Virus record (IMG/VR): IMGVR_UViG_3300047494_000100
Location: 1-64,000 of that record
Length of the DNA: 64,000 nucleotides
Strand: one strand, 5' to 3'
Source of the DNA: a virus
The position numbers and the translations under genes are program-made. The notes under the pieces were generated by a model that searched no databases, was not told the origin of the DNA, and worked only from the letters and a program-made list of their open reading frames with translations. This document shows, in pieces, positions 1 to 64,000 of the stretch (positions are counted from its first letter, which is position 1; every line of letters starts with the position of its first letter).

Positions 1-139
1 GTGATTTTAGAGGTTTGCGCCGTCGTTCCAATTGATGCAGACACACCCGTCTGAACGCTGGTGATTTTAGAGGTTTGCGCCGTCGTTCCAATTGATGCAG
101 ACACACCCGTCTGAACGCTGGTGATTTTAGAGGTTTGCG
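1..139. repeat. 60-bp tandem direct repeat, 2 identical copies plus a truncated third, inside the partial tail-fibre-like CDS
   Basis: 1-60 and 61-120 are identical. 121-139 repeats the first 19 nt and then diverges. On the minus strand it encodes the 20-aa unit TSVQTGVSASIGTTAQTSKI. Confidence 0.95.
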
Positions 140-1163
140 GTGTAGCAAATCCGCTATAAAATGTGCTTGGCGATGATTCGTTGTTGTATTCAGCCAATAT
201 CCAATCTGCCGAACGCCCAATGTTAGAAATAGAAACTTCGCCAACACTATAAGTAATCGCTCCGTCTTGGTACGTATCTCCGCCGACAAGAATATTCGGC
301 CCGCCATATCCTGTGAAAGAATTCCCCGCAGCAGTCGTTGCGACAAGTGCACCATTCACATAAAGATTGCTGTTTGTGCCATCGCACGTTCCTACGACCT
401 GCAACCAAGTATTTGTGGGGATAGAAGAGGCCCAATGAACAAATTTCTGGCTTCCATCATAGATATACCATTGAAGCTGATTGGATGCGTTAATTTTAAA
501 ATTCTTTTCATTATTCGAGCCTCCTTCGCCTTGGCAAAAACCAAAAAGATATGAAGACGCCGTGATGCTGGGGAGATTTATCCAACCCTTTACGGTAGCA
601 TGCGGAATGTTTATTGTAGGAGCGCATAAACCATACTGGCTAGATGAGGAAGAAAAATTCGCAGCCCCGTCTATTTGCCCACTGACAGCAGTAGGAGTAT
701 TAGTCAGAGTCAGATTATATCCATTTGCAGAAGCGTCATTTCCGCTGAGCGTTGTTCCGTTTGCAAAATGATATATACTTACATAATTACTATCATATGC
801 CGCGCCAACCGAACCGCCTTGATAAGTTGTAACTGAGGCATTGCCCCATAAAAGGCCAAATGTAGTATTTGTAGAGTGTGAAAGAGTTGGCACCTGCACA
901 CGCATCGCAATGAAGCCAGTGGCAGGATTGTAGGAAAAAATATCAAAAGGATATGGCGTTGTTCCTGTGGTGTCCGATGCTCCTAAAATATCTGCCGGGA
1001 CAGTCTGTCCGTTAAACGTGGTAGTGTGTTGAATCTGACCGCCATTAGCCACCGTAGCCAAAAAAGAATATGTCCCGCATATCAGAACAGGAAAATTTGT
1101 CGAATCAGAGGATCCGCACTTCGTATGATCAATGGTGATTGTCTGTGAATAAGAATAGGTCAT
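1..1163 (-). CDS. Tail fibre / receptor-binding-like protein (DUF2341-like N-terminus + LamG/concanavalin-like domain), 3' end beyond window
   Basis: Own translation from ATG 1163 (ATGA overlap with the upstream stop) stays open to position 1. It reads MTYSYSQTITIDHTKCGSSDSTNFPVLI... then ...LYVNGALVATTAAGNSFTGYGGPNILVGG. It is missing from the ORF track because there is no stop in the window. Confidence 0.6.
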   Translation of the reverse strand, partial: MTYSYSQTITIDHTKCGSSDSTNFPVLICGTYSFLATVANGGQIQHTTTFNGQTVPADILGASDTTGTTPYPFDIFSYNPATGFIAMRVQVPTLSHSTNTTFGLLWGNASVTTYQGGSVGAAYDSNYVSIYHFANGTTLSGNDASANGYNLTLTNTPTAVSGQIDGAANFSSSSSQYGLCAPTINIPHATVKGWINLPSITASSYLFGFCQGEGGSNNEKNFKINASNQLQWYIYDGSQKFVHWASSIPTNTWLQVVGTCDGTNSNLYVNGALVATTAAGNSFTGYGGPNILVGGDTYQDGAITYSVGEVSISNIGRSADWILAEYNNESSPSTFYSGFATPQTSKITSVQTGVSASIGTTAQTSKITSVQTGVSASIGTTAQTSKI

Positions 1164-2206
1164 CAGTCACCCTGCCCGTACTGGCTGCCATTGACTGTAG
1201 AATATGTCCATGCCGTGCCCGTGGCATCCGCATTCCAAATCTGTTGTAATATGCTGTTGCTTGACACCGTGAGTGTCTGCGTGCTGCCCGTAGTAAGTGT
1301 GCTACCCGTTTTCAACTGGGCAATCAAATTCGCGGTTCCTGTTCCTGAATTCTGCCCGAAATACACAGCGGACACTCCATTAACCTTACTCGGCGTATAA
1401 GACAACGATGCGAAATTGTACAAATCCACATGCCCAGTTGTCGCGTCAGACACATAAGTACTTGCCGCCAACCCTCCGTTGATGCACGAATAGTTGGAAC
1501 CCGTGGAAGGAGTGTATTGGTTTGTTGATCCATTAGAGGTGGCTTGCAACGCGGTCACATATGAAGGGCCAATGGGAAAAGTATTGAATGTAGAACCGGA
1601 GCCGTCCCAAAAATGAAAATCAGAAAAATATGAAGTAATAGTGCCGCTATTGGCACCAGGGCCGTTAAGATTATAATAGTAAAGTGTTGTTGCAAGAGTG
1701 TCGGTGGTGGTGGCACCGCTATAGTTTACATCCAAAACCCCATCTACATACAATTTTATATACCCGCTTCCCGTGGTACTCAAAAGAATAGATATTTCAA
1801 TCCAATGATAATTTCCATCAATAAGTGTGTGTGTTCCTTGGATCTTAGGAGTAGAAGACCCACCTAATTGCGTAAGTATTTGCAAATTATAACCATTACT
1901 TCCCGACTGCAATACGTAAAAAGTCCCTTGATCAGTGTTCAAACTTAGAATTGCCTCTGACGGTGCGAGCGATGTAACATTAGCAGCTTTGTAATTAAAA
2001 CCAAAATTCATCGGCACGGTGTTGCTGATACTATAGTTTATGGTTTTGCTTTGAGCAGCAGAATTACCATTTACGGAAACAAGTGCCGCGCCACCATTAC
2101 GACCCACAGAAGATAAATAAGTCATACTTCCAGCAGAAGCCCAAAAATCGACTATCTGCCCCGTCGTCGTGATCCAATCTGGCGTAAATAAAATTTGTCC
2201 TGCCAT
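1163..2206 (-). CDS. Tail fibre-associated protein with LamG/concanavalin-like motif
   Basis: 347-aa ORF with GNYHWIEISILLSTTGSGYIKLYVDGVLDV. S/T/G/N-rich and sits in the fibre gene chain. Confidence 0.5.
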   Translation of the reverse strand: MAGQILFTPDWITTTGQIVDFWASAGSMTYLSSVGRNGGAALVSVNGNSAAQSKTINYSISNTVPMNFGFNYKAANVTSLAPSEAILSLNTDQGTFYVLQSGSNGYNLQILTQLGGSSTPKIQGTHTLIDGNYHWIEISILLSTTGSGYIKLYVDGVLDVNYSGATTTDTLATTLYYYNLNGPGANSGTITSYFSDFHFWDGSGSTFNTFPIGPSYVTALQATSNGSTNQYTPSTGSNYSCINGGLAASTYVSDATTGHVDLYNFASLSYTPSKVNGVSAVYFGQNSGTGTANLIAQLKTGSTLTTGSTQTLTVSSNSILQQIWNADATGTAWTYSTVNGSQYGQGD

Positions 2207-2208
2207 CT

Positions 2209-3513
2209 TTAGCTCTCCGTTCCTGTAATTGATATACTAATATTAGCAATAGTGGCATCTGCAATAGCCTGATTGTCTATAGAAAGAACATCGCCAGCCA
2301 CAAAATTAATAACTCCAGATGAGGCAAAAGTACCAGTCGTGCCACTTATGGCAAAAGTGATTGTTCCTACACTCGTTCCATTTTTCTTTATAGTGAACAC
2401 AGTAGAAGCAGTGGCGGCTGTGCTAGAACTTGCGTAACTCCCAGGGAAGTTTGTCTGAAATTCTACCGAGCGCACCATAATAAGGTTAGAAAGAATTGCA
2501 TTATTAGTGGGTGACCCTGGATAATAAGAAATAAGGTCATACACGGGAGAATTAGAACCGGAGGCATTACCTGTGTAGATGATATAGTTCAACAATAGAG
2601 TAGGTTGTACGTTGAGGTGAGAATTTCCTCCACCTGTACTATCTGTTTCTGCGTTTGTGTTATTTTGAATATTTGGGCCACCGCCCTCACCAAGTGCTAG
2701 TTGGTTGTTGTTTAAAATCTGCATCGCAGCAAATTGGTGCTGGTGGGCCGGTATTTGACTTATGTTAAGTGTTATAGTTTCTGCACCACCTGTTGCTCCT
2801 AAGGCAAACGCATTGGGAGTCATGCTCGCAGTTGTCAACCTACCTGCGGAAGTACCGCCCATATTATCTAGGCCAGCAGGTACATTTCCGCGTAGATCAG
2901 GAATATTAAAAATTGAACCTGATCCACCGAAAGAATAGCCAATTACATTAAATAACTTGGCAAAAGTTGAAGTACTGACTCCTTGTCCAAAGCAGAGTAC
3001 CCAGCCCGTTGGGGCGGTTGAGCCTGCATATGCTGCGACAGTTCCAACGGGGATTTGGACGGTAACATTTGCAATTGCATTTTGAACAAATTGATCGGTG
3101 GCAATAAGCGTCGAATCATCTCCGGTAGCTTGTGTTACTGCAGTGGTTGCTCCAGTAAAATTTGTGGTGCCTGTAAAGCTGTTAGTGCCAGAAAATGTAT
3201 TGTTTCCGGCAAAAGTGTTGTTTCCGGAAATGATGAGACCATAACTGTCTTGGACCAACCCTGTCCAAATTAAATTGCCAAGTGAATCTGTAACTGTTTG
3301 TGTGTATTGCCCAGAACCATAGATAGCCGCCGAGCCAAGGTCATCCAGGACAATAGGGTTAGAATTAGGTGTAGTCTCCCCCGCATCTGCCCAAGTCGTC
3401 TTAAGTGTTGTCGTATTGGGCACGTACATATAAACGAATCCGCCCACTAAGGGGCTGCCATTTGCGTTTATAAACTGCTGTCTTGCGTTAGGTAATAGGG
3501 TTGCGATTGCCAT
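2209..3513 (-). CDS. Tail fibre protein with phage tail-collar domain
   Basis: FNIPDLRGNVPAG and GGAETITLNISQIPAHQH match the tail-collar / MdpB-type motifs. Confidence 0.75.
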   Translation of the reverse strand: MAIATLLPNARQQFINANGSPLVGGFVYMYVPNTTTLKTTWADAGETTPNSNPIVLDDLGSAAIYGSGQYTQTVTDSLGNLIWTGLVQDSYGLIISGNNTFAGNNTFSGTNSFTGTTNFTGATTAVTQATGDDSTLIATDQFVQNAIANVTVQIPVGTVAAYAGSTAPTGWVLCFGQGVSTSTFAKLFNVIGYSFGGSGSIFNIPDLRGNVPAGLDNMGGTSAGRLTTASMTPNAFALGATGGAETITLNISQIPAHQHQFAAMQILNNNQLALGEGGGPNIQNNTNAETDSTGGGNSHLNVQPTLLLNYIIYTGNASGSNSPVYDLISYYPGSPTNNAILSNLIMVRSVEFQTNFPGSYASSSTAATASTVFTIKKNGTSVGTITFAISGTTGTFASSGVINFVAGDVLSIDNQAIADATIANISISITGTES

Positions 3514-3545
3514 TATAGTTCAATTACAAAGGGTTATAATTTTGC

Positions 3546-3574
3546 TTGTCTTTTGTTGAAAGGAGGAGTAGAGT
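3546..3574 (+). promoter_or_regulatory. Promoter-like motif TTGTCT-N17-TAGAGT in plus orientation
   Basis: Same TTGTCTTTTGTTG box as the minus-strand intergenic motifs. The -10 ends about 6 nt before ATG 3581. Confidence 0.3.
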
Positions 3575-3580
3575 GGAAGG

Positions 3581-3730
3581 ATGAATATAATAGTTGTCCT
3601 TCTTATTCTTTGTCTTTACATATTATTCACCAGTGGTCTTTATGCATTGGCGATCCTAGTATTTCAACTAGCTTGTTGTTTGGTTTTTGAGCAGCTAGTG
3701 ATCGAGAAGATTTGGCCCTCCAAAAAATAA
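3581..3730 (+). CDS. Small hydrophobic (2-TM-like) protein, 49 aa, opposite strand
   Basis: Own translation MNIIVVLLILCLYILFTSGLYALAILVFQLACCLVFEQLVIEKIWPSKK. AAAGGAGGAG lies upstream. Fills a 220-bp gap between minus-strand genes. Confidence 0.35.
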   Translation: MNIIVVLLILCLYILFTSGLYALAILVFQLACCLVFEQLVIEKIWPSKK

Positions 3731-3733
3731 GTT

Positions 3734-6286
3734 TTATTTTTGAAGTTGGTTCACTAAATATTGTTTATATTCTGCTGGGTTTAATAAATAGTTTTGCAAA
3801 TTGTTATTTGCTGCGGCTGCTCTTTTAGGAGCAGCACTGGCCACTTTTTCTCCCATCATTTCTCCAAAATATGCACCTACTGGGCCACCTACCATGGAAC
3901 CAAGACCTGCTCCTAAGCCTGGTGCTCTTTTTCCAATTAAACTACTTAGTTTTCCAGAAATCCCAGAATTAAGAGCATTAGTTGCTATAGTGTTCTGAAC
4001 AGTTGTGGAATTTCTAGGCATACTTGCTCCGGCAACCTTTTCGCGACGAAGAAGATCATCGCGAATGTTCTGTAATGTCTGGAGTTGCTCATCGGATAAA
4101 TTCTTAGCAGCGTTTTGTCCAGGAGACTTACGGAGCGTTTGTGCATTTTGTAAAGCATTATTTACTTTTGCTAATGTGTACTGACCTGTTGCGTTTGTCA
4201 GCTTAAGATTCTGCAACCATTGCATTGCATTAATTTTTGGGCTTATATCGCGATAAGCTTGCTGGGCTTTAGCAAATTCTGGACTTTGTGATTCAATGGC
4301 ATCACCAAGTTCACCAACAATTGGTTGGATCACTGACTTTACTGTGGCCGCGTATGCTCCCTGAGCGGTAGAAGGCTTTTGAAGATTATCTCTTTCTTCA
4401 CGATAGATCTGAATCAAAGGAGATTGTGTGCTATTTTTTGTTCCAGAAGCAACAATCGGATTACCTTGAGCGTCCAACACGCCAGTGTTTTTGCTTTCTG
4501 CTGCAGGCATGGCACTTTGAATTTTCTTTTGTAGAGAAATCAAAGTTTTGCCGGCATCGCTCCCCGCCCCAACTTCATTAATTGCTGTTCCTATCTTTGC
4601 AATAACAGGTGCAATAGCTGTAGTGTTTAAGGGTTGAACACGAGCAGTTTCATACAAAGGTTCAGTGGTGGTTTCTCGCTGAGTTTTGAGTGCTTCAATG
4701 TCTTCAGGTGTACCGGAAGCCTTTTCGAAATGCTGCTTACGAGCATTTTCTCTCACAGCTTCATTAGCTGCAAAAGCTGCAGGATCTTGCATTTGTTTTT
4801 GACGTTCTATTAATGCAATATTAGGATCACCAGTTGCTTCAGCCAACGTGGGCTTAGAACCTGGAACAATTTCACGAAGATCAATGTCAGCAGGCTTGAT
4901 CCCTGGGCTTGATCCTCCGGGAGGAGGGCCACCACCTCCACCACCTTTAGAAGTCTGCTGAAGAATATTATCAGCAATGGCTTCTGAGGATGGGCCACCT
5001 GTGAGAAGATTTTTAGCTTTAGGGATACCAGCCCCCAGCATCCCACCCAAGACTTGCGCGGTAGGGTTATCAGGGCTTATTGTATTGGCAGCCATCATAC
5101 CACCTGCACCCAGAACTGCACTAGGTGCCCCAACTCCCATGGCTGCGCCTTGAGGGATAGCGGCTCCAAGACCTTGACCAACTTGGCCAGCGGGAGTAGT
5201 GGGTTGGTGCAAAGCGTTTTCAGCTTGTGTCGGGGAATAATTTACAGCGGTTTCACCGAGATCATTTTCCGTTAATTGGTTGCTTCCCACGCCTAATTTA
5301 TGTAGTGCATTACCAAAGGCAAAAGCTGCACCTGTTGTAAAGCTAGGGCCAGCAAGTTCACTTAAAGAAGGAGCCTGGTAAGTAGTGCCCGCGCTACGAA
5401 TATTGGCAGCTTGTTGCTCAGGAGACCATTGTTTATTATCCGGGGCAACTAAGTTATGAAGTTTATTCTCTTCTTGTGAGAATAACTGATTGCCAAAATT
5501 ATATGTGCTGATAGGCAATTGGGTGATGTGGTTCACGCCTTGAACAATGCCTGTAGGAACGGACTTAGCCATGTCAACGGCGGATTCTCCAACCCCTGCA
5601 TCTTTATTGAAGGTGGGTGTGGGAACACCGCTGGCGTCTGGAGTAGCTGGTTCCTTACCAAAATTAGGATCATTGAGATCTTTCTCAAGTTGATCAAGAG
5701 GAGAAAGTTTTGCGCTCGGAGTAGTGTTCGTTGTTGGAGTACTGGGCTGAGCTGCCGCAGACTTGCCAAAATTAGGATCGTTGAGATCTTTCTCAAGTTG
5801 ATCTAAAGGACTCAACTGCTTTGTTTCATTTTCAGCAGCAAGATCCTGAGGCCCAGCAACGGTTGTGGTTGTTGGTTGTGCAGACTTCAGCTGGCTGTAG
5901 TAGTGATGAATATTTTTAACATAGTCTTTCGTTTCATCAGGAACTTCCTTGGGATCACCTCCATTGGCGATCCAATCGTCAACATTTTTTGGCCCCCAAT
6001 TATAAGCCATTAAGCCCAGGGTGGGATCGTTGTACTTATTGAACATCGCCTTGCGATAATCCTGCCCAACACGCTTCATCTCACCTGGGCTTTTGTCTTT
6101 CGCCGGAGCTACTCCGTAGCCAGGATCTGTAAGTGTGGAAGGTAGTGTCTGCATGGAGCCTTGCGCCTGACCATACTTCGTAGGAGGCCCAACAGCAGTC
6201 GGATTTCCGCGACTCTCCTGCCATTCAGTTGCCTGATTCCAGAGAGCATCATCGTCAAGAGAGTTACTGTCCGCCATTGAAGCCAT
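3734..6286 (-). CDS. Internal virion / ejection protein with N-terminal lytic transglycosylase (SLT) domain
   Basis: WQESRGNPTAV...AQGSMQTLPST...MAYNWGPKNV resemble SLT motifs. 850 aa with an internal duplicated LSPLDQLEKDLNDPNFGK. Confidence 0.75.
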   Translation of the reverse strand: MASMADSNSLDDDALWNQATEWQESRGNPTAVGPPTKYGQAQGSMQTLPSTLTDPGYGVAPAKDKSPGEMKRVGQDYRKAMFNKYNDPTLGLMAYNWGPKNVDDWIANGGDPKEVPDETKDYVKNIHHYYSQLKSAQPTTTTVAGPQDLAAENETKQLSPLDQLEKDLNDPNFGKSAAAQPSTPTTNTTPSAKLSPLDQLEKDLNDPNFGKEPATPDASGVPTPTFNKDAGVGESAVDMAKSVPTGIVQGVNHITQLPISTYNFGNQLFSQEENKLHNLVAPDNKQWSPEQQAANIRSAGTTYQAPSLSELAGPSFTTGAAFAFGNALHKLGVGSNQLTENDLGETAVNYSPTQAENALHQPTTPAGQVGQGLGAAIPQGAAMGVGAPSAVLGAGGMMAANTISPDNPTAQVLGGMLGAGIPKAKNLLTGGPSSEAIADNILQQTSKGGGGGGPPPGGSSPGIKPADIDLREIVPGSKPTLAEATGDPNIALIERQKQMQDPAAFAANEAVRENARKQHFEKASGTPEDIEALKTQRETTTEPLYETARVQPLNTTAIAPVIAKIGTAINEVGAGSDAGKTLISLQKKIQSAMPAAESKNTGVLDAQGNPIVASGTKNSTQSPLIQIYREERDNLQKPSTAQGAYAATVKSVIQPIVGELGDAIESQSPEFAKAQQAYRDISPKINAMQWLQNLKLTNATGQYTLAKVNNALQNAQTLRKSPGQNAAKNLSDEQLQTLQNIRDDLLRREKVAGASMPRNSTTVQNTIATNALNSGISGKLSSLIGKRAPGLGAGLGSMVGGPVGAYFGEMMGEKVASAAPKRAAAANNNLQNYLLNPAEYKQYLVNQLQK

Positions 6287-7697
6287 CTAATAAATGATTT
6301 TCTTTTGTTCCTCTTAATTTTTGTGCGAGGTTGGATTTTTCCAATGTATTCATGTTAGCAACACGTGCTTGGTATGCATCAGGATTGAGCTTCTGTAGAT
6401 TTTGGAGCTCAAGAACTGAAGGATCAAAATGCTGATTCCAAGTATCGCGAGCTTGCTGAACCTGATCAGGATTTGTGCCATTTCCCGCCTGTTTACTATA
6501 GTAACTTGCTTTTGCAAGCTTACCCTGCTGTTGGGCAAGAAGAGAAGGAATTAGATTTTGTATTGCACCAGGAAGTTGTTCTGGGTGAACACTTGATGCC
6601 TGAACTGCTGCAAGTTTATCATTTGTGTTCGGTAAACCTGCTTGCGTGTTTAGTTGGGCCATCCCTTTTTCTATTTCCTGTAATTGTTCAGCAGACTTTT
6701 CTACTCCAGGTGTGGCAAGACCTCTTTCAGCCAAATACTGATAAACTTTACCAGAAAGTTGTCCAGTGGGGGTTGTCTTAGTAAGATCGTATATTTTATT
6801 CAATGTGGCAATTTGCTGTCCTGCACCACTGGCATCGTTCTGGACATCATTAAAATGTCCATACATTGCGTGTTGGTTTTCCGCTTGTGCGGGGGACATT
6901 CCTGTCTGATACCCACCAAGATCATCCGTGTTGGCTGGTTGTTGCTGTTGTTGTTTCATGCTGCTAGGGATAAGTCCCCTTTGTAAAAGCTGTTGGCGAG
7001 TGGCTCGGACTTTCTGTATCTGTTGCTGCGCATGTTGTTGGATTTGCTGAGAAGTTGGATCTTGCCCATTTGGGCCAGAAGGAAGATCCATAAATGCTTT
7101 GACACCATCTTGAGGTGTAAAGTTCACTTTATCATTTGTTATAAGATCGGTGACCCCACTAATTGCATCTTTCTGTGTAGCATTTGGGTTACTTGCAATA
7201 GGTGTGAGTGTGCTTTCTATTTCATTTAAATGGTCATGAAGATCATCAATCTTGTCTTGCGAAGGAACTTGCCCTGCATTTGGGTTTTGTCCAGGGAACT
7301 TGGCATTTAATGATAATGAACCAGTGGTTCCAGTACTGCCGTCCGGTTTAAGATATGTTGCAGGAGAATTGGTATCCTGCATTTGCTGCTGCTGCTGTAA
7401 TAAGGCCAAGCGTCCGCCACGACTTTGTGTAAGTCGATTAGAAATTAAAGGAATATTGGGGACACCTGTTCTTGGATCGATCGCACCAGGTTGCGAAAAA
7501 GCATCTTGTACAGCTTGTTGTTTTTCTAATTCTAGTTGCTGTAACTGATTTGCACCCTGAGAATGTTGAACACTTTGCTGTAACAATTGATTCTGTTGCT
7601 GCGCGTTTTGGATCCCAACAACTTCGCCGTAGGTTTGGAGCGGATTTTGTGGCGCACTTTGTTGTGTTGGATAAAAACTTGTATCTACTTGAGACAT
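6264..7697 (-). CDS. Gln-rich internal virion protein (putative)
   Basis: 477-aa Q-rich ORF between virion genes. No catalytic motif seen. Confidence 0.5.
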   Translation of the reverse strand: MSQVDTSFYPTQQSAPQNPLQTYGEVVGIQNAQQQNQLLQQSVQHSQGANQLQQLELEKQQAVQDAFSQPGAIDPRTGVPNIPLISNRLTQSRGGRLALLQQQQQMQDTNSPATYLKPDGSTGTTGSLSLNAKFPGQNPNAGQVPSQDKIDDLHDHLNEIESTLTPIASNPNATQKDAISGVTDLITNDKVNFTPQDGVKAFMDLPSGPNGQDPTSQQIQQHAQQQIQKVRATRQQLLQRGLIPSSMKQQQQQPANTDDLGGYQTGMSPAQAENQHAMYGHFNDVQNDASGAGQQIATLNKIYDLTKTTPTGQLSGKVYQYLAERGLATPGVEKSAEQLQEIEKGMAQLNTQAGLPNTNDKLAAVQASSVHPEQLPGAIQNLIPSLLAQQQGKLAKASYYSKQAGNGTNPDQVQQARDTWNQHFDPSVLELQNLQKLNPDAYQARVANMNTLEKSNLAQKLRGTKENHLLDGFNGGQ

Positions 7698-7700
7698 TTT

Positions 7701-8522
7701 CTAATACCCCACTGGTGCAAAGCTGTCGGAATAATTTCCTGTGAGCGCACCGCCACCGCCAGGACTATTTAATAAATTGCTATTATTGTACAAACCACCA
7801 TTTTGTAAAATAGCAGCTGTTCCTAAGCTATTTCCAACATTGCCAACAGCATTACCTGCAGAAATATTTGCTGCAGCAGCCGCATTACCTGCACCCACAA
7901 TGTTGCTACCCACATTTGATCCGGTTTGGATTGCGCCGCTACCCACACCAGCGGCAGCATTCTGGCCGGTATTGACAATATTCTGCAATGATCCAGTGTA
8001 CCCACTGGCCGCATTGATTCCCTGGCCAGCAGTATTCTGCAGGCCAGTGAGAAGATTATTATAATAAGAATTTGCAAGCCCAGTGGAATAGTTTGCAGCG
8101 CCCATCTGCGCCGCGCCGGAGTTGCCCAGCCCGCGTGCCGCTGCACTATTCTGGGTAGACTGCAACCCCTGATTCAAGGCGAATTGATAGCCTGGCAATC
8201 CTTGTAGTGTATTCTGGATTGTAGAAGCACTTGGGCCTCCTGGGGCATTTCCACCTTCTAGCCCAGTAATCGTGTTTGCTGCCGAAGTGCCAGAATTTAT
8301 GTAGGGCTGATAGTTTGCTGTTGAATTTGTTAGATTCGTAAACTGACCTTGACCCAGAGTATTGTATGGCTCAAGGTTCTGTTGGGCAACGTTGAACTCT
8401 TGTAACTGAAGATTATTTGCACTATTGGCAGCAGATTCTTGCGCGTTGGCAGCCTGACCGGAACTATAGACTTGTGCACCCGCACCTACGACAGCTCCTC
8501 CGACAACTGCAGCTGCAACCAT
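7701..8522 (-). CDS. Gly/Ala/Asn-rich low-complexity virion protein (putative)
   Basis: 273-aa ORF in the structural gene chain. Confidence 0.5.
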   Translation of the reverse strand: MVAAAVVGGAVVGAGAQVYSSGQAANAQESAANSANNLQLQEFNVAQQNLEPYNTLGQGQFTNLTNSTANYQPYINSGTSAANTITGLEGGNAPGGPSASTIQNTLQGLPGYQFALNQGLQSTQNSAAARGLGNSGAAQMGAANYSTGLANSYYNNLLTGLQNTAGQGINAASGYTGSLQNIVNTGQNAAAGVGSGAIQTGSNVGSNIVGAGNAAAAANISAGNAVGNVGNSLGTAAILQNGGLYNNSNLLNSPGGGGALTGNYSDSFAPVGY

Positions 8523-8526
8523 TATT

Positions 8527-8997
8527 TTATTCTCCTATCCACTTAGAATAATATGTTTCTACTGGCTTATACCCAAAAGCCTCAAATAACCTACCAGAAG
8601 GTTTATGAAGCTTTTCCCCAATAAAGGAAAGATTCACGCCTCTGCGTTTATACTCTCGTTCGACTGCGCGCATTAAGATTAACGCAGCGCGACCGTTTTC
8701 ATATCCAGGCAAAAGATTCCAGATATCCATCATGGCTGTTAAACATGTGCTGTAGTGAAGACCTGGATTAATAAACGCAATCCAATACCCAATTAGTTTT
8801 CCTTGATCACGAAGCGCAATATACATCACCGCACCCGAAGCATCTCTTTGACGATAAACTTCGTATTGTGGGGACAAAGGAAACTTTTCTTTATGAAGGG
8901 AAAGTTTGTCATAATGTACATCAAGTAAAGGAATTATTTCACCGCTATCTATTGCTCGAGTGACACTTTCTACTTGAGCAGTGATCATTTTATGCAC
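8527..8997 (-). CDS. GNAT-family N-acetyltransferase-like protein
   Basis: The segment LIGYWIAF...RAALILMRAVEREYKRRGVNLSF looks like a GNAT acetyl-CoA binding region. Confidence 0.45.
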   Translation of the reverse strand: MHKMITAQVESVTRAIDSGEIIPLLDVHYDKLSLHKEKFPLSPQYEVYRQRDASGAVMYIALRDQGKLIGYWIAFINPGLHYSTCLTAMMDIWNLLPGYENGRAALILMRAVEREYKRRGVNLSFIGEKLHKPSGRLFEAFGYKPVETYYSKWIGE

Positions 8998-9578
8998 CGT
9001 ATGTCTATGATTAAAGCAAGCTTATCATCAGCGGAATTATTAACCACTTCATGTTCTTTTTTATTATCAAACCACCAAACTTCGCCTGCTTGAGCAGTGA
9101 TACTTTCATCACCAGCACGGAACACAGAGCCAGGTAGATTTTGTAGTATGAAGTGATACCGCTCATAATAGTCTGCATGACTGCCACCATCTACGTGCGG
9201 AGCAATTCTTTTTCCAGGTGCTAGACGTGTGATCAAAACTCTTCCAAGCCTGACACCTTGCACCATTCTCATCAAGTCAAAGATTATGATCTGGGCTTCT
9301 GGTAGCTTAAACCATCCAGGATAGCAGATGCTTTCATGTTCATCTAAAACACTTGCATATTCGCTGGTGGTGGTTGCATCTTTGTAAGGCGTGAGGTCAT
9401 TAAACCTTAACCAAATATCATCAACCTCTGTATGAGGACTTGCTGCGTGAGTAGTGCGCAATTTGTTTTCGTTCCACAATTCCGGTTGTCGTTGAACAGC
9501 ATGAAGCAACGGCATATAATTTACGCCAAAAGCCAACCGAAGAAAATTTCGCATGTACTCAATACCCTGACAGTTCAA
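8985..9578 (-). CDS. Aspartyl/asparaginyl beta-hydroxylase-like 2OG-Fe(II) oxygenase (cupin)
   Basis: RIAPHVDGG...RYHFIL...[28 protein letters not shown] matches the Asp_Arg_Hydrox pattern (PH.D, R.H, FD..EHEV.N.S). Likely start is ATG 9554. Confidence 0.65.
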
Positions 9579-10242
9579 TGAATCCAGTATCAGCGCTGGT
9601 GCCTGTTACGGTCACAGCACTGGTGGACAAGCTTGTTACATCCGCGCTTAAAGCAGCAGAAGTTATTTGTGGTGTGTTTACGAAAGCAGTGGGGAATGTG
9701 TAGTGCGCTGTGCCCGTAAGTCCATTGCAATAGATGACCACTTTCTTATAGCTCGCTCCCGCGAAGGGTTGGCTAAATATTGCATGGCCTGCACTGCTAC
9801 CAGTAACACTCGTTTGTGTCGAAGCAGGATCTATGGGAGCATCAACGATTAATGCTCCTGTTAAAGTACCACCGCCCAAAGGTAGAAATGGCCCACCACT
9901 TACTTCAAGATCAATGTTACTGCCACTCGGGTTAATAGAAACAGTGCCACTTGTCGAGATTAAATTCAAATGCCCAGCAAGAGCATTTAAACTTTGAACG
10001 CCAGAGGCAACCGACTCTATGTTTATTTGGTCTCCAGAAGGAGCAATAGAAATACTCCCATTTTCGGAGATAAGGCTAAGATTCCCAATTAAGGTATTCA
10101 GTGAAGACACGCCTGAGCCTGTCGCCCCACCTGTGCGTTGGTACAGAGTGAGCAAGAACTGCTGCCAGGGTTGCCGCACTAGACCAGTAGCCGTAGCAAC
10201 AAATGGCGCACTTAAATTAGGAAAGCCTTGTTGGGTTGCCAT
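9559..10242 (-). CDS. Fibre/tail-associated structural protein with two ~33-aa internal repeats
   Basis: [29 protein letters not shown] versus [29 protein letters not shown]. Confidence 0.5.
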
Positions 10243-12009
10243 TTATGTTTCTGCCTGTTCAATTTCTATCCATGCACCATTGAGCGCAGTGGGTGAGGGT
10301 ATAGACCACGAAAGCTCAAACACCCTATCACGTGCCATGCCTAAGCGCCAATATTTTATATTGGTGAGGTAGTTTCCTTCGGCACCCATCGTCTGCTGCA
10401 CGTAGTTACCGTATGTCTTGCCGCGATCATCACTGTACCGCATGTTTAATACGGGTGGGTATACATCCGTTGTCCCAGGATAACTTGCGTCTGAATTTTC
10501 TCTGGCGACAGCCATATCCGCAATGAAAGAAACATACGTCACACGATTCGAATTTTCCATCATGTGTGGAAAGCTACGGATCCGAGGCACTGTGATAACT
10601 GTTTGGAAGGTAGTTTCGTCGTATGAACTATCTAAAGATAGTTCATACAACGAACCATCTTGCCAATCCCCCACCAACGAAATTCCATTGGCATACACAT
10701 GGTCATTTGCGCGAATGCGATGTAGATTACCTTGGGCATCCATCCAGGCACGTTGGTGCCAAAGCCCAGTGGCTTCGTCGTATACCCAGGTCGCGTCTGC
10801 TGTGGGGAACGTTAACACTATAAAAGTGTGGCCTTCCTGTTGATAGGTAAACCCAATGGCATCAGAAACGGTGCTGTAGCTAGACCAAATTGACTCAATG
10901 GCATGGGTAGAAATTCGGTGCACATTATATTCTGCACCCTTTAAGAAAATAATCTGTCCCTGGCGATCTTGGCTTAAGAAATACACACAAAGATCTTGGG
11001 CGCATAGACTATACTTCGCGATACAGCCCTGTTCCATGAACGCACCAGGCAATGCCTGAAAGGGAAAGTCCGCAGCACCAGCATCATACCAAACTTCGGT
11101 TGTGCGTTGACCCACCAGCCAAATCTCACGGTGCATAACTATAAGGCTCTCTATCCAATCCGGAGAACCATCTTTGGCAGCGATGTACAACGGGTTAAAC
11201 CCACCGCCAACACCTGTGATTTCGTACACAAAGCCTGAACCAGAAGCTCCAATAATTGAGGAAGGAGCAGAAAGTAGATCCCCAACTACATAATTCTGAC
11301 CAGCATCTGCATTGGTAGGGAACACAATTCCAGTAACTGCACCACCGGAAACGGTCACCGTTGCAACTGCGCCTGCTCCAGTTCCACCTGTCAAATAGAC
11401 GCCTGTGTACGTTCCGTCTGTGTACATTGTACCTGGGGTAGAAATAATCCCATTTAAAACAGAACCAAAAACGCTGGACATCAATGCAAAGTTGACATTT
11501 GAGAGAGTAGCATAGAAAAAGAACGTTCCTGGTCGATTGAAAATAAAGAACGTATCAATGTAGTCTACTTTATCCGCCCCAAAAAATGGGCCTTGTGCGC
11601 TGCCAGGGATAGTGGCAAATTGCAATGTGGTGAGATCTAGAACATAGCCGTTTGTTGAACCATCCACAATGACAAGAACAATACCATTGTCCGACATGCT
11701 GACGAGGTTAGTGCGTGAACCAACAAGGGTGCCTAGTTCAGCTCCAAAAGTTGCTCCGGAGGAATCTGCATTCAACAGGAATAGTTTTTGCCCATAAACT
11801 CCGAACACCGCGCCTGTGCTGGCACGAAACTTCCCACGAGAAACACTATTTGTGGTAAAATCCTGTAGTAAGATTCCAGGAGTATGGTAGTGGGTAACAG
11901 GGAACTTCGCTTCAGGAGGATTCTTTTCAGGGTATAGGTTAATGCATTTTTGTGCATCTGCGATCAAGCTTTTAGCTTGATAGGCTCCAGAAGTCAAAGC
12001 AACTTTCAT
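10243..12009 (-). CDS. Tail hub / packaged-DNA stabilisation-like protein
   Basis: 588 aa. The N-terminus SGAYQAKSLIADAQKCINLYPEKNP recalls the phage stabilisation protein family. Position fits. Confidence 0.45.
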   Translation of the reverse strand: MKVALTSGAYQAKSLIADAQKCINLYPEKNPPEAKFPVTHYHTPGILLQDFTTNSVSRGKFRASTGAVFGVYGQKLFLLNADSSGATFGAELGTLVGSRTNLVSMSDNGIVLVIVDGSTNGYVLDLTTLQFATIPGSAQGPFFGADKVDYIDTFFIFNRPGTFFFYATLSNVNFALMSSVFGSVLNGIISTPGTMYTDGTYTGVYLTGGTGAGAVATVTVSGGAVTGIVFPTNADAGQNYVVGDLLSAPSSIIGASGSGFVYEITGVGGGFNPLYIAAKDGSPDWIESLIVMHREIWLVGQRTTEVWYDAGAADFPFQALPGAFMEQGCIAKYSLCAQDLCVYFLSQDRQGQIIFLKGAEYNVHRISTHAIESIWSSYSTVSDAIGFTYQQEGHTFIVLTFPTADATWVYDEATGLWHQRAWMDAQGNLHRIRANDHVYANGISLVGDWQDGSLYELSLDSSYDETTFQTVITVPRIRSFPHMMENSNRVTYVSFIADMAVARENSDASYPGTTDVYPPVLNMRYSDDRGKTYGNYVQQTMGAEGNYLTNIKYWRLGMARDRVFELSWSIPSPTALNGAWIEIEQAET

Positions 12010-12704
12010 TCAAATTTATAAGGAAAATCTCCTACATGAGTAACTGCTTTAGTAAGATCATGATCGCACCAGAATTTTAATCCTGCGGCCTTCATCTTAC
12101 GGAAGAAGTAGTGATCTTCGCCTACATACCCTCCCTGTCCAAAGTTTAATTCAGGATTCCAAAGCACCTCAAAATGAGGCTTAGGAATATTGCGAATTGC
12201 ATCGAGTTTAATAAGTGTGCAGGCCAATGTGCCAAAAGAAACCTCTTCCAGCCCCGTTTTACCTGCGGAATTTATACGTTTTTGGTTTTCTACGTCTAGG
12301 CAAACACCACTCAATTTTCCTGGTGTCTTTTGTGCGACATTCGCGAACACAACATCTTTATCACGTCGCATCAATCTGTGCACAGTATCATATGGAAATT
12401 CCATATCATCGTCTGCTAAAAACAGATGGGTGTAGTTTCCCGCGAAAGCAAAATCTAATTTACGTTGGCGCGCAGCCGAGATTAAAGACTCCGCCACTCC
12501 GCCCATGACATCGAGTTGAGTGAGGCCAATTTCAAAACCTTTATGGATTAAGTACCCAGTAATATTTACTAAGCTTATATTGGTCTGTGGTTTTATATCC
12601 CGTGAGGAACAAACCACAATGGCAAGACGAACATCTTGTGGGTGTTCGTCTTTGACTTTTTCCCCTATTTTTAAGACGGTGTCAAATTCCATTAAGTCTT
12701 TCAA
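12006..12704 (-). CDS. Glycosyltransferase (GT-A fold, DxD)
   Basis: LFLADDDMEFPYDTVHRLM is a DxD motif. N-terminal beta-strand AIVVCSS. Confidence 0.5.
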   Translation of the reverse strand: MKDLMEFDTVLKIGEKVKDEHPQDVRLAIVVCSSRDIKPQTNISLVNITGYLIHKGFEIGLTQLDVMGGVAESLISAARQRKLDFAFAGNYTHLFLADDDMEFPYDTVHRLMRRDKDVVFANVAQKTPGKLSGVCLDVENQKRINSAGKTGLEEVSFGTLACTLIKLDAIRNIPKPHFEVLWNPELNFGQGGYVGEDHYFFRKMKAAGLKFWCDHDLTKAVTHVGDFPYKFE

Positions 12705-13332
12705 TTATACTAGGGAGTTCATATCGCTTAAAATTTTCAAACGCCACACGATCTACCGCTCTATTGGGTTGGTTTTCGTAGGTTGCGTCTTGAACCGCAT
12801 TACCATTCGAAGGATGAAGATGTTCTACTAAAACATCTGGAAGATATGCTTCAATACTTAGGCTGTGTGTAATTAATTTCCAGGCGTTGTCTGTGTACCA
12901 ATGCTTTATCCCAGGAGGACACCACCAGCCAAGCCCACGTATTAAATCCCCACCAAAAAAGGGGAATGTTGGCATGCTGCCATTTATAAAGCCATCCGCA
13001 GGCCAAGATACTTTATTGGGAAGACAAGCATCTCTGAGCTTTATGTCCCAATGTTTCGTTTTAGGGACACAGTCGTCAGACACCATCCCATAGAAATCTT
13101 CATTAGGAAAAGCATTGAAGATTAAATTATAAATGTCCCCAAGCTTTGTGCCCGTAGGGACACAGACGGTTTTAAAATTATCGGGGAGGCCAATGTTGTC
13201 GTATTTAACTGCATCCGCCTCATCAAACACCACATGAACAGGTAGTGTTGCATCTGTCAAATAATAATGTGTGACGAAACGTTTAAGGCTTAGAGGACGT
13301 CCGAGGGTGGGGAGTATTATCATAAGCCCCAC
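12682..13332 (-). CDS. Glycosyltransferase-like protein
   Basis: MIILPTLGRP start and a GMVSDDCVP acidic motif. Adjacent to the GT above. Confidence 0.35.
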   Translation of the reverse strand: MGLMIILPTLGRPLSLKRFVTHYYLTDATLPVHVVFDEADAVKYDNIGLPDNFKTVCVPTGTKLGDIYNLIFNAFPNEDFYGMVSDDCVPKTKHWDIKLRDACLPNKVSWPADGFINGSMPTFPFFGGDLIRGLGWWCPPGIKHWYTDNAWKLITHSLSIEAYLPDVLVEHLHPSNGNAVQDATYENQPNRAVDRVAFENFKRYELPSIIERLNGI

Positions 13333-13366
13333 TATAAATTATAGTGGGGCTTATGAACAATCAACT

Positions 13367-14332
13367 TTAGTTCAACGCATTAATCGTGAAAAGATTCAAG
13401 TTAATATCGCTAGTGGCAGTGGCAGCATTACCCGTGACAGCAACCAGAATCGCCGCATTTTCCGTAGCTGTGGGGAACACAGGAGCACCAACACCAGCTT
13501 CAACAGCACCAGAAGTTGCGCGGATCTGCTGAGCATACTGCGTGTTAGAGTTGGCCGCACCAAACTTATAGGCAGTGGCCAAGAGTTCCCAACCCGTTCC
13601 CGACTGGGTCAACGCGCCTGTCGTAGCAATCGTTGTACCGCCAGTGACTGTCGAACCTACCACAGCGGCAGAAGGATTGAAAATCAACTTAACAGTTTTA
13701 GTATTGGCTGTGCCGCCATATCCACCAGCGCCCTGCACTATGATACCTTTGCCGGCAGCACTGAATGAATTAGCAGGAAGACTAAATACCGCAAGTACAT
13801 AGTCACCACCAGTGGCAGAAGGTTCGTTGGCTGTCGCGCCGTACACGCCTGCAAAAATGTTGCCTTCAGGGCCGAAGGCGGCTGTACCTGCCCCAAACGT
13901 GAAAGCAGATCCTGTTCCTACGTCAGAGAACCACACACCTGGCTTCATTGAATAGAAACTTGCCAAAACACCAGTAGCAATAGTTACTCCTGTTGCACCA
14001 GCAATTCCATTGATTGTGTCTGTAGTACCTTGTGCAGCATAGACCTGAAGCGGGTTTGCACCATTATTCTGGATCACCTGGAATTGGTAAGGAGTAGAGC
14101 GTGTCCCTTTACTCGAAGCAAGGTTTACACCCGTACCAGCAGCTACTGTGTCAACTTCATTAAGCACAGAAGTGAGAGGTGTTGCTGTAGCCTGGGTTGT
14201 GCCTGCCGCAGCAATAGCATACCCAGAAGAAACTGCATTGGCACTTACAATAGCATCGTAAATAGAACGTGCATCCGCAAGACGAAAGCCGGGATCTGGT
14301 TTAGTCATAAAAGGGGTTGGAAAAGTAGCCAT
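13367..14332 (-). CDS. Gly/Ala/Thr-rich virion structural protein
   Basis: 321-aa ORF between the adaptor-like gene and the GT pair. Confidence 0.5.
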   Translation of the reverse strand: MATFPTPFMTKPDPGFRLADARSIYDAIVSANAVSSGYAIAAAGTTQATATPLTSVLNEVDTVAAGTGVNLASSKGTRSTPYQFQVIQNNGANPLQVYAAQGTTDTINGIAGATGVTIATGVLASFYSMKPGVWFSDVGTGSAFTFGAGTAAFGPEGNIFAGVYGATANEPSATGGDYVLAVFSLPANSFSAAGKGIIVQGAGGYGGTANTKTVKLIFNPSAAVVGSTVTGGTTIATTGALTQSGTGWELLATAYKFGAANSNTQYAQQIRATSGAVEAGVGAPVFPTATENAAILVAVTGNAATATSDINLNLFTINALN

Positions 14333-14432
14333 ATAAATCTCCTATAAGTTGAATGATCCCAGTGGCTGAATGCCGCTAGGTGGTTGAAGGAACGGTGCTC
14401 TGTAGTTGAGAGCTACCCTGAGGCACGAAAGT

Positions 14433-15155
14433 TCAATACATGGTGTCCGAAAAAATGTTATAAATTCCGTCACGCACCAAAATTTTGGGAATTTGCAAAC
14501 GAGGTATTTGCAAATTCGCATTACGGATAACATTGAGTGCATCTTTTGCTAATCCATTCAGCGTAGGATCTGGCGGAAGCCTATATGCTTGTCGAAGCCT
14601 CAACGCAAGATTGAAGACTAGCGCGGCCATGTACTCAAGCGGCAAAATAATTTGCTGAGTAAGGCTTGTAAACTGACCCAGTGTTTCTTTTACTGTCAAA
14701 TGGAGTTCATAAATGCTTGCCTGAATAACTGGCCAAGGATAGGCAAGCCCAGTAGGAAATCCTGAATCATAGAACAAGTATTGTGGGAAAGTCTGAAGTT
14801 GTTTAAGTGCTATAAGATTATAGTCTTCGCGAGCAACAATAATTTCCAGAGGATAGTCAACCTGATTAGGTTGGGAATTCACAGTTTGACGGAAAAACGC
14901 AGACTCAATTTTATCGGGCCTTGGGTTGATGGGAAATTGCCCACCGGGGCCAACTGTGTAATTAATTTGACCTGTACCTGTACACGCATAGTCCACAAGA
15001 TGATAAATCAACCATCGCTTCCGCTGCCATTGGCCAAGCATAAACTGCATGTCGTTATACGCATCGTTCACGTCCTCGGCGAGCGCAGTCTGTCCCACTC
15101 CCAACACACCTGCCTTCTTTAACGCTGAAGTTATAATGTCGTTGGGAGTGGTCAT
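14433..15155 (-). CDS. Head-tail adaptor / tail tubular protein A-like
   Basis: The N-terminus NDIITSALKKAGVLGVGQTALAEDVNDAYNDMQFMLGQWQRKRW resembles the N-terminal pattern of T7 gp11 / P22 gp4-type proteins. Confidence 0.45.
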   Translation of the reverse strand: MTTPNDIITSALKKAGVLGVGQTALAEDVNDAYNDMQFMLGQWQRKRWLIYHLVDYACTGTGQINYTVGPGGQFPINPRPDKIESAFFRQTVNSQPNQVDYPLEIIVAREDYNLIALKQLQTFPQYLFYDSGFPTGLAYPWPVIQASIYELHLTVKETLGQFTSLTQQIILPLEYMAALVFNLALRLRQAYRLPPDPTLNGLAKDALNVIRNANLQIPRLQIPKILVRDGIYNIFSDTMY

Positions 15156-15178
15156 CTAATCTCTCGGGAGTTGTGATG

Positions 15179-15712
15179 TTATTCGCTCTTCGCCTCAGCC
15201 TCTGCGATTGCCGACTTTAAACGAGGTACACCCCAGATGCGACTTGCACTGGAGATGCCAAGTTCCTTCGCGCGGGCAACGAGTTCAGTTTTGTCATCCT
15301 CAAAGTTGGAGATTTCTTCAACTTTCTCGTCAGCTGCGGCGATCAATTTATTATGGATCCGTTCCTCAATTTCTTCGCCCTCGGGAGGAAGTTCATCCAC
15401 CGCAGCTTCGGCAGCAGAGATAACAGCTTGAAGCTTCAGCATGCTCCACTGCTTATTAATGGGGACACCCAACTCGCTTGCGCGGGCAATCAATATTTCT
15501 TTCTGCGGATCAACGGGGCCATGTGCCTTGGCTGCGAGTGCTTTCTCGCGAGCAACACCCAAGCTGTCCAGTAACTCGTTCTCCTCGCGCTGGCTACTCA
15601 CAATCTGGTAAGCGCCGTGTGGCCCAGTAGGGATGAGCTTCGGGTACTCCCGAAACTCGTAAGGAGGGAACTCCATATTCGCGTAAACTCCGCCTGTATT
15701 CTTATAAGCCAT
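15179..15712 (-). CDS. Protein with two HeH/Rho-N (SAP-like) motifs
   Basis: ARASELGVPINKQWSMLKLQAVISAAE and ARAKELGISSASRIWGVPRLKSAIAEAE. Confidence 0.5.
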   Translation of the reverse strand: MAYKNTGGVYANMEFPPYEFREYPKLIPTGPHGAYQIVSSQREENELLDSLGVAREKALAAKAHGPVDPQKEILIARASELGVPINKQWSMLKLQAVISAAEAAVDELPPEGEEIEERIHNKLIAAADEKVEEISNFEDDKTELVARAKELGISSASRIWGVPRLKSAIAEAEAKSE

Positions 15713-15765
15713 AAATAGATCTCCAATTGTAGAACGCCTCGTTGAGGGAACGAGTACCCTTTAGA

Positions 15766-15987
15766 TTATTTCTCTTTCCAATGTGGGAGTTGGTGCTCCT
15801 GTAGAATTTTTCTCTTAGCCGCCCGTTCTTGGGCTTCTTCATTTTTAAAGTTCTTTGAAATAAGTTGATTTATCTTCCTCAACTTTTCATGGGACTCACT
15901 GTATTTTCTTTTGTCCTCCTTATACTCAGGAGAAAACTTTATCGCATCGGGTGTCATCCCAACTTCATTGCGCGGATATTTCTGCAA
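15766..15987 (-). CDS. Small charged protein, C-terminal EHQLPHWKEK (motif-A family)
   Basis: The C-terminal 20 nt are identical to those at 23385 and 23633. Confidence 0.55.
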   Translation of the reverse strand: MQKYPRNEVGMTPDAIKFSPEYKEDKRKYSESHEKLRKINQLISKNFKNEEAQERAAKRKILQEHQLPHWKEK

Positions 15988-16102
15988 ATTTTTAGAATGT
16001 TCTCTGTTCTCAGCGTCTATTTTAGCTTGGATCTTCTCTAAAAATTGCCCAGGAAGTTTCCCTCCTGGGCAAAAGTTGCAGGAATTTATGAAGGCACGAA
16101 AA

Positions 16103-17089
16103 TTAAGTTGCTTTATGTCGCGTAATATAGGCGATCATATTTTGTATAATTGGGATTGAATCAAAGACTCTACCCAACGCAGTATTACATGAAGCACAAA
16201 TTAATCCGCGAATTGTCATGGTTGTGTGGCAATGGTCAACGGAAAGTCTTTGTTTTACTCCCCAGCGTTTTGATATTCTGGTTTCAGGTCTACCACATAT
16301 TTCACAAGGATGCTTAAGTCCAGTGCAGTTGTCTTGGAGATACTTAAGTTTGCTTTTGAAGTGGTAATGTATTTTAGTCGGACAGTGTGAGTGTTTTTGT
16401 AAGTAGTTTATTGCTGATTCTAAGAAGTTAATGTTTTCTTCCCAAAGACCAAGTGTTTGATTGCATGGTCTACAAAGCAAATCACGAAGCTTTTTTGTTT
16501 TGTGACAATGATCCATTGCAAGTCGAAGCGTCTTTTTACTTCTTTTACTAAATCCCGTTTCAGGCTTATTGCAAATCGCACACAGGCTGTTTTGAGCAGT
16601 GCGTTTTTCTAGATAGATTTTAGAATATGCATCAAGTGAAAGTCCTGTGTCTTTTAAAAGTTCACGAAATAAGATTCCATATTCTTTTAAAGAAGGTTTC
16701 AGCTTAATACGTTGCTGCCATCTTCTTGCATTCCACTCAGCTTCAGATTCATTTGGATCACGACGAATGTGTTCAACCCATTTATAATTATCTTTAGAAA
16801 ATGGCTTTGATCTATCTATTTTATAAAAATAGTGCTTTTTTGAAGGTCTTTCGCCAACATCTCTAACAAATTGCCAAAAATCATTGTGCCATTCTGGACA
16901 AAGACTTCCATAACCATGGCGTTCACGCCACACTTGGATAAGTGAGTGTTTAGTTTTACCAATATTTATTAGATCTGTTGTACCATGTCTGTACCATCTT
17001 TGATAATGATATGTACACCAACCTAGTGAGTCAATAGGTTTTCCGCAATTTTCAATTTTGCAGATTCCAATTATTTTCTTTCTCGGCAT
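16103..17089 (-). CDS. Homing endonuclease with two Endonuclease-VII/HNH modules
   Basis: CAICNKPE...LAMDHCHKTKKLRDLLCRPCNQTLG and CEICGRPE...LSVDHCHTTMTIRGLICASCNTALG. Confidence 0.8.
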   Translation of the reverse strand: MPRKKIIGICKIENCGKPIDSLGWCTYHYQRWYRHGTTDLINIGKTKHSLIQVWRERHGYGSLCPEWHNDFWQFVRDVGERPSKKHYFYKIDRSKPFSKDNYKWVEHIRRDPNESEAEWNARRWQQRIKLKPSLKEYGILFRELLKDTGLSLDAYSKIYLEKRTAQNSLCAICNKPETGFSKRSKKTLRLAMDHCHKTKKLRDLLCRPCNQTLGLWEENINFLESAINYLQKHSHCPTKIHYHFKSKLKYLQDNCTGLKHPCEICGRPETRISKRWGVKQRLSVDHCHTTMTIRGLICASCNTALGRVFDSIPIIQNMIAYITRHKAT

Positions 17090-17202
17090 ATCTACTCCTC
17101 ACTAAAGTTGTTAAACGAATAAACACATCGTATAAAAACTTAGTGAGGAAAGATATCTTTATTTTAGACCAGAGTAACTTTAGATTTTACCGAAATTATT
17201 CT

Positions 17203-18342
17203 TTAGATAGAGTCGCATACCGACACGATCCATTCCGGACGAACGTACAAGAACCCATAGAGCACATCTAAACGTGTAATCAACTGATCTGTACCAACGG
17301 TATAATCAGTGATCATGCGCATCGAGATGTTGTCGAAGGATTCACGTGCACCTTCCACAATGCCCTGCTGCGGGAGAACCAGATCCGCAGTAGCCATCGT
17401 GATAGCTTCCGGCGTATAGGCAATATTCTTACGGAATATGCTGCTGGCGGGAGTGGCTAACAGAATGGTGGCACCATTGACAGGCGAGCTGTCAACAGTC
17501 TGGTACTGAACCTGAGGGCCACCAGCAACGCCAGTAGCAGTCGGAACAATAGCCGGATAGATAGAGAGCGACGTTGCACCACTAGCAGCAGCAGCGGTCA
17601 GAACGAACTGACGCAGCTGACCAGTGGTCTGTTTAGTGATACGGTTCACGGCATTCACGTTCGCAATGGTGATGATATCACCGAGCGCCAGCGTGCCCGT
17701 AATCGCATTGACAGTGAGCGTTAAGCCCGTCTGGCCTGCGCCGTTCACCGTACCAGCGGAAAACGTTCCAGTCGTGTGCTTAAGCACCGTCTGGTCCATC
17801 ATCCACTCAAACCCAATGGCCTGCGCCATTGTGCCTGTGGTGTACTGACGCGAAATGTCAGTAATCGGGTTAAGCAGACCAGTCAGTGAACCAACGGTAC
17901 GTGCCTGGGTAAACGGATCCTGAACAATCTTCCTGCGTCCAGTAGGAGCAGAATTAACGTCCAGCGTCGCACCCGCGTTCAAGAACGTAGTAAGAATCGG
18001 GCTGATAATGTTGCCGTTGGAATCCGTGTTGGACACCAAGTTGCAAACACCACCGTCAACACCGCTCATGATGTTGGAAGCCACGGCTCCGGCCAGGTTG
18101 TTGATGCAAGGAGCAAGAATCCGCTCCGAATAATCATCCAAGCTCAGTGTGCGATCAACGGAGCTGAACGAAACGTCCACGCCCTGCTGCGTCGCCACAA
18201 CGAGTGTGGTAGACTGTTCGGTTGTATCCTGGATCTGTGCGGCTGCACCCGTACGAACGGTAAAGTCGTTAGGGAGACGGATACGAAGCTGGGAACCAAT
18301 TTTGGCACCAACCTTGGCATACGAGTCATCATCGAGTACTTT
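17203..18342 (-). CDS. Major capsid protein (P22 coat-like), exon 3
   Basis: KVLDDDSYAKVGAKIGSQLRIRLPNDF... is typical of the coat family but lacks the first ~24 residues. The track ORF can only start at TTG 18345, with TAA in frame just upstream. Confidence 0.8.
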   Translation of the reverse strand, partial: KVLDDDSYAKVGAKIGSQLRIRLPNDFTVRTGAAAQIQDTTEQSTTLVVATQQGVDVSFSSVDRTLSLDDYSERILAPCINNLAGAVASNIMSGVDGGVCNLVSNTDSNGNIISPILTTFLNAGATLDVNSAPTGRRKIVQDPFTQARTVGSLTGLLNPITDISRQYTTGTMAQAIGFEWMMDQTVLKHTTGTFSAGTVNGAGQTGLTLTVNAITGTLALGDIITIANVNAVNRITKQTTGQLRQFVLTAAAASGATSLSIYPAIVPTATGVAGGPQVQYQTVDSSPVNGATILLATPASSIFRKNIAYTPEAITMATADLVLPQQGIVEGARESFDNISMRMITDYTVGTDQLITRLDVLYGFLYVRPEWIVSVCDSI

Positions 18343-18621
18343 CAAGAAGCTTCGTTAAAACTTCTCCGCTTTTTAAAGCTGCTGTAAGTTTCCCTACAGA
18401 TAAGACTATATCATCATCTTTCGATGTTCTGTGCTTCGAGGCACTTGCCCCTACTCCCCGAAGGGATAGTCGTTGAACCTTCCGCAGTTAAGCGGCTCGG
18501 ATGCTGATTGTCCAATCCTAAATATTTTTAGCATTCACGTTTGCTTTTTAAAGCTGCGTTGTAGCTATTTAGGCTCTAAGGAGTTTCCAGCAGTTCTCAG
18601 AATTTACAACAGCAAATGACT
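18343..18621 (-). mobile_element. Group I intron A (minus strand), ~279 nt
   Basis: P1 is exon CAACAGU paired with GCUGUUG, with a U-G wobble at the splice site. Core reads GGUUCAACGACUA followed by a CCC-UUCG-GGG tetraloop hairpin. It ends in G before AAAGTA. Homologous to intron B, with compensatory changes. Confidence 0.65.
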
Positions 18622-18670
18622 ACTGTTGGTCAATATTCTGGATAACATATTCACAAATACTGACTTAATG
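18622..18670 (-). CDS. Major capsid protein exon 2 (49 nt)
   Basis: CATTAAGTCAGTATTTGTGAATATGTTATCCAGAATATTGACCAACAGT joins in frame to give ...IIKSVFVNMLSRILTNS-KVLDDD. The 5' boundary is approximate. Confidence 0.5.
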
Positions 18671-19100
18671 CCCTTATCCTTTAAGGCATTCAATTATCTT
18701 TATCGTTTATTGACAAAACACCAATGCTTAGAAGGTAGTGTTTTTCCAGAGACGGACGGCTTCACGCGTGATCATATTTCGGTAATTCAATAGGTTACGT
18801 TACTTCCTATCAGCCTTTCGGGCATCTATACATTTCTATATAGAGTAGACCATATCATCATTCTTTTTAGAATGCTCTGTGCTTCGGGACACTTGTCCCT
18901 ACTCTACTCACTTCCACCTTGCGGTGTGTTTTCGATGGTCGTTGAACCTTCACCCATACGGTGCTCGGCTGCGGGTTATCCAATATTTTGTTTTCTTAGA
19001 GCATTCACGCTTGCCTTTTCAAGCTACGTTGTAGCAACAAAATCTTTAGGAACTTCTCGCAATTCTCAGAGTTTTTTATCCTTACCACAAATATTAATAA
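18671..19100 (-). mobile_element. Group I intron B (minus strand), ~430 nt
   Basis: P1 is exon CUUACCAU paired with GUGGUAAG, with a terminal U-G. Core reads GGUUCAACGACCA followed by a CACC-GCAA-GGUG hairpin. The P8-like hairpin covaries between introns (CCGC/GCGG in A, CACC/GGUG in B). Confidence 0.6.
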
Positions 19101-19123
19101 ATGGTAAGTATACTATTAGCCAT
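19101..19123 (-). CDS. Major capsid protein exon 1 (23 nt, MANSILT-)
   Basis: ATGGCTAATAGTATACTTACCAT is preceded by AAAGGAAAC 8 nt upstream. MANS.LT is a typical coat N-terminus. In unspliced DNA a stop follows after 9 codons. Confidence 0.6.
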
Positions 19124-19297
19124 GTATTGTTTCCTTTATGCTGTTAGCCCAATGGGCTAAACAAGTGTTGATAAAAATAAAAATGAGAGACCAACAGCAG
19201 AAATAATTTTTAAAGAGCAGCAATCTGGTCTTTTTACACAGCGCCTATCTTGTGTGCTCAACGGCAAGCATGTCTTTTTTCACTGACAAGAAAGTGA

Positions 19298-19325
19298 TTG
19301 TCTTTAAGTTAGTAATAGATATGAT
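19298..19325 (+). promoter_or_regulatory. Sigma70-like promoter TTGTCT-N16-TATGAT for the GIY-YIG gene
   Basis: The hexamers and spacing were read directly. About 23 nt upstream of ATG 19349. Confidence 0.35.
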
Positions 19326-19348
19326 AACCCTTAAGAAAGGATTATTTT

Positions 19349-19954
19349 ATGACAGCAAAGAGTCAGTATAGCGTGCCCGGAATTTATAAAATTACCAACA
19401 TTGTTTCCGGTAAAGCATATGTTGGAGGTACAGATAACGTACAAAAAAGATGGACAAAGCACAAATGGTTGTTGTGCCTTGGCCTGCACAAACTTAAAGC
19501 ACTTCAAGAAGATTGGAATAAAGAAGGTGCAAATAAGTTTGAATTCAATATTGTGTTACAATTGCCAAAATTGCCGAAAGCTGAATTTAAGCTGCTAAAA
19601 ACTGAAAAAGAAACAGAAGTTTTGGCAGCCACTCCGAACAACTATAATCGAACAATTGGAGCGGGAGATTTTGGATTTCGACTTTCAAATGACACCAAAA
19701 AGGAACTGTCCAAATTTAATAAGAAAAAATGGGACAACCCAGAATACAAAAAACGTTTATCTGAGATCCATATGAAAAAATGGGCAGATGGCGAATATAA
19801 AAGAAAGGCAACAAAAGAAACTCGAGAAAAACAAAGTTTAGCAAAAAAACTCTACTATGAAAAAACAGGAGGGATGAAAGAAGAAACTAAAGAAAAATTA
19901 AGCAGGATTCATCAGGCTCGAATTGCTCGAGCCAAAACAAAAGAACCCTCCTAA
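19349..19954 (+). CDS. GIY-YIG homing endonuclease (I-TevI-like, NUMOD3 repeats)
   Basis: PGIYKITNIVSGKAYVGGTDNVQKRWTKH, plus repeated S..TKEKLS-type motifs. On the opposite strand to all its neighbours. Confidence 0.85.
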   Translation: MTAKSQYSVPGIYKITNIVSGKAYVGGTDNVQKRWTKHKWLLCLGLHKLKALQEDWNKEGANKFEFNIVLQLPKLPKAEFKLLKTEKETEVLAATPNNYNRTIGAGDFGFRLSNDTKKELSKFNKKKWDNPEYKKRLSEIHMKKWADGEYKRKATKETREKQSLAKKLYYEKTGGMKEETKEKLSRIHQARIARAKTKEPS

Positions 19955-20826
19955 TTCCTCCGATACCTTCCCTTACGTTCCTCAATCTGTTTCGCCCGAA
20001 GCGCATACCAATCTTCCGCGCTTGTGTTCGGATCATCTAAGGCAACGGCACCAACGGCACCTTTCCCATTGATGGGAATGACAGGAGCAGGGGCACCACT
20101 GACGGGCGTTTTTTCGACAGGCTTGTTGAGCAGTGATGCTTCAACACGCGCAAGTTCGAGCGCCATTTTCTTGGGCGCCATGCCGGCAATCTTCGCGGCT
20201 TCTTCAGGATTCATGCCCAGATGGTGAAGAATCTGGTGCGGGTTTTTAAGTTCAACCACCGTTTCCAAGAATTCGGGTGAGACCTTAGTGGGATCACCAA
20301 TGGCACCTACCATTGTCAAATTCTTAACCGCGTCATCCCAATCTTTGTATTCTTTTTTCCCTGTGTCAACAATTGTGTTGCAGGTTTCATTGAACTTATT
20401 AGCCTGGGCAATTGCCTGTGCTTTAACCAGCGCACGCTTTTCAATTTCGTCTTCCGCCAATGGGACAGGAGCCGGGGCTGGTGCAGCGGCAGGCGTTGTA
20501 GCAGCTGGTGTCTTCGCAATCTGTTCAAGCAGCGCAGCCGCACGAGCCTCCGCATTCTTCGCCTTCGCCTCGGCAGCTTCCGCCAGACGTTCAGCTTCGT
20601 AACGACGCGCCGTCAAGTCATTGATGCGCTTCTGGGCCCACTCAGGAGTGGTCTTATTATCCGCCGGAGTTACGGGCGGAGCGGCAGGGTCTGTCACCGC
20701 TGCTGGTTCAACTGGAGCGGGATCAGGAACGGAAGTATCAACCAAAAGTGGCTGGGTAACTGCATCAGGATTCGCGCTTCCATTCCCATCCACAACGGGA
20801 CTCGCACTGGTAGACTCAGACGACAT
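19951..20826 (-). CDS. Scaffolding protein
   Basis: 291-aa Ala/Pro/Glu-rich helical ORF immediately upstream of the coat gene. Confidence 0.6.
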   Translation of the reverse strand: MSSESTSASPVVDGNGSANPDAVTQPLLVDTSVPDPAPVEPAAVTDPAAPPVTPADNKTTPEWAQKRINDLTARRYEAERLAEAAEAKAKNAEARAAALLEQIAKTPAATTPAAAPAPAPVPLAEDEIEKRALVKAQAIAQANKFNETCNTIVDTGKKEYKDWDDAVKNLTMVGAIGDPTKVSPEFLETVVELKNPHQILHHLGMNPEEAAKIAGMAPKKMALELARVEASLLNKPVEKTPVSGAPAPVIPINGKGAVGAVALDDPNTSAEDWYALRAKQIEERKGRYRRN

Positions 20827-20873
20827 AGACTTTACTCCAATTAATTGCGCCCTGTGGACAGCACAGGTACTGT

Positions 20874-21170
20874 TTAGCTTAAAATATCTTTACAGTCTTG
20901 AAAACAGTTCTCTTGCCAGACCTTAGTTATTCTAGTATGGAGCGAATGTACAGAAAGCATAAGGGTTCCACTTTCTGCATGGCCACTTGCATACGTGTCC
21001 ATTATTTGATTATTCCCACTAACTATTGCTATGGCAGCCCCAATAATTTCTCCCCGTTTAGCTTTTTCTAAAGCTTCAGAAAATAATTCTATCACATCTT
21101 GGCAAGATTCTCCAGTTCCTAAATATCCTCCACAAAGTGCAAAAAACTCAGCCATTTTGTTAATCTTCAA
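20874..21170 (-). CDS. Hypothetical protein (likely start ATG 21155)
   Basis: ORF in the minus-strand chain. Confidence 0.4.
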   Translation of the reverse strand: MKINKMAEFFALCGGYLGTGESCQDVIELFSEALEKAKRGEIIGAAIAIVSGNNQIMDTYASGHAESGTLMLSVHSLHTRITKVWQENCFQDCKDILS

Positions 21171-21340
21171 ATCATCGGTGGATAGTATTTCTTGCTAAAC
21201 CATTCAGTGTTGTGCTCAGGTGAGCAGAACGGCACTTCAATTATCTTTTGCAGCTTGCGATCTTTCGTAAGATTTTTACCAGACCAATACATGCAATGGG
21301 ATTCAGGTATGGGCTTGTCGCAGATGCCACAGTGGAGCAT
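21167..21340 (-). CDS. Small Cys-rich (zinc-finger-like) protein, 57 aa
   Basis: Own translation MLHCGICDKPIPESHCMYW...VPFCSPEHNTEWF. Confidence 0.3.
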   Translation of the reverse strand: MLHCGICDKPIPESHCMYWSGKNLTKDRKLQKIIEVPFCSPEHNTEWFSKKYYPPMI

Positions 21341-21364
21341 TTTAAACTCATGTTGATTGAATAA

Positions 21365-21440
21365 TGGTGCCTGAAGCAGGCTCTGCCCCTACCGCTTCCT
21401 GCTTACAAGGCAGGTACTCTACTGAATGAGTTATTCAGGC
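21365..21440 (-). tRNA. tRNA-Thr (anticodon UGU), non-canonical D and T loops
   Basis: Cloverleaf: GCCTGAA/TTCAGGC acceptor, ACTC/GAGT D stem, CCTGC-CTTGTAA-GCAGG anticodon arm, CCA encoded. The T loop is GGCAGAG and the D loop is ATTCAGTA. Confidence 0.6.
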
Positions 21441-21445
21441 AAGAA

Positions 21446-21519
21446 TGGCTTCCTCTCCACGGCTTGAACGTGAATCTCCAGAGCCAAAATCTGACGTGCT
21501 ACCATTACACCAAGAGGAA
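21446..21519 (-). tRNA. tRNA-Gln (UUG)
   Basis: TTCCTCT/AGAGGAA acceptor (U1:A72, G73), anticodon loop TTTTGGC, T loop TTCAAGC, CCA encoded. Confidence 0.75.
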
Positions 21520-21552
21520 GTAATGGAGTTATTGTCGGAAAATCAACTTAGG

Positions 21553-21623
21553 GGTGACGTAAGAGATTTGAACTCTTTCCAGCAAATTCACAATTTGACG
21601 TGCAGCCCATACACCAACGTCAC
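21553..21623 (-). tRNA. tRNA-His (GUG)
   Basis: GTGACGT/ACGTCAC acceptor, anticodon loop TTGTGAA, T arm AAGAG-TTCAAAT-CTCTT. No encoded G-1 seen. Confidence 0.6.
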
Positions 21624-21659
21624 ACCTAAATTGACTTAGGCTTTTGACGCGATGTCGAA

Positions 21660-21734
21660 TGGTCGGAATGGCAGGACTCGAACCTGCATAATCCTGGCCC
21701 CAAACCAGGCGAACAACCTTTATCCCACACTCCG
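21660..21734 (-). tRNA. tRNA-Pro (UGG)
   Basis: CGGAGTG/CATTCCG acceptor, CCTGG-TTTGGGG-CCAGG anticodon arm, GCAGG-TTCGAGT-CCTGC T arm, ACCA. Confidence 0.8.
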
Positions 21735-21782
21735 ATGGAATAGGTCGAGGTTCTGCAGTGTTCATAAAAGTTCTTTCATATT

Positions 21783-21859
21783 TGGTAGGTGCGGAAAGAT
21801 TTGAACTTTCAACTCCTAGATTTTAAGTCTAGTGCCTCTTCCTGTTGGGCCACACACCC
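21783..21859 (-). tRNA. tRNA with anticodon UAA (Leu by anticodon), short variable arm
   Basis: CTAGA-CTTAAAA-TCTAG anticodon arm, GAAAG-TTCAAAT-CTTTC T arm, A73-CCA. The variable region is only 5 nt. Confidence 0.6.
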
Positions 21860-21866
21860 GTAAAGG

Positions 21867-21943
21867 TGGTGGGCGTACTAGGACTTGAACCTAGAAACTC
21901 CGGAGTCTAAATCCGGCGACTTTACCAATTTGCCCATACGCCC
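21867..21943 (-). tRNA. tRNA with anticodon UAG (Leu by anticodon), short variable arm
   Basis: GGGCGTA/TACGCCC acceptor, CCGGA-TTTAGAC-TCCGG anticodon arm, CTAGG-TTCAAGT-CCTAG T arm, ACCA. Confidence 0.65.
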
Positions 21944-21974
21944 GAATTTTATAGTCCGAGTCGTAATCGCAAGT

Positions 21975-22060
21975 TGGTGGGGCAACTTGGATTTGCACCA
22001 AGGAACGCCGAAGCGGAGTGTTTTACAGACACCGTGCTTTGTCTACTTGCATACTGCCCC
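21975..22060 (-). tRNA. tRNA-Tyr (GUA), long variable arm
   Basis: Anticodon loop CTGTAAA, extra arm CCGCTTCGGCG, T arm CTTGG-TGCAAAT-CCAAG, ACCA. Confidence 0.75.
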
Positions 22061-22143
22061 TGCGAGCAGCTATATCGATCTGAAGTATTCATAGTACAGG
22101 ACTGTAATTTATTTTTGTTAAATGTAAATCAATAATTGTAGTA

Positions 22144-22178
22144 GCGGGAGAAGGAATTGCACCTCCGTTCCATCCCGC
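22144..22178 (-). other. Stem-loop between a small gene and the tRNA cluster (terminator or processing site?)
   Basis: GCGGGA...TCCCGC outer stem with an inner GGAA/TTCC stem. No clear U tract. Confidence 0.25.
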
Positions 22179-22187
22179 GTTAAGTTC

Positions 22188-22376
22188 TTAAGCAGTCGGC
22201 GCAACAACCGTGGGCTCAAGCTGTGCAAGAATTGTATTTGCCGTGGTCTGTACACCAGCAACAGCCGTTGTGACAGGCGTTAAATCTACTACAGGCGTTG
22301 CAATAGCAGCAACAGCCGCCTGGAGTTCAGTTAATTGGGCAGTGATCGAAATGAGTTGGTCTTCAACAGTAGCCAT
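22188..22376 (-). CDS. Small Ala/Thr/Val-rich protein (start ATG 22376)
   Basis: MATVEDQLISITAQLTELQ..., with GGAGAA upstream. Confidence 0.45.
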   Translation of the reverse strand: MATVEDQLISITAQLTELQAAVAAIATPVVDLTPVTTAVAGVQTTANTILAQLEPTVVAPTA

Positions 22377-22423
22377 AAATATTCTCCATTTTTTAAAGAT
22401 TGATAGATATTTGCGAATGTGTT

Positions 22424-22588
22424 TCACGCCCATTCACTTTTCTCAGCACGTTCATTAAATTCTTTCCACCGCTGATCGACTTCTTTATCTAGTTCCTCAT
22501 GTGACTTCCGTCCAGGATTCATCGCCTGTGTCTGACGCCGATAGGTGTCAGTCATGTGACGGCTTATGGGCTTTATAGTAGGGATCAT
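22424..22588 (-). CDS. Small hypothetical protein, 54 aa
   Basis: Own translation MIPTIKPISRHMTDTYRRQTQAMNPGRKSHEELDKEVDQRWKEFNERAEKSEWA. TAATG overlap with the upstream stop. Confidence 0.3.
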   Translation of the reverse strand: MIPTIKPISRHMTDTYRRQTQAMNPGRKSHEELDKEVDQRWKEFNERAEKSEWA

Positions 22589-22785
22589 TATCTTGCGCCT
22601 TCATCATAGCCTTGACGATATGACTCTTCGTGTTTCTTAGTTGGAGGACTAAACTTTTCTTCACGCTTACTGTCTTTTTCACCACGCTTAAAATGCTTCG
22701 ATCCTGTCAAATAGCTATCACGTTCGTTGTCATGTTTCCAATACTTTTTATCTTCGCCCCAATAGGGATGTTCATGCTCTTTCAT
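22588..22785 (-). CDS. Small His/Lys/Glu-rich protein with N-terminal EHEHPYWGE
   Basis: MKEHEHPYWGEDKKYWKH... Confidence 0.5.
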   Translation of the reverse strand: MKEHEHPYWGEDKKYWKHDNERDSYLTGSKHFKRGEKDSKREEKFSPPTKKHEESYRQGYDEGAR

Positions 22786-22790
22786 GAGAA

Positions 22791-23015
22791 TTATTCCTTA
22801 TGGGCTTTATAGTAGGGATCATGAGAACCTCCGTTGGTGTGGCGTAGTTCGTCAGCGTGTTTATGTTCTTCCATACGATGTAACTGATAACCAGCATCCA
22901 TCGCAGACTTCACAGTTTTGTAACCCTTTTTCTCTAAGCCCATTAAAGCTTCGTGTAAATCCTTACTTGGTTCGACGGTTTCACCGTGAAGGGATGTTGC
23001 GTATTTTGATTTCAT
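22791..23015 (-). CDS. Small protein, motif-B family (GGSHDPYYKAHKE C-terminus)
   Basis: Track ORF. The motif is shared with 3 paralogues. Confidence 0.5.
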   Translation of the reverse strand: MKSKYATSLHGETVEPSKDLHEALMGLEKKGYKTVKSAMDAGYQLHRMEEHKHADELRHTNGGSHDPYYKAHKE

Positions 23016-23233
23016 TCCCCATCTCCTGCTGCTCTATCCATTGAACCACCCGGAGCATTTTCAATTGCCTGCACGTCATCACTATAGTGCGCGTTCATGA
23101 TGGGATGATTTTTGATAATTTGGCGTCCCCTCTCCTCGGCTTCCTCTGGGCTATTGGCCTTCACCTGAACGGCTGGTTCCACTTGGAACACATGCTTGCC
23201 TTTCGTGCGACCGTGAACGGAATAGGTTTTCAT
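23012..23233 (-). CDS. Small hypothetical protein
   Basis: Track ORF with overlapping start/stop on both sides. Confidence 0.45.
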   Translation of the reverse strand: MKTYSVHGRTKGKHVFQVEPAVQVKANSPEEAEERGRQIIKNHPIMNAHYSDDVQAIENAPGGSMDRAAGDGE

Positions 23234-23385
23234 TCTTGCTTCTCCGGATACATTGGATCATATGAGCCTTTACCCGCCATGCGCAATGCTTGCGCCGCAT
23301 CATGCATGTCCTGGCTAGTAAAACCACGACTTTTGTTGAAGCCCTCGAAAGGAGAAGGCATTAAAGGAACATCTATCGGATCCAT
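23230..23385 (-). CDS. Small protein, motif-B family (GKGSYDPMYPEKQE), 51 aa
   Basis: Own translation MDPIDVPLMPSPFEGFNKSRGFTSQDMHDAAQALRMAGKGSYDPMYPEKQE. Confidence 0.4.
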   Translation of the reverse strand: MDPIDVPLMPSPFEGFNKSRGFTSQDMHDAAQALRMAGKGSYDPMYPEKQE

Positions 23386-23636
23386 TAATCTTGCTTCCAA
23401 TGTGGGAGTTGGTGTTCTCTTAGTGTGGCCCGAAGACCAACTTCTTGTTGGAGACTTAGATTTGGATGTTCTCTCTTTATGGTTTTTCCCAAATTACGTT
23501 CTGCTCTAGCTGCCGCTGCTCTTAAATTACTTGGGGCTTTCGTATATTCAGTCCCAATTTCGCTTACATGCTGCGCTTTCTCAGCGGCCCGTTGGTGTGC
23601 TACTATTACCTTTGAGCTTATTTCAGAAAGTTTCAT
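23385..23636 (-). CDS. Small protein, motif-A family (EHQLPHWKQD)
   Basis: Track ORF 23385..23648. ATG 23636 makes an ATGA overlap with the upstream stop. Confidence 0.5.
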   Translation of the reverse strand: MKLSEISSKVIVAHQRAAEKAQHVSEIGTEYTKAPSNLRAAAARAERNLGKTIKREHPNLSLQQEVGLRATLREHQLPHWKQD

Positions 23637-23848
23637 TTCTCTTTCCAATGTGGGAGTTGGTGTTCTTTTACTTCCTTCATAGCTTGCTCTTTATTAGGAG
23701 CAAAATCATCTCGAGGATATGTGCCAGCAGCTTGCTCTTCTCTCATCTTCTTAACAGTCCTCATTTTGCGGTCATAGTCGAGCGAAACATGAAGATCATG
23801 CTTTTCTTTCGGCGTAAGGTGATCCAGTTCCATTGAACGTTTGACCAT
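23633..23848 (-). CDS. Small protein, motif-A family (EHQLPHWKEK)
   Basis: Track ORF. Confidence 0.5.
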   Translation of the reverse strand: MVKRSMELDHLTPKEKHDLHVSLDYDRKMRTVKKMREEQAAGTYPRDDFAPNKEQAMKEVKEHQLPHWKEK

Positions 23849-23849
23849 A

Positions 23850-24185
23850 TCAATGTACCACCAATTCAGGTTGTTTCGTTACACCCATTATTTGATCCGC
23901 GACACGCTTGTCAATGTTGCCGGGAATTTCACTGTGGCGGACTAATGCTTCGAAGATTTCTTCCTTTTGCCATTCGGGTGTGGTGCTGAAGCCCAGCATA
24001 GCGGCGAGTTGCTTCCGCGCAACTTCCACGAAACGCTTCCACTCACGGCGAACAAACATGCGTTGGTTGGGATAGTACTTGAAGAAATCATCGCTGCCCG
24101 AAGCAGCCTCCTCATAAAACGCTCCCGCAAACTCGCGTGCTGTTGCGGCGATGAGTTTATGGGTGAATTTTTGGTTGGTGGACAT
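23850..24185 (-). CDS. Hypothetical protein, 111 aa
   Basis: Track ORF in the chain. Confidence 0.5.
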   Translation of the reverse strand: MSTNQKFTHKLIAATAREFAGAFYEEAASGSDDFFKYYPNQRMFVRREWKRFVEVARKQLAAMLGFSTTPEWQKEEIFEALVRHSEIPGNIDKRVADQIMGVTKQPELVVH

Positions 24186-24379
24186 TAGGATTCTTCCCAG
24201 TGTTTGCGTTCATGTTCTTTTTGAGCGTTTTTATTTCTCAAAAGAGTGTAGGCATCAGAAGTCTTGCCTTCATGATAAGCTTTCACAGCATCTTTTCGAG
24301 CCTTGTGTTCTCCAAGATATTTTTCATGATGTTCCGCGTATGCTTTATGAAAACGTTTATCAGCCAATGTTTCAGCCAT
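24185..24379 (-). CDS. Small protein, motif-A family (KEHERKHWEES)
   Basis: MAETLADKRFHKAYAEHHEKYLGEHK..., with AAGGAG 8 nt upstream of ATG 24379. Confidence 0.45.
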   Translation of the reverse strand: MAETLADKRFHKAYAEHHEKYLGEHKARKDAVKAYHEGKTSDAYTLLRNKNAQKEHERKHWEES

Positions 24380-24380
24380 C

Positions 24381-24569
24381 TCACTTCTCCTTCCAATGTG
24401 AAAGTTGATGTTCTTTTTTCTCTGTGATAATTTCATATTGCCCTGGCCTATAGCCATAACGCTTTGCATCCGCATGGGCGTCTTCGTGAGACTGGTAATA
24501 ACCACGACTTGTGTACGCGCCACCACTGTGTGAATCCGTTCTTAGTTCATGAATGAATGGTTTGGGCAT
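24381..24569 (-). CDS. Small protein, motif-A family (EHQLSHWKEK)
   Basis: Track ORF. Confidence 0.5.
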   Translation of the reverse strand: MPKPFIHELRTDSHSGGAYTSRGYYQSHEDAHADAKRYGYRPGQYEIITEKKEHQLSHWKEK

Positions 24570-24629
24570 GTTATTCCTTCATCTCTGGAAGTTGCTTTAT
24601 CAACATCAACATAAATTTACGAAACTTGC

Positions 24630-24839
24630 TCATTTGTTTTTGTGCTTGTCTTTGTACATTGGATCATGGCTGCCTTGACCTAGCATGCGAAGCGTTTCAG
24701 CTTTCTCATGTTCAGCGCTGGGCGTCGACCCACACTGAATCTTGCCATCTTCCATGTAGTCATCGTTCACGGGAGTTTCATCAAACTTGTGAAGCTTATT
24801 CACAGTACCATAGTCGAGACCTTCAGGAGCTTCTTTCAT
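24630..24839 (-). CDS. Small protein, motif-B family (GQGSHDPMYKDKHKNK)
   Basis: Track ORF. Confidence 0.5.
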   Translation of the reverse strand: MKEAPEGLDYGTVNKLHKFDETPVNDDYMEDGKIQCGSTPSAEHEKAETLRMLGQGSHDPMYKDKHKNK

Positions 24840-24985
24840 TTCTTTTCTCCCCAGTATGGATGTTCATGTTCAGAGATTAATTCATGCTTCAGTTTTATAA
24901 TGTCTCTCTCCTTAGCAGCCACATGTTCGCGCCGCTTCTTTTTATTCTCTTCAGAATTTATGTCGTGTGAATCATTATGGAGCAT
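24836..24985 (-). CDS. Small protein, motif-A family (SEHEHPYWGEKK), 49 aa
   Basis: Own translation MLHNDSHDINSEENKKKRREHVAAKERDIIKLKHELISEHEHPYWGEKK. ATGA overlap with the next gene. Confidence 0.4.
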   Translation of the reverse strand: MLHNDSHDINSEENKKKRREHVAAKERDIIKLKHELISEHEHPYWGEKK

Positions 24986-24994
24986 TATTACTTC

Positions 24995-25255
24995 TCACTT
25001 ATTCTTATGACTATTTTCATACACCGGATCACTTGATCCCTTACCTTCTAGCCTCATTTCCTCCGCTGCTTTGTGCATGGCGGAGTGCATGGAGACTTTG
25101 GGTGAACTATATTTACTAGGATGCGCGGGATGACTAAGTGGTGTGTTCCTGGCCAATGCTTCATCACGTTTTTTAATTTGTTCTTCAGTATGAGCAACAC
25201 GGCGATCTGGAGCACGATCTTTTAGAGGAACAAAGTGATTCACTACTTTAGCCAT
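24995..25255 (-). CDS. Small protein, motif-B family (GKGSSDPVYENSHKNK)
   Basis: MAKVVNHFVPLK..., with AAGGAG upstream of ATG 25255. Confidence 0.5.
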   Translation of the reverse strand: MAKVVNHFVPLKDRAPDRRVAHTEEQIKKRDEALARNTPLSHPAHPSKYSSPKVSMHSAMHKAAEEMRLEGKGSSDPVYENSHKNK

Positions 25256-25433
25256 TGACACACTCCTTATGCACCAACGTCGCATGTTTTAGAAACACAA
25301 TGTTGCCTTCACGCGGTGTTGCGCGGGGCTTAAGTTCTGAACCCAGGGCACCAATTTCTTCACCACAGGTTTCACACTTTCCATTTTGTATCTTAGCAAG
25401 CAGGCGTTTGTAACGGTTATTGTGATTTATCAT
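25248..25433 (-). CDS. Small hypothetical protein with a CxxC pair
   Basis: Track ORF containing GKCETCGEE. Confidence 0.35.
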   Translation of the reverse strand: MINHNNRYKRLLAKIQNGKCETCGEEIGALGSELKPRATPREGNIVFLKHATLVHKECVNG

Positions 25434-25560
25434 ATATATTATATTACAACAAAAGACAACTAGTTTTATTCAACTTTATATTTTCCTTATGTATTAGTCT
25501 TTTATAGGTGTAGCTGCCTTATGCGCTTAAGAGTTTACTAACAACACAGGAGCGTACTAT

Positions 25561-25710
25561 ATGCAAACCACACAAAGCCTAGACGACTACTTCGAAGAAT
25601 GGATCGGCAAGGATATCCGACGCTATCGAGAGATGCGAGAGCAGCAAACAGCGGATTGGAAAAAGCCAAGAAACAGGTTAGAATTAAAGGAGTTCAACCC
25701 GGATGATTGA
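25561..25710 (+). CDS. Small plus-strand ORF, 49 aa, convergent with the portal gene
   Basis: Own translation MQTTQSLDDYFEEWIGKDIRRYREMREQQTADWKKPRNRLELKEFNPDD. AGGAG lies 9 nt upstream. Confidence 0.3.
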   Translation: MQTTQSLDDYFEEWIGKDIRRYREMREQQTADWKKPRNRLELKEFNPDD

Positions 25711-27840
25711 CTATTGTTCAGGAGCTGATGGTTGTTGAGCGGGAGGAGTATCACCTGCATCTTCCTCAAGATCTGGCGCACTAGCTGCCGTAACTTGCTG
25801 CAAAGATGCCTTATGCTCCTCAACCATGAGGTCATGCAACATCATCGCGATGTCTTTGGGATTCACTTGTTCTTTAATCAACACACTCATGCGATCCGTG
25901 ATCGCCTTATAGACATCGATGTCTTTCTGTTGATCCTTCGCCTTCAACTTCAGACGCTCGATGCTCAATTCCTGCGTGATGTCCACCATCAACTTCTGCA
26001 TTTTCTGCAATTCACCTTGCAGCTGGGCTACCGCTGGCGGGACGCCTTCACCCTTGGCTTGCGGGGGAACCATCCGTTCCATGCGTTCCGCAATATCGTC
26101 TGCCATTGGGAAGTCTGCTGCCTTAAATAGTAAGTCACCGATGAGGTTGACCAGCTGCGGAGCCTGTCCAAGAATCTGTGTGATTGCGTTAAAGGCTTCT
26201 TGACGACGAGTTGCATAGGCTGGGCCAATATCGGCCTCAACATCATATCTTCCAACATTGGGGTTGAATATTCCCTGTACTGTTTCATCAATCTTTTGTG
26301 TGTGCTTTGCATAAGCTTGCTGTGCCTGGGGATCCAACTTTACATGAGACTCTTCGCCATCTTCACCTATGATGCGGAGAATTCGAGGGGTGTCATAAAT
26401 CTTGGGAATTAAATCTATAAGAATCTTCCCAGTAAATCTAATTCCGACAGCCTGACCATCAATAAAGTGGTAAGTGGCATTGTCACCGCGACGCTGACGC
26501 GCATCAATTGCCTTACCAGAAATCTCGTTCGACTTATCACCAAAGTCTGCCTGGTACTGCCCAGACACCATGCTCATTTCTTCACGAGCAATTTGCATTC
26601 CCTGAATATACGCGGATGCCATCGTGGGTGGCTCAGCGCGGGCGGGCGCGGGTAATGGATTGCCATCATCATCGAATGCATTATATGGCAACACTGAATG
26701 ATTAACAGTGTTTGCGGTTTCCCAATACTGTTCAAGATTCTCTATCGATGCGGCTGCAGCAACATAAGGCGTCTTACTTTGAAGCGCCACATTTTCAACC
26801 GCGCTCGAAGACCAATAATTATAAATACGCTGAGGATCTTTTAAATTGCGAGTGTGGCCCTTGCGATCCAACTCACCATTGATGATAGTTTCCTCGCCAA
26901 CAATGCGAACGATAGGGACATACTCTCCAGCCCAATGGCGCCGTTCTGCAATTTCTTCGCCAATAATTAAATACCACTCCACCCGCCACTTATGAGTTTC
27001 ACGGAACTTTGTACCTGGGGCGTCTATAACAAGATCCATAATCTCATGCGGGACTTCACTTGCCTTTATGAGTTTGTCTTCACCAGTCGAGGGATCTGTG
27101 TATGACACTAACTTATCGGTGACACTTTCACGGCGATAATACTCCGCTACGCGGACATGCTCTTTATCAATCCATCCCGACGCATTACCCAATGCGGTCT
27201 CGCCGCCTTTGTCCTTGTACTCTGGGTATGCTGCGCGAAACTCATCCAACGGCATATCATCAAAGATGAAGCCAAAGCGCGCATCGGATCCATCAAGCTC
27301 ATTGATGTCTGGGTCAAGATAAACCGTGAGCGGATCTTTTATTCGTCGAATGAAAATCTCTTGATCAAAGTTATCATTTCCGAGATAATCGGTGACAACT
27401 CGCCAGTAGCCAATTCCACCCTGAACCTGGAAGCTAGTGGCTGTATCATACGCCACGGATGCATTGGAGATGTATTCAATGTGACGGAATATACCTTCGA
27501 AAACTTGAGCCGCTTCATAGGTCGCACCATTTCCCACTGGACGCACTGCGCAGCGCGGTTTATTCTGCTTGCAATCATTTATGATTTGCAAATTATGCTG
27601 GCGTGTTTTGTTGATGGTGAGACAGGGACGTTCATCAACGTCACGATTGCGCCTAATCTCATTCGGCCATTGGTATCCGTTGTCACTATCCGCCTGTGAA
27701 AACTTTAAGTCTTCAAGAAATAATTTCCTGGCGCGTGACTCCCATTCTTCACAATACTTGAAACGGCGTTGGGCTTCCGCAATAATCTTATCATCGCCCT
27801 TGAGACCTTCCTCATGGCTGAGCCCAGGATTATAAACCAA
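25711..27840 (-). CDS. Portal protein (P22-type)
   Basis: 709 aa. The N-terminal region RRNRDVDERPCLTINKTRQHNLQIINDCKQNKP and the position relative to terminase fit a portal. Confidence 0.8.
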   Translation of the reverse strand: MVYNPGLSHEEGLKGDDKIIAEAQRRFKYCEEWESRARKLFLEDLKFSQADSDNGYQWPNEIRRNRDVDERPCLTINKTRQHNLQIINDCKQNKPRCAVRPVGNGATYEAAQVFEGIFRHIEYISNASVAYDTATSFQVQGGIGYWRVVTDYLGNDNFDQEIFIRRIKDPLTVYLDPDINELDGSDARFGFIFDDMPLDEFRAAYPEYKDKGGETALGNASGWIDKEHVRVAEYYRRESVTDKLVSYTDPSTGEDKLIKASEVPHEIMDLVIDAPGTKFRETHKWRVEWYLIIGEEIAERRHWAGEYVPIVRIVGEETIINGELDRKGHTRNLKDPQRIYNYWSSSAVENVALQSKTPYVAAAASIENLEQYWETANTVNHSVLPYNAFDDDGNPLPAPARAEPPTMASAYIQGMQIAREEMSMVSGQYQADFGDKSNEISGKAIDARQRRGDNATYHFIDGQAVGIRFTGKILIDLIPKIYDTPRILRIIGEDGEESHVKLDPQAQQAYAKHTQKIDETVQGIFNPNVGRYDVEADIGPAYATRRQEAFNAITQILGQAPQLVNLIGDLLFKAADFPMADDIAERMERMVPPQAKGEGVPPAVAQLQGELQKMQKLMVDITQELSIERLKLKAKDQQKDIDVYKAITDRMSVLIKEQVNPKDIAMMLHDLMVEEHKASLQQVTAASAPDLEEDAGDTPPAQQPSAPEQ

Positions 27841-27843
27841 TGG

Positions 27844-27999
27844 TTATTTCTTTTTCTTGCCAAGTTTTACACTGTAAGCAATCGCTACAGCCTGCTTAGC
27901 AGCTTTCTTGGGAGATTTTCCCTTCGCTTCAATAGCTTTCACTTCCGTCTTCACGTTTTTCTTAAAAGTCTTAGCAGACTTTCCTTTAGCAAGCGGCAT
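27844..27999 (-). CDS. Small basic Lys-rich protein (KQAVAIAYS family)
   Basis: MPLAKGKSAKTFKKNVKTEVKAIEAKGKSPKKAAKQAVAIAYSVKLGKKKK. TAAGGA upstream. Confidence 0.45.
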   Translation of the reverse strand: MPLAKGKSAKTFKKNVKTEVKAIEAKGKSPKKAAKQAVAIAYSVKLGKKKK

Positions 28000-28057
28000 A
28001 AAAATATCCTTAGCTGAAATTGAATAAAAAATAGTGGGGTCATCCCACAGAAATAAC

Positions 28058-28261
28058 TCAGGCACAATCACCATAAGGTTTGCCTGCTCCTAAAAGATAA
28101 AGGGCTTCTTCAGTGCCAGTAGCACCACCACGAACTTTATTGGGCATCTCTACACCGCCTTTATCCTGTGCGGGATTATTGGCAGTTTCTATAGCAGGAT
28201 CCTGCTTCGGATCCGTGCCAATAAATCTTTTGCTATCGTGGATGTAGCCGTCCATGCTCAT
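28058..28261 (-). CDS. Small protein, LGAGxPY family (member 3)
   Basis: ...ATGTEEALYLLGAGKPYGDCA. Confidence 0.45.
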   Translation of the reverse strand: MSMDGYIHDSKRFIGTDPKQDPAIETANNPAQDKGGVEMPNKVRGGATGTEEALYLLGAGKPYGDCA

Positions 28262-28446
28262 TGCCCAGCGCCTTCATAAGGAGGTGTGTAAGGCATCCCA
28301 GCACCTAGCTGTTGTAGTGTGTTTCCAGTTCCCGCGCCATAACCCATATTGCGCTTCAGTTGTTCAATTTGGGCAATTTGCTGCAAAGGATTTGTCTGTG
28401 TGGTGTTCCCCTTTGGGTACATCGATGTATCCGTTGTCTGTGGCAT
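28258..28446 (-). CDS. Small protein, LGAGxPY family (member 2)
   Basis: ...GTGNTLQQLGAGMPYTPPYEGAGQ. Confidence 0.45.
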   Translation of the reverse strand: MPQTTDTSMYPKGNTTQTNPLQQIAQIEQLKRNMGYGAGTGNTLQQLGAGMPYTPPYEGAGQ

Positions 28447-28694
28447 TAGTATAATCCTTGTGTGTTGTAAGGAACGCCAGCACCTAATATTCCCAGGGAA
28501 TTTACTGTGCCAGGAGTGCCTCCGGTCATTTTATTTTGTGGTGTTGTTGTGCTCACCATTGGGACAGGAGCAGCGGATTGTGGTGAAGGTACAGGGGAAA
28601 TTGTCTGAACTTGTGGTGTAATCGAAGCTGCTTGTTGTGGTGCAGCCACAACGCCTGGAGGCGTACCCAACATTCCACCTAGTCTAATTGCCAT
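28446..28694 (-). CDS. Small protein, LGAGxPY family (member 1)
   Basis: ...GTPGTVNSLGILGAGVPYNTQGLY. Confidence 0.45.
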   Translation of the reverse strand: MAIRLGGMLGTPPGVVAAPQQAASITPQVQTISPVPSPQSAAPVPMVSTTTPQNKMTGGTPGTVNSLGILGAGVPYNTQGLY

Positions 28695-28996
28695 ATGTTT
28701 GAATAAGCATTGGGGTTAAAAACAATATACTTGTCAGTTGTCACATCATACTTCACTGCATCACCAATCTTCACATCCGGAAGATCAGACACCAATGTGG
28801 GTACAATTTGTCCATTTTCTAGTGTGATTGTGCGCCATGGTAGAAACATCATTGGGGTTTTATCAACCCATGAGCACGTTGTGGTGGGAAGATCTACTTC
28901 AATCTCCGGCACCTGTTCACTTTGTATTTCACCAACAGCAATAACTTCAAGCGTTTCCAAATAAATTGGTTTGTCTTTTAATTGATACCGCTTCAT
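28679..28996 (-). CDS. Hypothetical protein
   Basis: Track ORF in the chain. Confidence 0.45.
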   Translation of the reverse strand: MKRYQLKDKPIYLETLEVIAVGEIQSEQVPEIEVDLPTTTCSWVDKTPMMFLPWRTITLENGQIVPTLVSDLPDVKIGDAVKYDVTTDKYIVFNPNAYSNIWQLD

Positions 28997-29352
28997 GCGT
29001 TCGAAGCCCAGGTGAGAATCTGGTAATATCCTGCATTCAACGGACTCATTTCAATATAGTATTCGTTCCCATTTTGCGCAGCTGCTTCTAACACACGTTG
29101 CTGAGCAAATTGTGTGTTCGTGTAGGAGTATTGTTCTGGTAATTTTATCAAACAATCGTACTGGTACATCACAGCCAATGAACCATCAGGCGCGACACCA
29201 GCGGAAGAAATCCTATTGTATACTTTAGGAAATGTTTTTGTTTTGATAGCTGATGTTTCTATACCATTTACCTGCGAGATTATCTGTGACTGCGGCGAAG
29301 ATAAAAATGTCTGCGTTGGGTATTGACTAGTTACATTTATCATCGCATCCAA
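28993..29352 (-). CDS. Hypothetical protein
   Basis: Track ORF in the chain. Confidence 0.45.
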   Translation of the reverse strand: MDAMINVTSQYPTQTFLSSPQSQIISQVNGIETSAIKTKTFPKVYNRISSAGVAPDGSLAVMYQYDCLIKLPEQYSYTNTQFAQQRVLEAAAQNGNEYYIEMSPLNAGYYQILTWASNA

Positions 29353-30923
29353 GCCCCACCTTTATAAGGAATTTGTAAATTAATTGTTTTCTTTGTACCA
29401 ATGTCGACTGGTTTTTTCTTTTCACCTACAGGCTCAGCAAACGTCAACGCTATGGCATCCCATTCATCTGGACTTCTCATCCCACGTTTTTTAATATCTT
29501 GTTTGGCCTCAATCAATAATTGACCATACATATTATGCTTATATCCTGGACTACACGCATCTGCCTGAAGACTATCGAGATCAGGAATCTGTGCTTCACC
29601 AATATCTTCAAGCCATTTTTTACTACGCATCCACATTTCAGCGCGGCGATTTGCGGGGCCACCTTTTAGGCGGTCATTGTCAACAGCGCCTTTCACTTTT
29701 GCGCGGGGAGAATCTTGTGGTGATCCACCAAAGTTGATACCCACAACAACTTCTTTGTATACACCGCCCCAACTATGGAGAATATCCAATGTGCCAATGC
29801 CCGCGCCGCCAACGTCAATAAACGCACGGTCAGGTTTGTCTTCATCAATAATCTGGCGAATCCAATTTGCAGCTTCAACCGGCAAAATCTTCAGTTTATT
29901 TTCAATCTTCTGCACCACACGGCCCTGTCGCCATGCTATGGAGAAGCGATCTTCACCGCCCCATGAAGGGTCAATGCCCAAAATAAGTGGGCCGATGGGA
30001 TCGCAATTATTCTTGCGCGCTTTTAAAATCAATGCCGGAGGAATATAGCTGTCATGCCCAGTGAGCTGAAACGCCTCTGCCGCTGTCGCCGGATATTCCT
30101 GCATGAAAAGTAAATCACCTAATTCAATAATCTTTGCTGCCCGCCATGCCATCTGCTCATCGTCAAGGCCGTGGGCTGCCTTGTACAATTCATCCGCGTC
30201 GTTCAAAGAAAAGTCAGGTGGAACTGGGCGCCGATACTCATCCTGCCAAAACCACGGGATAAAGATGGCCTCGTAGTCACTTTGTCCGGCCTCGGCCTTC
30301 TGCCATTCCTTATGAAAATAATTCCCCATGCCGTTTGCCGTTGACTCAAGAATTACTTCTGTGCCAAGGAGGTTGGGTATGGCCTGTAAAATTCCCGCTG
30401 CATGAGTGTCTGCGTTTGGCCAAAAGGCCACTTCACTTCCGTGAAATAACTGTAGCGTTTGGCTACGTCCCACAGCTTTTGTGCCTGCGGTTCCAACTTT
30501 GTATCCTGAATCTAAGAGGTCAAAATCCAATTCCTTGGCGTTACTTGCGCCAGTATGTGGTCTGACAATTTCTGGGCAATGATCATGATATCTATTTGCC
30601 ATATCAAACAAATTGTCCGTGGCGTCTTGCTCATGTGTTAAGATGAACACACGTTTGCCAAAATTCTGTGTGACATGGTGATAAAATCTTCCACCAACAT
30701 AAGTGGAACACCCCTGCTGTCGACCCTTTAAAACTAAGGCCCGCACCATGCCTCGCAAGGCAAGTTGTTTTTCAAGCCGATCGTGCAAATATAATTGTGC
30801 ACGATTCAAGATTAATGCATCAACACTACCAGCCTTTGTGCGAATCTTTAAGCACTTTTGTGCGTAGTGTGTAAAGTCATCTCTCAATCTCTGAAAAACT
30901 TTGCGCTCAGCCGCACTAACCAT
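29340..30923 (-). CDS. terL: Terminase large subunit
   Basis: LVLKGRQQGCSTYVGGRF is a Walker-A-like segment. 527 aa, upstream of the portal. Confidence 0.8.
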   Translation of the reverse strand: MVSAAERKVFQRLRDDFTHYAQKCLKIRTKAGSVDALILNRAQLYLHDRLEKQLALRGMVRALVLKGRQQGCSTYVGGRFYHHVTQNFGKRVFILTHEQDATDNLFDMANRYHDHCPEIVRPHTGASNAKELDFDLLDSGYKVGTAGTKAVGRSQTLQLFHGSEVAFWPNADTHAAGILQAIPNLLGTEVILESTANGMGNYFHKEWQKAEAGQSDYEAIFIPWFWQDEYRRPVPPDFSLNDADELYKAAHGLDDEQMAWRAAKIIELGDLLFMQEYPATAAEAFQLTGHDSYIPPALILKARKNNCDPIGPLILGIDPSWGGEDRFSIAWRQGRVVQKIENKLKILPVEAANWIRQIIDEDKPDRAFIDVGGAGIGTLDILHSWGGVYKEVVVGINFGGSPQDSPRAKVKGAVDNDRLKGGPANRRAEMWMRSKKWLEDIGEAQIPDLDSLQADACSPGYKHNMYGQLLIEAKQDIKKRGMRSPDEWDAIALTFAEPVGEKKKPVDIGTKKTINLQIPYKGGAWMR

Positions 30924-30927
30924 GAGG

Positions 30928-31191
30928 CTACATTAATTCTTTAAGAAGTACTTCAAATTTGAATGGTTTTTCTTCATCCGCACCAATCATTGTTGTGGAT
31001 TTGCCATCAAGGCGATCACCAATTTCTTTTATGGCAGATATGTCACCTTCAAGCCCAGCTCTCACTAAAGAGTCTGCAAGCTTATCAAGCGAACGTATTT
31101 TTCCTTCCGCAACTCTATGAACAGCTCTAGTCACAGCTTCACGCCAGATCTTTTCACCCTTAAAGGGTTTTGGGTTTTTTGGAGCAGCCAT
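30928..31191 (-). CDS. Putative terminase small subunit / DNA-binding protein
   Basis: Called from position immediately upstream of terL. 87 aa and basic. Confidence 0.3.
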   Translation of the reverse strand: MAAPKNPKPFKGEKIWREAVTRAVHRVAEGKIRSLDKLADSLVRAGLEGDISAIKEIGDRLDGKSTTMIGADEEKPFKFEVLLKELM

Positions 31192-31263
31192 AGTGAGTTA
31201 CCTAAACAATTGTTGCGCCTTCAGTTTTACATCTTGAAGTAAGATGAGTTTTTAACTATTATT

Positions 31264-31301
31264 AACGAAAAGAATTGGCGGCAGCCCAATGCCACCGCCA
31301 A
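31264..31301 (-). terminator. Rho-independent terminator-like hairpin
   Basis: On the minus strand: TTGGCGG..CCGCCAA stem followed by TTCTTTTCGTT. Lies after the stop of 31312..32037. Confidence 0.45.
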
Positions 31302-31311
31302 TGTTATTCAA

Positions 31312-32037
31312 TTAAGTCCCAAGAATCACCAGCGGAGTGCCAGCGTTCACTGAAAGCGTAGCAGATGCCGGGAACACACCACCATTGATGCCAGACAATG
31401 TACCATACGTCGCAGCAACAGAGATGCCTGTGGTTGCCTGACCCGAAGTGGCAGCAAGATGTAACGCAGTATCCGCACCAAGCTGAGAAAACAGCGGAGT
31501 GTAAGTTGCCGAAACATCCGCCACAGTGGGGAAAGTTCCCGTCGCAGTAAAGATCGAAGCCAACCAATACCAGCCAGAATTCAACACCAACGGATTTGTC
31601 GGAGTGTAGTTCTGTACAGCAGCACCAGAAGTCGCGATCAAGGCAGTGGTGTTATTGGAAGAAGTCACCAATGACCCAGGATACCCCGCACCATTGTCTG
31701 TGTACATGCCAATAAATGCACCGCCACCAGTCTGACCAGTAGTGGTGTCAATCCCGAGTGTTTTAATTGTGCTAGGGCCAGCAATGTAGAACGGATAGGC
31801 ATAAAGCGTGCCAGTCACCGTCAAAAGCGTGCCGGGAGTTGCACCGGCAGGCAGCCCATAGAAACGTGAAGCCACCAGCGGAAGATTTCCGCCGAAGTAG
31901 CTAGAAAGCTGTGAAAGCGTTGCAGCCTCAGATTCAGGCTGTGCTCCAGCCGTCAGATTGGTATCAAGGGGGAGTCTTTCATTACCCGTAAACGGCAGTG
32001 CCGAAAGGGGAAAACCATTTGTATAAAGGCCACTCAT
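31312..32037 (-). CDS. Gly/Thr/Ala-rich structural-like protein
   Basis: 241-aa ORF. Confidence 0.45.
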   Translation of the reverse strand: MSGLYTNGFPLSALPFTGNERLPLDTNLTAGAQPESEAATLSQLSSYFGGNLPLVASRFYGLPAGATPGTLLTVTGTLYAYPFYIAGPSTIKTLGIDTTTGQTGGGAFIGMYTDNGAGYPGSLVTSSNNTTALIATSGAAVQNYTPTNPLVLNSGWYWLASIFTATGTFPTVADVSATYTPLFSQLGADTALHLAATSGQATTGISVAATYGTLSGINGGVFPASATLSVNAGTPLVILGT

Positions 32038-32112
32038 GTTATTGTATTCCTTCTATAAGTTTTGGGAATTGCTGCACTAAAAACTAACTTCTGCCGTGCA
32101 GATGAGCAGAAT

Positions 32113-32340
32113 TCACTTCTTATTCATAAAATCAACGGCTGCTTTCATGGGATCGCGCCCATCATGTATCCCACCGACAGAGGGGTGTTCCTTAGAAAAA
32201 ATCTCAGAACAATTTGTCCCATTGTCATGGCGGATTAAAAAGCCATTGTCTATTTTACGAACGTGTGTCGAAGAATAGTTGCTGTCCTGTTGACCAAAAG
32301 GCGAACGGACAAGCGCAGCCGTATCATCAAGACGAACCAT
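32113..32340 (-). CDS. Small hypothetical protein
   Basis: Track ORF. Contains GGIHDGRDPMK, loosely like motif B. Confidence 0.4.
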   Translation of the reverse strand: MVRLDDTAALVRSPFGQQDSNYSSTHVRKIDNGFLIRHDNGTNCSEIFSKEHPSVGGIHDGRDPMKAAVDFMNKK

Positions 32341-32348
32341 ATTTTCAC

Positions 32349-32606
32349 CTAGCGCATTTTGTGATCGTGCAGATAGCCACCCACCATCGGTGCGTGTTCA
32401 CCGCGCTGAGTTTCGCGATTGAGATGCTTCACAGCCGAAGTCATCATGTTGTCATTCAGTGCACCACGTTCATCAGTGGTCTCACCATGCGACATTTTCA
32501 TCGGAAGATCCTGAATTTCAGAACCGACCGTTTTTTCTGTGTGCATAGAGTCGGGGTGACCGCTAAGGCGTTCGCCCTGACCAGTAAATTTTTCATTGTA
32601 GCCCAT
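32349..32606 (-). CDS. Small His-rich hypothetical protein
   Basis: Track ORF. Confidence 0.4.
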   Translation of the reverse strand: MGYNEKFTGQGERLSGHPDSMHTEKTVGSEIQDLPMKMSHGETTDERGALNDNMMTSAVKHLNRETQRGEHAPMVGGYLHDHKMR

Positions 32607-32653
32607 GGAGTTTCTCCTATCTATATTATATGTTTGATTTGAAAATCAATGCC

Positions 32654-32685
32654 AAAAATAAAAAAGCAGCCCCTTTAGGACTGCT
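32654..32685 (-). terminator. Rho-independent terminator
   Basis: On the minus strand: AGCAGTCCTAAAGGGGCTGCT hairpin followed by TTTTTTATTTTT. Lies downstream of the stop at 32762. Confidence 0.6.
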
Positions 32686-32761
32686 CTGTAAAGACACCAC
32701 GGACATTGACTAGAAGTATGCTAGTGACGTTTTTTGAATAAAGAAAGCATAAAGATGATAC

Positions 32762-33241
32762 CTATTTCGATTTTTCTTTGAACACCCGTTCTCGTTCTTT
32801 GTCCATTAATTCGACAAGACGATCAAAGTGTTCTTGGTATAACCCATTGCTGTATTTCCGCAAATTCACAACAGTATCACTGCTCTCCATCGCAAATTCC
32901 ACAATTTCTATTCCCCGGCCCAACATCCCCCGACAAACGTTCTGATAGACCTCCGTAGCCTCCCCCAGAGAAGTTCCAATCCCCCACTGGGCCAATAAGA
33001 CGGCACAACTTCTAGGATGCCATGGGCTGCGGAAAGCCCGCTGTAGGTCAAGATATCCAGCCCCATACACCTTGTGATGGTGTTGTAAAACTTCTGTTTT
33101 TACTAGTTTTTCCACGACACTTCGATCCAGCACATTCGCCAGAACAATCCTATCTTTCAAATTCTTCTTAACCCAGAGATCACCCTTTGCCAACCGTTCG
33201 GGGGTGACAAGATTTTCAAGTTCCTCTGGTTTTTCTGTCAT
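32762..33241 (-). CDS. Hypothetical protein, first gene of the leftward late block
   Basis: 159-aa ORF. Confidence 0.5.
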   Translation of the reverse strand: MTEKPEELENLVTPERLAKGDLWVKKNLKDRIVLANVLDRSVVEKLVKTEVLQHHHKVYGAGYLDLQRAFRSPWHPRSCAVLLAQWGIGTSLGEATEVYQNVCRGMLGRGIEIVEFAMESSDTVVNLRKYSNGLYQEHFDRLVELMDKERERVFKEKSK

Positions 33242-33357
33242 ACCCCATCAATAACCCTACCGGAAACACAAAGTAAATCTTTTCCCAACAACACACAGCC
33301 CAACCCAAAGGGCCACACCAACCCCTACAGATAGTGTGTTGAACACCCAAAAGTGGT

Positions 33358-33419
33358 GCGCTTACCTTAGCTCGGCTAGAACCGGAGAAACACCACAAGG
33401 TAAGCGACAAGGTAAGCGC
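33358..33419. promoter_or_regulatory. Cluster of AAGGTAAGCGC boxes (one inverted, two direct)
   Basis: GCGCTTACCTTAGCTCGG at 33358-33375. AAGGTAAGCG at 33397-33406 and AAGGTAAGCGC at 33409-33419. Confidence 0.5.
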
Positions 33420-33657
33420 TCTCTTCGACTTAAAACCCTCTGTATTTTCTATTTATTATTATTATTAATATATTAATAACTTAAGGTACAGTAAGTGATC
33501 GGGTAAAAAAGCAGTTTGCTGTAATAATCTATTAGCTCGTACAAAGAGTATAGTTGGACCAGCTTTACGTGCCAATAGATTTATAGCGGAAATGTGATGT
33601 TTTAGCCGAGCGATGTTAAGCGCTGATGAATTCCCGTTAAATAACAGAAACTTAAAT

Positions 33658-33698
33658 GCGCTTACCTTACAATATCTTAACCGAGCTAAGGTAAGCGC
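33658..33698. promoter_or_regulatory. 12-bp inverted repeat GCGCTTACCTTA / TAAGGTAAGCGC with a 17-nt spacer
   Basis: Read directly. CCGAGCTAAGGTAAGCGC (33681-33698) is the exact inverted copy of 33358-33375. Confidence 0.5.
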
Positions 33699-33725
33699 CC
33701 CAAGCGTTTACACCTTAAAACGGAA

Positions 33726-33761
33726 AAGACCTACACCACTATATATAGGGATGTAGGTCTT
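33726..33761. terminator. Bidirectional terminator-like hairpin
   Basis: AAGACCTACA...TGTAGGTCTT 10-bp stem flanked by an A run and a T run. Confidence 0.4.
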
Positions 33762-33827
33762 TTCAAAGTAGGTGTAACGCCAGAAAAACTTTACGCTACT
33801 TTTCCCAAAATTAAAAGATTTTTGCTT

Positions 33828-33860
33828 TACGAACTTTACTATATCTTGGTAAAGTTCGTA
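33828..33860. promoter_or_regulatory. Perfect 12-bp palindrome TACGAACTTTAC-N9-GTAAAGTTCGTA upstream of the plus-strand operon
   Basis: Read directly. About 30 nt upstream of ATG 33891. The half-site CTTTACG recurs at 33788. Confidence 0.5.
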
Positions 33861-33890
33861 CAAGACACAACCAAAGGAGTGCAATTAAGT

Positions 33891-34457
33891 ATGAAATTCC
33901 CAGCCAACAACCTTGCCCAATGTATTAATAAATTAAAGAAGGCCAAATCCATAACTTCATTGGAAGATTTCTCCATACATATGGGTTACACCACTTTTAA
34001 TAATGGAGCTGCCAAAAGCCTGGTATACTCACTCTTTCACTTTGGGCTCATTGAGTTTAGCGGAAAAATGGATCAAATAAAAATGACGCCACTAGCGGAT
34101 AAGATCTTAAACAGCTTTACCACTGAATATGAGGATGCGGTTTTTGAGGCAGCTTTTAAACCAGAATTATTTGACAAGCTAAATCGTCAATTTGGGATAG
34201 AAATAATTGATAAGTCAATTATCCAGGAGTTTTGTACTAACTTAAAAATGACTGAAAGTGCCTCCCGCAAAGCAGCTTTGTCATATTCCAATACAGTACA
34301 GTACTTATTCTGTTGTTGCCCAGATTTAAATTTTTTGAAACGCGCTTCAAAAAACATGTTTGAGAAAGGTAGAGTAACATTGTCTTACCCACCAAACATG
34401 AATAGAGAAGAAATAGTCAACATTGTTCATGAGTTTTTAAAGGATCACATCGCATGA
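33891..34457 (+). CDS. Hypothetical protein, paralogue 1 of the plus-strand pair
   Basis: MKFPANNLAQCINKLKK...MGYTTFNNGAAKSLVYSLFHFGLIEF. AAAGGAG upstream. Confidence 0.55.
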   Translation: MKFPANNLAQCINKLKKAKSITSLEDFSIHMGYTTFNNGAAKSLVYSLFHFGLIEFSGKMDQIKMTPLADKILNSFTTEYEDAVFEAAFKPELFDKLNRQFGIEIIDKSIIQEFCTNLKMTESASRKAALSYSNTVQYLFCCCPDLNFLKRASKNMFEKGRVTLSYPPNMNREEIVNIVHEFLKDHIA

Positions 34458-34918
34458 GAAACACTTATCCTTATTATTCTCTACGTAAAGCGGTGGAAAA
34501 ATTAAAGCTTTTTCACGAAGTATTTGGGTATAATTCAGCAACTGCGGAGCAATTTTGTGTTTCTACAGGCTACACTAGCAGCTTTAATGGGGCAGCTTCA
34601 AGTTTATTTTCTACCACTAAGAAATATGGTTTGATAATTTTTGATGAAAAGACAAGAGTTATAAAAATAAGTGATCTTGGTCGAGAGGTATTGAAGGGAA
34701 ATCTTGAAGCCACCGAAAAAGCTGCCTTCCTCCCTCCTTTATTCAAATCCTTATGGAATCTAAGAAGAACAGACCTTGCTCCGCAAACCATTTCTTCCAT
34801 TGAGCAAAAGCTTTTCAGCAACGGTCTTTCTTCTTTCACTAAATTTCAAGCAAAGAATGCAGCAAGTTCCTATATAGGAACAATCAAGTACCTCGGGGAC
34901 CTTACTATTTTCCGCTAG
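34454..34918 (+). CDS. Hypothetical protein, paralogue 2 of the plus-strand pair
   Basis: ...TGYTSSFNGAASSLFSTTKKYGLIIF... shares motifs with the upstream gene. ATGA overlap. Confidence 0.55.
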   Translation: MRNTYPYYSLRKAVEKLKLFHEVFGYNSATAEQFCVSTGYTSSFNGAASSLFSTTKKYGLIIFDEKTRVIKISDLGREVLKGNLEATEKAAFLPPLFKSLWNLRRTDLAPQTISSIEQKLFSNGLSSFTKFQAKNAASSYIGTIKYLGDLTIFR

Positions 34919-35157
34919 AATTCTCCAACTTCCGTTGTATTTTCATAGCCTTTAGGGATGTTGAACGGAGCTAGTCCCGCATCAATGCGACCTCTGTAGA
35001 GTTCACCTACACATTCGTAGTCATAGATAGTCCTCCAGTATTTCCAACAACCCATACAAGACAGCAAAGTTTTTTCTTCCAAAAGCTTATTAAAAATCCC
35101 TTTTTCCGTTTTATCTTTAAAATGTAGTGTTATACCTCCCACGGATAACTCTCCCAC
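34915..35157 (-). CDS. Hypothetical protein
   Basis: Track ORF, convergent with the plus-strand pair. Confidence 0.4.
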   Translation of the reverse strand: MGELSVGGITLHFKDKTEKGIFNKLLEEKTLLSCMGCWKYWRTIYDYECVGELYRGRIDAGLAPFNIPKGYENTTEVGEF

Positions 35158-35489
35158 CCATAGTCTATAGTGAGTTCCGCCCCAGCCTTAATCACTCGCG
35201 CTGCGAAGAAGTCTATTGTTTTCAGCCGCCTATTATAGGTGTACCACAAATTCTCACGACCAGACCCCCCATGATTCAGCAGACAACCTTCCCCCAGACA
35301 CAGCATGTAGCGCCCCCCTAGCCAGAAGACATAGGACGCCAGCATCGATTTACCCCCCAACGCAGGATCACCAACTTTTATGGGCAGTACACAATTCCGA
35401 ATCACCAGCGTCCCCCGCCCTAGCCGCCGAGCCGCGAACACCCCCCGCCCTTTGCGTCCAGCGGAGCGCACAATTACTTTATTGTTCAT
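35130..35489 (-). CDS. SET-domain protein (putative lysine methyltransferase)
   Basis: GRKGRGVFAARRLGRGTLV, LLNHGGSG and AGAELTIDYG motifs. The segment is visibly C/G-rich compared with its flanks. Confidence 0.6.
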   Translation of the reverse strand: MNNKVIVRSAGRKGRGVFAARRLGRGTLVIRNCVLPIKVGDPALGGKSMLASYVFWLGGRYMLCLGEGCLLNHGGSGRENLWYTYNRRLKTIDFFAARVIKAGAELTIDYGWESYPWEV

Positions 35490-35631
35490 GGGTTTTCAAA
35501 TACGCTTCGATACATTGACGGGCCACAGTGGCAACATCAAATGGTTTCCACGGTTTGAGCATGCCTTTTTCGTTTGACATTGCGGAAAGCAGTACCTCCG
35601 CAACCGCCAATATTTCTTTCTTTTCAGCCAT
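35479..35631 (-). CDS. Small hypothetical protein, 50 aa
   Basis: Own translation MAEKKEILAVAEVLLSAMSNEKGMLKPWKPFDVATVARQCIEAYLKTHEQ. Confidence 0.3.
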   Translation of the reverse strand: MAEKKEILAVAEVLLSAMSNEKGMLKPWKPFDVATVARQCIEAYLKTHEQ

Positions 35632-35632
35632 T

Positions 35633-35887
35633 TTATATCCTTATGACCACATATTTCTGGCGCAGATTTCTAATCAATTGACTCGAGGGCCATTGCCCAT
35701 GTTCATTCACACATGATTTTTCTAGCCAACTAATAATTTCTTTGTCTTCAACATTCAATTCAGTGCGAATAATAAAATCCAGATCATCAGCCAAAACTTT
35801 CATGTCCGTAATCTCACCTTCTATTAGAAGATAGCGAAGCCTGTTTTCTAATAATTCATTTAACATATTCTGGTATCCTCCCACCAT
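35633..35887 (-). CDS. Hypothetical protein
   Basis: Track ORF. Confidence 0.4.
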   Translation of the reverse strand: MVGGYQNMLNELLENRLRYLLIEGEITDMKVLADDLDFIIRTELNVEDKEIISWLEKSCVNEHGQWPSSQLIRNLRQKYVVIRI

Positions 35888-35991
35888 GTGTTTCTTTTAC
35901 CCAATCCCAGATCAAGTAGCTCTCACCAATTTTCTTCACGTTCTCTTTTCCAAATTGGATACACAACACATCTAAATAGTGAATATCCTTT

Positions 35992-36186
35992 TCATACACT
36001 AGAGCCTTTTACTTTTCTCCTAAACGAATCCGCAAGACAATCAAACCTTAAGTTCTTTGGGTCATCCGGTATTGTATGATAGAACCCTACTCCAAATTCT
36101 AGGGTATCAGTCATTCCAATCGCACAATATGGGCAAATAGTTTTCTTCACAGCTTCATATTGTTCATTTGTCAGTGTTACAATCAT
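35992..36186 (-). CDS. Hypothetical protein
   Basis: Track ORF. Confidence 0.4.
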   Translation of the reverse strand: MIVTLTNEQYEAVKKTICPYCAIGMTDTLEFGVGFYHTIPDDPKNLRFDCLADSFRRKVKGSSV

Positions 36187-36461
36187 ATATTATATTTTAA
36201 GTATTTGTGGCCTATTATTGTTTGAGTAACTTTACGTTCTGGTTCCTCTACAATTTCAACATTCTCCTTGAACCAATTAAGCTGCTCCTGCATTTCCTTA
36301 AAGTATGCCTGTTGAAACTCTTCGCTCACATAATTAATATGAGGGCAAGCTGCGAGCCATTTGAGCTGAGTTTCTAGCTCATCAGCTTCTTCAAGTATCT
36401 CTATGTATGGAGCAAGCGCCTCCATGGTTTCGCAGTGTTGTTTCCATGTGATTCTACTCAT
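36183..36461 (-). CDS. Hypothetical protein
   Basis: Track ORF. Confidence 0.4.
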   Translation of the reverse strand: MSRITWKQHCETMEALAPYIEILEEADELETQLKWLAACPHINYVSEEFQQAYFKEMQEQLNWFKENVEIVEEPERKVTQTIIGHKYLKYNI

Positions 36462-36596
36462 AAAATCTCCCCTGCCGGAAAAGGGAGTTAAACAAGGCAG
36501 GGGAGACTATTTGGGCAGGCGCGGAATTCACCCTTACTGAACACCAGAATACTCTCGTGCAACAGCGGCCCAAATTCTTTAGTCTAATAAAGGAAA

Positions 36597-37166
36597 TCAT
36601 TTTATGTTTTCCGCCTTAGACAACAAAATACAAAGATGCTTCGCTTGATTCACAGCGTCATCTAGCGCGTTGTGGTGTACTCCAGCCACTGGGCGCGGAA
36701 CTGACGGATGTAGTGCAGCCACCGTCCGATAGCACCTATTAGCCGTATAGCGCCAGGGCACAGCCATCCCTAGCCGCGCATACGAGTTCTCCAGGATGAC
36801 ATTATCGAAGTCGGAGCCATTGCCCCATAATTCTCTAACTGGGACTTCCTTAGCCCAGTTAGAGAATCCCTTCAGCGCTTCTTCTAGCGAGCATGTATCT
36901 GATGAAGTAAGACAACGCCTTGCTTCCTCCGATTGCTTCATCCACCACATAATCGTCGAAGCATCCACCACACCACCGCTTTTCATTGAGCTTTCGAGGC
37001 TCACCACACGATAGAACGTTGACGCCCCAGCCCCTTCACTCCGAACCGTCTTAGTAACGAGATCCATCCTCACCGCACCAATCGCAATAATCGCCGCATT
37101 CTTATTCGTACCCATTGTCTCTAGATCGAGCATTATTGAGCTAGCCATTATTCCACTTCCTTTCAC
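36597..37166 (-). CDS. DEDDh 3'-5' exonuclease (DnaQ-like)
   Basis: MLDLETMG (Exo I), GNGSDFDNVIL (Exo II), HHNALDDAVNQAKH (Exo III). Confidence 0.7.
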   Translation of the reverse strand: MKGSGIMASSIMLDLETMGTNKNAAIIAIGAVRMDLVTKTVRSEGAGASTFYRVVSLESSMKSGGVVDASTIMWWMKQSEEARRCLTSSDTCSLEEALKGFSNWAKEVPVRELWGNGSDFDNVILENSYARLGMAVPWRYTANRCYRTVAALHPSVPRPVAGVHHNALDDAVNQAKHLCILLSKAENIK

Positions 37167-37389
37167 TAATATGTGCCACCAATAGGTATGCTGCTTCTAG
37201 CCGTGCCATAGCATCTCTATATTCTTCCGGATCAGCATCCCAATCATATGCTAGCTGACGATGGTGTGTAAGCGCCATATCTAGGTTATGGGCCGCCGCT
37301 TTAATATCATTTTTATATTTAAACGGAAAGGGAATTCTCATACCACTTTCCTCCCCGTCATCACACATAGTTCGCGCAGCTTTGCACAC
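37141..37389 (-). CDS. Hypothetical protein
   Basis: Track ORF. Confidence 0.4.
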   Translation of the reverse strand: MCKAARTMCDDGEESGMRIPFPFKYKNDIKAAAHNLDMALTHHRQLAYDWDADPEEYRDAMARLEAAYLLVAHISERKWNNG

Positions 37390-37610
37390 AATAATACCTG
37401 AGACACAGGTATACCTTTGGATACCTGTGTCTCAGAATACCCATACACTAATCTCCGATTCCCCGGTTCGAGCGCCAGTTCCCACGCTTTAGCCACGGTT
37501 TCCACCGGATAGTTCTCCCCGGTCACATAGTCCGTGACTGCAAATCGGTCAGCTTTGTCGAGCAGCCCCAGCTCATACTCATCGACCGGAGTTATTTTGG
37601 GTTTTTTCAT
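37338..37610 (-). CDS. Hypothetical protein
   Basis: Track ORF. AAAGGAGAA upstream. Confidence 0.45.
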   Translation of the reverse strand: MKKPKITPVDEYELGLLDKADRFAVTDYVTGENYPVETVAKAWELALEPGNRRLVYGYSETQVSKGIPVSQVLLCAKLRELCVMTGRKVV

Positions 37611-37657
37611 AAATTCTCCTTTTCTAGTAAGTCCAATTCCGTCGAACTTATTTATTT

Positions 37658-37685
37658 ACTATATCTTATTTCCAACAAAAGACAA
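37658..37685 (-). promoter_or_regulatory. Promoter TTGTCT-N16-TATAGT
   Basis: On the minus strand: CTTGTCTTTTGTTGGAAATAAGATATAGT. A conserved leader follows. Confidence 0.5.
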
Positions 37686-37889
37686 GTACTATTTCACAAA
37701 TCAACGAAGACTGGCCCGTATTTTTCGGAAGAGGGGCCAGCCATGTCACAAAGGATTTACACCAAAGAGCAATCAGTTCTTAGACGGTTGATATAACCCT
37801 CTTCCGCCTGTACTACAGTCATATTCAATATATGGCATTACTTCCACTTGATGCAATCTTTCACTTCTTTAAGCGACATCTTATTTGGT

Positions 37890-38222
37890 TTAGAAGTTTC
37901 TGTCATAAAATTCCCCTATAACTTTTTCCAGCTCAGACTCATTAAACCCACCGCCTTCGCCATCTCCGTCTATTTCAATAAATACATCCTTATGCCCCAC
38001 GCATTTATACAAGATGTATTTTCCAATGGTAATCGCGGACTCGATAGGTGTGGGAGTGTCATCCGTTTTAAGCGACATCTTTTTTGGAAATAAAGGTGTT
38101 TCTTTGCATTTGGGGCACTTAATGAACTTAAACCAATTGCCATCATGAGTGGGCGGTTCATACTGTTTCCATTTATGTCCATTTGAACATACAAATCCTG
38201 TCAGCTTATCTGGGTGGGTCAT
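37890..38222 (-). CDS. Hypothetical protein with zinc-ribbon-like N-terminus and C-terminal GDGEGGGFNESELEKVIGEFYDRNF module
   Basis: Track ORF. The C-terminus is paralogous to 62618..62929. Confidence 0.45.
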   Translation of the reverse strand: MTHPDKLTGFVCSNGHKWKQYEPPTHDGNWFKFIKCPKCKETPLFPKKMSLKTDDTPTPIESAITIGKYILYKCVGHKDVFIEIDGDGEGGGFNESELEKVIGEFYDRNF

Positions 38223-38422
38223 TTCACTTCCTTTGGCATATAAAAATCATATAGGGGCTGCCCAACATATCCTTTGCCCAAAGCCTTGATATTATGGGCT
38301 ACATAATACCAATTACAGCCAAATACCTTCTCCGCTCTATAGCAAGCGCCCTCGTCATCCCAAAAGGTTTTTCCTGCTATAGGGCGAGTTGTTGTGACCG
38401 TATTATTGATAGATTCAGCCAT
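38219..38422 (-). CDS. Hypothetical protein
   Basis: Track ORF. Confidence 0.4.
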   Translation of the reverse strand: MAESINNTVTTTRPIAGKTFWDDEGACYRAEKVFGCNWYYVAHNIKALGKGYVGQPLYDFYMPKEVK

Positions 38423-38560
38423 GATGCAATCCCTTCATACCGTCACCAAGAGCGCAAAAGATAAAAACATCCGCAATCATTGCGGCAGCAACCAAAAAAC
38501 CTGGATTAGTTTTTATGCCCTGTTTGTTCATCGCAAACGTGAACCATAATATCCCACATG

Positions 38561-38812
38561 TTAGCATTTACCGTCCTCCGATTTGTTCGATGGTTGAGCG
38601 TTGTCAATAAGTTCACGCCAAATTGGACTGCTTTTGTAAAGTTCTTTCTTTAGGGCCTCGTACACAAGCCTGTTATGACCATTAAGCATCTCAGCTGATT
38701 CCGGCGAAATAGTTCGCGTTATGGCTTCCATATACCCATCATTGAATTTAGTTAAGAATAAGCTGTAATAATGCAGCAAGAGCCAAAGGAATCGCGCCGC
38801 ATAAAAATCCAA
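38561..38812 (-). CDS. Hypothetical protein
   Basis: Track ORF. Confidence 0.35.
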   Translation of the reverse strand: MDFYAARFLWLLLHYYSLFLTKFNDGYMEAITRTISPESAEMLNGHNRLVYEALKKELYKSSPIWRELIDNAQPSNKSEDGKC

Positions 38813-39010
38813 ATATATAGTTTTTATAATCCGTCATCTGAATATTATCTCCGGTTAACACATCGGCTTTAACTGAACAGGGCAGTAATAACCATAAGCC
38901 TTATTATAATCAAATCGCATTCCACATACACCGCACTGTATGCCTTTTGTTGCATCAAGTGGCTCTATAATTTTGTAGCCATCATCCGTATCCTTGTTGA
39001 GTATCCATTA

Positions 39011-39616
39011 TTAAGTCGCATAGTTGTACGTTGTGGCAGGCTCATATTTAAAGTCACTTTCCATATAGGGTTTTACCTCTATTTTTATTTCTTTGTGCTC
39101 TGATTTTGAGAATTCTGGAATCCATAGAATACTGCCATTGTTATATTCTAAACCATGCAGAGACTTTAAAAAGAACCCCCTATTACTTGCGAGTTTTTTA
39201 AACTCCGTAATAATATTTTCGTACATATTCCCTACATTATTTGATTTAAGAGCAGCTTTTCTCAAAGAGAAGAATTTATCGTATGCAATATCATGTTCCT
39301 GTGGCCCAATCGCATTCATTACGTCATCATAAGCCTGTAAAGCATTAAGTAACTGTTCATTCTTTTTCTTAAGTGTCTCATTTTCCGAAATTACATAGAG
39401 GCATTGAGGGCCATTACCACAAATATTTGCCTCTGCTTTAAGCCGTTCATTCTCTCGCATTACGTCCAAAAGCTGTTTTGCAAGCGTGTGCCATCCGCCG
39501 GTAGCAATAACTTCTCCGTTTTCCACAACGCGAAATAATGGTGTTAGAGGTTTATCGCACAGCTCTTCTACTTGCTTAAGCGTCAGTTTATTTGTTACAT
39601 CCATTCCCATCTCCAT
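39011..39616 (-). CDS. Hypothetical protein
   Basis: 201-aa ORF. Confidence 0.45.
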   Translation of the reverse strand: MEMGMDVTNKLTLKQVEELCDKPLTPLFRVVENGEVIATGGWHTLAKQLLDVMRENERLKAEANICGNGPQCLYVISENETLKKKNEQLLNALQAYDDVMNAIGPQEHDIAYDKFFSLRKAALKSNNVGNMYENIITEFKKLASNRGFFLKSLHGLEYNNGSILWIPEFSKSEHKEIKIEVKPYMESDFKYEPATTYNYAT

Positions 39617-39712
39617 ATCTCAAGAAAACCGCGTTTGAACCCACGCCAGAAAGAAGAATCATAATACCATTTATGTCCTTTTAAGCATGTAAATACGGTC
39701 AGCTTATCTGGG

Positions 39713-39919
39713 TTAGAAAGGTGCATCTTCTACCTCCAAGGAATTTACTATCTGCGCCTTGGCAATATCCACATATTTGCGCGTTATCTCCATTACGGCG
39801 GCATTCCATCCTTCCATAAATGCAGTGCGCTGCTCATAGTCATTTGTGCCACCTCTCACGGCAACAGGATAAACATTCATGCTTTCCATAACAAGGTGTA
39901 GTGCTGCTTTGTGATCCAT
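39713..39919 (-). CDS. Hypothetical protein
   Basis: Track ORF. Confidence 0.4.
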   Translation of the reverse strand: MDHKAALHLVMESMNVYPVAVRGGTNDYEQRTAFMEGWNAAVMEITRKYVDIAKAQIVNSLEVEDAPF

Positions 39920-40003
39920 ATGTCTCTCAGTTCAGTTATAGTGTTGGGTAGGCAGTAAGGATGACAATAGGCGTGATGTGACGCCTCGTTTTAGGTCGGG
40001 ATT

Positions 40004-40074
40004 GCCGAATCGAACGGCTCCTTCATACGCCACGCATGATGTGCTACCAGTACACCATCTCCCGCGCATGACTC
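40004..40074 (-). pseudogene. Degenerate tRNA-like element (Pro-like, anticodon position UGG)
   Basis: Cloverleaf-like: CGGGA/TCCCG acceptor, GTG..CAC D stem with GG, TCATG-CGTGGCG-TATGA arm, GCCG-TTCGATT-CGGC T arm. It has G33, C37, 2 acceptor mismatches and no CCA. Confidence 0.3.
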
Positions 40075-40115
40075 TCGTACCCTTACTGCCATTCATAAAA
40101 TCATCCAGTTATCGA

Positions 40116-40505
40116 TTAATGTTGTTCCAGAGAATCAGTGGGCAATGTCGGCCCAGATTCATGGTAGGTAGTTCTTAATAGCTCTGTCAGCACCTTATAT
40201 TTATTACGCAAAAGAACCTGAATATCATCAGCCGCCCCATCTGGTATGGCGGTCTGATTAAATAGCCAACGCCGTATAGTGCGAGGAGACACGGCAAGGG
40301 CATCAGATAATTCGGCCTGCCAGTGCCTATATCCGTATAGAATCTTGCCGTATTTACTAAGTTCATCAGGCGTCATACATCTACCATCAGTTGCTTCGTT
40401 TGACCGTCTCTCCGGCCTGTCACCAATGTTTCCCGTCTGTAACGATAGGGCGTTATCAAGATGGCGCTGGGTTTCCATCTTCCGGCTTTTCTCCCACCGT
40501 TGCAC
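40116..40505 (-). CDS. Putative HTH DNA-binding protein
   Basis: LSDALAVSPRTIRRWLFNQTAIP is HTH-like. Confidence 0.4.
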   Translation of the reverse strand: MQRWEKSRKMETQRHLDNALSLQTGNIGDRPERRSNEATDGRCMTPDELSKYGKILYGYRHWQAELSDALAVSPRTIRRWLFNQTAIPDGAADDIQVLLRNKYKVLTELLRTTYHESGPTLPTDSLEQH

Positions 40506-40746
40506 CTAGACCGGATATGCTTTCGTTGCGTGGGTAGCTCATATATTTCCTAAATTGATTGTTGGTTGCGAGAGGCTTTTAGAATATTATTTATCGTTGA
40601 CATCCCGATCCTGTGCGGAGCGAAGGTAAGTTGTTCCCCTTTTTCTATGCGCTCTAGTATCTCGATCTGCACAGGAAGCAACTTTATTTCTGGATAAAGT
40701 GTTTTTATAAATTCTTGCAATTTCATATATCACCCCAAAGAACAGT

Positions 40747-40944
40747 TTAGTTATCCATTATTGTAAAAACCTGCGAGACAGTATCATGCTCGCCCAAGCG
40801 GTCTCTGCTTATCCGATACACCTTACCGCTATAACTGCTCACAAAGTAGATATTGCCTTCCATATATCCAAGTGCCTGATATGCAGGCTGGCTCGGTACA
40901 TATCGGATTTCTACTTTGCGCTTAAACCAGTCCCGTATTCCCAT
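40747..40944 (-). CDS. Hypothetical protein
   Basis: Track ORF. Confidence 0.4.
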   Translation of the reverse strand: MGIRDWFKRKVEIRYVPSQPAYQALGYMEGNIYFVSSYSGKVYRISRDRLGEHDTVSQVFTIMDN

Positions 40945-40968
40945 ATTTCGACCCTATAAGTAAATCGT

Positions 40969-41160
40969 TTATCGTTTTGTTTTCAGTCTTTCCCGTACCG
41001 CTTCGCCTGCATCCCACAGCTCGTCTGCCAAGCGGAAATGCTCAGGGCCAGCTACAAGCTCTGGTTTTCCATCGTTCATACGATAGATACCATCAGAAGT
41101 GGCAACCATGATCTGACCGTTGAACACGACCATTGAAACTATCGGCTTAAATTCACTCAT
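40969..41160 (-). CDS. Hypothetical protein
   Basis: Track ORF. Confidence 0.4.
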   Translation of the reverse strand: MSEFKPIVSMVVFNGQIMVATSDGIYRMNDGKPELVAGPEHFRLADELWDAGEAVRERLKTKR

Positions 41161-41211
41161 AAAACCCTATAGATAATTGATTCATTACTCGGTTGCTCGA
41201 TAATTGTTTCG

Positions 41212-41418
41212 TTAATCGTTAGCCCAAATCCGCTTCGCCTTGGCCTTTTTACCTAGCAATGCTTTCGCTATCTTTATCCCTATCGGTCGGTTGCCGTTCA
41301 AAGCATCGGAAACATATGCCGGTGACAGTTTTTTAGATAAGGCAAACTGTCTCAGGCTTATTGCTCCGTTCACCTCGCCGCGTAGCATCTTGCGTAAGTC
41401 GTCATCTGTATATTCCAT
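41212..41418 (-). CDS. Cro/XRE-like HTH protein
   Basis: ISLRQFALSKKLSPAYVSDALNGNRPIG. Confidence 0.5.
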   Translation of the reverse strand: MEYTDDDLRKMLRGEVNGAISLRQFALSKKLSPAYVSDALNGNRPIGIKIAKALLGKKAKAKRIWAND

Positions 41419-41631
41419 GCGTGCATGTTAGCGTACCAGCGTTTACTATACAAGAGTTTTATTTATCTCCCTCGGTTTTTATATACTCGTACGGTTTCGG
41501 TCTATCCCAGAATCGACATTGCGCGTATTCGCAGTTCCCGTGGTCAACTCTCAGGCATATTAAGTCAGGCCACTCGCCGCCGCCTGCACGTTTACAAACA
41601 GAATGTGCCATCCCTGAATTACAATAATTTG

Positions 41632-41787
41632 TCACGGCATCTTCTCACCTGTTGAATGAGTTATTTCAGATTCCAAACCGCGCAACTTCTCAAGTATTTT
41701 ATATGCGTCTGCTTTTTCGTACGGGCAGAATCTATGAAGAATATCGCGTACAATTTCTATAAGCTCTAAGGATTGTTTCTTATTCAT
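41632..41787 (-). CDS. Small hypothetical protein (internal ATG 41787 preferred)
   Basis: MNKKQSLELIEIVRDILHRF... The longer track ORF overlaps 41780..41986. Confidence 0.35.
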   Translation of the reverse strand: MNKKQSLELIEIVRDILHRFCPYEKADAYKILEKLRGLESEITHSTGEKMP

Positions 41788-41986
41788 TTGTTTCCCCGCC
41801 TTTAGATAGGGTTTGCGGTTCTTCTGGTTCATATTCACGATAAAAGTCTTTTTCATCCATAGCTTCCCCCTCGCCATTGTTCGGGATATAGCCGTATATG
41901 TGCCTCCCAAAATAATCATCAAGACACCAAACATCATGAAGTGCGCCCGTTTTCTTATTGCGTGCTTTTATCTTAAAACTGCTCAT
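41780..41986 (-). CDS. Hypothetical protein
   Basis: Track ORF. Confidence 0.4.
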   Translation of the reverse strand: MSSFKIKARNKKTGALHDVWCLDDYFGRHIYGYIPNNGEGEAMDEKDFYREYEPEEPQTLSKGGETNE

Positions 41987-42171
41987 GGTTTATTGCCTTC
42001 CGAATCTTCGCTCATTGTCTTAGCAATATTCTTTACGATACGGCCAAGCGTTTCCGGGTTTGGCTCATGCTGATATTGCGCGGCCTGTTTTCCGGGTACA
42101 AGCCTAGAGAGTTGTCGTTCCAATTCCCGGACGCGAACCTCTAATTTGTGAACTTGCTGCTCTAATGTCAT
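41983..42171 (-). CDS. Hypothetical coiled-coil protein
   Basis: Track ORF. Confidence 0.4.
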   Translation of the reverse strand: MTLEQQVHKLEVRVRELERQLSRLVPGKQAAQYQHEPNPETLGRIVKNIAKTMSEDSEGNKP

Positions 42172-42824
42172 GATGCACCGCCTTCTATTTTGGTGCGCTT
42201 TAGGTATTCTGCGCGTTCATTATAATATTTCATTGCTGCAAAAAGTCTTTCCGGTTCAATGCCAGCATATTCCGCCGCACTCTCCACATCATCAGTATTA
42301 AGCTTAACCACTTCCCGCTTGAGTGACATTGCAGATATTGCTGCTTTGGCCAGCCCATCATATCGCTCACGGAAGGCCTTAAATATCTCTTCGATGTATT
42401 CAGGCGCATAGGGATGATAATTGACATCTAAGTGATATATTGCCCTAGCAACGCGCTCAATCTCGTCACCCGGTATCTCACATCGGCTCGCCTTACACGA
42501 CTCATAATATGAGACAAATGCGTGAATACGTTTTGCTTCTTTAGTGTAGAAATCCCTATCATAGGGAAGATTGTCGTGCATAGTTCTTGCAAAAGCCTTG
42601 GCATCAACGCAATCTATCAATGTGCTAGGTAAAGAAACGCCTTCTTCCTTACCTTGTGGTTCGCTTAAGGTAAGGCTGGACTCATGCTGGCGGATGATTT
42701 CTATAGCCAAAGCCTTGGCGCAATTAAAACCTGTGTCAAACTCGGTATCTTGCGCTTGATGCCAAACTCCTGTTTTAAGTTTCTCTATCAGCGATTCATT
42801 TACCATCGACAATCTCCTTTGCAA
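42168..42824 (-). CDS. Hypothetical protein
   Basis: 218-aa ORF. Confidence 0.5.
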   Translation of the reverse strand: MQRRLSMVNESLIEKLKTGVWHQAQDTEFDTGFNCAKALAIEIIRQHESSLTLSEPQGKEEGVSLPSTLIDCVDAKAFARTMHDNLPYDRDFYTKEAKRIHAFVSYYESCKASRCEIPGDEIERVARAIYHLDVNYHPYAPEYIEEIFKAFRERYDGLAKAAISAMSLKREVVKLNTDDVESAAEYAGIEPERLFAAMKYYNERAEYLKRTKIEGGAS

Positions 42825-42963
42825 ATTTGCAGAGTTCAGCTTTGCTCTTAAGTTCGCTTGGCGGAGTTAGGGCGATTAGTTTTACGAATGCCACGCATTT
42901 AGCGATATTAACCGTCTTTGCCGATTCCCCTAGCATCGCATATAAGGTGCTTTTATTTTCCAT
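42796..42963 (-). CDS. Small hypothetical protein (start ATG 42963)
   Basis: MENKSTLYAMLGES... Confidence 0.35.
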   Translation of the reverse strand: MENKSTLYAMLGESAKTVNIAKCVAFVKLIALTPPSELKSKAELCKFAKEIVDGK

Positions 42964-43144
42964 TTCCCGAACCCTTTGATTGTAGTTGTTCAAGTCTTGT
43001 GGCAGCACATGCAATCCAGCCAGACAAATTATGTAAATAATTCTCATCTTTATTGAACGGAGAATTTTTATTGGTTAAATCCACCACTAAAGCCCGCAAA
43101 GTTATTATAAGGCTTTCGGTTGAAATTTCACTTATTTGCATCAT
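42953..43144 (-). CDS. Hypothetical protein
   Basis: Track ORF. Confidence 0.4.
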   Translation of the reverse strand: MMQISEISTESLIITLRALVVDLTNKNSPFNKDENYLHNLSGWIACAATRLEQLQSKGSGNGK

Positions 43145-43302
43145 TCCCTGATTCCCTTTGGCTGTTGTTCTTTAAATTCTTTGATAGCTGTTTCAGCGAC
43201 CAAATTTATATGTTCAAATCTTTTTTGTGCTTCGATCCTACTATAGAAAATATTCAGAGGTGTTACGCACATGGATAATGCTTCTAATAATTTTTTAGAC
43301 AT
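43141..43302 (-). CDS. Small hypothetical protein (start ATG 43302)
   Basis: MSKKLLEALSMCV..., with AAGGAA upstream. Confidence 0.35.
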   Translation of the reverse strand: MSKKLLEALSMCVTPLNIFYSRIEAQKRFEHINLVAETAIKEFKEQQPKGIRE

Positions 43303-43303
43303 T

Positions 43304-43483
43304 TCATGATTCCTTTGTAGCGTTAAGATATTCCTTGATTGCATCACTCATGCGCCAATACATATATTGTTGAAATTCACGATTAAGAGTGTCGAAAGGC
43401 ATATTCCCAGCGGGCGTGGTTTTATCGTAAAAATCTATCACTGCCGCTTTAACGGCATCCTCATTTAATCCGTTCTTATCCAT
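43304..43483 (-). CDS. Small hypothetical protein, 59 aa
   Basis: Own translation MDKNGLNEDAVKAAVIDFYDKTTPAGNMPFDTLNREFQQYMYWRMSDAIKEYLNATKES. Confidence 0.35.
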   Translation of the reverse strand: MDKNGLNEDAVKAAVIDFYDKTTPAGNMPFDTLNREFQQYMYWRMSDAIKEYLNATKES

Positions 43484-43495
43484 TATCCGATTCCT

Positions 43496-43783
43496 TTACT
43501 TGGTTGTCGATTTGTTCTTAAGCGCGGTTATAAGATAGCTGACCAAAATTTTGTTACCTTCCACTGAAATTCTCTCGACGAGACAATCCACTCTACCGCC
43601 AAGCCTTTTTGCTGAAGTCTCCATTAACTGCCCCATTGCCTTAATAGTTTCACCAAAAGTCTTCGAATTAAGAAACCGCCCTTCCTCCAGTTCGATGTTC
43701 ATAATGAAACGGTTGTAGCCCCCTATGTCGCTGAATATCTCGACGTTCGACTCTTCTTCGCATTTCGGACATATAAATTTCAT
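43496..43783 (-). CDS. Hypothetical protein with N-terminal CxxC
   Basis: Track ORF, MKFICPKCEEE. Confidence 0.45.
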   Translation of the reverse strand: MKFICPKCEEESNVEIFSDIGGYNRFIMNIELEEGRFLNSKTFGETIKAMGQLMETSAKRLGGRVDCLVERISVEGNKILVSYLITALKNKSTTK

Positions 43784-43926
43784 ATGTTTTCCTATGTGTT
43801 AGTAGTTATTACCAATATTTCATGACAAAATGCGCCATGATATAAATTGCTGATAGCCAGAATATTCCGGCAATCAGAAGCAATATTGTTCTTAAGATAT
43901 CACCCATACTCGCCTCATCCATTAAT

Positions 43927-44109
43927 TCATATCCCCCGACCACCACGGCCAAAGAAATTCCTTATCGCGCGCAGCAATCCAGGCGTTACATGCGCCAGCA
44001 CAACCCCGCTTACAAAATACACCCCACCCATCACAACCGGATGATCCTTAGCTTTGGGCATTTCGGGGCGATATTCAGGTGTGTCGTAACGTTCAAAGTC
44101 CATATTCAA
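43927..44109 (-). CDS. Small membrane-like hypothetical protein
   Basis: Track ORF. Confidence 0.35.
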   Translation of the reverse strand: MNMDFERYDTPEYRPEMPKAKDHPVVMGGVYFVSGVVLAHVTPGLLRAIRNFFGRGGRGI

Positions 44110-44309
44110 TCTTTCTCGGCTTCGGTTATCTGCATATCCGCAATGGGCCTGATTTCCTGCTTTACGGATTGCGTTTCTTCATCCCAAAACAAGCGAACAC
44201 ACTCCAAATCAGGCAGCGGCGTTTCTGGCAATGCCATCGACATATGTTCCGTCTTCGCTTATTCACACGGTTCCTTTCATAATCTAACCCTACAGCTACT
44301 TGGTTGCGG

Positions 44310-44606
44310 TTATGCGTCTTCGGGAAAAAGCTGCTTTAAAACCTTCGTATATTGTTTCTTTCTACGCTCAAGCAAAGCCAACTTATCAAGTTGTTCTAGA
44401 AGAATTTTAAAACTGAAATTCTTATAACTATCTTCAGCATAAAGGGATTCTTCAACCTTCCCTTCAATGGTGATGATTTCAATATCCAAATCAGAAAGTT
44501 CGGATTCAGCCTGGGCCTTTAAACGGCGAGCACGAGGCGCAGCCATAACTTCTGTTACTTTTTCCTTGGTATAGGCTACGATTTCTTTAAACGGCTTGAG
44601 ATTCAT
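44310..44606 (-). CDS. Hypothetical protein
   Basis: Track ORF. Confidence 0.45.
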   Translation of the reverse strand: MNLKPFKEIVAYTKEKVTEVMAAPRARRLKAQAESELSDLDIEIITIEGKVEESLYAEDSYKNFSFKILLEQLDKLALLERRKKQYTKVLKQLFPEDA

Positions 44607-44842
44607 TTTCTTCCTCCATTAATAAAATTATTGTTTCTTCTGCCATTTGTTTTGAGATGTATGACACATGGTATTTCCGGTTCTCCTCCCGTCATTCATC
44701 CTCCAAAAGCAGAAGTACTTTATTCTCATTGGGTTTTTGAGGCACTTGATTAGAAGCTTGAGCTAAATTGCTACCTAGCAAACCGTAAGGCCATAAGGCT
44801 TGTTGTTGCACATTTTGCTGCGCTATAGCTTGGTTTAAATAA

Positions 44843-45034
44843 TCATTGTAGTTCATTGTGGTCAACCACATCCCTTTCTAAAAGCTTGGCTGCTCTCTCT
44901 AAGTCAACCGCATAAAACCATTGTTCAGTTGCAAGATTTACATCCAGCGTATGAATTGCCGTGGCATGGGCTTTTATGTCAGCAGCTTCTTGTCTAAGGG
45001 CAGTGGCTTTTTCAATATTTGTCATATTGGCCAC
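44843..45034 (-). CDS. Hypothetical protein
   Basis: Track ORF. Confidence 0.4.
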   Translation of the reverse strand: MANMTNIEKATALRQEAADIKAHATAIHTLDVNLATEQWFYAVDLERAAKLLERDVVDHNELQ

Positions 45035-45417
45035 ACATATGCTAGATTATCCGGTTCTTTCCATCCAAACTTCGAATAGTAAGCTGAGTCTTTGCGCAAC
45101 AAATTACTTCTATGGGCAGCGTGAAATTCTTCTTCACCTAGCCAAGAAGGTTGGGCAGCATATAACTCTACAGGTAGCAACTTCATTGTATTTTTATATC
45201 CTCTTCTCACCCACTCGGTAACACAATTATTGTAATAGTGCTTCAGCACATTCTCAAAGCCTTTCCACATTTGTGTAGCGGGGTGGTTATACCAAGCACC
45301 TTTCCGTTCCAGCGCATTAAGTATTTGCATTGCTTCCACTCTTTGTTTTCCTAGTCTTCTATAGTCCAGACACGCAACAGTAGCTTCAAAACTTGGATAA
45401 GGTAGGAATGTTTGCAT
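45022..45417 (-). CDS. Possible pyrimidine-dimer DNA glycosylase-like protein
   Basis: MQTFLPYPSFEATVACLDYRRLGKQRVEAMQIL...WYNHPATQMW resembles my recollection of the Pyr_excise-related family. Confidence 0.35.
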   Translation of the reverse strand: MQTFLPYPSFEATVACLDYRRLGKQRVEAMQILNALERKGAWYNHPATQMWKGFENVLKHYYNNCVTEWVRRGYKNTMKLLPVELYAAQPSWLGEEEFHAAHRSNLLRKDSAYYSKFGWKEPDNLAYVWPI

Positions 45418-45419
45418 GG

Positions 45420-46223
<804 letters not shown>

Positions 46224-46351
46224 TTTCTATATTCCCTTTATTAACATTATAATACTCTTTCCAATCTTCGAAATGACGTCCTAGCACACCATGCTTCTTA
46301 CATTCTTTCTTATAGGCTTCATATTGCTTCACGAGCCTAACATGCTCCGTC

Positions 46352-46594
46352 TTATTCGTAGAATATGTCATAATGTTGACTCCTTTTTGGCAATAAAGTT
46401 TTTCCCGTCTTTTCTCGCACGCGCCAGATTCGTTTCATACCAGCCATTTTTGATAGTACTTCTCCCTTTTCAAAAAGGGCAATATAATGTTGGCTATGTT
46501 TACGGCTTGCTGCGTATTCTTTTGTAAAACTGGTAATTTTATATTTGCGACCTGTACCTGGGTTGAAGCCAGTTTCATCCGGAGAATATGTCAT
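46352..46594 (-). CDS. Hypothetical protein (start ATG 46594)
   Basis: MTYSPDETGFNPGTGRKYK... TAATG overlap with the upstream stop. Confidence 0.4.
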   Translation of the reverse strand: MTYSPDETGFNPGTGRKYKITSFTKEYAASRKHSQHYIALFEKGEVLSKMAGMKRIWRVREKTGKTLLPKRSQHYDIFYE

Positions 46595-46833
46595 TATCTG
46601 ATCTCCTGTATCAGACCGCCACGTGCACCAAGCCTTATAAATGACGCACAAACTGCATCAAAATCCATGTCTCTGTGGTTTACTACGGTAGTAAGTTCAC
46701 CTTTAGTATTGCGACACGATTCAACGCATTTAACATTATCCCAAGATGGGTCGCTTGAAACATCCACAACATCGTAAGTTCCAGCGCGGAAATTTTTGGT
46801 GGTTAACTCGTAATGGGCTTTGCGCTTTTCCAT
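46594..46833 (-). CDS. Hypothetical protein
   Basis: Track ORF. Confidence 0.4.
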   Translation of the reverse strand: MEKRKAHYELTTKNFRAGTYDVVDVSSDPSWDNVKCVESCRNTKGELTTVVNHRDMDFDAVCASFIRLGARGGLIQEIR

Positions 46834-46834
46834 C

Positions 46835-47053
46835 TCAAGCCTCCACTATCTTATAAATCACACCAAAGTGCGTTTTATAAACGGTATTGCCGAATCCAGT
46901 ATCCAGCTTCTCCGGCCCCGTAAAGTCTTCGACATACTGGGGATGGAGAAGTTGGTTTGTGATACTGGATTTACGAACCCGCTGTCCCGCAGCTTTCATT
47001 TCCTTAAACCTAGCATCACGGTTTTCTTTGGATTGGAATAATAGGTTGATCAT
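46835..47053 (-). CDS. Hypothetical protein
   Basis: Track ORF. Confidence 0.4.
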   Translation of the reverse strand: MINLLFQSKENRDARFKEMKAAGQRVRKSSITNQLLHPQYVEDFTGPEKLDTGFGNTVYKTHFGVIYKIVEA

Positions 47054-47065
47054 GTGGGTTCTCCT

Positions 47066-47254
47066 TTATGCTGCTTGTGTGTAGTCAACATTTGCTATGC
47101 TGTTTATAACATAGCCTAAAAGTTCGATTCTACGAACTGTGAAAAGTGTTAGGGTCTTACTCCCAGCAATAGCTGCAAATAACTTAGCCTTTTCGCAAAC
47201 GGGGTAAATCTTTAAGACCCCGTATACATTACGAACTTCGATTGTGATTTCCAT
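47066..47254 (-). CDS. Hypothetical protein
   Basis: Track ORF. AAAGGAGAA upstream. Confidence 0.45.
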   Translation of the reverse strand: MEITIEVRNVYGVLKIYPVCEKAKLFAAIAGSKTLTLFTVRRIELLGYVINSIANVDYTQAA

Positions 47255-47308
47255 GGGTATTCTCCTTTTCTCGATTTCTAAGCCCGATTCCGTCGAACTT
47301 ATTTACCT

Positions 47309-47336
47309 ACTATAGTCCATTCTCAACAAAAGACAA
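47309..47336 (-). promoter_or_regulatory. Promoter TTGTCT-N16-TATAGT
   Basis: On the minus strand: CTTGTCTTTTGTTGAGAATGGACTATAGT. The leader is homologous to the one at 37611-37657. Confidence 0.5.
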
Positions 47337-47413
47337 GTAAAAAGACACCGAGGTTTTGCTAGGGTTGGAGGGTCTAGCACAGATAAAGTGAACTTTTATC
47401 TGTGCTAGACGAA

Positions 47414-49810
47414 CTATTCAAACACACTTTCTGCTGGTTTCATTTCCATTTGATTGCCCTTTTCTAACGGCGGTGGCCACTTGAACGGGCCTCCGTGGTG
47501 GTTGTCCCAATGTTTCCGGCACTCTTCCAATGTAGGAAACATATAAAAATACATCCGACGATTGAGCGTCACAGGTTCTCCGTGATCACCCAATAGCTTT
47601 ATCTGTGCCATGCGTTGATAGGAACGAGGCACCCCACCTGGGCACATGCGTCCGAGGAATTTACCCAAAACAGTAGAGGATGCTTTGCGCATAATACCTG
47701 TTCGCTGCATGAACCCAATGTAGTCGTCTTGAAGAGCGGTCTTCATTATTTCACATTCCCAACAATCATGATCCTTCAAAATTCTTCCCTCTTCAATTTT
47801 CTCGAACCACCATTGTTCCTCGCTGCTCTGCGAGAGCACCTTTTGATCTTGCAGAGCTAAAGTCTGTGGAACTTCACGGACTTCAAAATTGCTTATATCC
47901 CATGTAAGCAACATATGAAGTAGCGCTTCCCTCCCCCCTTTATTCATCTGTTCTTGCAGAGCGTTAAAATACTTCTTATTCTGCATCCTTTCCTTCCCCA
48001 CATCCAACACAAAGAACCTACGTTCATTGCTGCCAGCGGGCACCACCCAGGAGGAGTTGGAGGCCAAAATAATATGCGTATAATTTGGGCAGGATACAAC
48101 ATCAACGCCTTTGGCTTCAATCGCAATTGTGGATTCAGTAACGAGCGACTTCAACACACTCTCATGCTTCTTGTCACCTGCCCAGAAAGCTTCATCACCA
48201 AACAACAATACACAATCGCGGAGATGTGAATTAAAGCTGCCCACGAGATGCTTAGGATCGCTGACCTGTAAGAAGTGCCGACCAAATAGCGCTCCGAAGT
48301 GTTTGCAGAATGCACCCTTTCCTGTTCCCATCTCTCCACGCAGAATAACCGCCACCTCCCCTGGGCAATCGGGCTGTTGTACACAGCGTGCCATCCAACT
48401 AAATATGTAGCGGAAGTGTTCCTCATTTCCGCTACATATATTCTCCTTCACATGTTCTATGAATAAGCTGCAGTCCCCAGGAATAGCCTCACAACTAAAC
48501 CCCTGCCATAAGTTATAAGCTTCCGGTACATCGCGCCCAGGGGCAAACACAATAGTGTCGTACTGTCTTCTCATAGGATGTTCCACCCACCACTTTCCTG
48601 CTGGTTTTTGTACAGGGTTATTATTTTTATCAACCGCTATTTGAACCTTGATGTTCAAATAGCGGTTGATAAAATCCGTAAATGTCTGTGTTGATATTCG
48701 AGTCCGATGAAGCGCGTACTCGAACACTTCACTTATAATGCGGCATTTTCCCCCCACATCACTAATCACAGCATGTTTGCTGTTCAACTTCCGCAATAAC
48801 GGATCAATCGCAAATTCCTTTGCATCCTGAATCTGTTTCGCCGCGTAACGCTCTGGACGTGGTTTGTCTAAAACGGAGGCACTTATAGCATTGTCGCGGT
48901 TCATGATGACTCCCGCGACGGTTTGATCATCCGCTCCGGCCCGTATAAGGGCGCACACTACAGCGAACAAAGCTTCGCTGCGGCTGTTGTATTTATTACC
49001 CACATCACCCTGGGTGATGAGTGTTTTAACATTTTCTGTAAGACGGATGTTTTGAGCTTCAAGCATGTCAATATAACAGGGAGTTATACTCCCTGTTATA
49101 TTGACTTTTTCTCCTCCATCCGCCAACGTTTCCCTTTCTAACTTTTTTGACTGTATTTTCGTCTGGGCTTTTGTGAAATCAGACAGAGCATATTTGTAGT
49201 CATTCCATTCGATGATGGAGGCCAGACAGGGAACTCGACCCTTTTTCTTTTTCACTTCATTGGGGAGATTAATAGTCCCCGGCATCCTGAATATTCTGTC
49301 GCTATTGCTTGTGCGATCTCCGCCCAATAACAACTCCAGTTGCACTGAATAAGCTTCATACTCCAGCGCCATTGCCTCGGTGCCATCGAGCTTTATAGCT
49401 TCTTTCAATAACCAGAAAGCCTGACAACCACTCCCTGAATCCACGATAACGGAGGGGTGTGGTTTAAATTCTTGAAAAGCTTTTAAGATACGGGCTTTTT
49501 CCTGCGTCAGATCTTCACCCACACGAGGATCAGCGTCAACTTGGAAGGCGATGATTTCGGAAATGTCAGTTTTACTTGGTTTACGATCAACAGGGTCTCG
49601 CACCCTGTTGATCGTAAAGTAAAGATTCAATTTCCCATTTCGTTCGTCAATCCAGGATTTCATCATTTCTTGCCCATCAGCAAAAAATGCCCTAGTTTCA
49701 ATCTTTCCGGTTGAGGGAGATATGGCGGTTAGAATCCATGGGCCTGAGGGTGACCATTTATTGAGAAATTCTAACGCAACATCCGTGCGTGTTTCAATCA
49801 TGATTCCCAA
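47414..49810 (-). CDS. Bifunctional primase-polymerase / SF3 helicase (P4/D5-type)
   Basis: 798 aa. N-terminal prim-pol-like DSGSGCQAFW, central D5_N-like region, Walker A GEMGTGKG. Confidence 0.75.
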   Translation of the reverse strand: MGIMIETRTDVALEFLNKWSPSGPWILTAISPSTGKIETRAFFADGQEMMKSWIDERNGKLNLYFTINRVRDPVDRKPSKTDISEIIAFQVDADPRVGEDLTQEKARILKAFQEFKPHPSVIVDSGSGCQAFWLLKEAIKLDGTEAMALEYEAYSVQLELLLGGDRTSNSDRIFRMPGTINLPNEVKKKKGRVPCLASIIEWNDYKYALSDFTKAQTKIQSKKLERETLADGGEKVNITGSITPCYIDMLEAQNIRLTENVKTLITQGDVGNKYNSRSEALFAVVCALIRAGADDQTVAGVIMNRDNAISASVLDKPRPERYAAKQIQDAKEFAIDPLLRKLNSKHAVISDVGGKCRIISEVFEYALHRTRISTQTFTDFINRYLNIKVQIAVDKNNNPVQKPAGKWWVEHPMRRQYDTIVFAPGRDVPEAYNLWQGFSCEAIPGDCSLFIEHVKENICSGNEEHFRYIFSWMARCVQQPDCPGEVAVILRGEMGTGKGAFCKHFGALFGRHFLQVSDPKHLVGSFNSHLRDCVLLFGDEAFWAGDKKHESVLKSLVTESTIAIEAKGVDVVSCPNYTHIILASNSSWVVPAGSNERRFFVLDVGKERMQNKKYFNALQEQMNKGGREALLHMLLTWDISNFEVREVPQTLALQDQKVLSQSSEEQWWFEKIEEGRILKDHDCWECEIMKTALQDDYIGFMQRTGIMRKASSTVLGKFLGRMCPGGVPRSYQRMAQIKLLGDHGEPVTLNRRMYFYMFPTLEECRKHWDNHHGGPFKWPPPLEKGNQMEMKPAESVFE

Positions 49811-50178
49811 TAATTACATAATGCTGTGCAGTCAATTTTTCCCGTTTCCATTTGCCGCATCCAATCTCGACAAATTCCCATCTCTAGCGCCACCTGGGCT
49901 TGTGTCATTTTGCAGCGTCTTCGATAGAGAAAACATTGCTCATGGGCAAATAGATATTTCCATTCGAATTCATCAAATGTTCTATGAATAATATGTTTTG
50001 GTAATTGGAGCTGCCCATACTCCATTAATTTATAATCGAAGGAAGGAACTTTAAACTGCTTCGCTGCCTTTTCCTGCGTTATTTTATTGCGCCTCCGCCA
50101 TAACAGAAGCTTTTCAGGCAACGTTACGAAGATGTCAAGATCTGCCTTAGTTCTGCGTGGTTTAGTTTTTTGTACCAT
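49798..50178 (-). CDS. Protein with two XRE-type HTH modules
   Basis: RRNKITQEKAAKQFKV and RRCKMTQAQVALEMGI. Confidence 0.45.
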   Translation of the reverse strand: MVQKTKPRRTKADLDIFVTLPEKLLLWRRRNKITQEKAAKQFKVPSFDYKLMEYGQLQLPKHIIHRTFDEFEWKYLFAHEQCFLYRRRCKMTQAQVALEMGICRDWMRQMETGKIDCTALCNYWES

Positions 50179-50525
50179 GTTTTTATTGCTACCTTTCGTA
50201 GTTCCTCGAGTGTTACTTTGTTCAAGTGTTCAGCAGCACAAGCCCCGCTCAACACCATCCACCATACTCCAACCTTTAGTAATAAGAATATCTTTCCTTT
50301 AGCATGATGCCTCCGTATCGCCCAGGTTCGCTGTTCTGTAGTGTAGTGGTCTATCATGAGAATAGTCTCTGGGTTTTTAGGAGCTTTTCGCACCCATTTC
50401 AACTCTACCCAGCCCTCCACATAATTGACATCCGGCACACCTTTCTCGAGTTTGTTCTCAATCCTGACGGGATCCAGGCCACGCAACGCTTGCCTGACCG
50501 TTCCCCACATTGAGGATTCGCTCAT
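50124..50525 (-). CDS. VRR-NUC / PD-(D/E)xK nuclease-like protein
   Basis: GVPDVNYVEGWVELKWV plus TTEQRTW. Confidence 0.45.
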   Translation of the reverse strand: MSESSMWGTVRQALRGLDPVRIENKLEKGVPDVNYVEGWVELKWVRKAPKNPETILMIDHYTTEQRTWAIRRHHAKGKIFLLLKVGVWWMVLSGACAAEHLNKVTLEELRKVAIKTWYKKLNHAELRQILTSS

Positions 50526-50824
50526 AGTTGGGCATACCTGGCTTCATAGCGTTTGATCAATACTCCATTTTCGAAATATGTTTTTATAAGCTTTGGTCTC
50601 CAATTGTGTTCACTTACCTGTTCTAATTTAAATTTAACGTCGTGCTTGTTTGCCTTTGCATAAAACTTTGGATTAATCCCATGGCGCGTTAAAAACTTTC
50701 GCACACAGGAGTCTCCCCCTTTTCTCTTATACCCAAATATTAAAGCGACTTGTACAAAGGTGTGATTTTCTAAAAGGGCGAGGACTTTGGCTAGGTCTGC
50801 TTCTTTTAGAAAAGAGCTATTCAT
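50522..50824 (-). CDS. Hypothetical protein
   Basis: Track ORF. Confidence 0.45.
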   Translation of the reverse strand: MNSSFLKEADLAKVLALLENHTFVQVALIFGYKRKGGDSCVRKFLTRHGINPKFYAKANKHDVKFKLEQVSEHNWRPKLIKTYFENGVLIKRYEARYAQL

Positions 50825-51144
50825 TTTACACCACCGCTTTTGCAGGCGATGTATTCGAACTTTCCTCTATCGCTCACACGTTTCTGAAATAGTGTGACAG
50901 ATCCTTTCTCGTATGCCCCTTTGGCGATCTTCGCTACTTTAACACCGCCTATATGTTCTCCGATGTGGTACACATAGCGTTCTCCTGGGATAGCTTGGCT
51001 CAGCCAATTGTAGAACTGTTCACAGTCAGCCTCTGCTTTTTTAGCACTCTCCGCGTGTTCTTTTTTCTTATTCTCCCAGGCTTCTACTTTTCCAGCTTGT
51101 TGTTTTTTCCATTTGTCCAAAATGGTTTCATTCTCTATAAGCAT
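50821..51144 (-). CDS. Hypothetical protein
   Basis: Track ORF. Confidence 0.45.
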   Translation of the reverse strand: MLIENETILDKWKKQQAGKVEAWENKKKEHAESAKKAEADCEQFYNWLSQAIPGERYVYHIGEHIGGVKVAKIAKGAYEKGSVTLFQKRVSDRGKFEYIACKSGGVK

Positions 51145-51445
51145 GTCTTCTCAATAGCTCCTTCTCTTTTTTGGCGCGTCTGTAATTAATGTATATGCTT
51201 TTGTCTTTAAAAACTACTGCTTCGGCTGCCTTACAATCATCTTCAGATTCAAAGTATTCATACACCGTATTTCCATTTTCTTCCTCATAAGAAAAACTAA
51301 AGGCTAGATAACCACAATCCTTTGGCAAGTTTTTCTGCATATAGTAATGGTCTTGAGCCAAGATTTGTCGAAAATGAGGAGAACGAGTCTCCAGTTTGCT
51401 GTAGATCTTGCGGCAACGATAGTATTCTACTGTTGTTCTGGGCAT
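51128..51445 (-). CDS. Hypothetical protein
   Basis: Track ORF. Confidence 0.45.
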   Translation of the reverse strand: MPRTTVEYYRCRKIYSKLETRSPHFRQILAQDHYYMQKNLPKDCGYLAFSFSYEEENGNTVYEYFESEDDCKAAEAVVFKDKSIYINYRRAKKEKELLRRHAYRE

Positions 51446-51651
51446 TTTTCCAAAAGTTTCGTAAGTAAATGATCAATTTCATATATACGTTTTTGAAGTT
51501 CACTTGCTCTTATATCATACTGCATTGCTTCCGGCATAGGTCTACTAAGCGCATCAGTTTGGGCCACGCGACAAGCTTGCACATAGTCTGCGTAGATAGC
51601 TGTGAGTAGAGTGATGATCTCATCATTCATCTTACTACATTCCTTGTGCAA
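51427..51651 (-). CDS. Hypothetical protein
   Basis: Track ORF. Confidence 0.4.
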   Translation of the reverse strand: MHKECSKMNDEIITLLTAIYADYVQACRVAQTDALSRPMPEAMQYDIRASELQKRIYEIDHLLTKLLEKCPEQQ

Positions 51652-51818
51652 AGCATTTTACAAAGTGGACAATCAATTTGCAGGTAATCCCCATCACGCG
51701 GATCATAGATAAGTTCAGCTTCTCGATCCTCAAAGGTAAATTCAGTTCTACAGTTGCGACATGCACATCCGTAAACAGATTGAGCGGGTATCTTTCCCTC
51801 TTTGATGATTTTAACCAT
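51627..51818 (-). CDS. Zinc-ribbon protein
   Basis: CACRNC...CPLC. Confidence 0.45.
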   Translation of the reverse strand: MVKIIKEGKIPAQSVYGCACRNCRTEFTFEDREAELIYDPRDGDYLQIDCPLCKMLCTRNVVR

Positions 51819-51868
51819 TTACATTAATCCACACATAGGTGAGAATAAACCTTCCATCCGCACCCCTT

Positions 51869-52042
51869 TTATAAATTGGATTCCACATTTTCATCCTCAC
51901 CCTTCCGCGCCAATGCAGAACACATATCAGCTAAGGACAACATAATAACTTCTAGTTTTTTACTATCCGATATATGCTCTCCTATGAGACAAGCATAAAG
52001 ATTGTTTCTTGTTGCCATTAGCAATTTGCAATTAATTTCCAT
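51869..52042 (-). CDS. Small hypothetical protein (start ATG 52042)
   Basis: MEINCKLLMATRNNLY... Confidence 0.35.
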   Translation of the reverse strand: MEINCKLLMATRNNLYACLIGEHISDSKKLEVIMLSLADMCSALARKGEDENVESNL

Positions 52043-52376
52043 TGTTGCGCTTTTCCAAAATAAGCTGCTTTGTACTTTCGCCACCTATCAATAAAAGAAT
52101 TTCATCTTCTTCCTGTGCAGTAATCTTTACACAATTTCCTAAATACTCGTCTGTGGGTTCCGCGTCTTCAAGTTCATAAACAGGCACACCATTTTCATAT
52201 CTGTCATACATCATTTCGAGCGCTTTGCGCAACTCGTGTGTTTCCCACTCTTCCTTAGTAGGTTGGTGCTCGTCAGCAGGATTAAATTCAGGGCCACTCA
52301 TAATTTCATCCAATATAAGTAAGTTATAAGTATTCCACAATCTACTTTGCTTCGCCCCAGGATTTGCCGATGGCAA
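52032..52376 (-). CDS. Acidic hypothetical protein (possibly starting at ATG 52301)
   Basis: Track ORF. The upstream part overlaps the polymerase 3' end. Confidence 0.4.
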   Translation of the reverse strand: MPSANPGAKQSRLWNTYNLLILDEIMSGPEFNPADEHQPTKEEWETHELRKALEMMYDRYENGVPVYELEDAEPTDEYLGNCVKITAQEEDEILLLIGGESTKQLILEKRNNGN

Positions 52377-54357
52377 TATCTACTTTACTGGGTACACAGA
52401 GACTGTAGCAATCGACCATCACTTTACCGAGTCTTTCAGCTTCAGCCATGTCCGCAACATTCGCGATCAATTCGTCGTGAACCTGGAGCAGCATATCAAA
52501 TCCGGCTTTGTCTGCCGCGATCATGGAACTTTTTGTTTGATCTGCTGAATCGCCCTGTATAAGACGATTGAGACTTTTATACGCCCAGTCTACATTACCC
52601 ATGGCATCCCGAGGGAAACGGCACTTGCGTCCCGCCCCTGTGCGAACATAGCCGTTCTTTGTGGCTGCCCTTTCGCAAACCTTACTGAGTGCACGAACAA
52701 ATGGAGCACCAGCGTCGAATTTATCTAGCAGTCTTTGGCCTTCTTCTCCAGCGGATTCAAAGATTCTTCCACCCTGAGTTACACAGACTTTACCTTCTTC
52801 ACTTTCTGCGGGTACTAAGCGTCCAGTAGTGCGATCACGCACCGCCATCATTGTGGGCAAGCCTAGGGTTTTACAGAGTTTTGCGCCGCCCATTCCATAG
52901 CAAAGTCCCAGAAATATGTCTTTGGCTTGCTTACGCTCCACTGGAGTTGCTGGGCGACCTTGGATAATATCCGCAAAAATTTGGTGTGGGTCGATAGAAA
53001 GTTCTTGCCGATAGCGTTCTGCCATTTCCTTGGCTTTTTCTGAAGCATCCACCCAGCGATAGTTTCCGTCAACTAAAACCTTAACACTTCCTAACTTTGT
53101 GATTGCCGCATAATGGATAGTGTGGCGAGGTTCCTGGGAACTAAAGTCTGCTGAGCATAAATATTGTCCTTCTTCAGCAACATAAATACTTTTCCACAGT
53201 GGTCCAATTTCGGGATCGTTCGATGGCTGCTGTTGCATGTTGGGGTTTTGTGAACTGCACCGCCCATAGCGGGCACCCTCACCTTCGCCGTCTTCATCGC
53301 CGTCATCTGATTTGCGTAACTGGTTGATAACACAATGTATTTTGCCGTTTGTGAGATGATCTCGGATTGATTGTGCAAACGTGGTGCGCACTTTATTTAC
53401 TCGCCGAGCGCGGTTGATAGCGGCTGCAACGGGGTGGTTGATACTTTTTAGAAAAGCTTTGTCAATTGAAGGCTTCTTGGTCTTTGGTGTTAATGGAATC
53501 TTAATTCCTATTGACACCAAAGCTTGAACTAGGGCAGTAGCCTGCCAAACACTGTTAAACGGGATAGCTACTCCGGTCAGATGCTTTATCTCCTCCAGTG
53601 CCTTCCGCTCTTCGGCTGCTGACCATTTTTCGACTTCGCTGAGACGGTCTAAGTCAACGCGGATTCCCCGGCGACGCATTTTTACCAACACCGGAAGTAA
53701 TTCACTTTCGGTGTTGAAAATTTTCCAAAGATCTTGTGCTTCTATTTCCTTTTCCTGCCGCCTGAGAGCTAGCAGGGGAAGGTTTGCGTCATCTTCCGCA
53801 TAAGCCCCAACAAACTGCCCAGGGATTAGGTGCAGCCCTTTCTTTGGGTCAACCTTATAAGCGTTTGCGGCTTCACGGAGTAAGCCTTCGTTTTTTCCTA
53901 CTCCTAAGTATTTTTGGCAAATACTCTCTAAGCTGAAGGACATTTGGAGTTCGTCAATTAAGGCTTCCGCAACTTGAACATCACGGAAGGCTTTTAGCTG
54001 AGGAAAGAATATATTTTCTTCAGCTAAAAAATCCAAGTCATACGACAAATTCGCCCCAACTATCTCTCCTGTGAACCCTGCGCATTGTTCACGTAAATAA
54101 CCCATTGCAGCGCCGACATCCTCTACATTTCCTCCACCATAGTGCCTGAGCGGAATGTAATACTTTGGCCCGTCTTCTATTGCGAAGCTATAGCCCACAA
54201 TATATGCGCCGCGCCTTACTCCTGGGCCAAGTGTCTTGAGGGTGGGGTCACAAGTCTCCGTGTCTATCGCGACACGTTTCGCAGCAGACCAACTAGGCAA
54301 CTCAGAAATCTTTGGCGGCGTCCAGGTGCTGTTGGGAGTGAGGAGAGGGAGTTGCAT
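52342..54357 (-). CDS. DNA polymerase, family A, with 3'-5' exonuclease domain
   Basis: Exo I AIDTETCD; motif A SADFSSQEPR; motif B RKQAKDIFLGLCYGMG; motif C LLQVHDELI. Confidence 0.9.
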   Translation of the reverse strand: MQLPLLTPNSTWTPPKISELPSWSAAKRVAIDTETCDPTLKTLGPGVRRGAYIVGYSFAIEDGPKYYIPLRHYGGGNVEDVGAAMGYLREQCAGFTGEIVGANLSYDLDFLAEENIFFPQLKAFRDVQVAEALIDELQMSFSLESICQKYLGVGKNEGLLREAANAYKVDPKKGLHLIPGQFVGAYAEDDANLPLLALRRQEKEIEAQDLWKIFNTESELLPVLVKMRRRGIRVDLDRLSEVEKWSAAEERKALEEIKHLTGVAIPFNSVWQATALVQALVSIGIKIPLTPKTKKPSIDKAFLKSINHPVAAAINRARRVNKVRTTFAQSIRDHLTNGKIHCVINQLRKSDDGDEDGEGEGARYGRCSSQNPNMQQQPSNDPEIGPLWKSIYVAEEGQYLCSADFSSQEPRHTIHYAAITKLGSVKVLVDGNYRWVDASEKAKEMAERYRQELSIDPHQIFADIIQGRPATPVERKQAKDIFLGLCYGMGGAKLCKTLGLPTMMAVRDRTTGRLVPAESEEGKVCVTQGGRIFESAGEEGQRLLDKFDAGAPFVRALSKVCERAATKNGYVRTGAGRKCRFPRDAMGNVDWAYKSLNRLIQGDSADQTKSSMIAADKAGFDMLLQVHDELIANVADMAEAERLGKVMVDCYSLCVPSKVDIAIGKSWGEAK

Positions 54358-54473
54358 CGTTCTAGTTCTCTATAAAATTCTCGATAGCGAGGATAATAGT
54401 TCCCATCTTGTGATTTGTAAAAACAATGCTCCCAAAAATCTTCTTTAAAGTTCTTTATTTGGGTCATAGCCAA
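54264..54473 (-). CDS. Questionable small ORF overlapping the polymerase start by ~94 nt
   Basis: Track ORF only. Confidence 0.2.
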   Translation of the reverse strand: MAMTQIKNFKEDFWEHCFYKSQDGNYYPRYREFYRELERCNSLSSLPTAPGRRQRFLSCLVGLLRNVSR

Positions 54474-54873
54474 AGGGATGTGGGTGGTTTATTTTATCAT
54501 CTGGAGAAGGGATGCCAGCAAATACTTTTTCATAAGCAGCTTTGTATTTTTCTTGAAGCTTTTTATCTTCGATGCTGTACTCAACACCAAATAATGTCGC
54601 AGACGGAGGTGTTCTTCCCTTTAATCCATGCACAACCTCTTTTGTGATTTCTGCTAAAGACTTATTTCTTTTACGTGATTCCAATTCAATATACTTCTCC
54701 AAAAAATGCTTTGCCTTCTCCAGATCCTCCACACCGTTCTTGTCCTTCCAACGGCAGACATATTTTGTAATTTGACCTTGGAAGTAATCTAGATTCTGAG
54801 CATCCACAAAATCCCAATGTTGAAATCCTTTTCCGTAGTGCTTTCCGCCGACCTGTCGTTCATTTGCACTCAT
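54445..54873 (-). CDS. DUF3310-family protein
   Basis: RQVGGKHYGKGFQHWDFVDAQNLDYFQGQITKYVCRWKDKNGVEDLEKAKHFLEKYIE fits the DUF3310 pattern. Confidence 0.65.
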   Translation of the reverse strand: MSANERQVGGKHYGKGFQHWDFVDAQNLDYFQGQITKYVCRWKDKNGVEDLEKAKHFLEKYIELESRKRNKSLAEITKEVVHGLKGRTPPSATLFGVEYSIEDKKLQEKYKAAYEKVFAGIPSPDDKINHPHPFGYDPNKEL

Positions 54874-55411
54874 TTTTTCCTCCTAAGAATTCATCTGCAT
54901 CTGGCAACCGTTCCCAATTAAAAGTCTCAAAAAATTCTACTATAGGTTGTGGTAACTTACCTTCATCTCTTCGTTTTGTGAGTTCAGTAAGCATTTTGCG
55001 TAGCACGTTTAAGATTATCCGATTTCCCATCTGCCCCTGCTCCACCACCCAGAGGAATAGTTCCATATAGTCACAGGCTTTCAACCATTGATATTCTTCC
55101 TCCGTTAAGTCATCTTGTAGGATATCTAATTGTGTTTCTGCCTTTGCTGCTAATATGTCTACACTTTCCCTTAATTGGGTGGACAACCCCAAGGCTGGGC
55201 TGGGTAAATCCCCCGTCCACCTCTCGTGGACATCATGCCAGAGTGCTGCTTCAATCAACGCTTTACTTGGGTTAGGGTGTAGAACTAATAGAAGGCTGGC
55301 CACACCATACCCATGCATGGCGTTATTGTATTCGCCCACATACATTAAGGTGTGGCAGCGTTTAACATACCCACCTTCACGGAGTCCGAGGATCTTTTGC
55401 ACGATACTCAT
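54860..55411 (-). CDS. HD-domain phosphohydrolase (YfbR-like 5'-deoxynucleotidase)
   Basis: H...HGYGVASL...ALWHDVHERWTGDLPSP. Confidence 0.65.
   Translation of the reverse strand: MSIVQKILGLREGGYVKRCHTLMYVGEYNNAMHGYGVASLLLVLHPNPSKALIEAALWHDVHERWTGDLPSPALGLSTQLRESVDILAAKAETQLDILQDDLTEEEYQWLKACDYMELFLWVVEQGQMGNRIILNVLRKMLTELTKRRDEGKLPQPIVEFFETFNWERLPDADEFLGGKNECK

Positions 55412-64000: not shown

What the first reader, a model, noticed from the sequence alone, without database searches (positions are those of the whole stretch)
17203..19123. Major capsid gene apparently split by two homologous group I introns within its first 72 coding nucleotides
The coat ORF lacks its N-terminus: TAA lies in frame just upstream, and the only available start is TTG. 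About 780 nt upstream there is a good SD followed by ATG GCT AAT AGT ATA CTT ACC AT (MANSILT, a typical coat N-terminus), which runs into a stop if left unspliced. The gap holds two ~70% similar structured elements on the minus strand. Each begins with a P1 hairpin in which exon bases pair to an internal guide and end in a U-G wobble (CUUACCAU/GUGGUAAG and CAACAGU/GCUGUUG). Each also carries a GGUUCAACGAC(U/C)A core segment resembling group I J8/7-P7, stable UUCG or GCAA tetraloop hairpins, and a hairpin with compensatory changes (CCGC/GCGG versus CACC/GGUG). Splicing after G residues at 18671 and 18343 joins 23 + 49 + 1140 nt in frame. The result is MANSILTIIKSVFVNMLSRILTNS-KVLDDDSYAKVG..., about 403 aa.
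Basis: partly seen in the sequence, partly recalled or inferred. Interest (0 to 1): 0.85.

Follow-up and report, generated by a model that had tools for sequence, protein, structure and literature searches.

The report
Phage coat gene with coreless mini-introns
A phage capsid gene is interrupted four times within its first 97 coding bases: by two ordinary self-splicing group I introns and by two 38- and 46-base "mini-introns" that keep a group I intron's guide sequences but have no ribozyme core, so they probably depend on the neighbouring intron to be spliced out.

Summary
The P22-type coat gene (minus strand) has lost its N-terminus to intervening RNA, and Rfam finds two complete group I introns (77 and 61 bits; cut-off 50). 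The exon map is wrong.

Intron-less homologues begin MANSILTINMITREAVRLWKNTNAFIQNIDQQYDDS. Reconstructing that sequence requires five exons:
- exon 1: 19123-19101
- exon 2: 18779-18737
- exon 3: 18690-18684 (7 nt)
- exon 4: 18645-18622
- exon 5: 18332-17203

The true acceptors are G18780 and G18333, not 18671 and 18343. The product is 408 aa and matches homologue P0011 at 44 of its first 45 residues.

Two further intervening sequences are 46 nt (18736-18691) and 38 nt (18683-18646), far too short for a catalytic core. Each has three things:
- a 7-bp P1 ending in U·G
- a P10 pairing and a terminal G
- a tail helix that abuts the downstream intron's P1

Ten such elements in seven independent assemblies are 96% paired, against 31-41% in slid controls, with many compensatory changes. 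All 11 variable exon sites between them are synonymous.

The most likely mechanism is that the adjacent full intron's core splices these elements. That is inferred, not shown. I found no precedent.

The parts
19132..19136 (-). Shine-Dalgarno AAGGA of the coat gene
   Evidence: Read. It lies 8 nt upstream of the ATG at 19123-19121.
19101..19123 (-). Exon 1 (23 nt), ATGGCTAATAGTATACTTACCAT, encoding MANSILT plus 2 nt of Ile8
   Evidence: Its last 8 nt, CUUACCAU (19108-19101), form P1 with GUGGUAAG (19088-19081).
18780..19100 (-). Intron 1: complete, ORF-less group I intron (321 nt)
   Evidence: Rfam RF00028, 77.3 bits, model positions 1-253. It has a P1 with U.G. P10 pairs AAAUAU (18779-18774) with AUAUUU (19094-19089). 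It ends in G18780. Relatives L003, L162 and L287 carry it at the same site with compensatory P1/P10 changes.
18737..18779 (-). Exon 2 (43 nt), A AAT ATG ... AAC ACT, encoding (I)NMITREAVRLWKNT.
   Evidence: tblastn gives a 100% match to residues 9-22 of the intron-less homologue P0011. Spliced translation.
18691..18736 (-). Mini-intron a (46 nt, 30% GC) with no catalytic core
   Evidence: P1 pairs AAACACU (18743-18737) with GGUGUUU (18722-18716), with U.G at the splice site. P10 pairs AAUGC (18690-18686) with GCAUU (18727-18723). Its tail GUCAAUA (18714-18708) pairs with UAUUGAC (18635-18629). It ends in G18691. Orthologues occur in L002, L003, L162 and L163 with compensatory changes.
18684..18690 (-). 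Exon 3 (7 nt), AATGCCT, encoding Asn-Ala plus the first base of Phe
   Evidence: Needed to restore ...KNT-NAF-IQN.... It varies only synonymously in relatives.
18646..18683 (-). Mini-intron b (38 nt, 32% GC) with no catalytic core
   Evidence: P1 pairs AAUGCCU (18690-18684) with GGGCAUU (18673-18667), with U.G at the splice site. P10 pairs UUAUCC (18645-18640) with GGAUAA (18679-18674). Its tail GUCAGUAUUU (18664-18655) pairs with GAAUAUUGAC (18638-18629). It ends in G18646. Orthologues occur in L004, L162, L163 and L287 with compensatory changes. The hairpins are predicted in the MFE fold.
18622..18645 (-). Exon 4 (24 nt), TTATCCAGAATATTGACCAACAGT, encoding (F)IQNIDQQ plus the first base of Tyr
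Evidence: Every difference from relatives is a synonymous third-position change.
18333..18621 (-). Last intron (Q|Y site): complete, ORF-less group I intron (289 nt). Candidate catalyst for the two mini-introns.
   Evidence: Rfam RF00028, 60.9 bits; the model mistook mini-b's hairpin for P1. The true P1 pairs CAACAGU (18628-18622) with GCUGUUG (18613-18607). P10 pairs GAUGAC (18330-18325) with GUCAUU (18620-18615). It ends in G18333. P1 and P10 covary in L002, L003, L004, L162, L163 and L287.
17203..18332 (-). Exon 5 (1130 nt including the TAA stop): the body of the P22-type coat protein, beginning (Y)DDSYAKVGAKIG
   Evidence: Pfam PF11651, E 1e-31, profile positions 1-417 of 423. Homologues. 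GC is 53%, against 40-42% in the full introns and 30-32% in the mini-introns.
19349..19954 (+). Free-standing GIY-YIG homing-endonuclease-like ORF just upstream of the coat gene, on the opposite strand
   Evidence: Pfam PF01541, E 4e-6. The same position is occupied in L001 and L162.
16103..17089 (-). Free-standing ORF with two Endonuclease VII (HNH-like) domains, just downstream of the coat gene
   Evidence: Pfam PF02945, E 1e-32, two matched stretches. The same synteny occurs in L001, L161, L162, L163 and L287.

Best explanation
The coat gene is a five-exon gene (23+43+7+24+1130 nt, giving 408 aa) whose first 97 coding nucleotides carry four intervening sequences.

Two of them (19100-18780 and 18621-18333) are complete, ORF-less, phage-type group I introns. 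They should splice in the usual way: P1 with a U.G wobble, attack by exogenous G, then attack at the terminal G guided by P10.

The other two (18736-18691 and 18683-18646) are 'guide-only' derivatives of group I introns. Each keeps an internal guide that pairs with its 5' exon (P1, ending in U.G) and with its 3' exon (P10). Each keeps a terminal G. Each has a tail that pairs with exon 4 directly next to the P1 of the downstream full intron. Neither has P3-P9.

Shown here: these elements exist, they are conserved with compensatory changes, and removing them exactly at U|...G| restores an invariant peptide.

Inferred: their P1/P10 modules, tethered at the base of the full intron's own P1, dock one after another into that intron's catalytic core and are excised by the same two transesterifications. 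The likely order is mini-b, then mini-a, then the full intron itself.

Their likely origin is loss of redundant cores in a tandem array of group I introns. Relatives carry arrays of five full introns, and one relative has a roughly 247-nt intron at exactly the mini-b site.
For: - Two Rfam group I hits lie above the gathering score, and the two introns are 74% identical end to end.
- Intron-less homologues define the N-terminus.
- The five-exon model gives 1227 nt in frame. The first 45 residues match P0011 at 44 positions.
- Mini-introns occur at the same two sites in seven independent assemblies.
- All 10 have U.G at the 5' splice site, all 10 end in G, and in all 10 the linker between guide and tail helix is 1-3 nt.
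- P1+P10+tail helix: 96.2% of 210 cells are paired, against 31-41% with slid partners. Twelve pairs change on both sides. 0 of 500 shuffles reach the observed score.
- Examples of compensation: AAACACU/GGUGUUU versus GAACACU/GGUGUUC; AAUGCCU/GGGCAUU versus AAUGCUU/GAGCAUU versus AACGCAU/GUGCGUU; UUAUCC/GGAUAA versus UCAUCC/GGAUGA.
- All 11 variable sites in spliced exons 3+4 across 7 loci are synonymous third positions, and the peptide NAFIQNIDQQY is invariant.
- The MFE fold shows P1a, P1b, the tail hairpin and the full intron's P1 as four consecutive hairpins.
- Every mini-intron lies 24-31 nt upstream of an Rfam-detectable full intron. The tail helix abuts that intron's P1 with no gap in all 7 loci (and reading).
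- L009 has a roughly 247-nt intron at exactly the mini-b site. L009 and L011 carry 4-5 full introns separated by 18-27-nt exons.
- Engineered group I ribozymes can excise introns from other RNAs (PMC4094466, PMC2532722; abstracts listed).
Against: - There are no RNA or protein data, so splicing of any of the four elements is inferred.
- Catalysis by the neighbouring core rests only on co-occurrence, proximity and architecture.
- All seven loci belong to one phage clade (83-91% coat identity), so co-occurrence with the full intron could reflect shared ancestry.
- I registered the constructs used for pair counting by hand from these same sequences. That inflates 'cells paired', although it does not create the compensatory changes.
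- P1 of mini-b and P10 of mini-a both use exon 3, so a strict order of events is required.
- I found no natural precedent for a core-less group I-type intron.
Confidence: 0.6

Rival explanations
1. The mini-introns are real RNA-level intervening sequences, but something other than the adjacent intron removes them. Candidates are intron 1, a free excised intron acting in trans, a ribozyme encoded elsewhere in the phage or host, or protein enzymes (an endonuclease plus an RNA ligase using the guide helices as a splint).
For: The junction, covariation and synonymous-site evidence shows that the elements are removed, not what removes them. The window has a second full intron core. About 15 kb of the 79-kb source contig is not in the window.
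Against: L002 and L163 have mini-introns but no intron 1. The invariant U.G and terminal G are signatures of group I chemistry rather than of protein endonucleases. The conserved tail helix that abuts the downstream intron's P1 has no obvious role in these alternatives. Only two group I cores are detectable in 64 kb, even at relaxed thresholds.
Confidence: 0.22
2. One reading: only two introns, with acceptors after G18671 and G18343, exons of 23+49+1140 nt, and the product MANSILTIIKSVFVNMLSRILTNSKVLDDDSY... (403 aa).
For: The model is in frame in this window, and both proposed acceptors follow a G.
Against: It discards a 43-nt segment that encodes 14 residues identical to homologues. The middle peptide matches no homologue. 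Its frame contains stops or is unconserved in relatives. It ignores the P10 pairings and the homologous 3' ends of the two introns. The Rfam core of intron 1 ends at 18826.
Confidence: 0.02
3. The short elements are dead remnants. Either the gene is a pseudogene, or the coat protein is made from the TTG at 18345 without its N-terminal arm.
For: Gene callers annotate only the 380-aa TTG ORF (P0001/P0002). The elements have no core.
Against: The remnants would not then keep compensatory base pairing with the exons, U.G and a terminal G in 10 of 10 cases. Exons 2-4 would not show exclusively synonymous change. The arrangement persists in seven assemblies from several projects. All homologues keep the N-terminal 33 residues.
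Confidence: 0.05
4. Ribosomes hop over the 38-75-nt gaps (translational bypassing, as in T4 gene 60).
For: The gap sizes resemble the 50-nt gene 60 gap (from memory). Stop codons occur early in mini-a, and hairpins sit at the gap starts.
Against: No locus has matched take-off and landing codons. For mini-a the take-off would be ACU, while the codon before the 3' exon is UUG, GUG or UAG. The mini-b junction lies inside the Phe codon. Two hops 7 nt apart would be needed. Bypassing does not explain the pairing to both exons, the U.G or the terminal G.
Confidence: 0.03

Closest known systems
Phage group I introns (Rfam RF00028), such as those of T4-like, Twort-like and SPO1-like phages
   Same: The two full elements have all the parts P1-P10 and pass the Rfam threshold. 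Their core is 68-78% similar (listed hits) to sequences in hundreds of phage genomes, including one under a 'major capsid protein' annotation in Bacillus phage SP-15.
   Different: They are ORF-less and appear to lack P2. They sit 3 codons from the... no, 23 nt and 97 nt into the coding sequence of a P22-type coat gene.
Multi-intron phage genes. [quoted passage not shown]
   Same: Several group I introns in one late or structural gene, separated by short exons. Cross-talk between neighbouring introns' splice sites is implied by the 'exon skipping' in the Twort title.
   Different: As far as described, every intervening sequence in those cases is a full intron. Here two of the four have no core, and one exon is only 7 nt.
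Engineered trans-acting group I ribozymes: spliceozymes (PMC4094466) and trans-excision-splicing (PMC2532722)
   Same: A group I core removes an internal segment from an RNA that has no core of its own and ligates the flanks. P1- and P10-type helices define the sites.
   Different: Those are artificial, and the guide sequences sit on the ribozyme. Here the guides sit on the excised segment, the arrangement is natural, and it is in cis.
Naturally split (trans-spliced) group I introns of organelles (from memory, not checked here)
   Same: The intron pieces are not self-sufficient and must associate with another RNA to splice.
   Different: In those cases two halves reassemble one core. Here a complete neighbouring intron would serve extra substrates.
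Non-autonomous derivatives of other mobile elements, such as degenerate group II/III introns and MITEs (from memory)
   Same: The catalytic or coding part is lost and only the recognition ends are kept, so the element depends on an autonomous relative.
   Different: I found no description of this for group I introns.
Collaborative or trans homing by free-standing homing endonucleases next to ORF-less introns (review PMC3984707)
   Same: ORF-less introns flanked by free-standing GIY-YIG and Endonuclease VII-type genes, with conserved synteny in relatives.

Membership tests
Group I intron (RF00028): the two full elements 19100-18780 and 18621-18333 | Covariance-model score at or above the curated threshold, covering the P3-P9 core | tested here: met
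   77.3 and 60.9 bits against a gathering score of 50, model positions 1-253.
Group I intron: the two full elements | P1 between the 5' exon and the internal guide, with U.G at the 5' splice site | tested here: met
   CUUACCAU/GUGGUAAG and CAACAGU/GCUGUUG. Compensatory variants in relatives: CUUACUAU/GUAGUAAG, CAGCAGU/GCUGCUG, CAACAAU/GUUGUUG.
Group I intron: the two full elements | Terminal G, P10 with the 3' exon, and exon ligation that restores the gene | tested here: met
   Terminal G18780 with AAAUAU/AUAUUU, and terminal G18333 with GAUGAC/GUCAUU. P10 covaries in relatives (AAACAU/GUGUUU, GACGAU/AUCGUC). The spliced protein matches homologues.
Group I intron: the two full elements | Self-splicing with guanosine and Mg2+ | not testable with these tools
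   Needs an in vitro transcription and splicing assay.
Group I intron: the mini-introns 18736-18691 and 18683-18646 | P1 with U.G, P10 and a terminal G | tested here: met
   10 of 10 elements in 7 loci. 96% of cells are paired, with compensatory changes.
Group I intron: the mini-introns | Catalytic core P3-P9 with a G-binding site | tested here: not met
   The elements are 35-75 nt in total, and P1/P10/tail segments take up most of that length. There is no separate Rfam hit even at E<=0.05. They are therefore not filed as self-splicing group I introns.
Translational bypass element (T4 gene 60 type) | Matched take-off and landing codons flanking the gap, with a stop codon directly after take-off | tested here: not met
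   No matched codons in any locus, and the mini-b junction lies within a codon.
Bulge-helix-bulge (tRNA-type) intron | Both splice sites in 3-nt bulges separated by a 4-bp helix | tested here: not met
   The 5' site is at the loop end of a 7-bp helix. The 3' site is in a hairpin loop.
P22_CoatProtein (PF11651) | Pfam profile match over the full length | tested here: met
The five-exon product is 44/45 identical to P0011 at the N-terminus.
Free-standing homing endonucleases (GIY-YIG; Endonuclease VII/HNH) | Catalytic-domain profile match | tested here: met
   PF01541 E 4e-6 and PF02945 E 1e-32, the latter with two domains. Cleavage specificity was not tested.

The most novel reading that the evidence does not exclude
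The 38-75-nt elements are a natural class of non-autonomous group I introns. Only the guide (P1/P10), a terminal G and a tethering helix remain. A single neighbouring group I ribozyme splices several such modules in turn before removing itself, making it a natural multi-substrate 'spliceozyme'.
Probability: 0.5. Interest if true: 0.9.

Novelty: new variant of a known kind. Interest (0 to 1): 0.8.

Why it matters
Group I introns are defined by splicing themselves. An intervening sequence that keeps only the guide and relies on a neighbour's core would show three things:
- Group I ribozymes can act naturally on substrates other than themselves.
- Intron arrays can decay into parasites of their own relatives.
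- Intervening sequences as short as 35-46 nt, with a 7-nt exon between them, can hide in bacterial-virus genes. No intron model or gene caller finds them: every database entry for this coat protein is truncated or mis-started.

It also gives a compact natural design for ribozyme-mediated excision of short RNA segments. Practically, it means phage structural genes in metagenomes may be far more fragmented than their annotations suggest.

Tried and rejected
Searches that led nowhere:
- Megablast of the locus against 50,697 phage records found no match, so the phage has no close sequenced relative there.
- Exact look-up of the annotated 380-aa product found no contig on record. The cluster listing gave no name or accession.
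- DNA-pattern scans for further mini-introns: AAGGATAAGNGCRTTA was too unspecific. The mini-a pattern hit one unrelated GC-rich contig. A specific mini-b pattern found nothing in IMG/VR and six chance hits in GTDB genomes, none with coat motifs.
- The contigs L161, L284, L285 and L085 start inside the last intron and are uninformative. The contig for P0041 has no DNA on file.
- Literature searches for core-less, miniature or non-autonomous group I introns found nothing relevant. The Twort 1999 and S. thermophilus 2000 papers are not held.

Interim models for the 84-nt gap between exons 2 and 4 that I rejected:
- One element ACCU|...AUAUG|. It lacks a P1 and makes the protein one residue short.
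The corresponding acceptor position in L004 is A rather than G.
- Mini-a alone with the read-through peptide NALKDKGIKSVFVNMLSRILTNS-KVL. That frame has stops in L162, L163 and L004.
- A 1-nt sequencing error. This became unnecessary once the 7-nt exon was recognised.

The polymerase A gene looked possibly split in Pfam but is one intact ORF.
Full report
**What is in the sequence**

On the minus strand, a good Shine-Dalgarno (AAGGA, 19136-19132) precedes ATGGCTAATAGTATACTTACCAT (19123-19101), which runs into a stop. The long coat ORF (17203-18345) begins only at a TTG, with an in-frame TAA four codons upstream. Pfam identifies the protein as P22_CoatProtein.

Rfam finds two group I introns above the curated threshold: 19109-18826 (77.3 bits) and 18693-18382 (60.9 bits). 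No other group I core appears in the 64-kb window, even at relaxed thresholds. The two introns are 74% identical over aligned positions, along their whole lengths and including their 3' ends.

A search of 5.8 billion proteins returned many relatives with 64-91% identity. The full-length, intron-less ones all begin M(A/S)NS(I/L)LTINMITREAVRLWKNTNAFIQNIDQQYDDS(F/Y)AKVGAKIG.

The window does encode the expected residues, but in pieces:
- (I)NMITREAVRLWKNT at 18779-18737.
- NA(F) at 18690-18684.
- (Y)DDSYAKVG from 18332 onward.

Joining 19123-19101, 18779-18737, 18690-18684, 18645-18622 and 18332-17203 gives 1227 nt in frame and a 408-aa protein. Its first 45 residues match P0011 at 44 positions.

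**The two full introns**

Intron 1 (19100-18780, 321 nt):
- P1 is CUUACCAU/GUGGUAAG.
- P10 is AAAUAU/AUAUUU.
- It ends in G18780.

The last intron (18621-18333, 289 nt):
- P1 is CAACAGU/GCUGUUG.
- P10 is GAUGAC/GUCAUU.
- It ends in G18333.

Relatives carry the same introns at the same sites with compensatory changes:
- Intron 1: CUUACUAU/GUAGUAAG and AAACAU/GUGUUU in L287.
- Last intron P1: CAGCAGU/GCUGCUG, CAACAAU/GUUGUUG and CAGCAAU/GUUGCUG.
- Last intron P10: GAUGAU/GUCAUC and GACGAU/AUCGUC.

The acceptors are therefore G18780 and G18333, not 18671 and 18343. The cores resemble introns in hundreds of sequenced phages. On their own these two elements are ordinary new members of a known family.

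**The unexpected part: two mini-introns**

Two intervening sequences remain: 46 nt (18736-18691, 'mini-a') and 38 nt (18683-18646, 'mini-b'). They are separated by a 7-nt exon. They are AU-rich (30-32% GC, against 53% in the exon). Mini-a carries an in-frame stop. Mini-b is not a multiple of three, so leaving it in shifts the reading frame. Both are far too short for a P3-P9 core.

Each nevertheless has group I-style guides:
- Mini-a: P1 is AAACACU/GGUGUUU, with U.G at the splice site. P10 is AAUGC/GCAUU. It ends in G.
- Mini-b: P1 is AAUGCCU/GGGCAUU, with U.G at the splice site. P10 is UUAUCC/GGAUAA. It ends in G.
- A tail segment in each (GUCAAUA in mini-a, GUCAGUAUUU in mini-b) pairs with the same stretch of exon 4 (UAUUGAC). 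That stretch ends exactly where the P1 of the downstream full intron begins.

The minimum-free-energy fold of 18779-18600 shows P1a, P1b, the tail hairpin (with mini-b's 3' splice site in its loop) and the full intron's P1 as four consecutive hairpins.

**Comparative support**

The same elements occur at the same two sites in other assemblies:
- L002/L005 (JGI): mini-a only, 55 nt.
- L003 (Logan): mini-a only, 53 nt.
- L004 (Logan): mini-b, 56 nt; the contig begins just upstream of it.
- L162 (Logan): both, 75 and 37 nt.
- L163 (JGI): both, 43 and 35 nt.
- L287/L288 (ENA): mini-b only, 44 nt.

All ten elements have U.G at the 5' site, a terminal G, and a 1-3-nt linker between guide and tail helix. 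On constructs registered by hand, P1+P10+tail helix form standard pairs in 96.2% of 210 cells. Slid controls give 31-41%. Twelve pairs change on both sides. No shuffle out of 500 reaches the observed covariation (P1+P10 alone).

Compensation occurs within each site:
- Mini-a P1: GAACACU/GGUGUUC.
- Mini-a P10: AACGCC/GGCGUU.
- Mini-b P1: AAUGCUU/GAGCAUU and AACGCAU/GUGCGUU.
- Mini-b P10: UCAUCC/GGAUGA.
- Tail helix: AUCUAUAU/AUAUAGAU and AUCGAUGU/ACAUCGAU.

After removing the minis, the 33 nt spanning exons 3 and 4 plus 2 nt encode NAFIQNIDQQY in all seven loci. All 11 variable sites are synonymous third positions. The other two frames are unconserved or contain stops.

These data show that the elements are maintained by selection and are absent from the translated message.

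**How they are probably removed (inferred)**

Pairing to both exons, the U.G wobble and the terminal G are hallmarks of group I chemistry, but the elements have no core.

Every mini-intron found lies 24-31 nt upstream of an Rfam-detectable full intron at the Q|Y site. L002 and L163 lack intron 1, so intron 1 is not required. Full introns at the Q|Y site also exist without minis (L011).

In all seven loci the tail helix abuts the full intron's P1 with no unpaired base. This places the mini's P1 at the point where the resident P1 is hinged to the core.

The simplest mechanism is that the mini P1/P10 modules dock in turn into the neighbour's active site and undergo the usual two transesterifications. 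An order is implied. Mini-b's P1 and mini-a's P10 both use exon 3, and both tails use the same exon-4 segment. So mini-b should go first, then mini-a, then the full intron.

Engineered ribozymes that excise segments from other RNAs show the chemistry is feasible (PMC4094466, PMC2532722). [quoted passage not shown]

**Origin and context**

Relatives L009 and L011 carry four or five full group I introns in this same gene, separated by 18-27-nt exons. L009 has a roughly 247-nt intron exactly at the mini-b site, and L001 has one 1 nt away. Loss of redundant cores in such arrays is a plausible origin.

The coat gene is flanked by free-standing GIY-YIG and double Endonuclease VII genes, here and in relatives. 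This resembles collaborative homing (PMC3984707). A short spliceable insertion would also protect a target site from cleavage. That last point is speculation.

The window is from a roughly 79-kb podovirus-like phage with a P22-type portal, a family A polymerase and a tRNA cluster.

**Rivals**

- Pseudogene or truncated coat. This is contradicted by the covariation and the purely synonymous change.
- Translational bypassing. There are no matched take-off and landing codons, and one junction lies within a codon.
It is contradicted by homologues, by P10 and by the Rfam core boundaries.
- Removal by another ribozyme or by proteins. This cannot be excluded and is the main alternative to neighbour catalysis.

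**Novelty and verdict**

Multiple group I introns in phage capsid genes are known (PMC7886860, PMC3706429). Searches of the held literature found no description of core-less, guide-only group I-type introns.

What is actually there is more unusual than proposed. The structural and evolutionary evidence for the mini-introns is strong. The catalytic mechanism is a well-motivated inference that needs the experiments listed under next steps.

Noticed in passing
window 59653-60960 (-) and 61038-61260 (-): A TROVE/Ro60-like ORF (Pfam PF05731, PF25045). Just upstream is a weak tRNA-like Rfam hit (61038-61160, 32.8 bits). The region also holds a duplicated motif (GATCTTTCC...ACTGGCGCAGAA.AG.GTTACTTA followed by GGTTCGAATCC). 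These may be phage-encoded Y-RNA/YrlA-like RNAs paired with a Ro protein.
   Followed up: partly
L009 2914-4034 and L011 3926-5030 (also L011 2565-2875): Relatives of this coat gene carry four consecutive full group I introns near the C-terminus plus one near the N-terminus. The exons between them are only about 18-27 nt (YNVSTDQ, FITRLD, ILYG...). This is an unusually dense intron array.
   Followed up: partly
L009 1644-1889; L001 2719-3001: Intron-sized insertions at exactly the mini-b site (L009: AACGCGT|...CATG|TTCTCC) or 1 nt from it (L001). The L009 intron is below the Rfam gathering score, although it has the usual 3' motifs. The L001 intron scores 85.6 bits.
   Followed up: partly
window 16103-17089 (-) and 19349-19954 (+): Free-standing homing-endonuclease-like genes bracket the coat gene: a double Endonuclease VII gene and a GIY-YIG gene. 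The same arrangement recurs in L001, L161, L162, L163 and L287. Their target sites are unknown.
   Followed up: no
window 19144-19160 (-): The perfect palindrome TTAGCCCATTGGGCTAA lies just upstream of the coat Shine-Dalgarno. Covarying versions occur in L001 (TTAGCAATAATGCTAA), L163 (TTAGCAATTATGCTAA) and L003 (TTAGTGATTTCACTAA). This looks like a conserved hairpin of unknown role in the scaffold-coat intergenic region.
   Followed up: no
window 21446-22060 (-) and 39994-40065 (-): A cluster of six tRNA genes (Gln, His, Pro, Leu-UAA, Leu-UAG, Tyr) and a separate second tRNA-Pro(UGG). Rfam additionally called a tRNA at 21368-21440 that ARAGORN did not report.
   Followed up: no
window 18382-18693 (-): The Rfam alignment of the second intron took mini-b's P1 hairpin (AAUGCCUUA...UAAGGGCAUU) as the intron's P1 and treated exon 4 plus the true P1 as an insertion. 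Automatic intron boundaries here would therefore swallow a real exon. Skipping exon 4 (24 nt) would also stay in frame, so an alternative product lacking FIQNIDQQ is conceivable.
   Followed up: partly
window 45497-45754 (-): A sub-threshold Rfam match to isrG (53 bits, against a gathering score of 100) lies inside ORF 45420-46223. It is probably coding-sequence similarity rather than an sRNA.
   Followed up: no

Follow-up and report, generated by a model that had tools for sequence, protein, structure and literature searches.

The 64,000-nt window analysed here contains, among the head-morphogenesis genes (terminase, portal, scaffold and capsid) of an uncultivated phage whose portal is P22-like, an island of accessory genes whose small, very hydrophilic array proteins are encoded by real genes under purifying selection. 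Each tagged protein is built from a variable body unrelated to the others and a short modular C-terminal tag, and what is conserved in these tags is the peptide and not the DNA. The tags and their small proteins match no described family. We tentatively propose that the tags dock the small proteins on a common partner, with capsid targeting during procapsid assembly as the likeliest form of such docking.

Results

About a dozen small proteins of the window each end in one of three tags. Tag A is KEH[QE]xPxW, its Trp being followed by 1-4 (rarely 9) residues; tag B is HKAAEELRxEGKGSHDPxYxxSKKNK (about 26 aa); and tag C, which the original prediction did not contain, is LxxLGAGxPY and stands on three window genes. 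The distance to the stop varies among tails, from 1 to 9 residues counted from the Trp or Tyr. Six-frame regular-expression searches found EHxxx[HY]W seven times, always on the minus strand and in ORF frames, and GSxDPxY four times (22809, 23248, 24654 and 25019). In 200 dinucleotide-preserving shuffles of the window, motif A averaged 0.12 matches (maximum 2; 7 observed) and motif B 0.025 (maximum 1; 4 observed); motif C gave 0 in shuffles (3 observed). The motifs are thus real and non-random.

15778, 22759, 23397, 23645, 24197, 24393, 24851, minus strand: motif A matches (regular expression)

The tagged genes of the array lie, as had been predicted, between the P22-like portal gene and a tRNA cluster of 6-7 genes at the other border. 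The window's ORF list confirms all of the predicted ORFs at their coordinates on the minus strand; their number, put at about 14, becomes 15 down to the tRNA cluster because g15 also belongs to the array.

25711..27840, minus strand: P22-like portal gene, upstream anchor of the array (phrog_156, E = 1.4e-114)
25248..25433, minus strand: g1, first array gene; untagged 61-aa CxxC small protein
24995..25255, minus strand: g2 (= P0002), tag-B protein, C-terminus ...HKAAEEMRLEGKGSSDPVYENSHKNK
24836..24985, minus strand: g3, tag-A protein of subtype EHEHPYW (...SEHEHPYWGEKK)
24630..24839, minus strand: g4 (= P0001), tag-B protein, C-terminus ...AETLRMLGQGSHDPMYKDKHKNK; APEGLDYG-type body
24381..24569, minus strand: g5, tag-A protein, C-terminus ...KEHQLSHWKEK
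24185..24379, minus strand: g6, tag-A protein with divergent tail ...KEHERKHWEES
23850..24185, minus strand: g7, untagged, 111 aa; conserved core gene of the portal-to-scaffold interval
23633..23848, minus strand: g8, tag-A protein, C-terminus ...KEHQLPHWKEK; carries the shared 20-mer
23385..23636, minus strand: g9, tag-A protein, C-terminus ...REHQLPHWKQD; carries the shared 20-mer
23230..23385, minus strand: g10 (= P0005), tag-B protein, C-terminus ...AQALRMAGKGSYDPMYPEKQE
23012..23233, minus strand: g11, untagged, 73 aa; orthologues in L081, L085 and L099
22791..23015, minus strand: g12, tag-B protein, C-terminus ...ADELRHTNGGSHDPYYKAHKE; orthologue L081:8778-9008 (= P0089)
22588..22785, minus strand: g13, 65 aa, with the A motif N-terminal (MKEHEHPYWGED...)
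22424..22588, minus strand: g14, 54 aa, decayed A tail (...NERAEKSEWA)
22188..22433, minus strand: g15, untagged, Ala/Thr/Val-rich; last gene before the tRNA cluster
19951..20826, minus strand: scaffolding protein gene, downstream anchor (phrog_8865, E = 7.5e-20)
15766..15987, minus strand: outlying tag-A gene, C-terminus ...QEHQLPHWKEK; downstream of capsid and HNH genes
28446..28694, minus strand: tag-C gene 1, C-terminus ...NSLGILGAGVPYNTQGLY; terminase-portal interval
28258..28446, minus strand: tag-C gene 2, C-terminus ...NTLQQLGAGMPYTPPYEGAGQ; terminase-portal interval
28058..28261, minus strand: tag-C gene 3, C-terminus ...EALYLLGAGKPYGDCA; terminase-portal interval

The portal is 54% identical to that of the closest database phage. 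Neighbouring array genes overlap by 1, 4, 8 or 10 nt or stand 1-9 nt apart, with one 60-nt gap. Compared with long ORFs, the array proteins are enriched three- to fourfold in His (6.4% vs 1.7%) and twofold in Lys (10.7% vs 5.3%) and Glu (10.2% vs 5.5%), and their GRAVY values run from -0.8 to -2.3. This composition, like the EH...HW or SHDP within the tails, would suit His-rich metal-binding or hydrophilin-like protective proteins whose tails take part in that chemistry, a reading that we consider improbable: it leaves the invariant Trp, Tyr and Pro unexplained, and some tagged proteins are His-poor (g10 has a single His). As a general role, metal binding, one of three functions originally offered, is in any case excluded by the many A tails of relatives that retain a single His (KEHQKPEWGG).

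The array genes match nothing in Pfam (curated threshold), PHROG, PADLOC or the PDB, in keeping with the original prediction, which had recognised no family. DUF6582 (PF20223) is hit by one recurrent tag-A body type in relatives (P0027, P0028, P0030 and L081:7671-7955), although at 16-22 bits, under the 27.3-bit cut-off; the window's array genes do not match it. We know of no function for DUF6582, and the literature searched makes no mention of it. Among the untagged genes, g1 gives only weak zinc-finger hints in Pfam and has orthologues in L081 (67% identity) and L099; g7, without a match in Pfam and PHROG, is found by tblastn in 30 related loci, including array-less ones such as L002; and g15 has an orthologue in L081 that is 85-93% identical. 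The APEGLDYG body type of g4 recurs in L081, L083, L085 and L088.

Only the tails are homologous. When tail-trimmed bodies were compared pairwise, no BLASTP pair reached E < 0.01, and tails are exchanged between orthologous bodies; the array is therefore not composed of two paralogue families, as had been supposed. Thus the orthologue of the g3 body (L001:7270-7470) bears a different A subtype, EHQKPEWGG, that of g5 (L001:8736-9008) ends in KEHQKPEWGG, and that of g14 ends in ...ALKEHEKSEWA in L081, the window copy being 12 nt shorter, and carries a B tail in place of A in L001 (...KSKDPVYQDQQKNKKK). Tags likewise differ between orthologous bodies of the DUF6582-like set. Hybrid tails occur in both orders, A then B (L001:7692-7880 and L001:10676-10918) and B then A (L101), and a GNAT-like body carries tag A in L104:7086-7439. 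Genes with an N-terminal A motif resembling g13 are present at L001:8029-8241 and L081:7958-8098. In the AF2 model of one such tagged protein, the body forms a confidently predicted helical hairpin (pLDDT 83-87) and the tail is flexible (pLDDT 55); the model of g2 (mean pLDDT 65) has a helix spanning HSAMHKAAEEMRLE.

Codon-position analysis of some 20 tails per kind, drawn from 6 genomes, shows selection on the peptide, since nucleotides vary where residues do not. The invariant E and H of tag A have third-position entropies of 0.6 and 0.9 bits, the invariant Pro of tag B uses all four codons (1.86 bits), and the conserved Ser of tag B is encoded by both TCN and AGY. Orthologue pairs show pN well below pS, with dN/dS of 0.12-0.24 (g2 0.24 against L081, g5 0.18, g7 0.12, g12 0.15). 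At the same time, one 20-mer (plus-strand form TTCCAATGTGGGAGTTGGTG) is present in three exact copies, at 15776, 23395 and 23643; three identical A copies had indeed been predicted, although one of them belongs to the outlying gene at 15766-15987 and not to the array. Codon positions, purifying selection on orthologues and identical 20-mers together bear out the original view of protein-level conservation with recent DNA exchange on top. A second trace of exchange is a 26-nt exact direct repeat:

22797..22822: copy 1, in the B-tail coding DNA of g12 (repeat family D4)
22563..22588: copy 2, at the g14 start, reading DPYYKAHK in another frame

The out-of-frame copy of B-tail DNA runs from the 3' end of g13 into the start of g14, and the repeat bounds a 234-nt unit containing g13. 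This unit is missing in L081, which has no g13 between g12 and g14. Tag DNA thus clearly doubles as recombination homology, and recombination in tag-coding DNA shifts tags among bodies and inserts or deletes whole genes.

Could the motifs nevertheless be by-products of a repeated nucleic-acid element, be it a ribosome-binding or coupling signal, a promoter or a recombination junction? The identical 20-mers and the 26-nt repeat around the g13 unit speak for such an element, and the A-tag Trp is followed by purine-rich codons (TGG-AAAGAGAA-ATG, TGG-AAGGAGAAG), situated 5-10 nt ahead of the following start codon (window, TGGAAAGAGAAATG; L001, TGGGGAGG). The proposal that terminal codons supply the Shine-Dalgarno sequence accordingly stands for the post-Trp codons of tag A, which are at the expected position, and leaves the EH...W core and tag B unexplained; the overlapping starts claimed with it are seen where the g8 stop overlaps the g9 start (ATGA) but not from g5 to g6, which are adjacent (TGA, G, ATG). 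The 26 aa of tag B contain no Shine-Dalgarno-like sequence and the gaps after it vary in length, as does the distance from motif to stop. No inverted repeat, RNA family or terminator pattern was found at the tails, tRNAs and two group I introns being the only known RNA-family matches; consensus promoter and terminator scans of the window gave uninformative output. Together with third-position and TCN/AGY variation at invariant residues, these observations make a nucleic-acid element highly improbable. As the sole cause of the motifs, an outcome that the original prediction named as grounds for abandoning its reading, it is already largely refuted.

The C-terminal place of the tags in tightly coupled genes, where a Trp, Pro or Tyr is conserved close to the stop, also invites comparison with degrons or ribosome-arrest peptides that tune protein level or downstream translation. 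We give this very little chance: the variable spacing from Trp or Tyr to the stop does not fit arrest peptides, the charged termini (KEK, KKNK) resemble no bacterial C-terminal degron known to us, and in g13 the A motif stands at an N-terminus.

Tag B is a true family, with 68 clusters among 1.84 billion representative proteins, all of 51-128 aa and all matched at the extreme C-terminus. Outside a narrow clade of phages whose portals are P22-like, the tags hardly occur, and they nearly always adjoin the portal gene; in 9/9 related phage types with enough flanking sequence, tagged genes occupy the portal-scaffold or the terminase-portal interval, and the window's only other tagged gene (15766-15987) lies just downstream of the capsid gene. 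The repertoire of tagged genes turns over fast between close relatives. One tag-B gene (L100) adjoins cellular-looking genes.

Discussion

Because the same tags stand on unrelated bodies, we suggest that they function whatever body they are attached to, serving as docking signals for a single shared partner or for a few of them. Given that tagged genes are grouped round portal and scaffold, on the same strand and packed as one transcription unit would be, the likeliest partner would be some part of the procapsid during its assembly (portal, scaffold or inner coat surface), with transcription timing read from gene order only. On this reading, small effector proteins, in a repertoire that changes, would be brought into the capsid by their tags and injected along with the DNA, in the manner of the T4 internal-protein capsid-targeting sequence (CTS) or encapsulin cargo-loading peptides. 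The residues that follow the Trp of tag A would be under a further constraint, since their codons also provide the Shine-Dalgarno sequence for the translationally coupled gene downstream. Of the three functions originally offered, a putative packaging or targeting signal remains the most plausible. Against capsid targeting, P22-type capsids are not, to our knowledge, known to hold many small internal proteins, P22 ejection proteins are encoded elsewhere, the tag-B gene of L100 has cellular-looking neighbours, and the portal-adjacent position could simply be a permissive site for accessory genes (morons).

The modularity of the tags would also fit short linear motifs that dock on a host hub or a non-structural phage protein, serving host takeover or counter-defence without being packaged. 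Like many phage host-takeover proteins, they are of small size, hydrophilic and for the most part flexible; the rapid repertoire turnover is in keeping with such a role, and a tag-B gene is found in a cellular-looking context. However, the genes always lie within the head-assembly block rather than an early region, and a DNA-pattern scan of 185,579 species genomes revealed no cellular protein with the motif, giving 3 chance matches only. On balance, we regard docking on such a partner as somewhat unlikely.

That the tails are recognised or altered by a modifying enzyme, for example through hydroxylation, acetylation or RiPP-like processing, is the remaining original proposal and seems to us quite improbable. 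Its attraction lies in the invariant Asp-Pro-x-Tyr of tag B, in two genes of the structural module, one for an Asp/Asn beta-hydroxylase-like protein (8985-9578, PF05118, E = 1e-13) and one for a GNAT (8527-8997), and in what we take to be a loose resemblance of tag C (L-x-x-L-G-A-G) to the end of a double-glycine leader. The proposal is weakened because the presence of arrays and that of the hydroxylase-GNAT pair do not go together: the pair is present in 9-11 related array-less loci and absent from the examined part of array-bearing L085, which reaches the genes flanking the pair in the window. Moreover, the 46 scanned ORFs of at least 120 aa, which are all such ORFs but the six at 57012-63976, include no radical-SAM, YcaO, lanthipeptide, peptidase or transporter gene, and a conserved tail on a variable body is the reverse of most RiPP precursors.

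The putative capsid-targeting role has its closest parallel in the T4 internal-protein locus, where many small, unrelated, fast-evolving proteins have one short conserved terminal peptide in common (PMC3012670). As with the CTS of IPI, IPII and IPIII, the locus is variable and tied to head assembly, and the tag works on foreign bodies. The window tags do not, however, resemble the T4 CTS, which stands at the N-terminus, binds the scaffolding core and is cut off by the prohead protease; no such protease was detected in the window. They are C-terminal, of three kinds and belong to a phage with P22-type portal, scaffold and coat, in which packaging is conjectural. Similarly, C-terminal targeting peptides of encapsulin cargo bind to a pocket that an HK97-fold shell offers on its inside, and they are found on unrelated cargo, behind flexible linkers, in genes beside the shell gene (PMC8229669). 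Tag C (LxxLGAGxPY) alone is vaguely similar to these, namely to GGDLGIRK-type peptides, with no sequence match demonstrated. No encapsulin consensus looks like tag A or tag B, and a tailed phage capsid must also hold DNA.

The array further resembles hyperplastic regions and morons (e.g. PeSL-flanked small ORFs of T4-like phages), in which small accessory genes differ between close relatives and short boundary repeats mediate gain, loss and shuffling; here, unlike there, the boundary repeat is coding and selected as a peptide instead of being an intergenic promoter or stem-loop. Finally, tag B may be compared with the C-terminal coat-binding helix-turn-helix of P22-type scaffolding proteins. 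The window scaffold, with the C-terminus ...EDWYALRAKQIEERKGRYRRN, ends in helix, Gly, aromatic and basic end (...ALRAKQIEERKGRYRRN). Tag B (AEELRxEGKGSHDPxYxxSKKNK) has the same general layout, a likeness of composition and position only, and AF2 places a helix over AAEEMRLE.

Genomic context of the array

The gene order of the region runs on the minus strand from the terminase through the portal gene, the array, the tRNAs, the scaffold gene and the introns to the capsid gene, so that the fifteen small genes of the array, g1 (25248..25433) down to g15 (22188..22433), sit between the portal gene and the tRNA cluster:

29340-30923, minus strand: terminase large subunit, followed by a few small genes before the portal gene
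25711-27840, minus strand: P22-like portal gene (phrog_156, E = 1e-114)
25433 down to 22188, minus strand: array of fifteen small ORFs
21368-22060: cluster of 6-7 tRNA genes, followed by two small ORFs
19951-20826, minus strand: scaffolding protein gene
19349-19954, plus strand: GIY-YIG ORF, on one flank of the capsid gene
18382-18693 and 18826-19109, minus strand: two group I introns (Rfam RF00028, 60.9 and 77.3 bits)
17203-18345, minus strand: major capsid protein gene (380 aa from a TTG start; 404 aa in a relative)
16103-17089: HNH/EndoVII ORF, on the other flank of the capsid gene

Both introns lie directly upstream of the major capsid ORF, and the capsid gene is probably split by these self-splicing elements. 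The window is a portion of a 79,349-bp contig (NCBI, JGI, ENA) whose closest database phages are distant (portal at most 54% identity, DNA polymerase at most 51%); by portal these phages infect Pseudomonas and Acetobacter and by polymerase Bordetella, with identities of just 38-54%. The DNA of the array had no similarity match among 50,697 phage records, and a scan for sigma-70 promoters and terminators gave no usable operon boundaries.

All the ORFs named in the original prediction are present. They are tightly packed, overlapping by 1-10 nt or spaced by 1-9 nt with a single 60-nt gap, and encode strongly hydrophilic proteins (GRAVY -0.8 to -2.3) with 6.4% His, 10.7% Lys and 10.2% Glu, against 1.7%, 5.3% and 5.5% in ten long ORFs. 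We consider it unlikely that, as His-rich proteins, they have a metal-binding or protective role.

The conserved peptides are selected as protein

The small proteins carry short conserved peptides, here called tags, on otherwise variable bodies. In six-frame translation, the tag A expression EHxxx[HY]W matches seven times, always on the minus strand and in the frame of an ORF, and the tag B expression GSxDPxY four times, against means of 0.12 and 0.025 in 200 dinucleotide-preserving shuffles. The identical 20-mer reported earlier was confirmed in three copies, one of them in the outlying gene 15766-15987.

Codon analysis of some 20 tails of each of the two tags, A and B, drawn from the window and five related contigs, bears out the original view that conservation acts at the protein level. 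Third positions of invariant residues vary in tag A (Glu 0.59 bits, His 0.92 bits) and in tag B, where the invariant Pro uses all four codons (1.86 bits), Tyr reaches 0.59 bits and the conserved Ser is written with both TCN and AGY codons. Within the window, the A copies at 24851 and 22759 differ at four positions, every one synonymous. For orthologue pairs between the window and the related loci L081 or L001, pN is 0.05-0.38 and pS 0.34-0.92, with dN/dS of 0.12-0.24 where dS is unsaturated. These values speak against the refuting case named in the original prediction, motifs that are by-products of a repeated nucleic-acid element, with ORFs that are not conserved in relatives. A repeated DNA or RNA boundary element, such as an integron attC, a PeSL, or promoter or RBS repeats, was likewise rejected, as the amino acids are invariant while the synonymous sites vary. 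No inverted repeats were found at the tails, and an Rfam scan returned only tRNAs and group I introns. A pure nucleic-acid by-product is accordingly a very improbable account of the array.

The nucleic-acid level still contributes in two ways, through the Shine-Dalgarno position after the Trp of tag A and through tag DNA as homology for recombination. The purine-rich codons that follow this Trp sit at the expected Shine-Dalgarno site of the next gene, as in TGG AAA GAG AAA TGA in the window and TGG GGA GGN in L001. The B motif has a single copy out of frame (22563-22588), produced by a recent duplication of 26 nt; this copy is accounted for by the exact 26-nt direct repeat that bounds a 234-nt unit containing g13, a unit absent from L081.

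Tags are modules on unrelated bodies

The array had been described as two interleaved paralogue families, a description that our comparisons do not bear out. Once the tails are trimmed, no pair of bodies from the window aligns at BLASTP E < 0.01 (database of 16 sequences), and every significant alignment of the untrimmed proteins includes the tails; multiple alignments agree that the tails are shared and the bodies are not. Tag B is a C-terminal module of about 26 aa, HKAAEELRxEGKGSHDPxYxxSKKNK, for which an exhaustive profile search found 68 clusters (50% identity) among 1.84 billion representatives, all of them proteins of 51-128 aa in which the match reaches the last residue. Tag A is shorter, [KQ]EH[QE]x[P]xW, and its subtypes QLPHW-K, QKPEW-GG and EHPYW-G/E recur across genomes. 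A third tag, C (LxxLGAGxPY plus 2-9 residues), is carried by three consecutive genes between the terminase and portal genes (28058-28694, minus strand); this position is occupied in every relative, the tail itself is conserved throughout the relatives of the clade, tag C occasionally occurs within arrays too, and tags B and C have a common skeleton, L-G-x-G...P-x-Y. The tags are C-terminal everywhere except in g13-type genes. Taken together, the analysis shows that the tags are short peptides under purifying selection, independent of the body and confined to genes in the head-assembly block.

The position of the tags at the C-terminus might also suit a degron or a ribosome-arrest peptide. Arrest would call for a fixed distance from residue to stop codon, but anywhere between 1 and 9 residues separate the Trp or Tyr from the stop, and we regard this explanation as highly unlikely.

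Arrays are limited to a narrow clade. Related portals (37-65% identity) occur on 79 further viral contigs, of which 53 extend at least 2 kb downstream of the portal gene. None of the 79 has a credible tail; the expressions match once each in seven of these loci, five times in a chance-like manner in unrelated ORFs and twice in terminase C-termini. In all the array-bearing relatives (L001, L081/82, L083, L085/86, L088, L099, L104-106 and L107) tagged genes lie between portal and scaffold. The only conserved core gene of this interval is the untagged g7 (23850..24185), found in 30 loci that include array-less ones. A degenerate DNA pattern for tag B gave only three chance matches in 185,579 species genomes, matched only L001 in IMG/VR, and in JGI metagenomes found one true match (L096) and five chance matches. 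These five (L092-L095 and L097) were rejected as tag B: they fall in ORFs resembling B3-type metallo-beta-lactamases (HxHxDH) with the segment ...SAEVLRKGGxGxxDPQYG, a likeness that we judge to be chance and a product of the pattern design.

Within the clade, tags move from one body to another. In the window the g3 body has the HPYW subtype and the g5 body the LSHW subtype, but both end in KPEW-GG in L001. The tail of the g14 body is tag A in L081, tag B in L001 and, in the window, a remnant with a 12-nt deletion. Six different A tails occur among seven orthologous bodies of the DUF6582-like type (57-68% identity to P0027, a protein from a relative). Hybrids occur in the order A-B in L001 and B-A in L101, and in L104 tag A is attached to a GNAT-like protein of 117 aa (four GNAT Pfam families, 20-25 bits). 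The short coding tags double as recombination homology, and whole genes and tails are therefore swapped, fused and inserted; irrespective of function, the locus is a clear instance of domain-level shuffling in very small genes.

One tag-B protein (L100 4449-4835; ENA ERZ27313052, contig k141_1082245, 42% GC) was observed beside cellular-looking genes. Its neighbours are a GAF-GGDEF gene, a DUF433/DUF5615 pair and a nitroreductase-family (Pfam PF00881) protein, and the contig may represent bacterial chromosome or the margin of a prophage. This locus is a possible exception to the portal-linked context and a hint to the host, perhaps a cyanobacterium.

Known families and predicted structure

Searches of the array proteins against Pfam, PHROG and PADLOC returned nothing at or near threshold, PDB sequences gave no match to any of them, and the tag-B profile gave only chance matches to PDB sequences (E above 2). 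Pfam DUF6582 was rejected as a family assignment, its best score of 21.8 bits, in relatives, lying below the gathering threshold of 27.3 bits, and window genes giving no match. None of the proteins could be placed in a known family by these tests, and we found nothing relevant in the literature on DUF6582 and comparable phage loci. For a tag-B protein the AF2 model has a mean pLDDT of 65 and places a helix on the AAEEMRLE segment of the tag; a DUF6582-like tag-A protein is modelled as a confident helical hairpin (pLDDT 83-87) with a low-confidence tail (pLDDT 55); in a Foldseek search of the PDB the latter model matched only generic helical hairpins (E above 2).

A possible role in capsid targeting

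We suggest that the tags may be docking signals for a common partner. A component of the procapsid ranks first among candidate partners because of the invariant genomic position of the tagged genes around the portal and scaffold genes, their shared orientation and tight packing with these genes, the precedents of the T4 capsid-targeting sequence (PMC3012670) and of C-terminal cargo peptides on the HK97-fold shells of encapsulins (PMC8229669), and a loose likeness in layout of tag B to the C-terminus of the phage's own scaffold, which is basic and helical. Small effectors would then be targeted to the capsid during procapsid assembly and co-injected with the DNA, a reading that we favour tentatively while holding it to be short of probable. 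A fuller version, in which interchangeable C-terminal A, B and C tags recruit a changing set of small effectors to the portal, the scaffold or the inner coat for later injection, is possible but more doubtful; the fast-changing set would include the mini-acetyltransferase of one relative. The portal-adjacent position could also be a mere permissive site for inserted genes, and that the tags instead dock proteins onto a host hub protein is a possibility to which we give the same limited weight as to the fuller version.

Among known systems, the T4 internal-protein locus (PMC3012670) comes closest in concept; the present case is set apart from it by the position of the tags (C-terminal except in g13-type genes, whereas the T4 targeting peptide is N-terminal), by their number, by the apparent lack of a protease and by the type of phage. 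In T4 a prohead protease encoded in the head module removes the tag. Here, Pfam and PHROG scans of 46 of the 53 window ORFs of at least 120 aa, the remainder being a plus-strand ORF within the array and six further ones at 57012-63976, detected no protease family, and across the scanned ORFs the head module is of the P22 type, having a scaffold but no protease. As with encapsulin cargo, C-terminal tags are found on unrelated bodies encoded in the portal-scaffold-coat block, but tags A and B are unlike the encapsulin consensus peptides GGDLGIRK and TVFSLIQ (PMC8229669). The modular scheme, if true, would give tailed phages an equivalent of the encapsulin cargo tags; set beside the T4 capsid-targeting sequence, it would be an analogue that is C-terminal and needs no protease.

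The terminase large subunits (TerL) of the window (C-terminus at 29340-29420), L001, L002, L003, L081, L083, L088 and L104 all end in ...G-x-W-[ML]-[KR], with the Trp 2-4 residues from the C-terminus, an arrangement reminiscent of tag A. In other phages the terminase docks onto the portal through its C-terminus, and tag A might use the same portal site as the C-terminus of TerL; the likeness extends no further than a Trp close to a basic C-terminus and serves as a lead only.

That the tails are substrates of a modifying enzyme is, in our estimation, improbable. An Asp/Asn beta-hydroxylase-like gene (PF05118, E = 1e-13) and a GNAT acetyltransferase gene form one operon in the tail/structural module (8527-9578, minus strand), and the pair is conserved in about ten related phages, with or without arrays. 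It occurs in array-less relatives and is absent from the examined part of the array-bearing L085; as dedicated modifiers of the tags the two enzymes were rejected, as they do not co-vary with arrays. Nor were RiPP enzyme families found among the ORFs scanned, which argues against RiPP precursors.

If the tags are address labels, they would constitute a compact, transferable signal of 8-26 aa for proteins that the phage recruits, possibly into the capsid, and would show how podoviruses with P22-like portals deliver accessory effectors. They would also point to a set of uncharacterised proteins that are candidates for anti-defence or host takeover, and provide a natural tag by which foreign proteins could be loaded into phage particles. 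The three motifs provide simple search handles for unannotated phage proteins, tag B marking at least 68 clusters, none in Pfam or PHROGs. We rate the locus as moderately to highly interesting and directly testable.

Other features of the region

The seventh tRNA of the cluster (21368-21440, minus strand) was found by Rfam and missed by ARAGORN, and positions 39994-40065 hold a tRNA-Pro apart from the cluster. A zinc-ribbon-like gene of 57 aa with the pattern CxxC...FCSPEH (21167-21340, minus strand), located in the interval from the tRNA cluster to the scaffold gene, is kept in L081 (9843-10016); its ...SPEHNTEWF is a merely superficial match to the tag A expression. An AT-rich gap of 277 nt (25434-25710) separates the portal stop from g1 and holds a plus-strand ORF of 49 aa (25561-25710) and promoter-like hexamers, whereas the counterpart in L081 measures only 27 nt. 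Just upstream of the portal gene, 27844-28074 (minus strand) encodes a small, very basic protein (...KGKSPKKAAKQAVAIAYSVKLGKKKK), a candidate for an internal DNA-binding protein, that is conserved in L001, L081, L083, L088 and L099.
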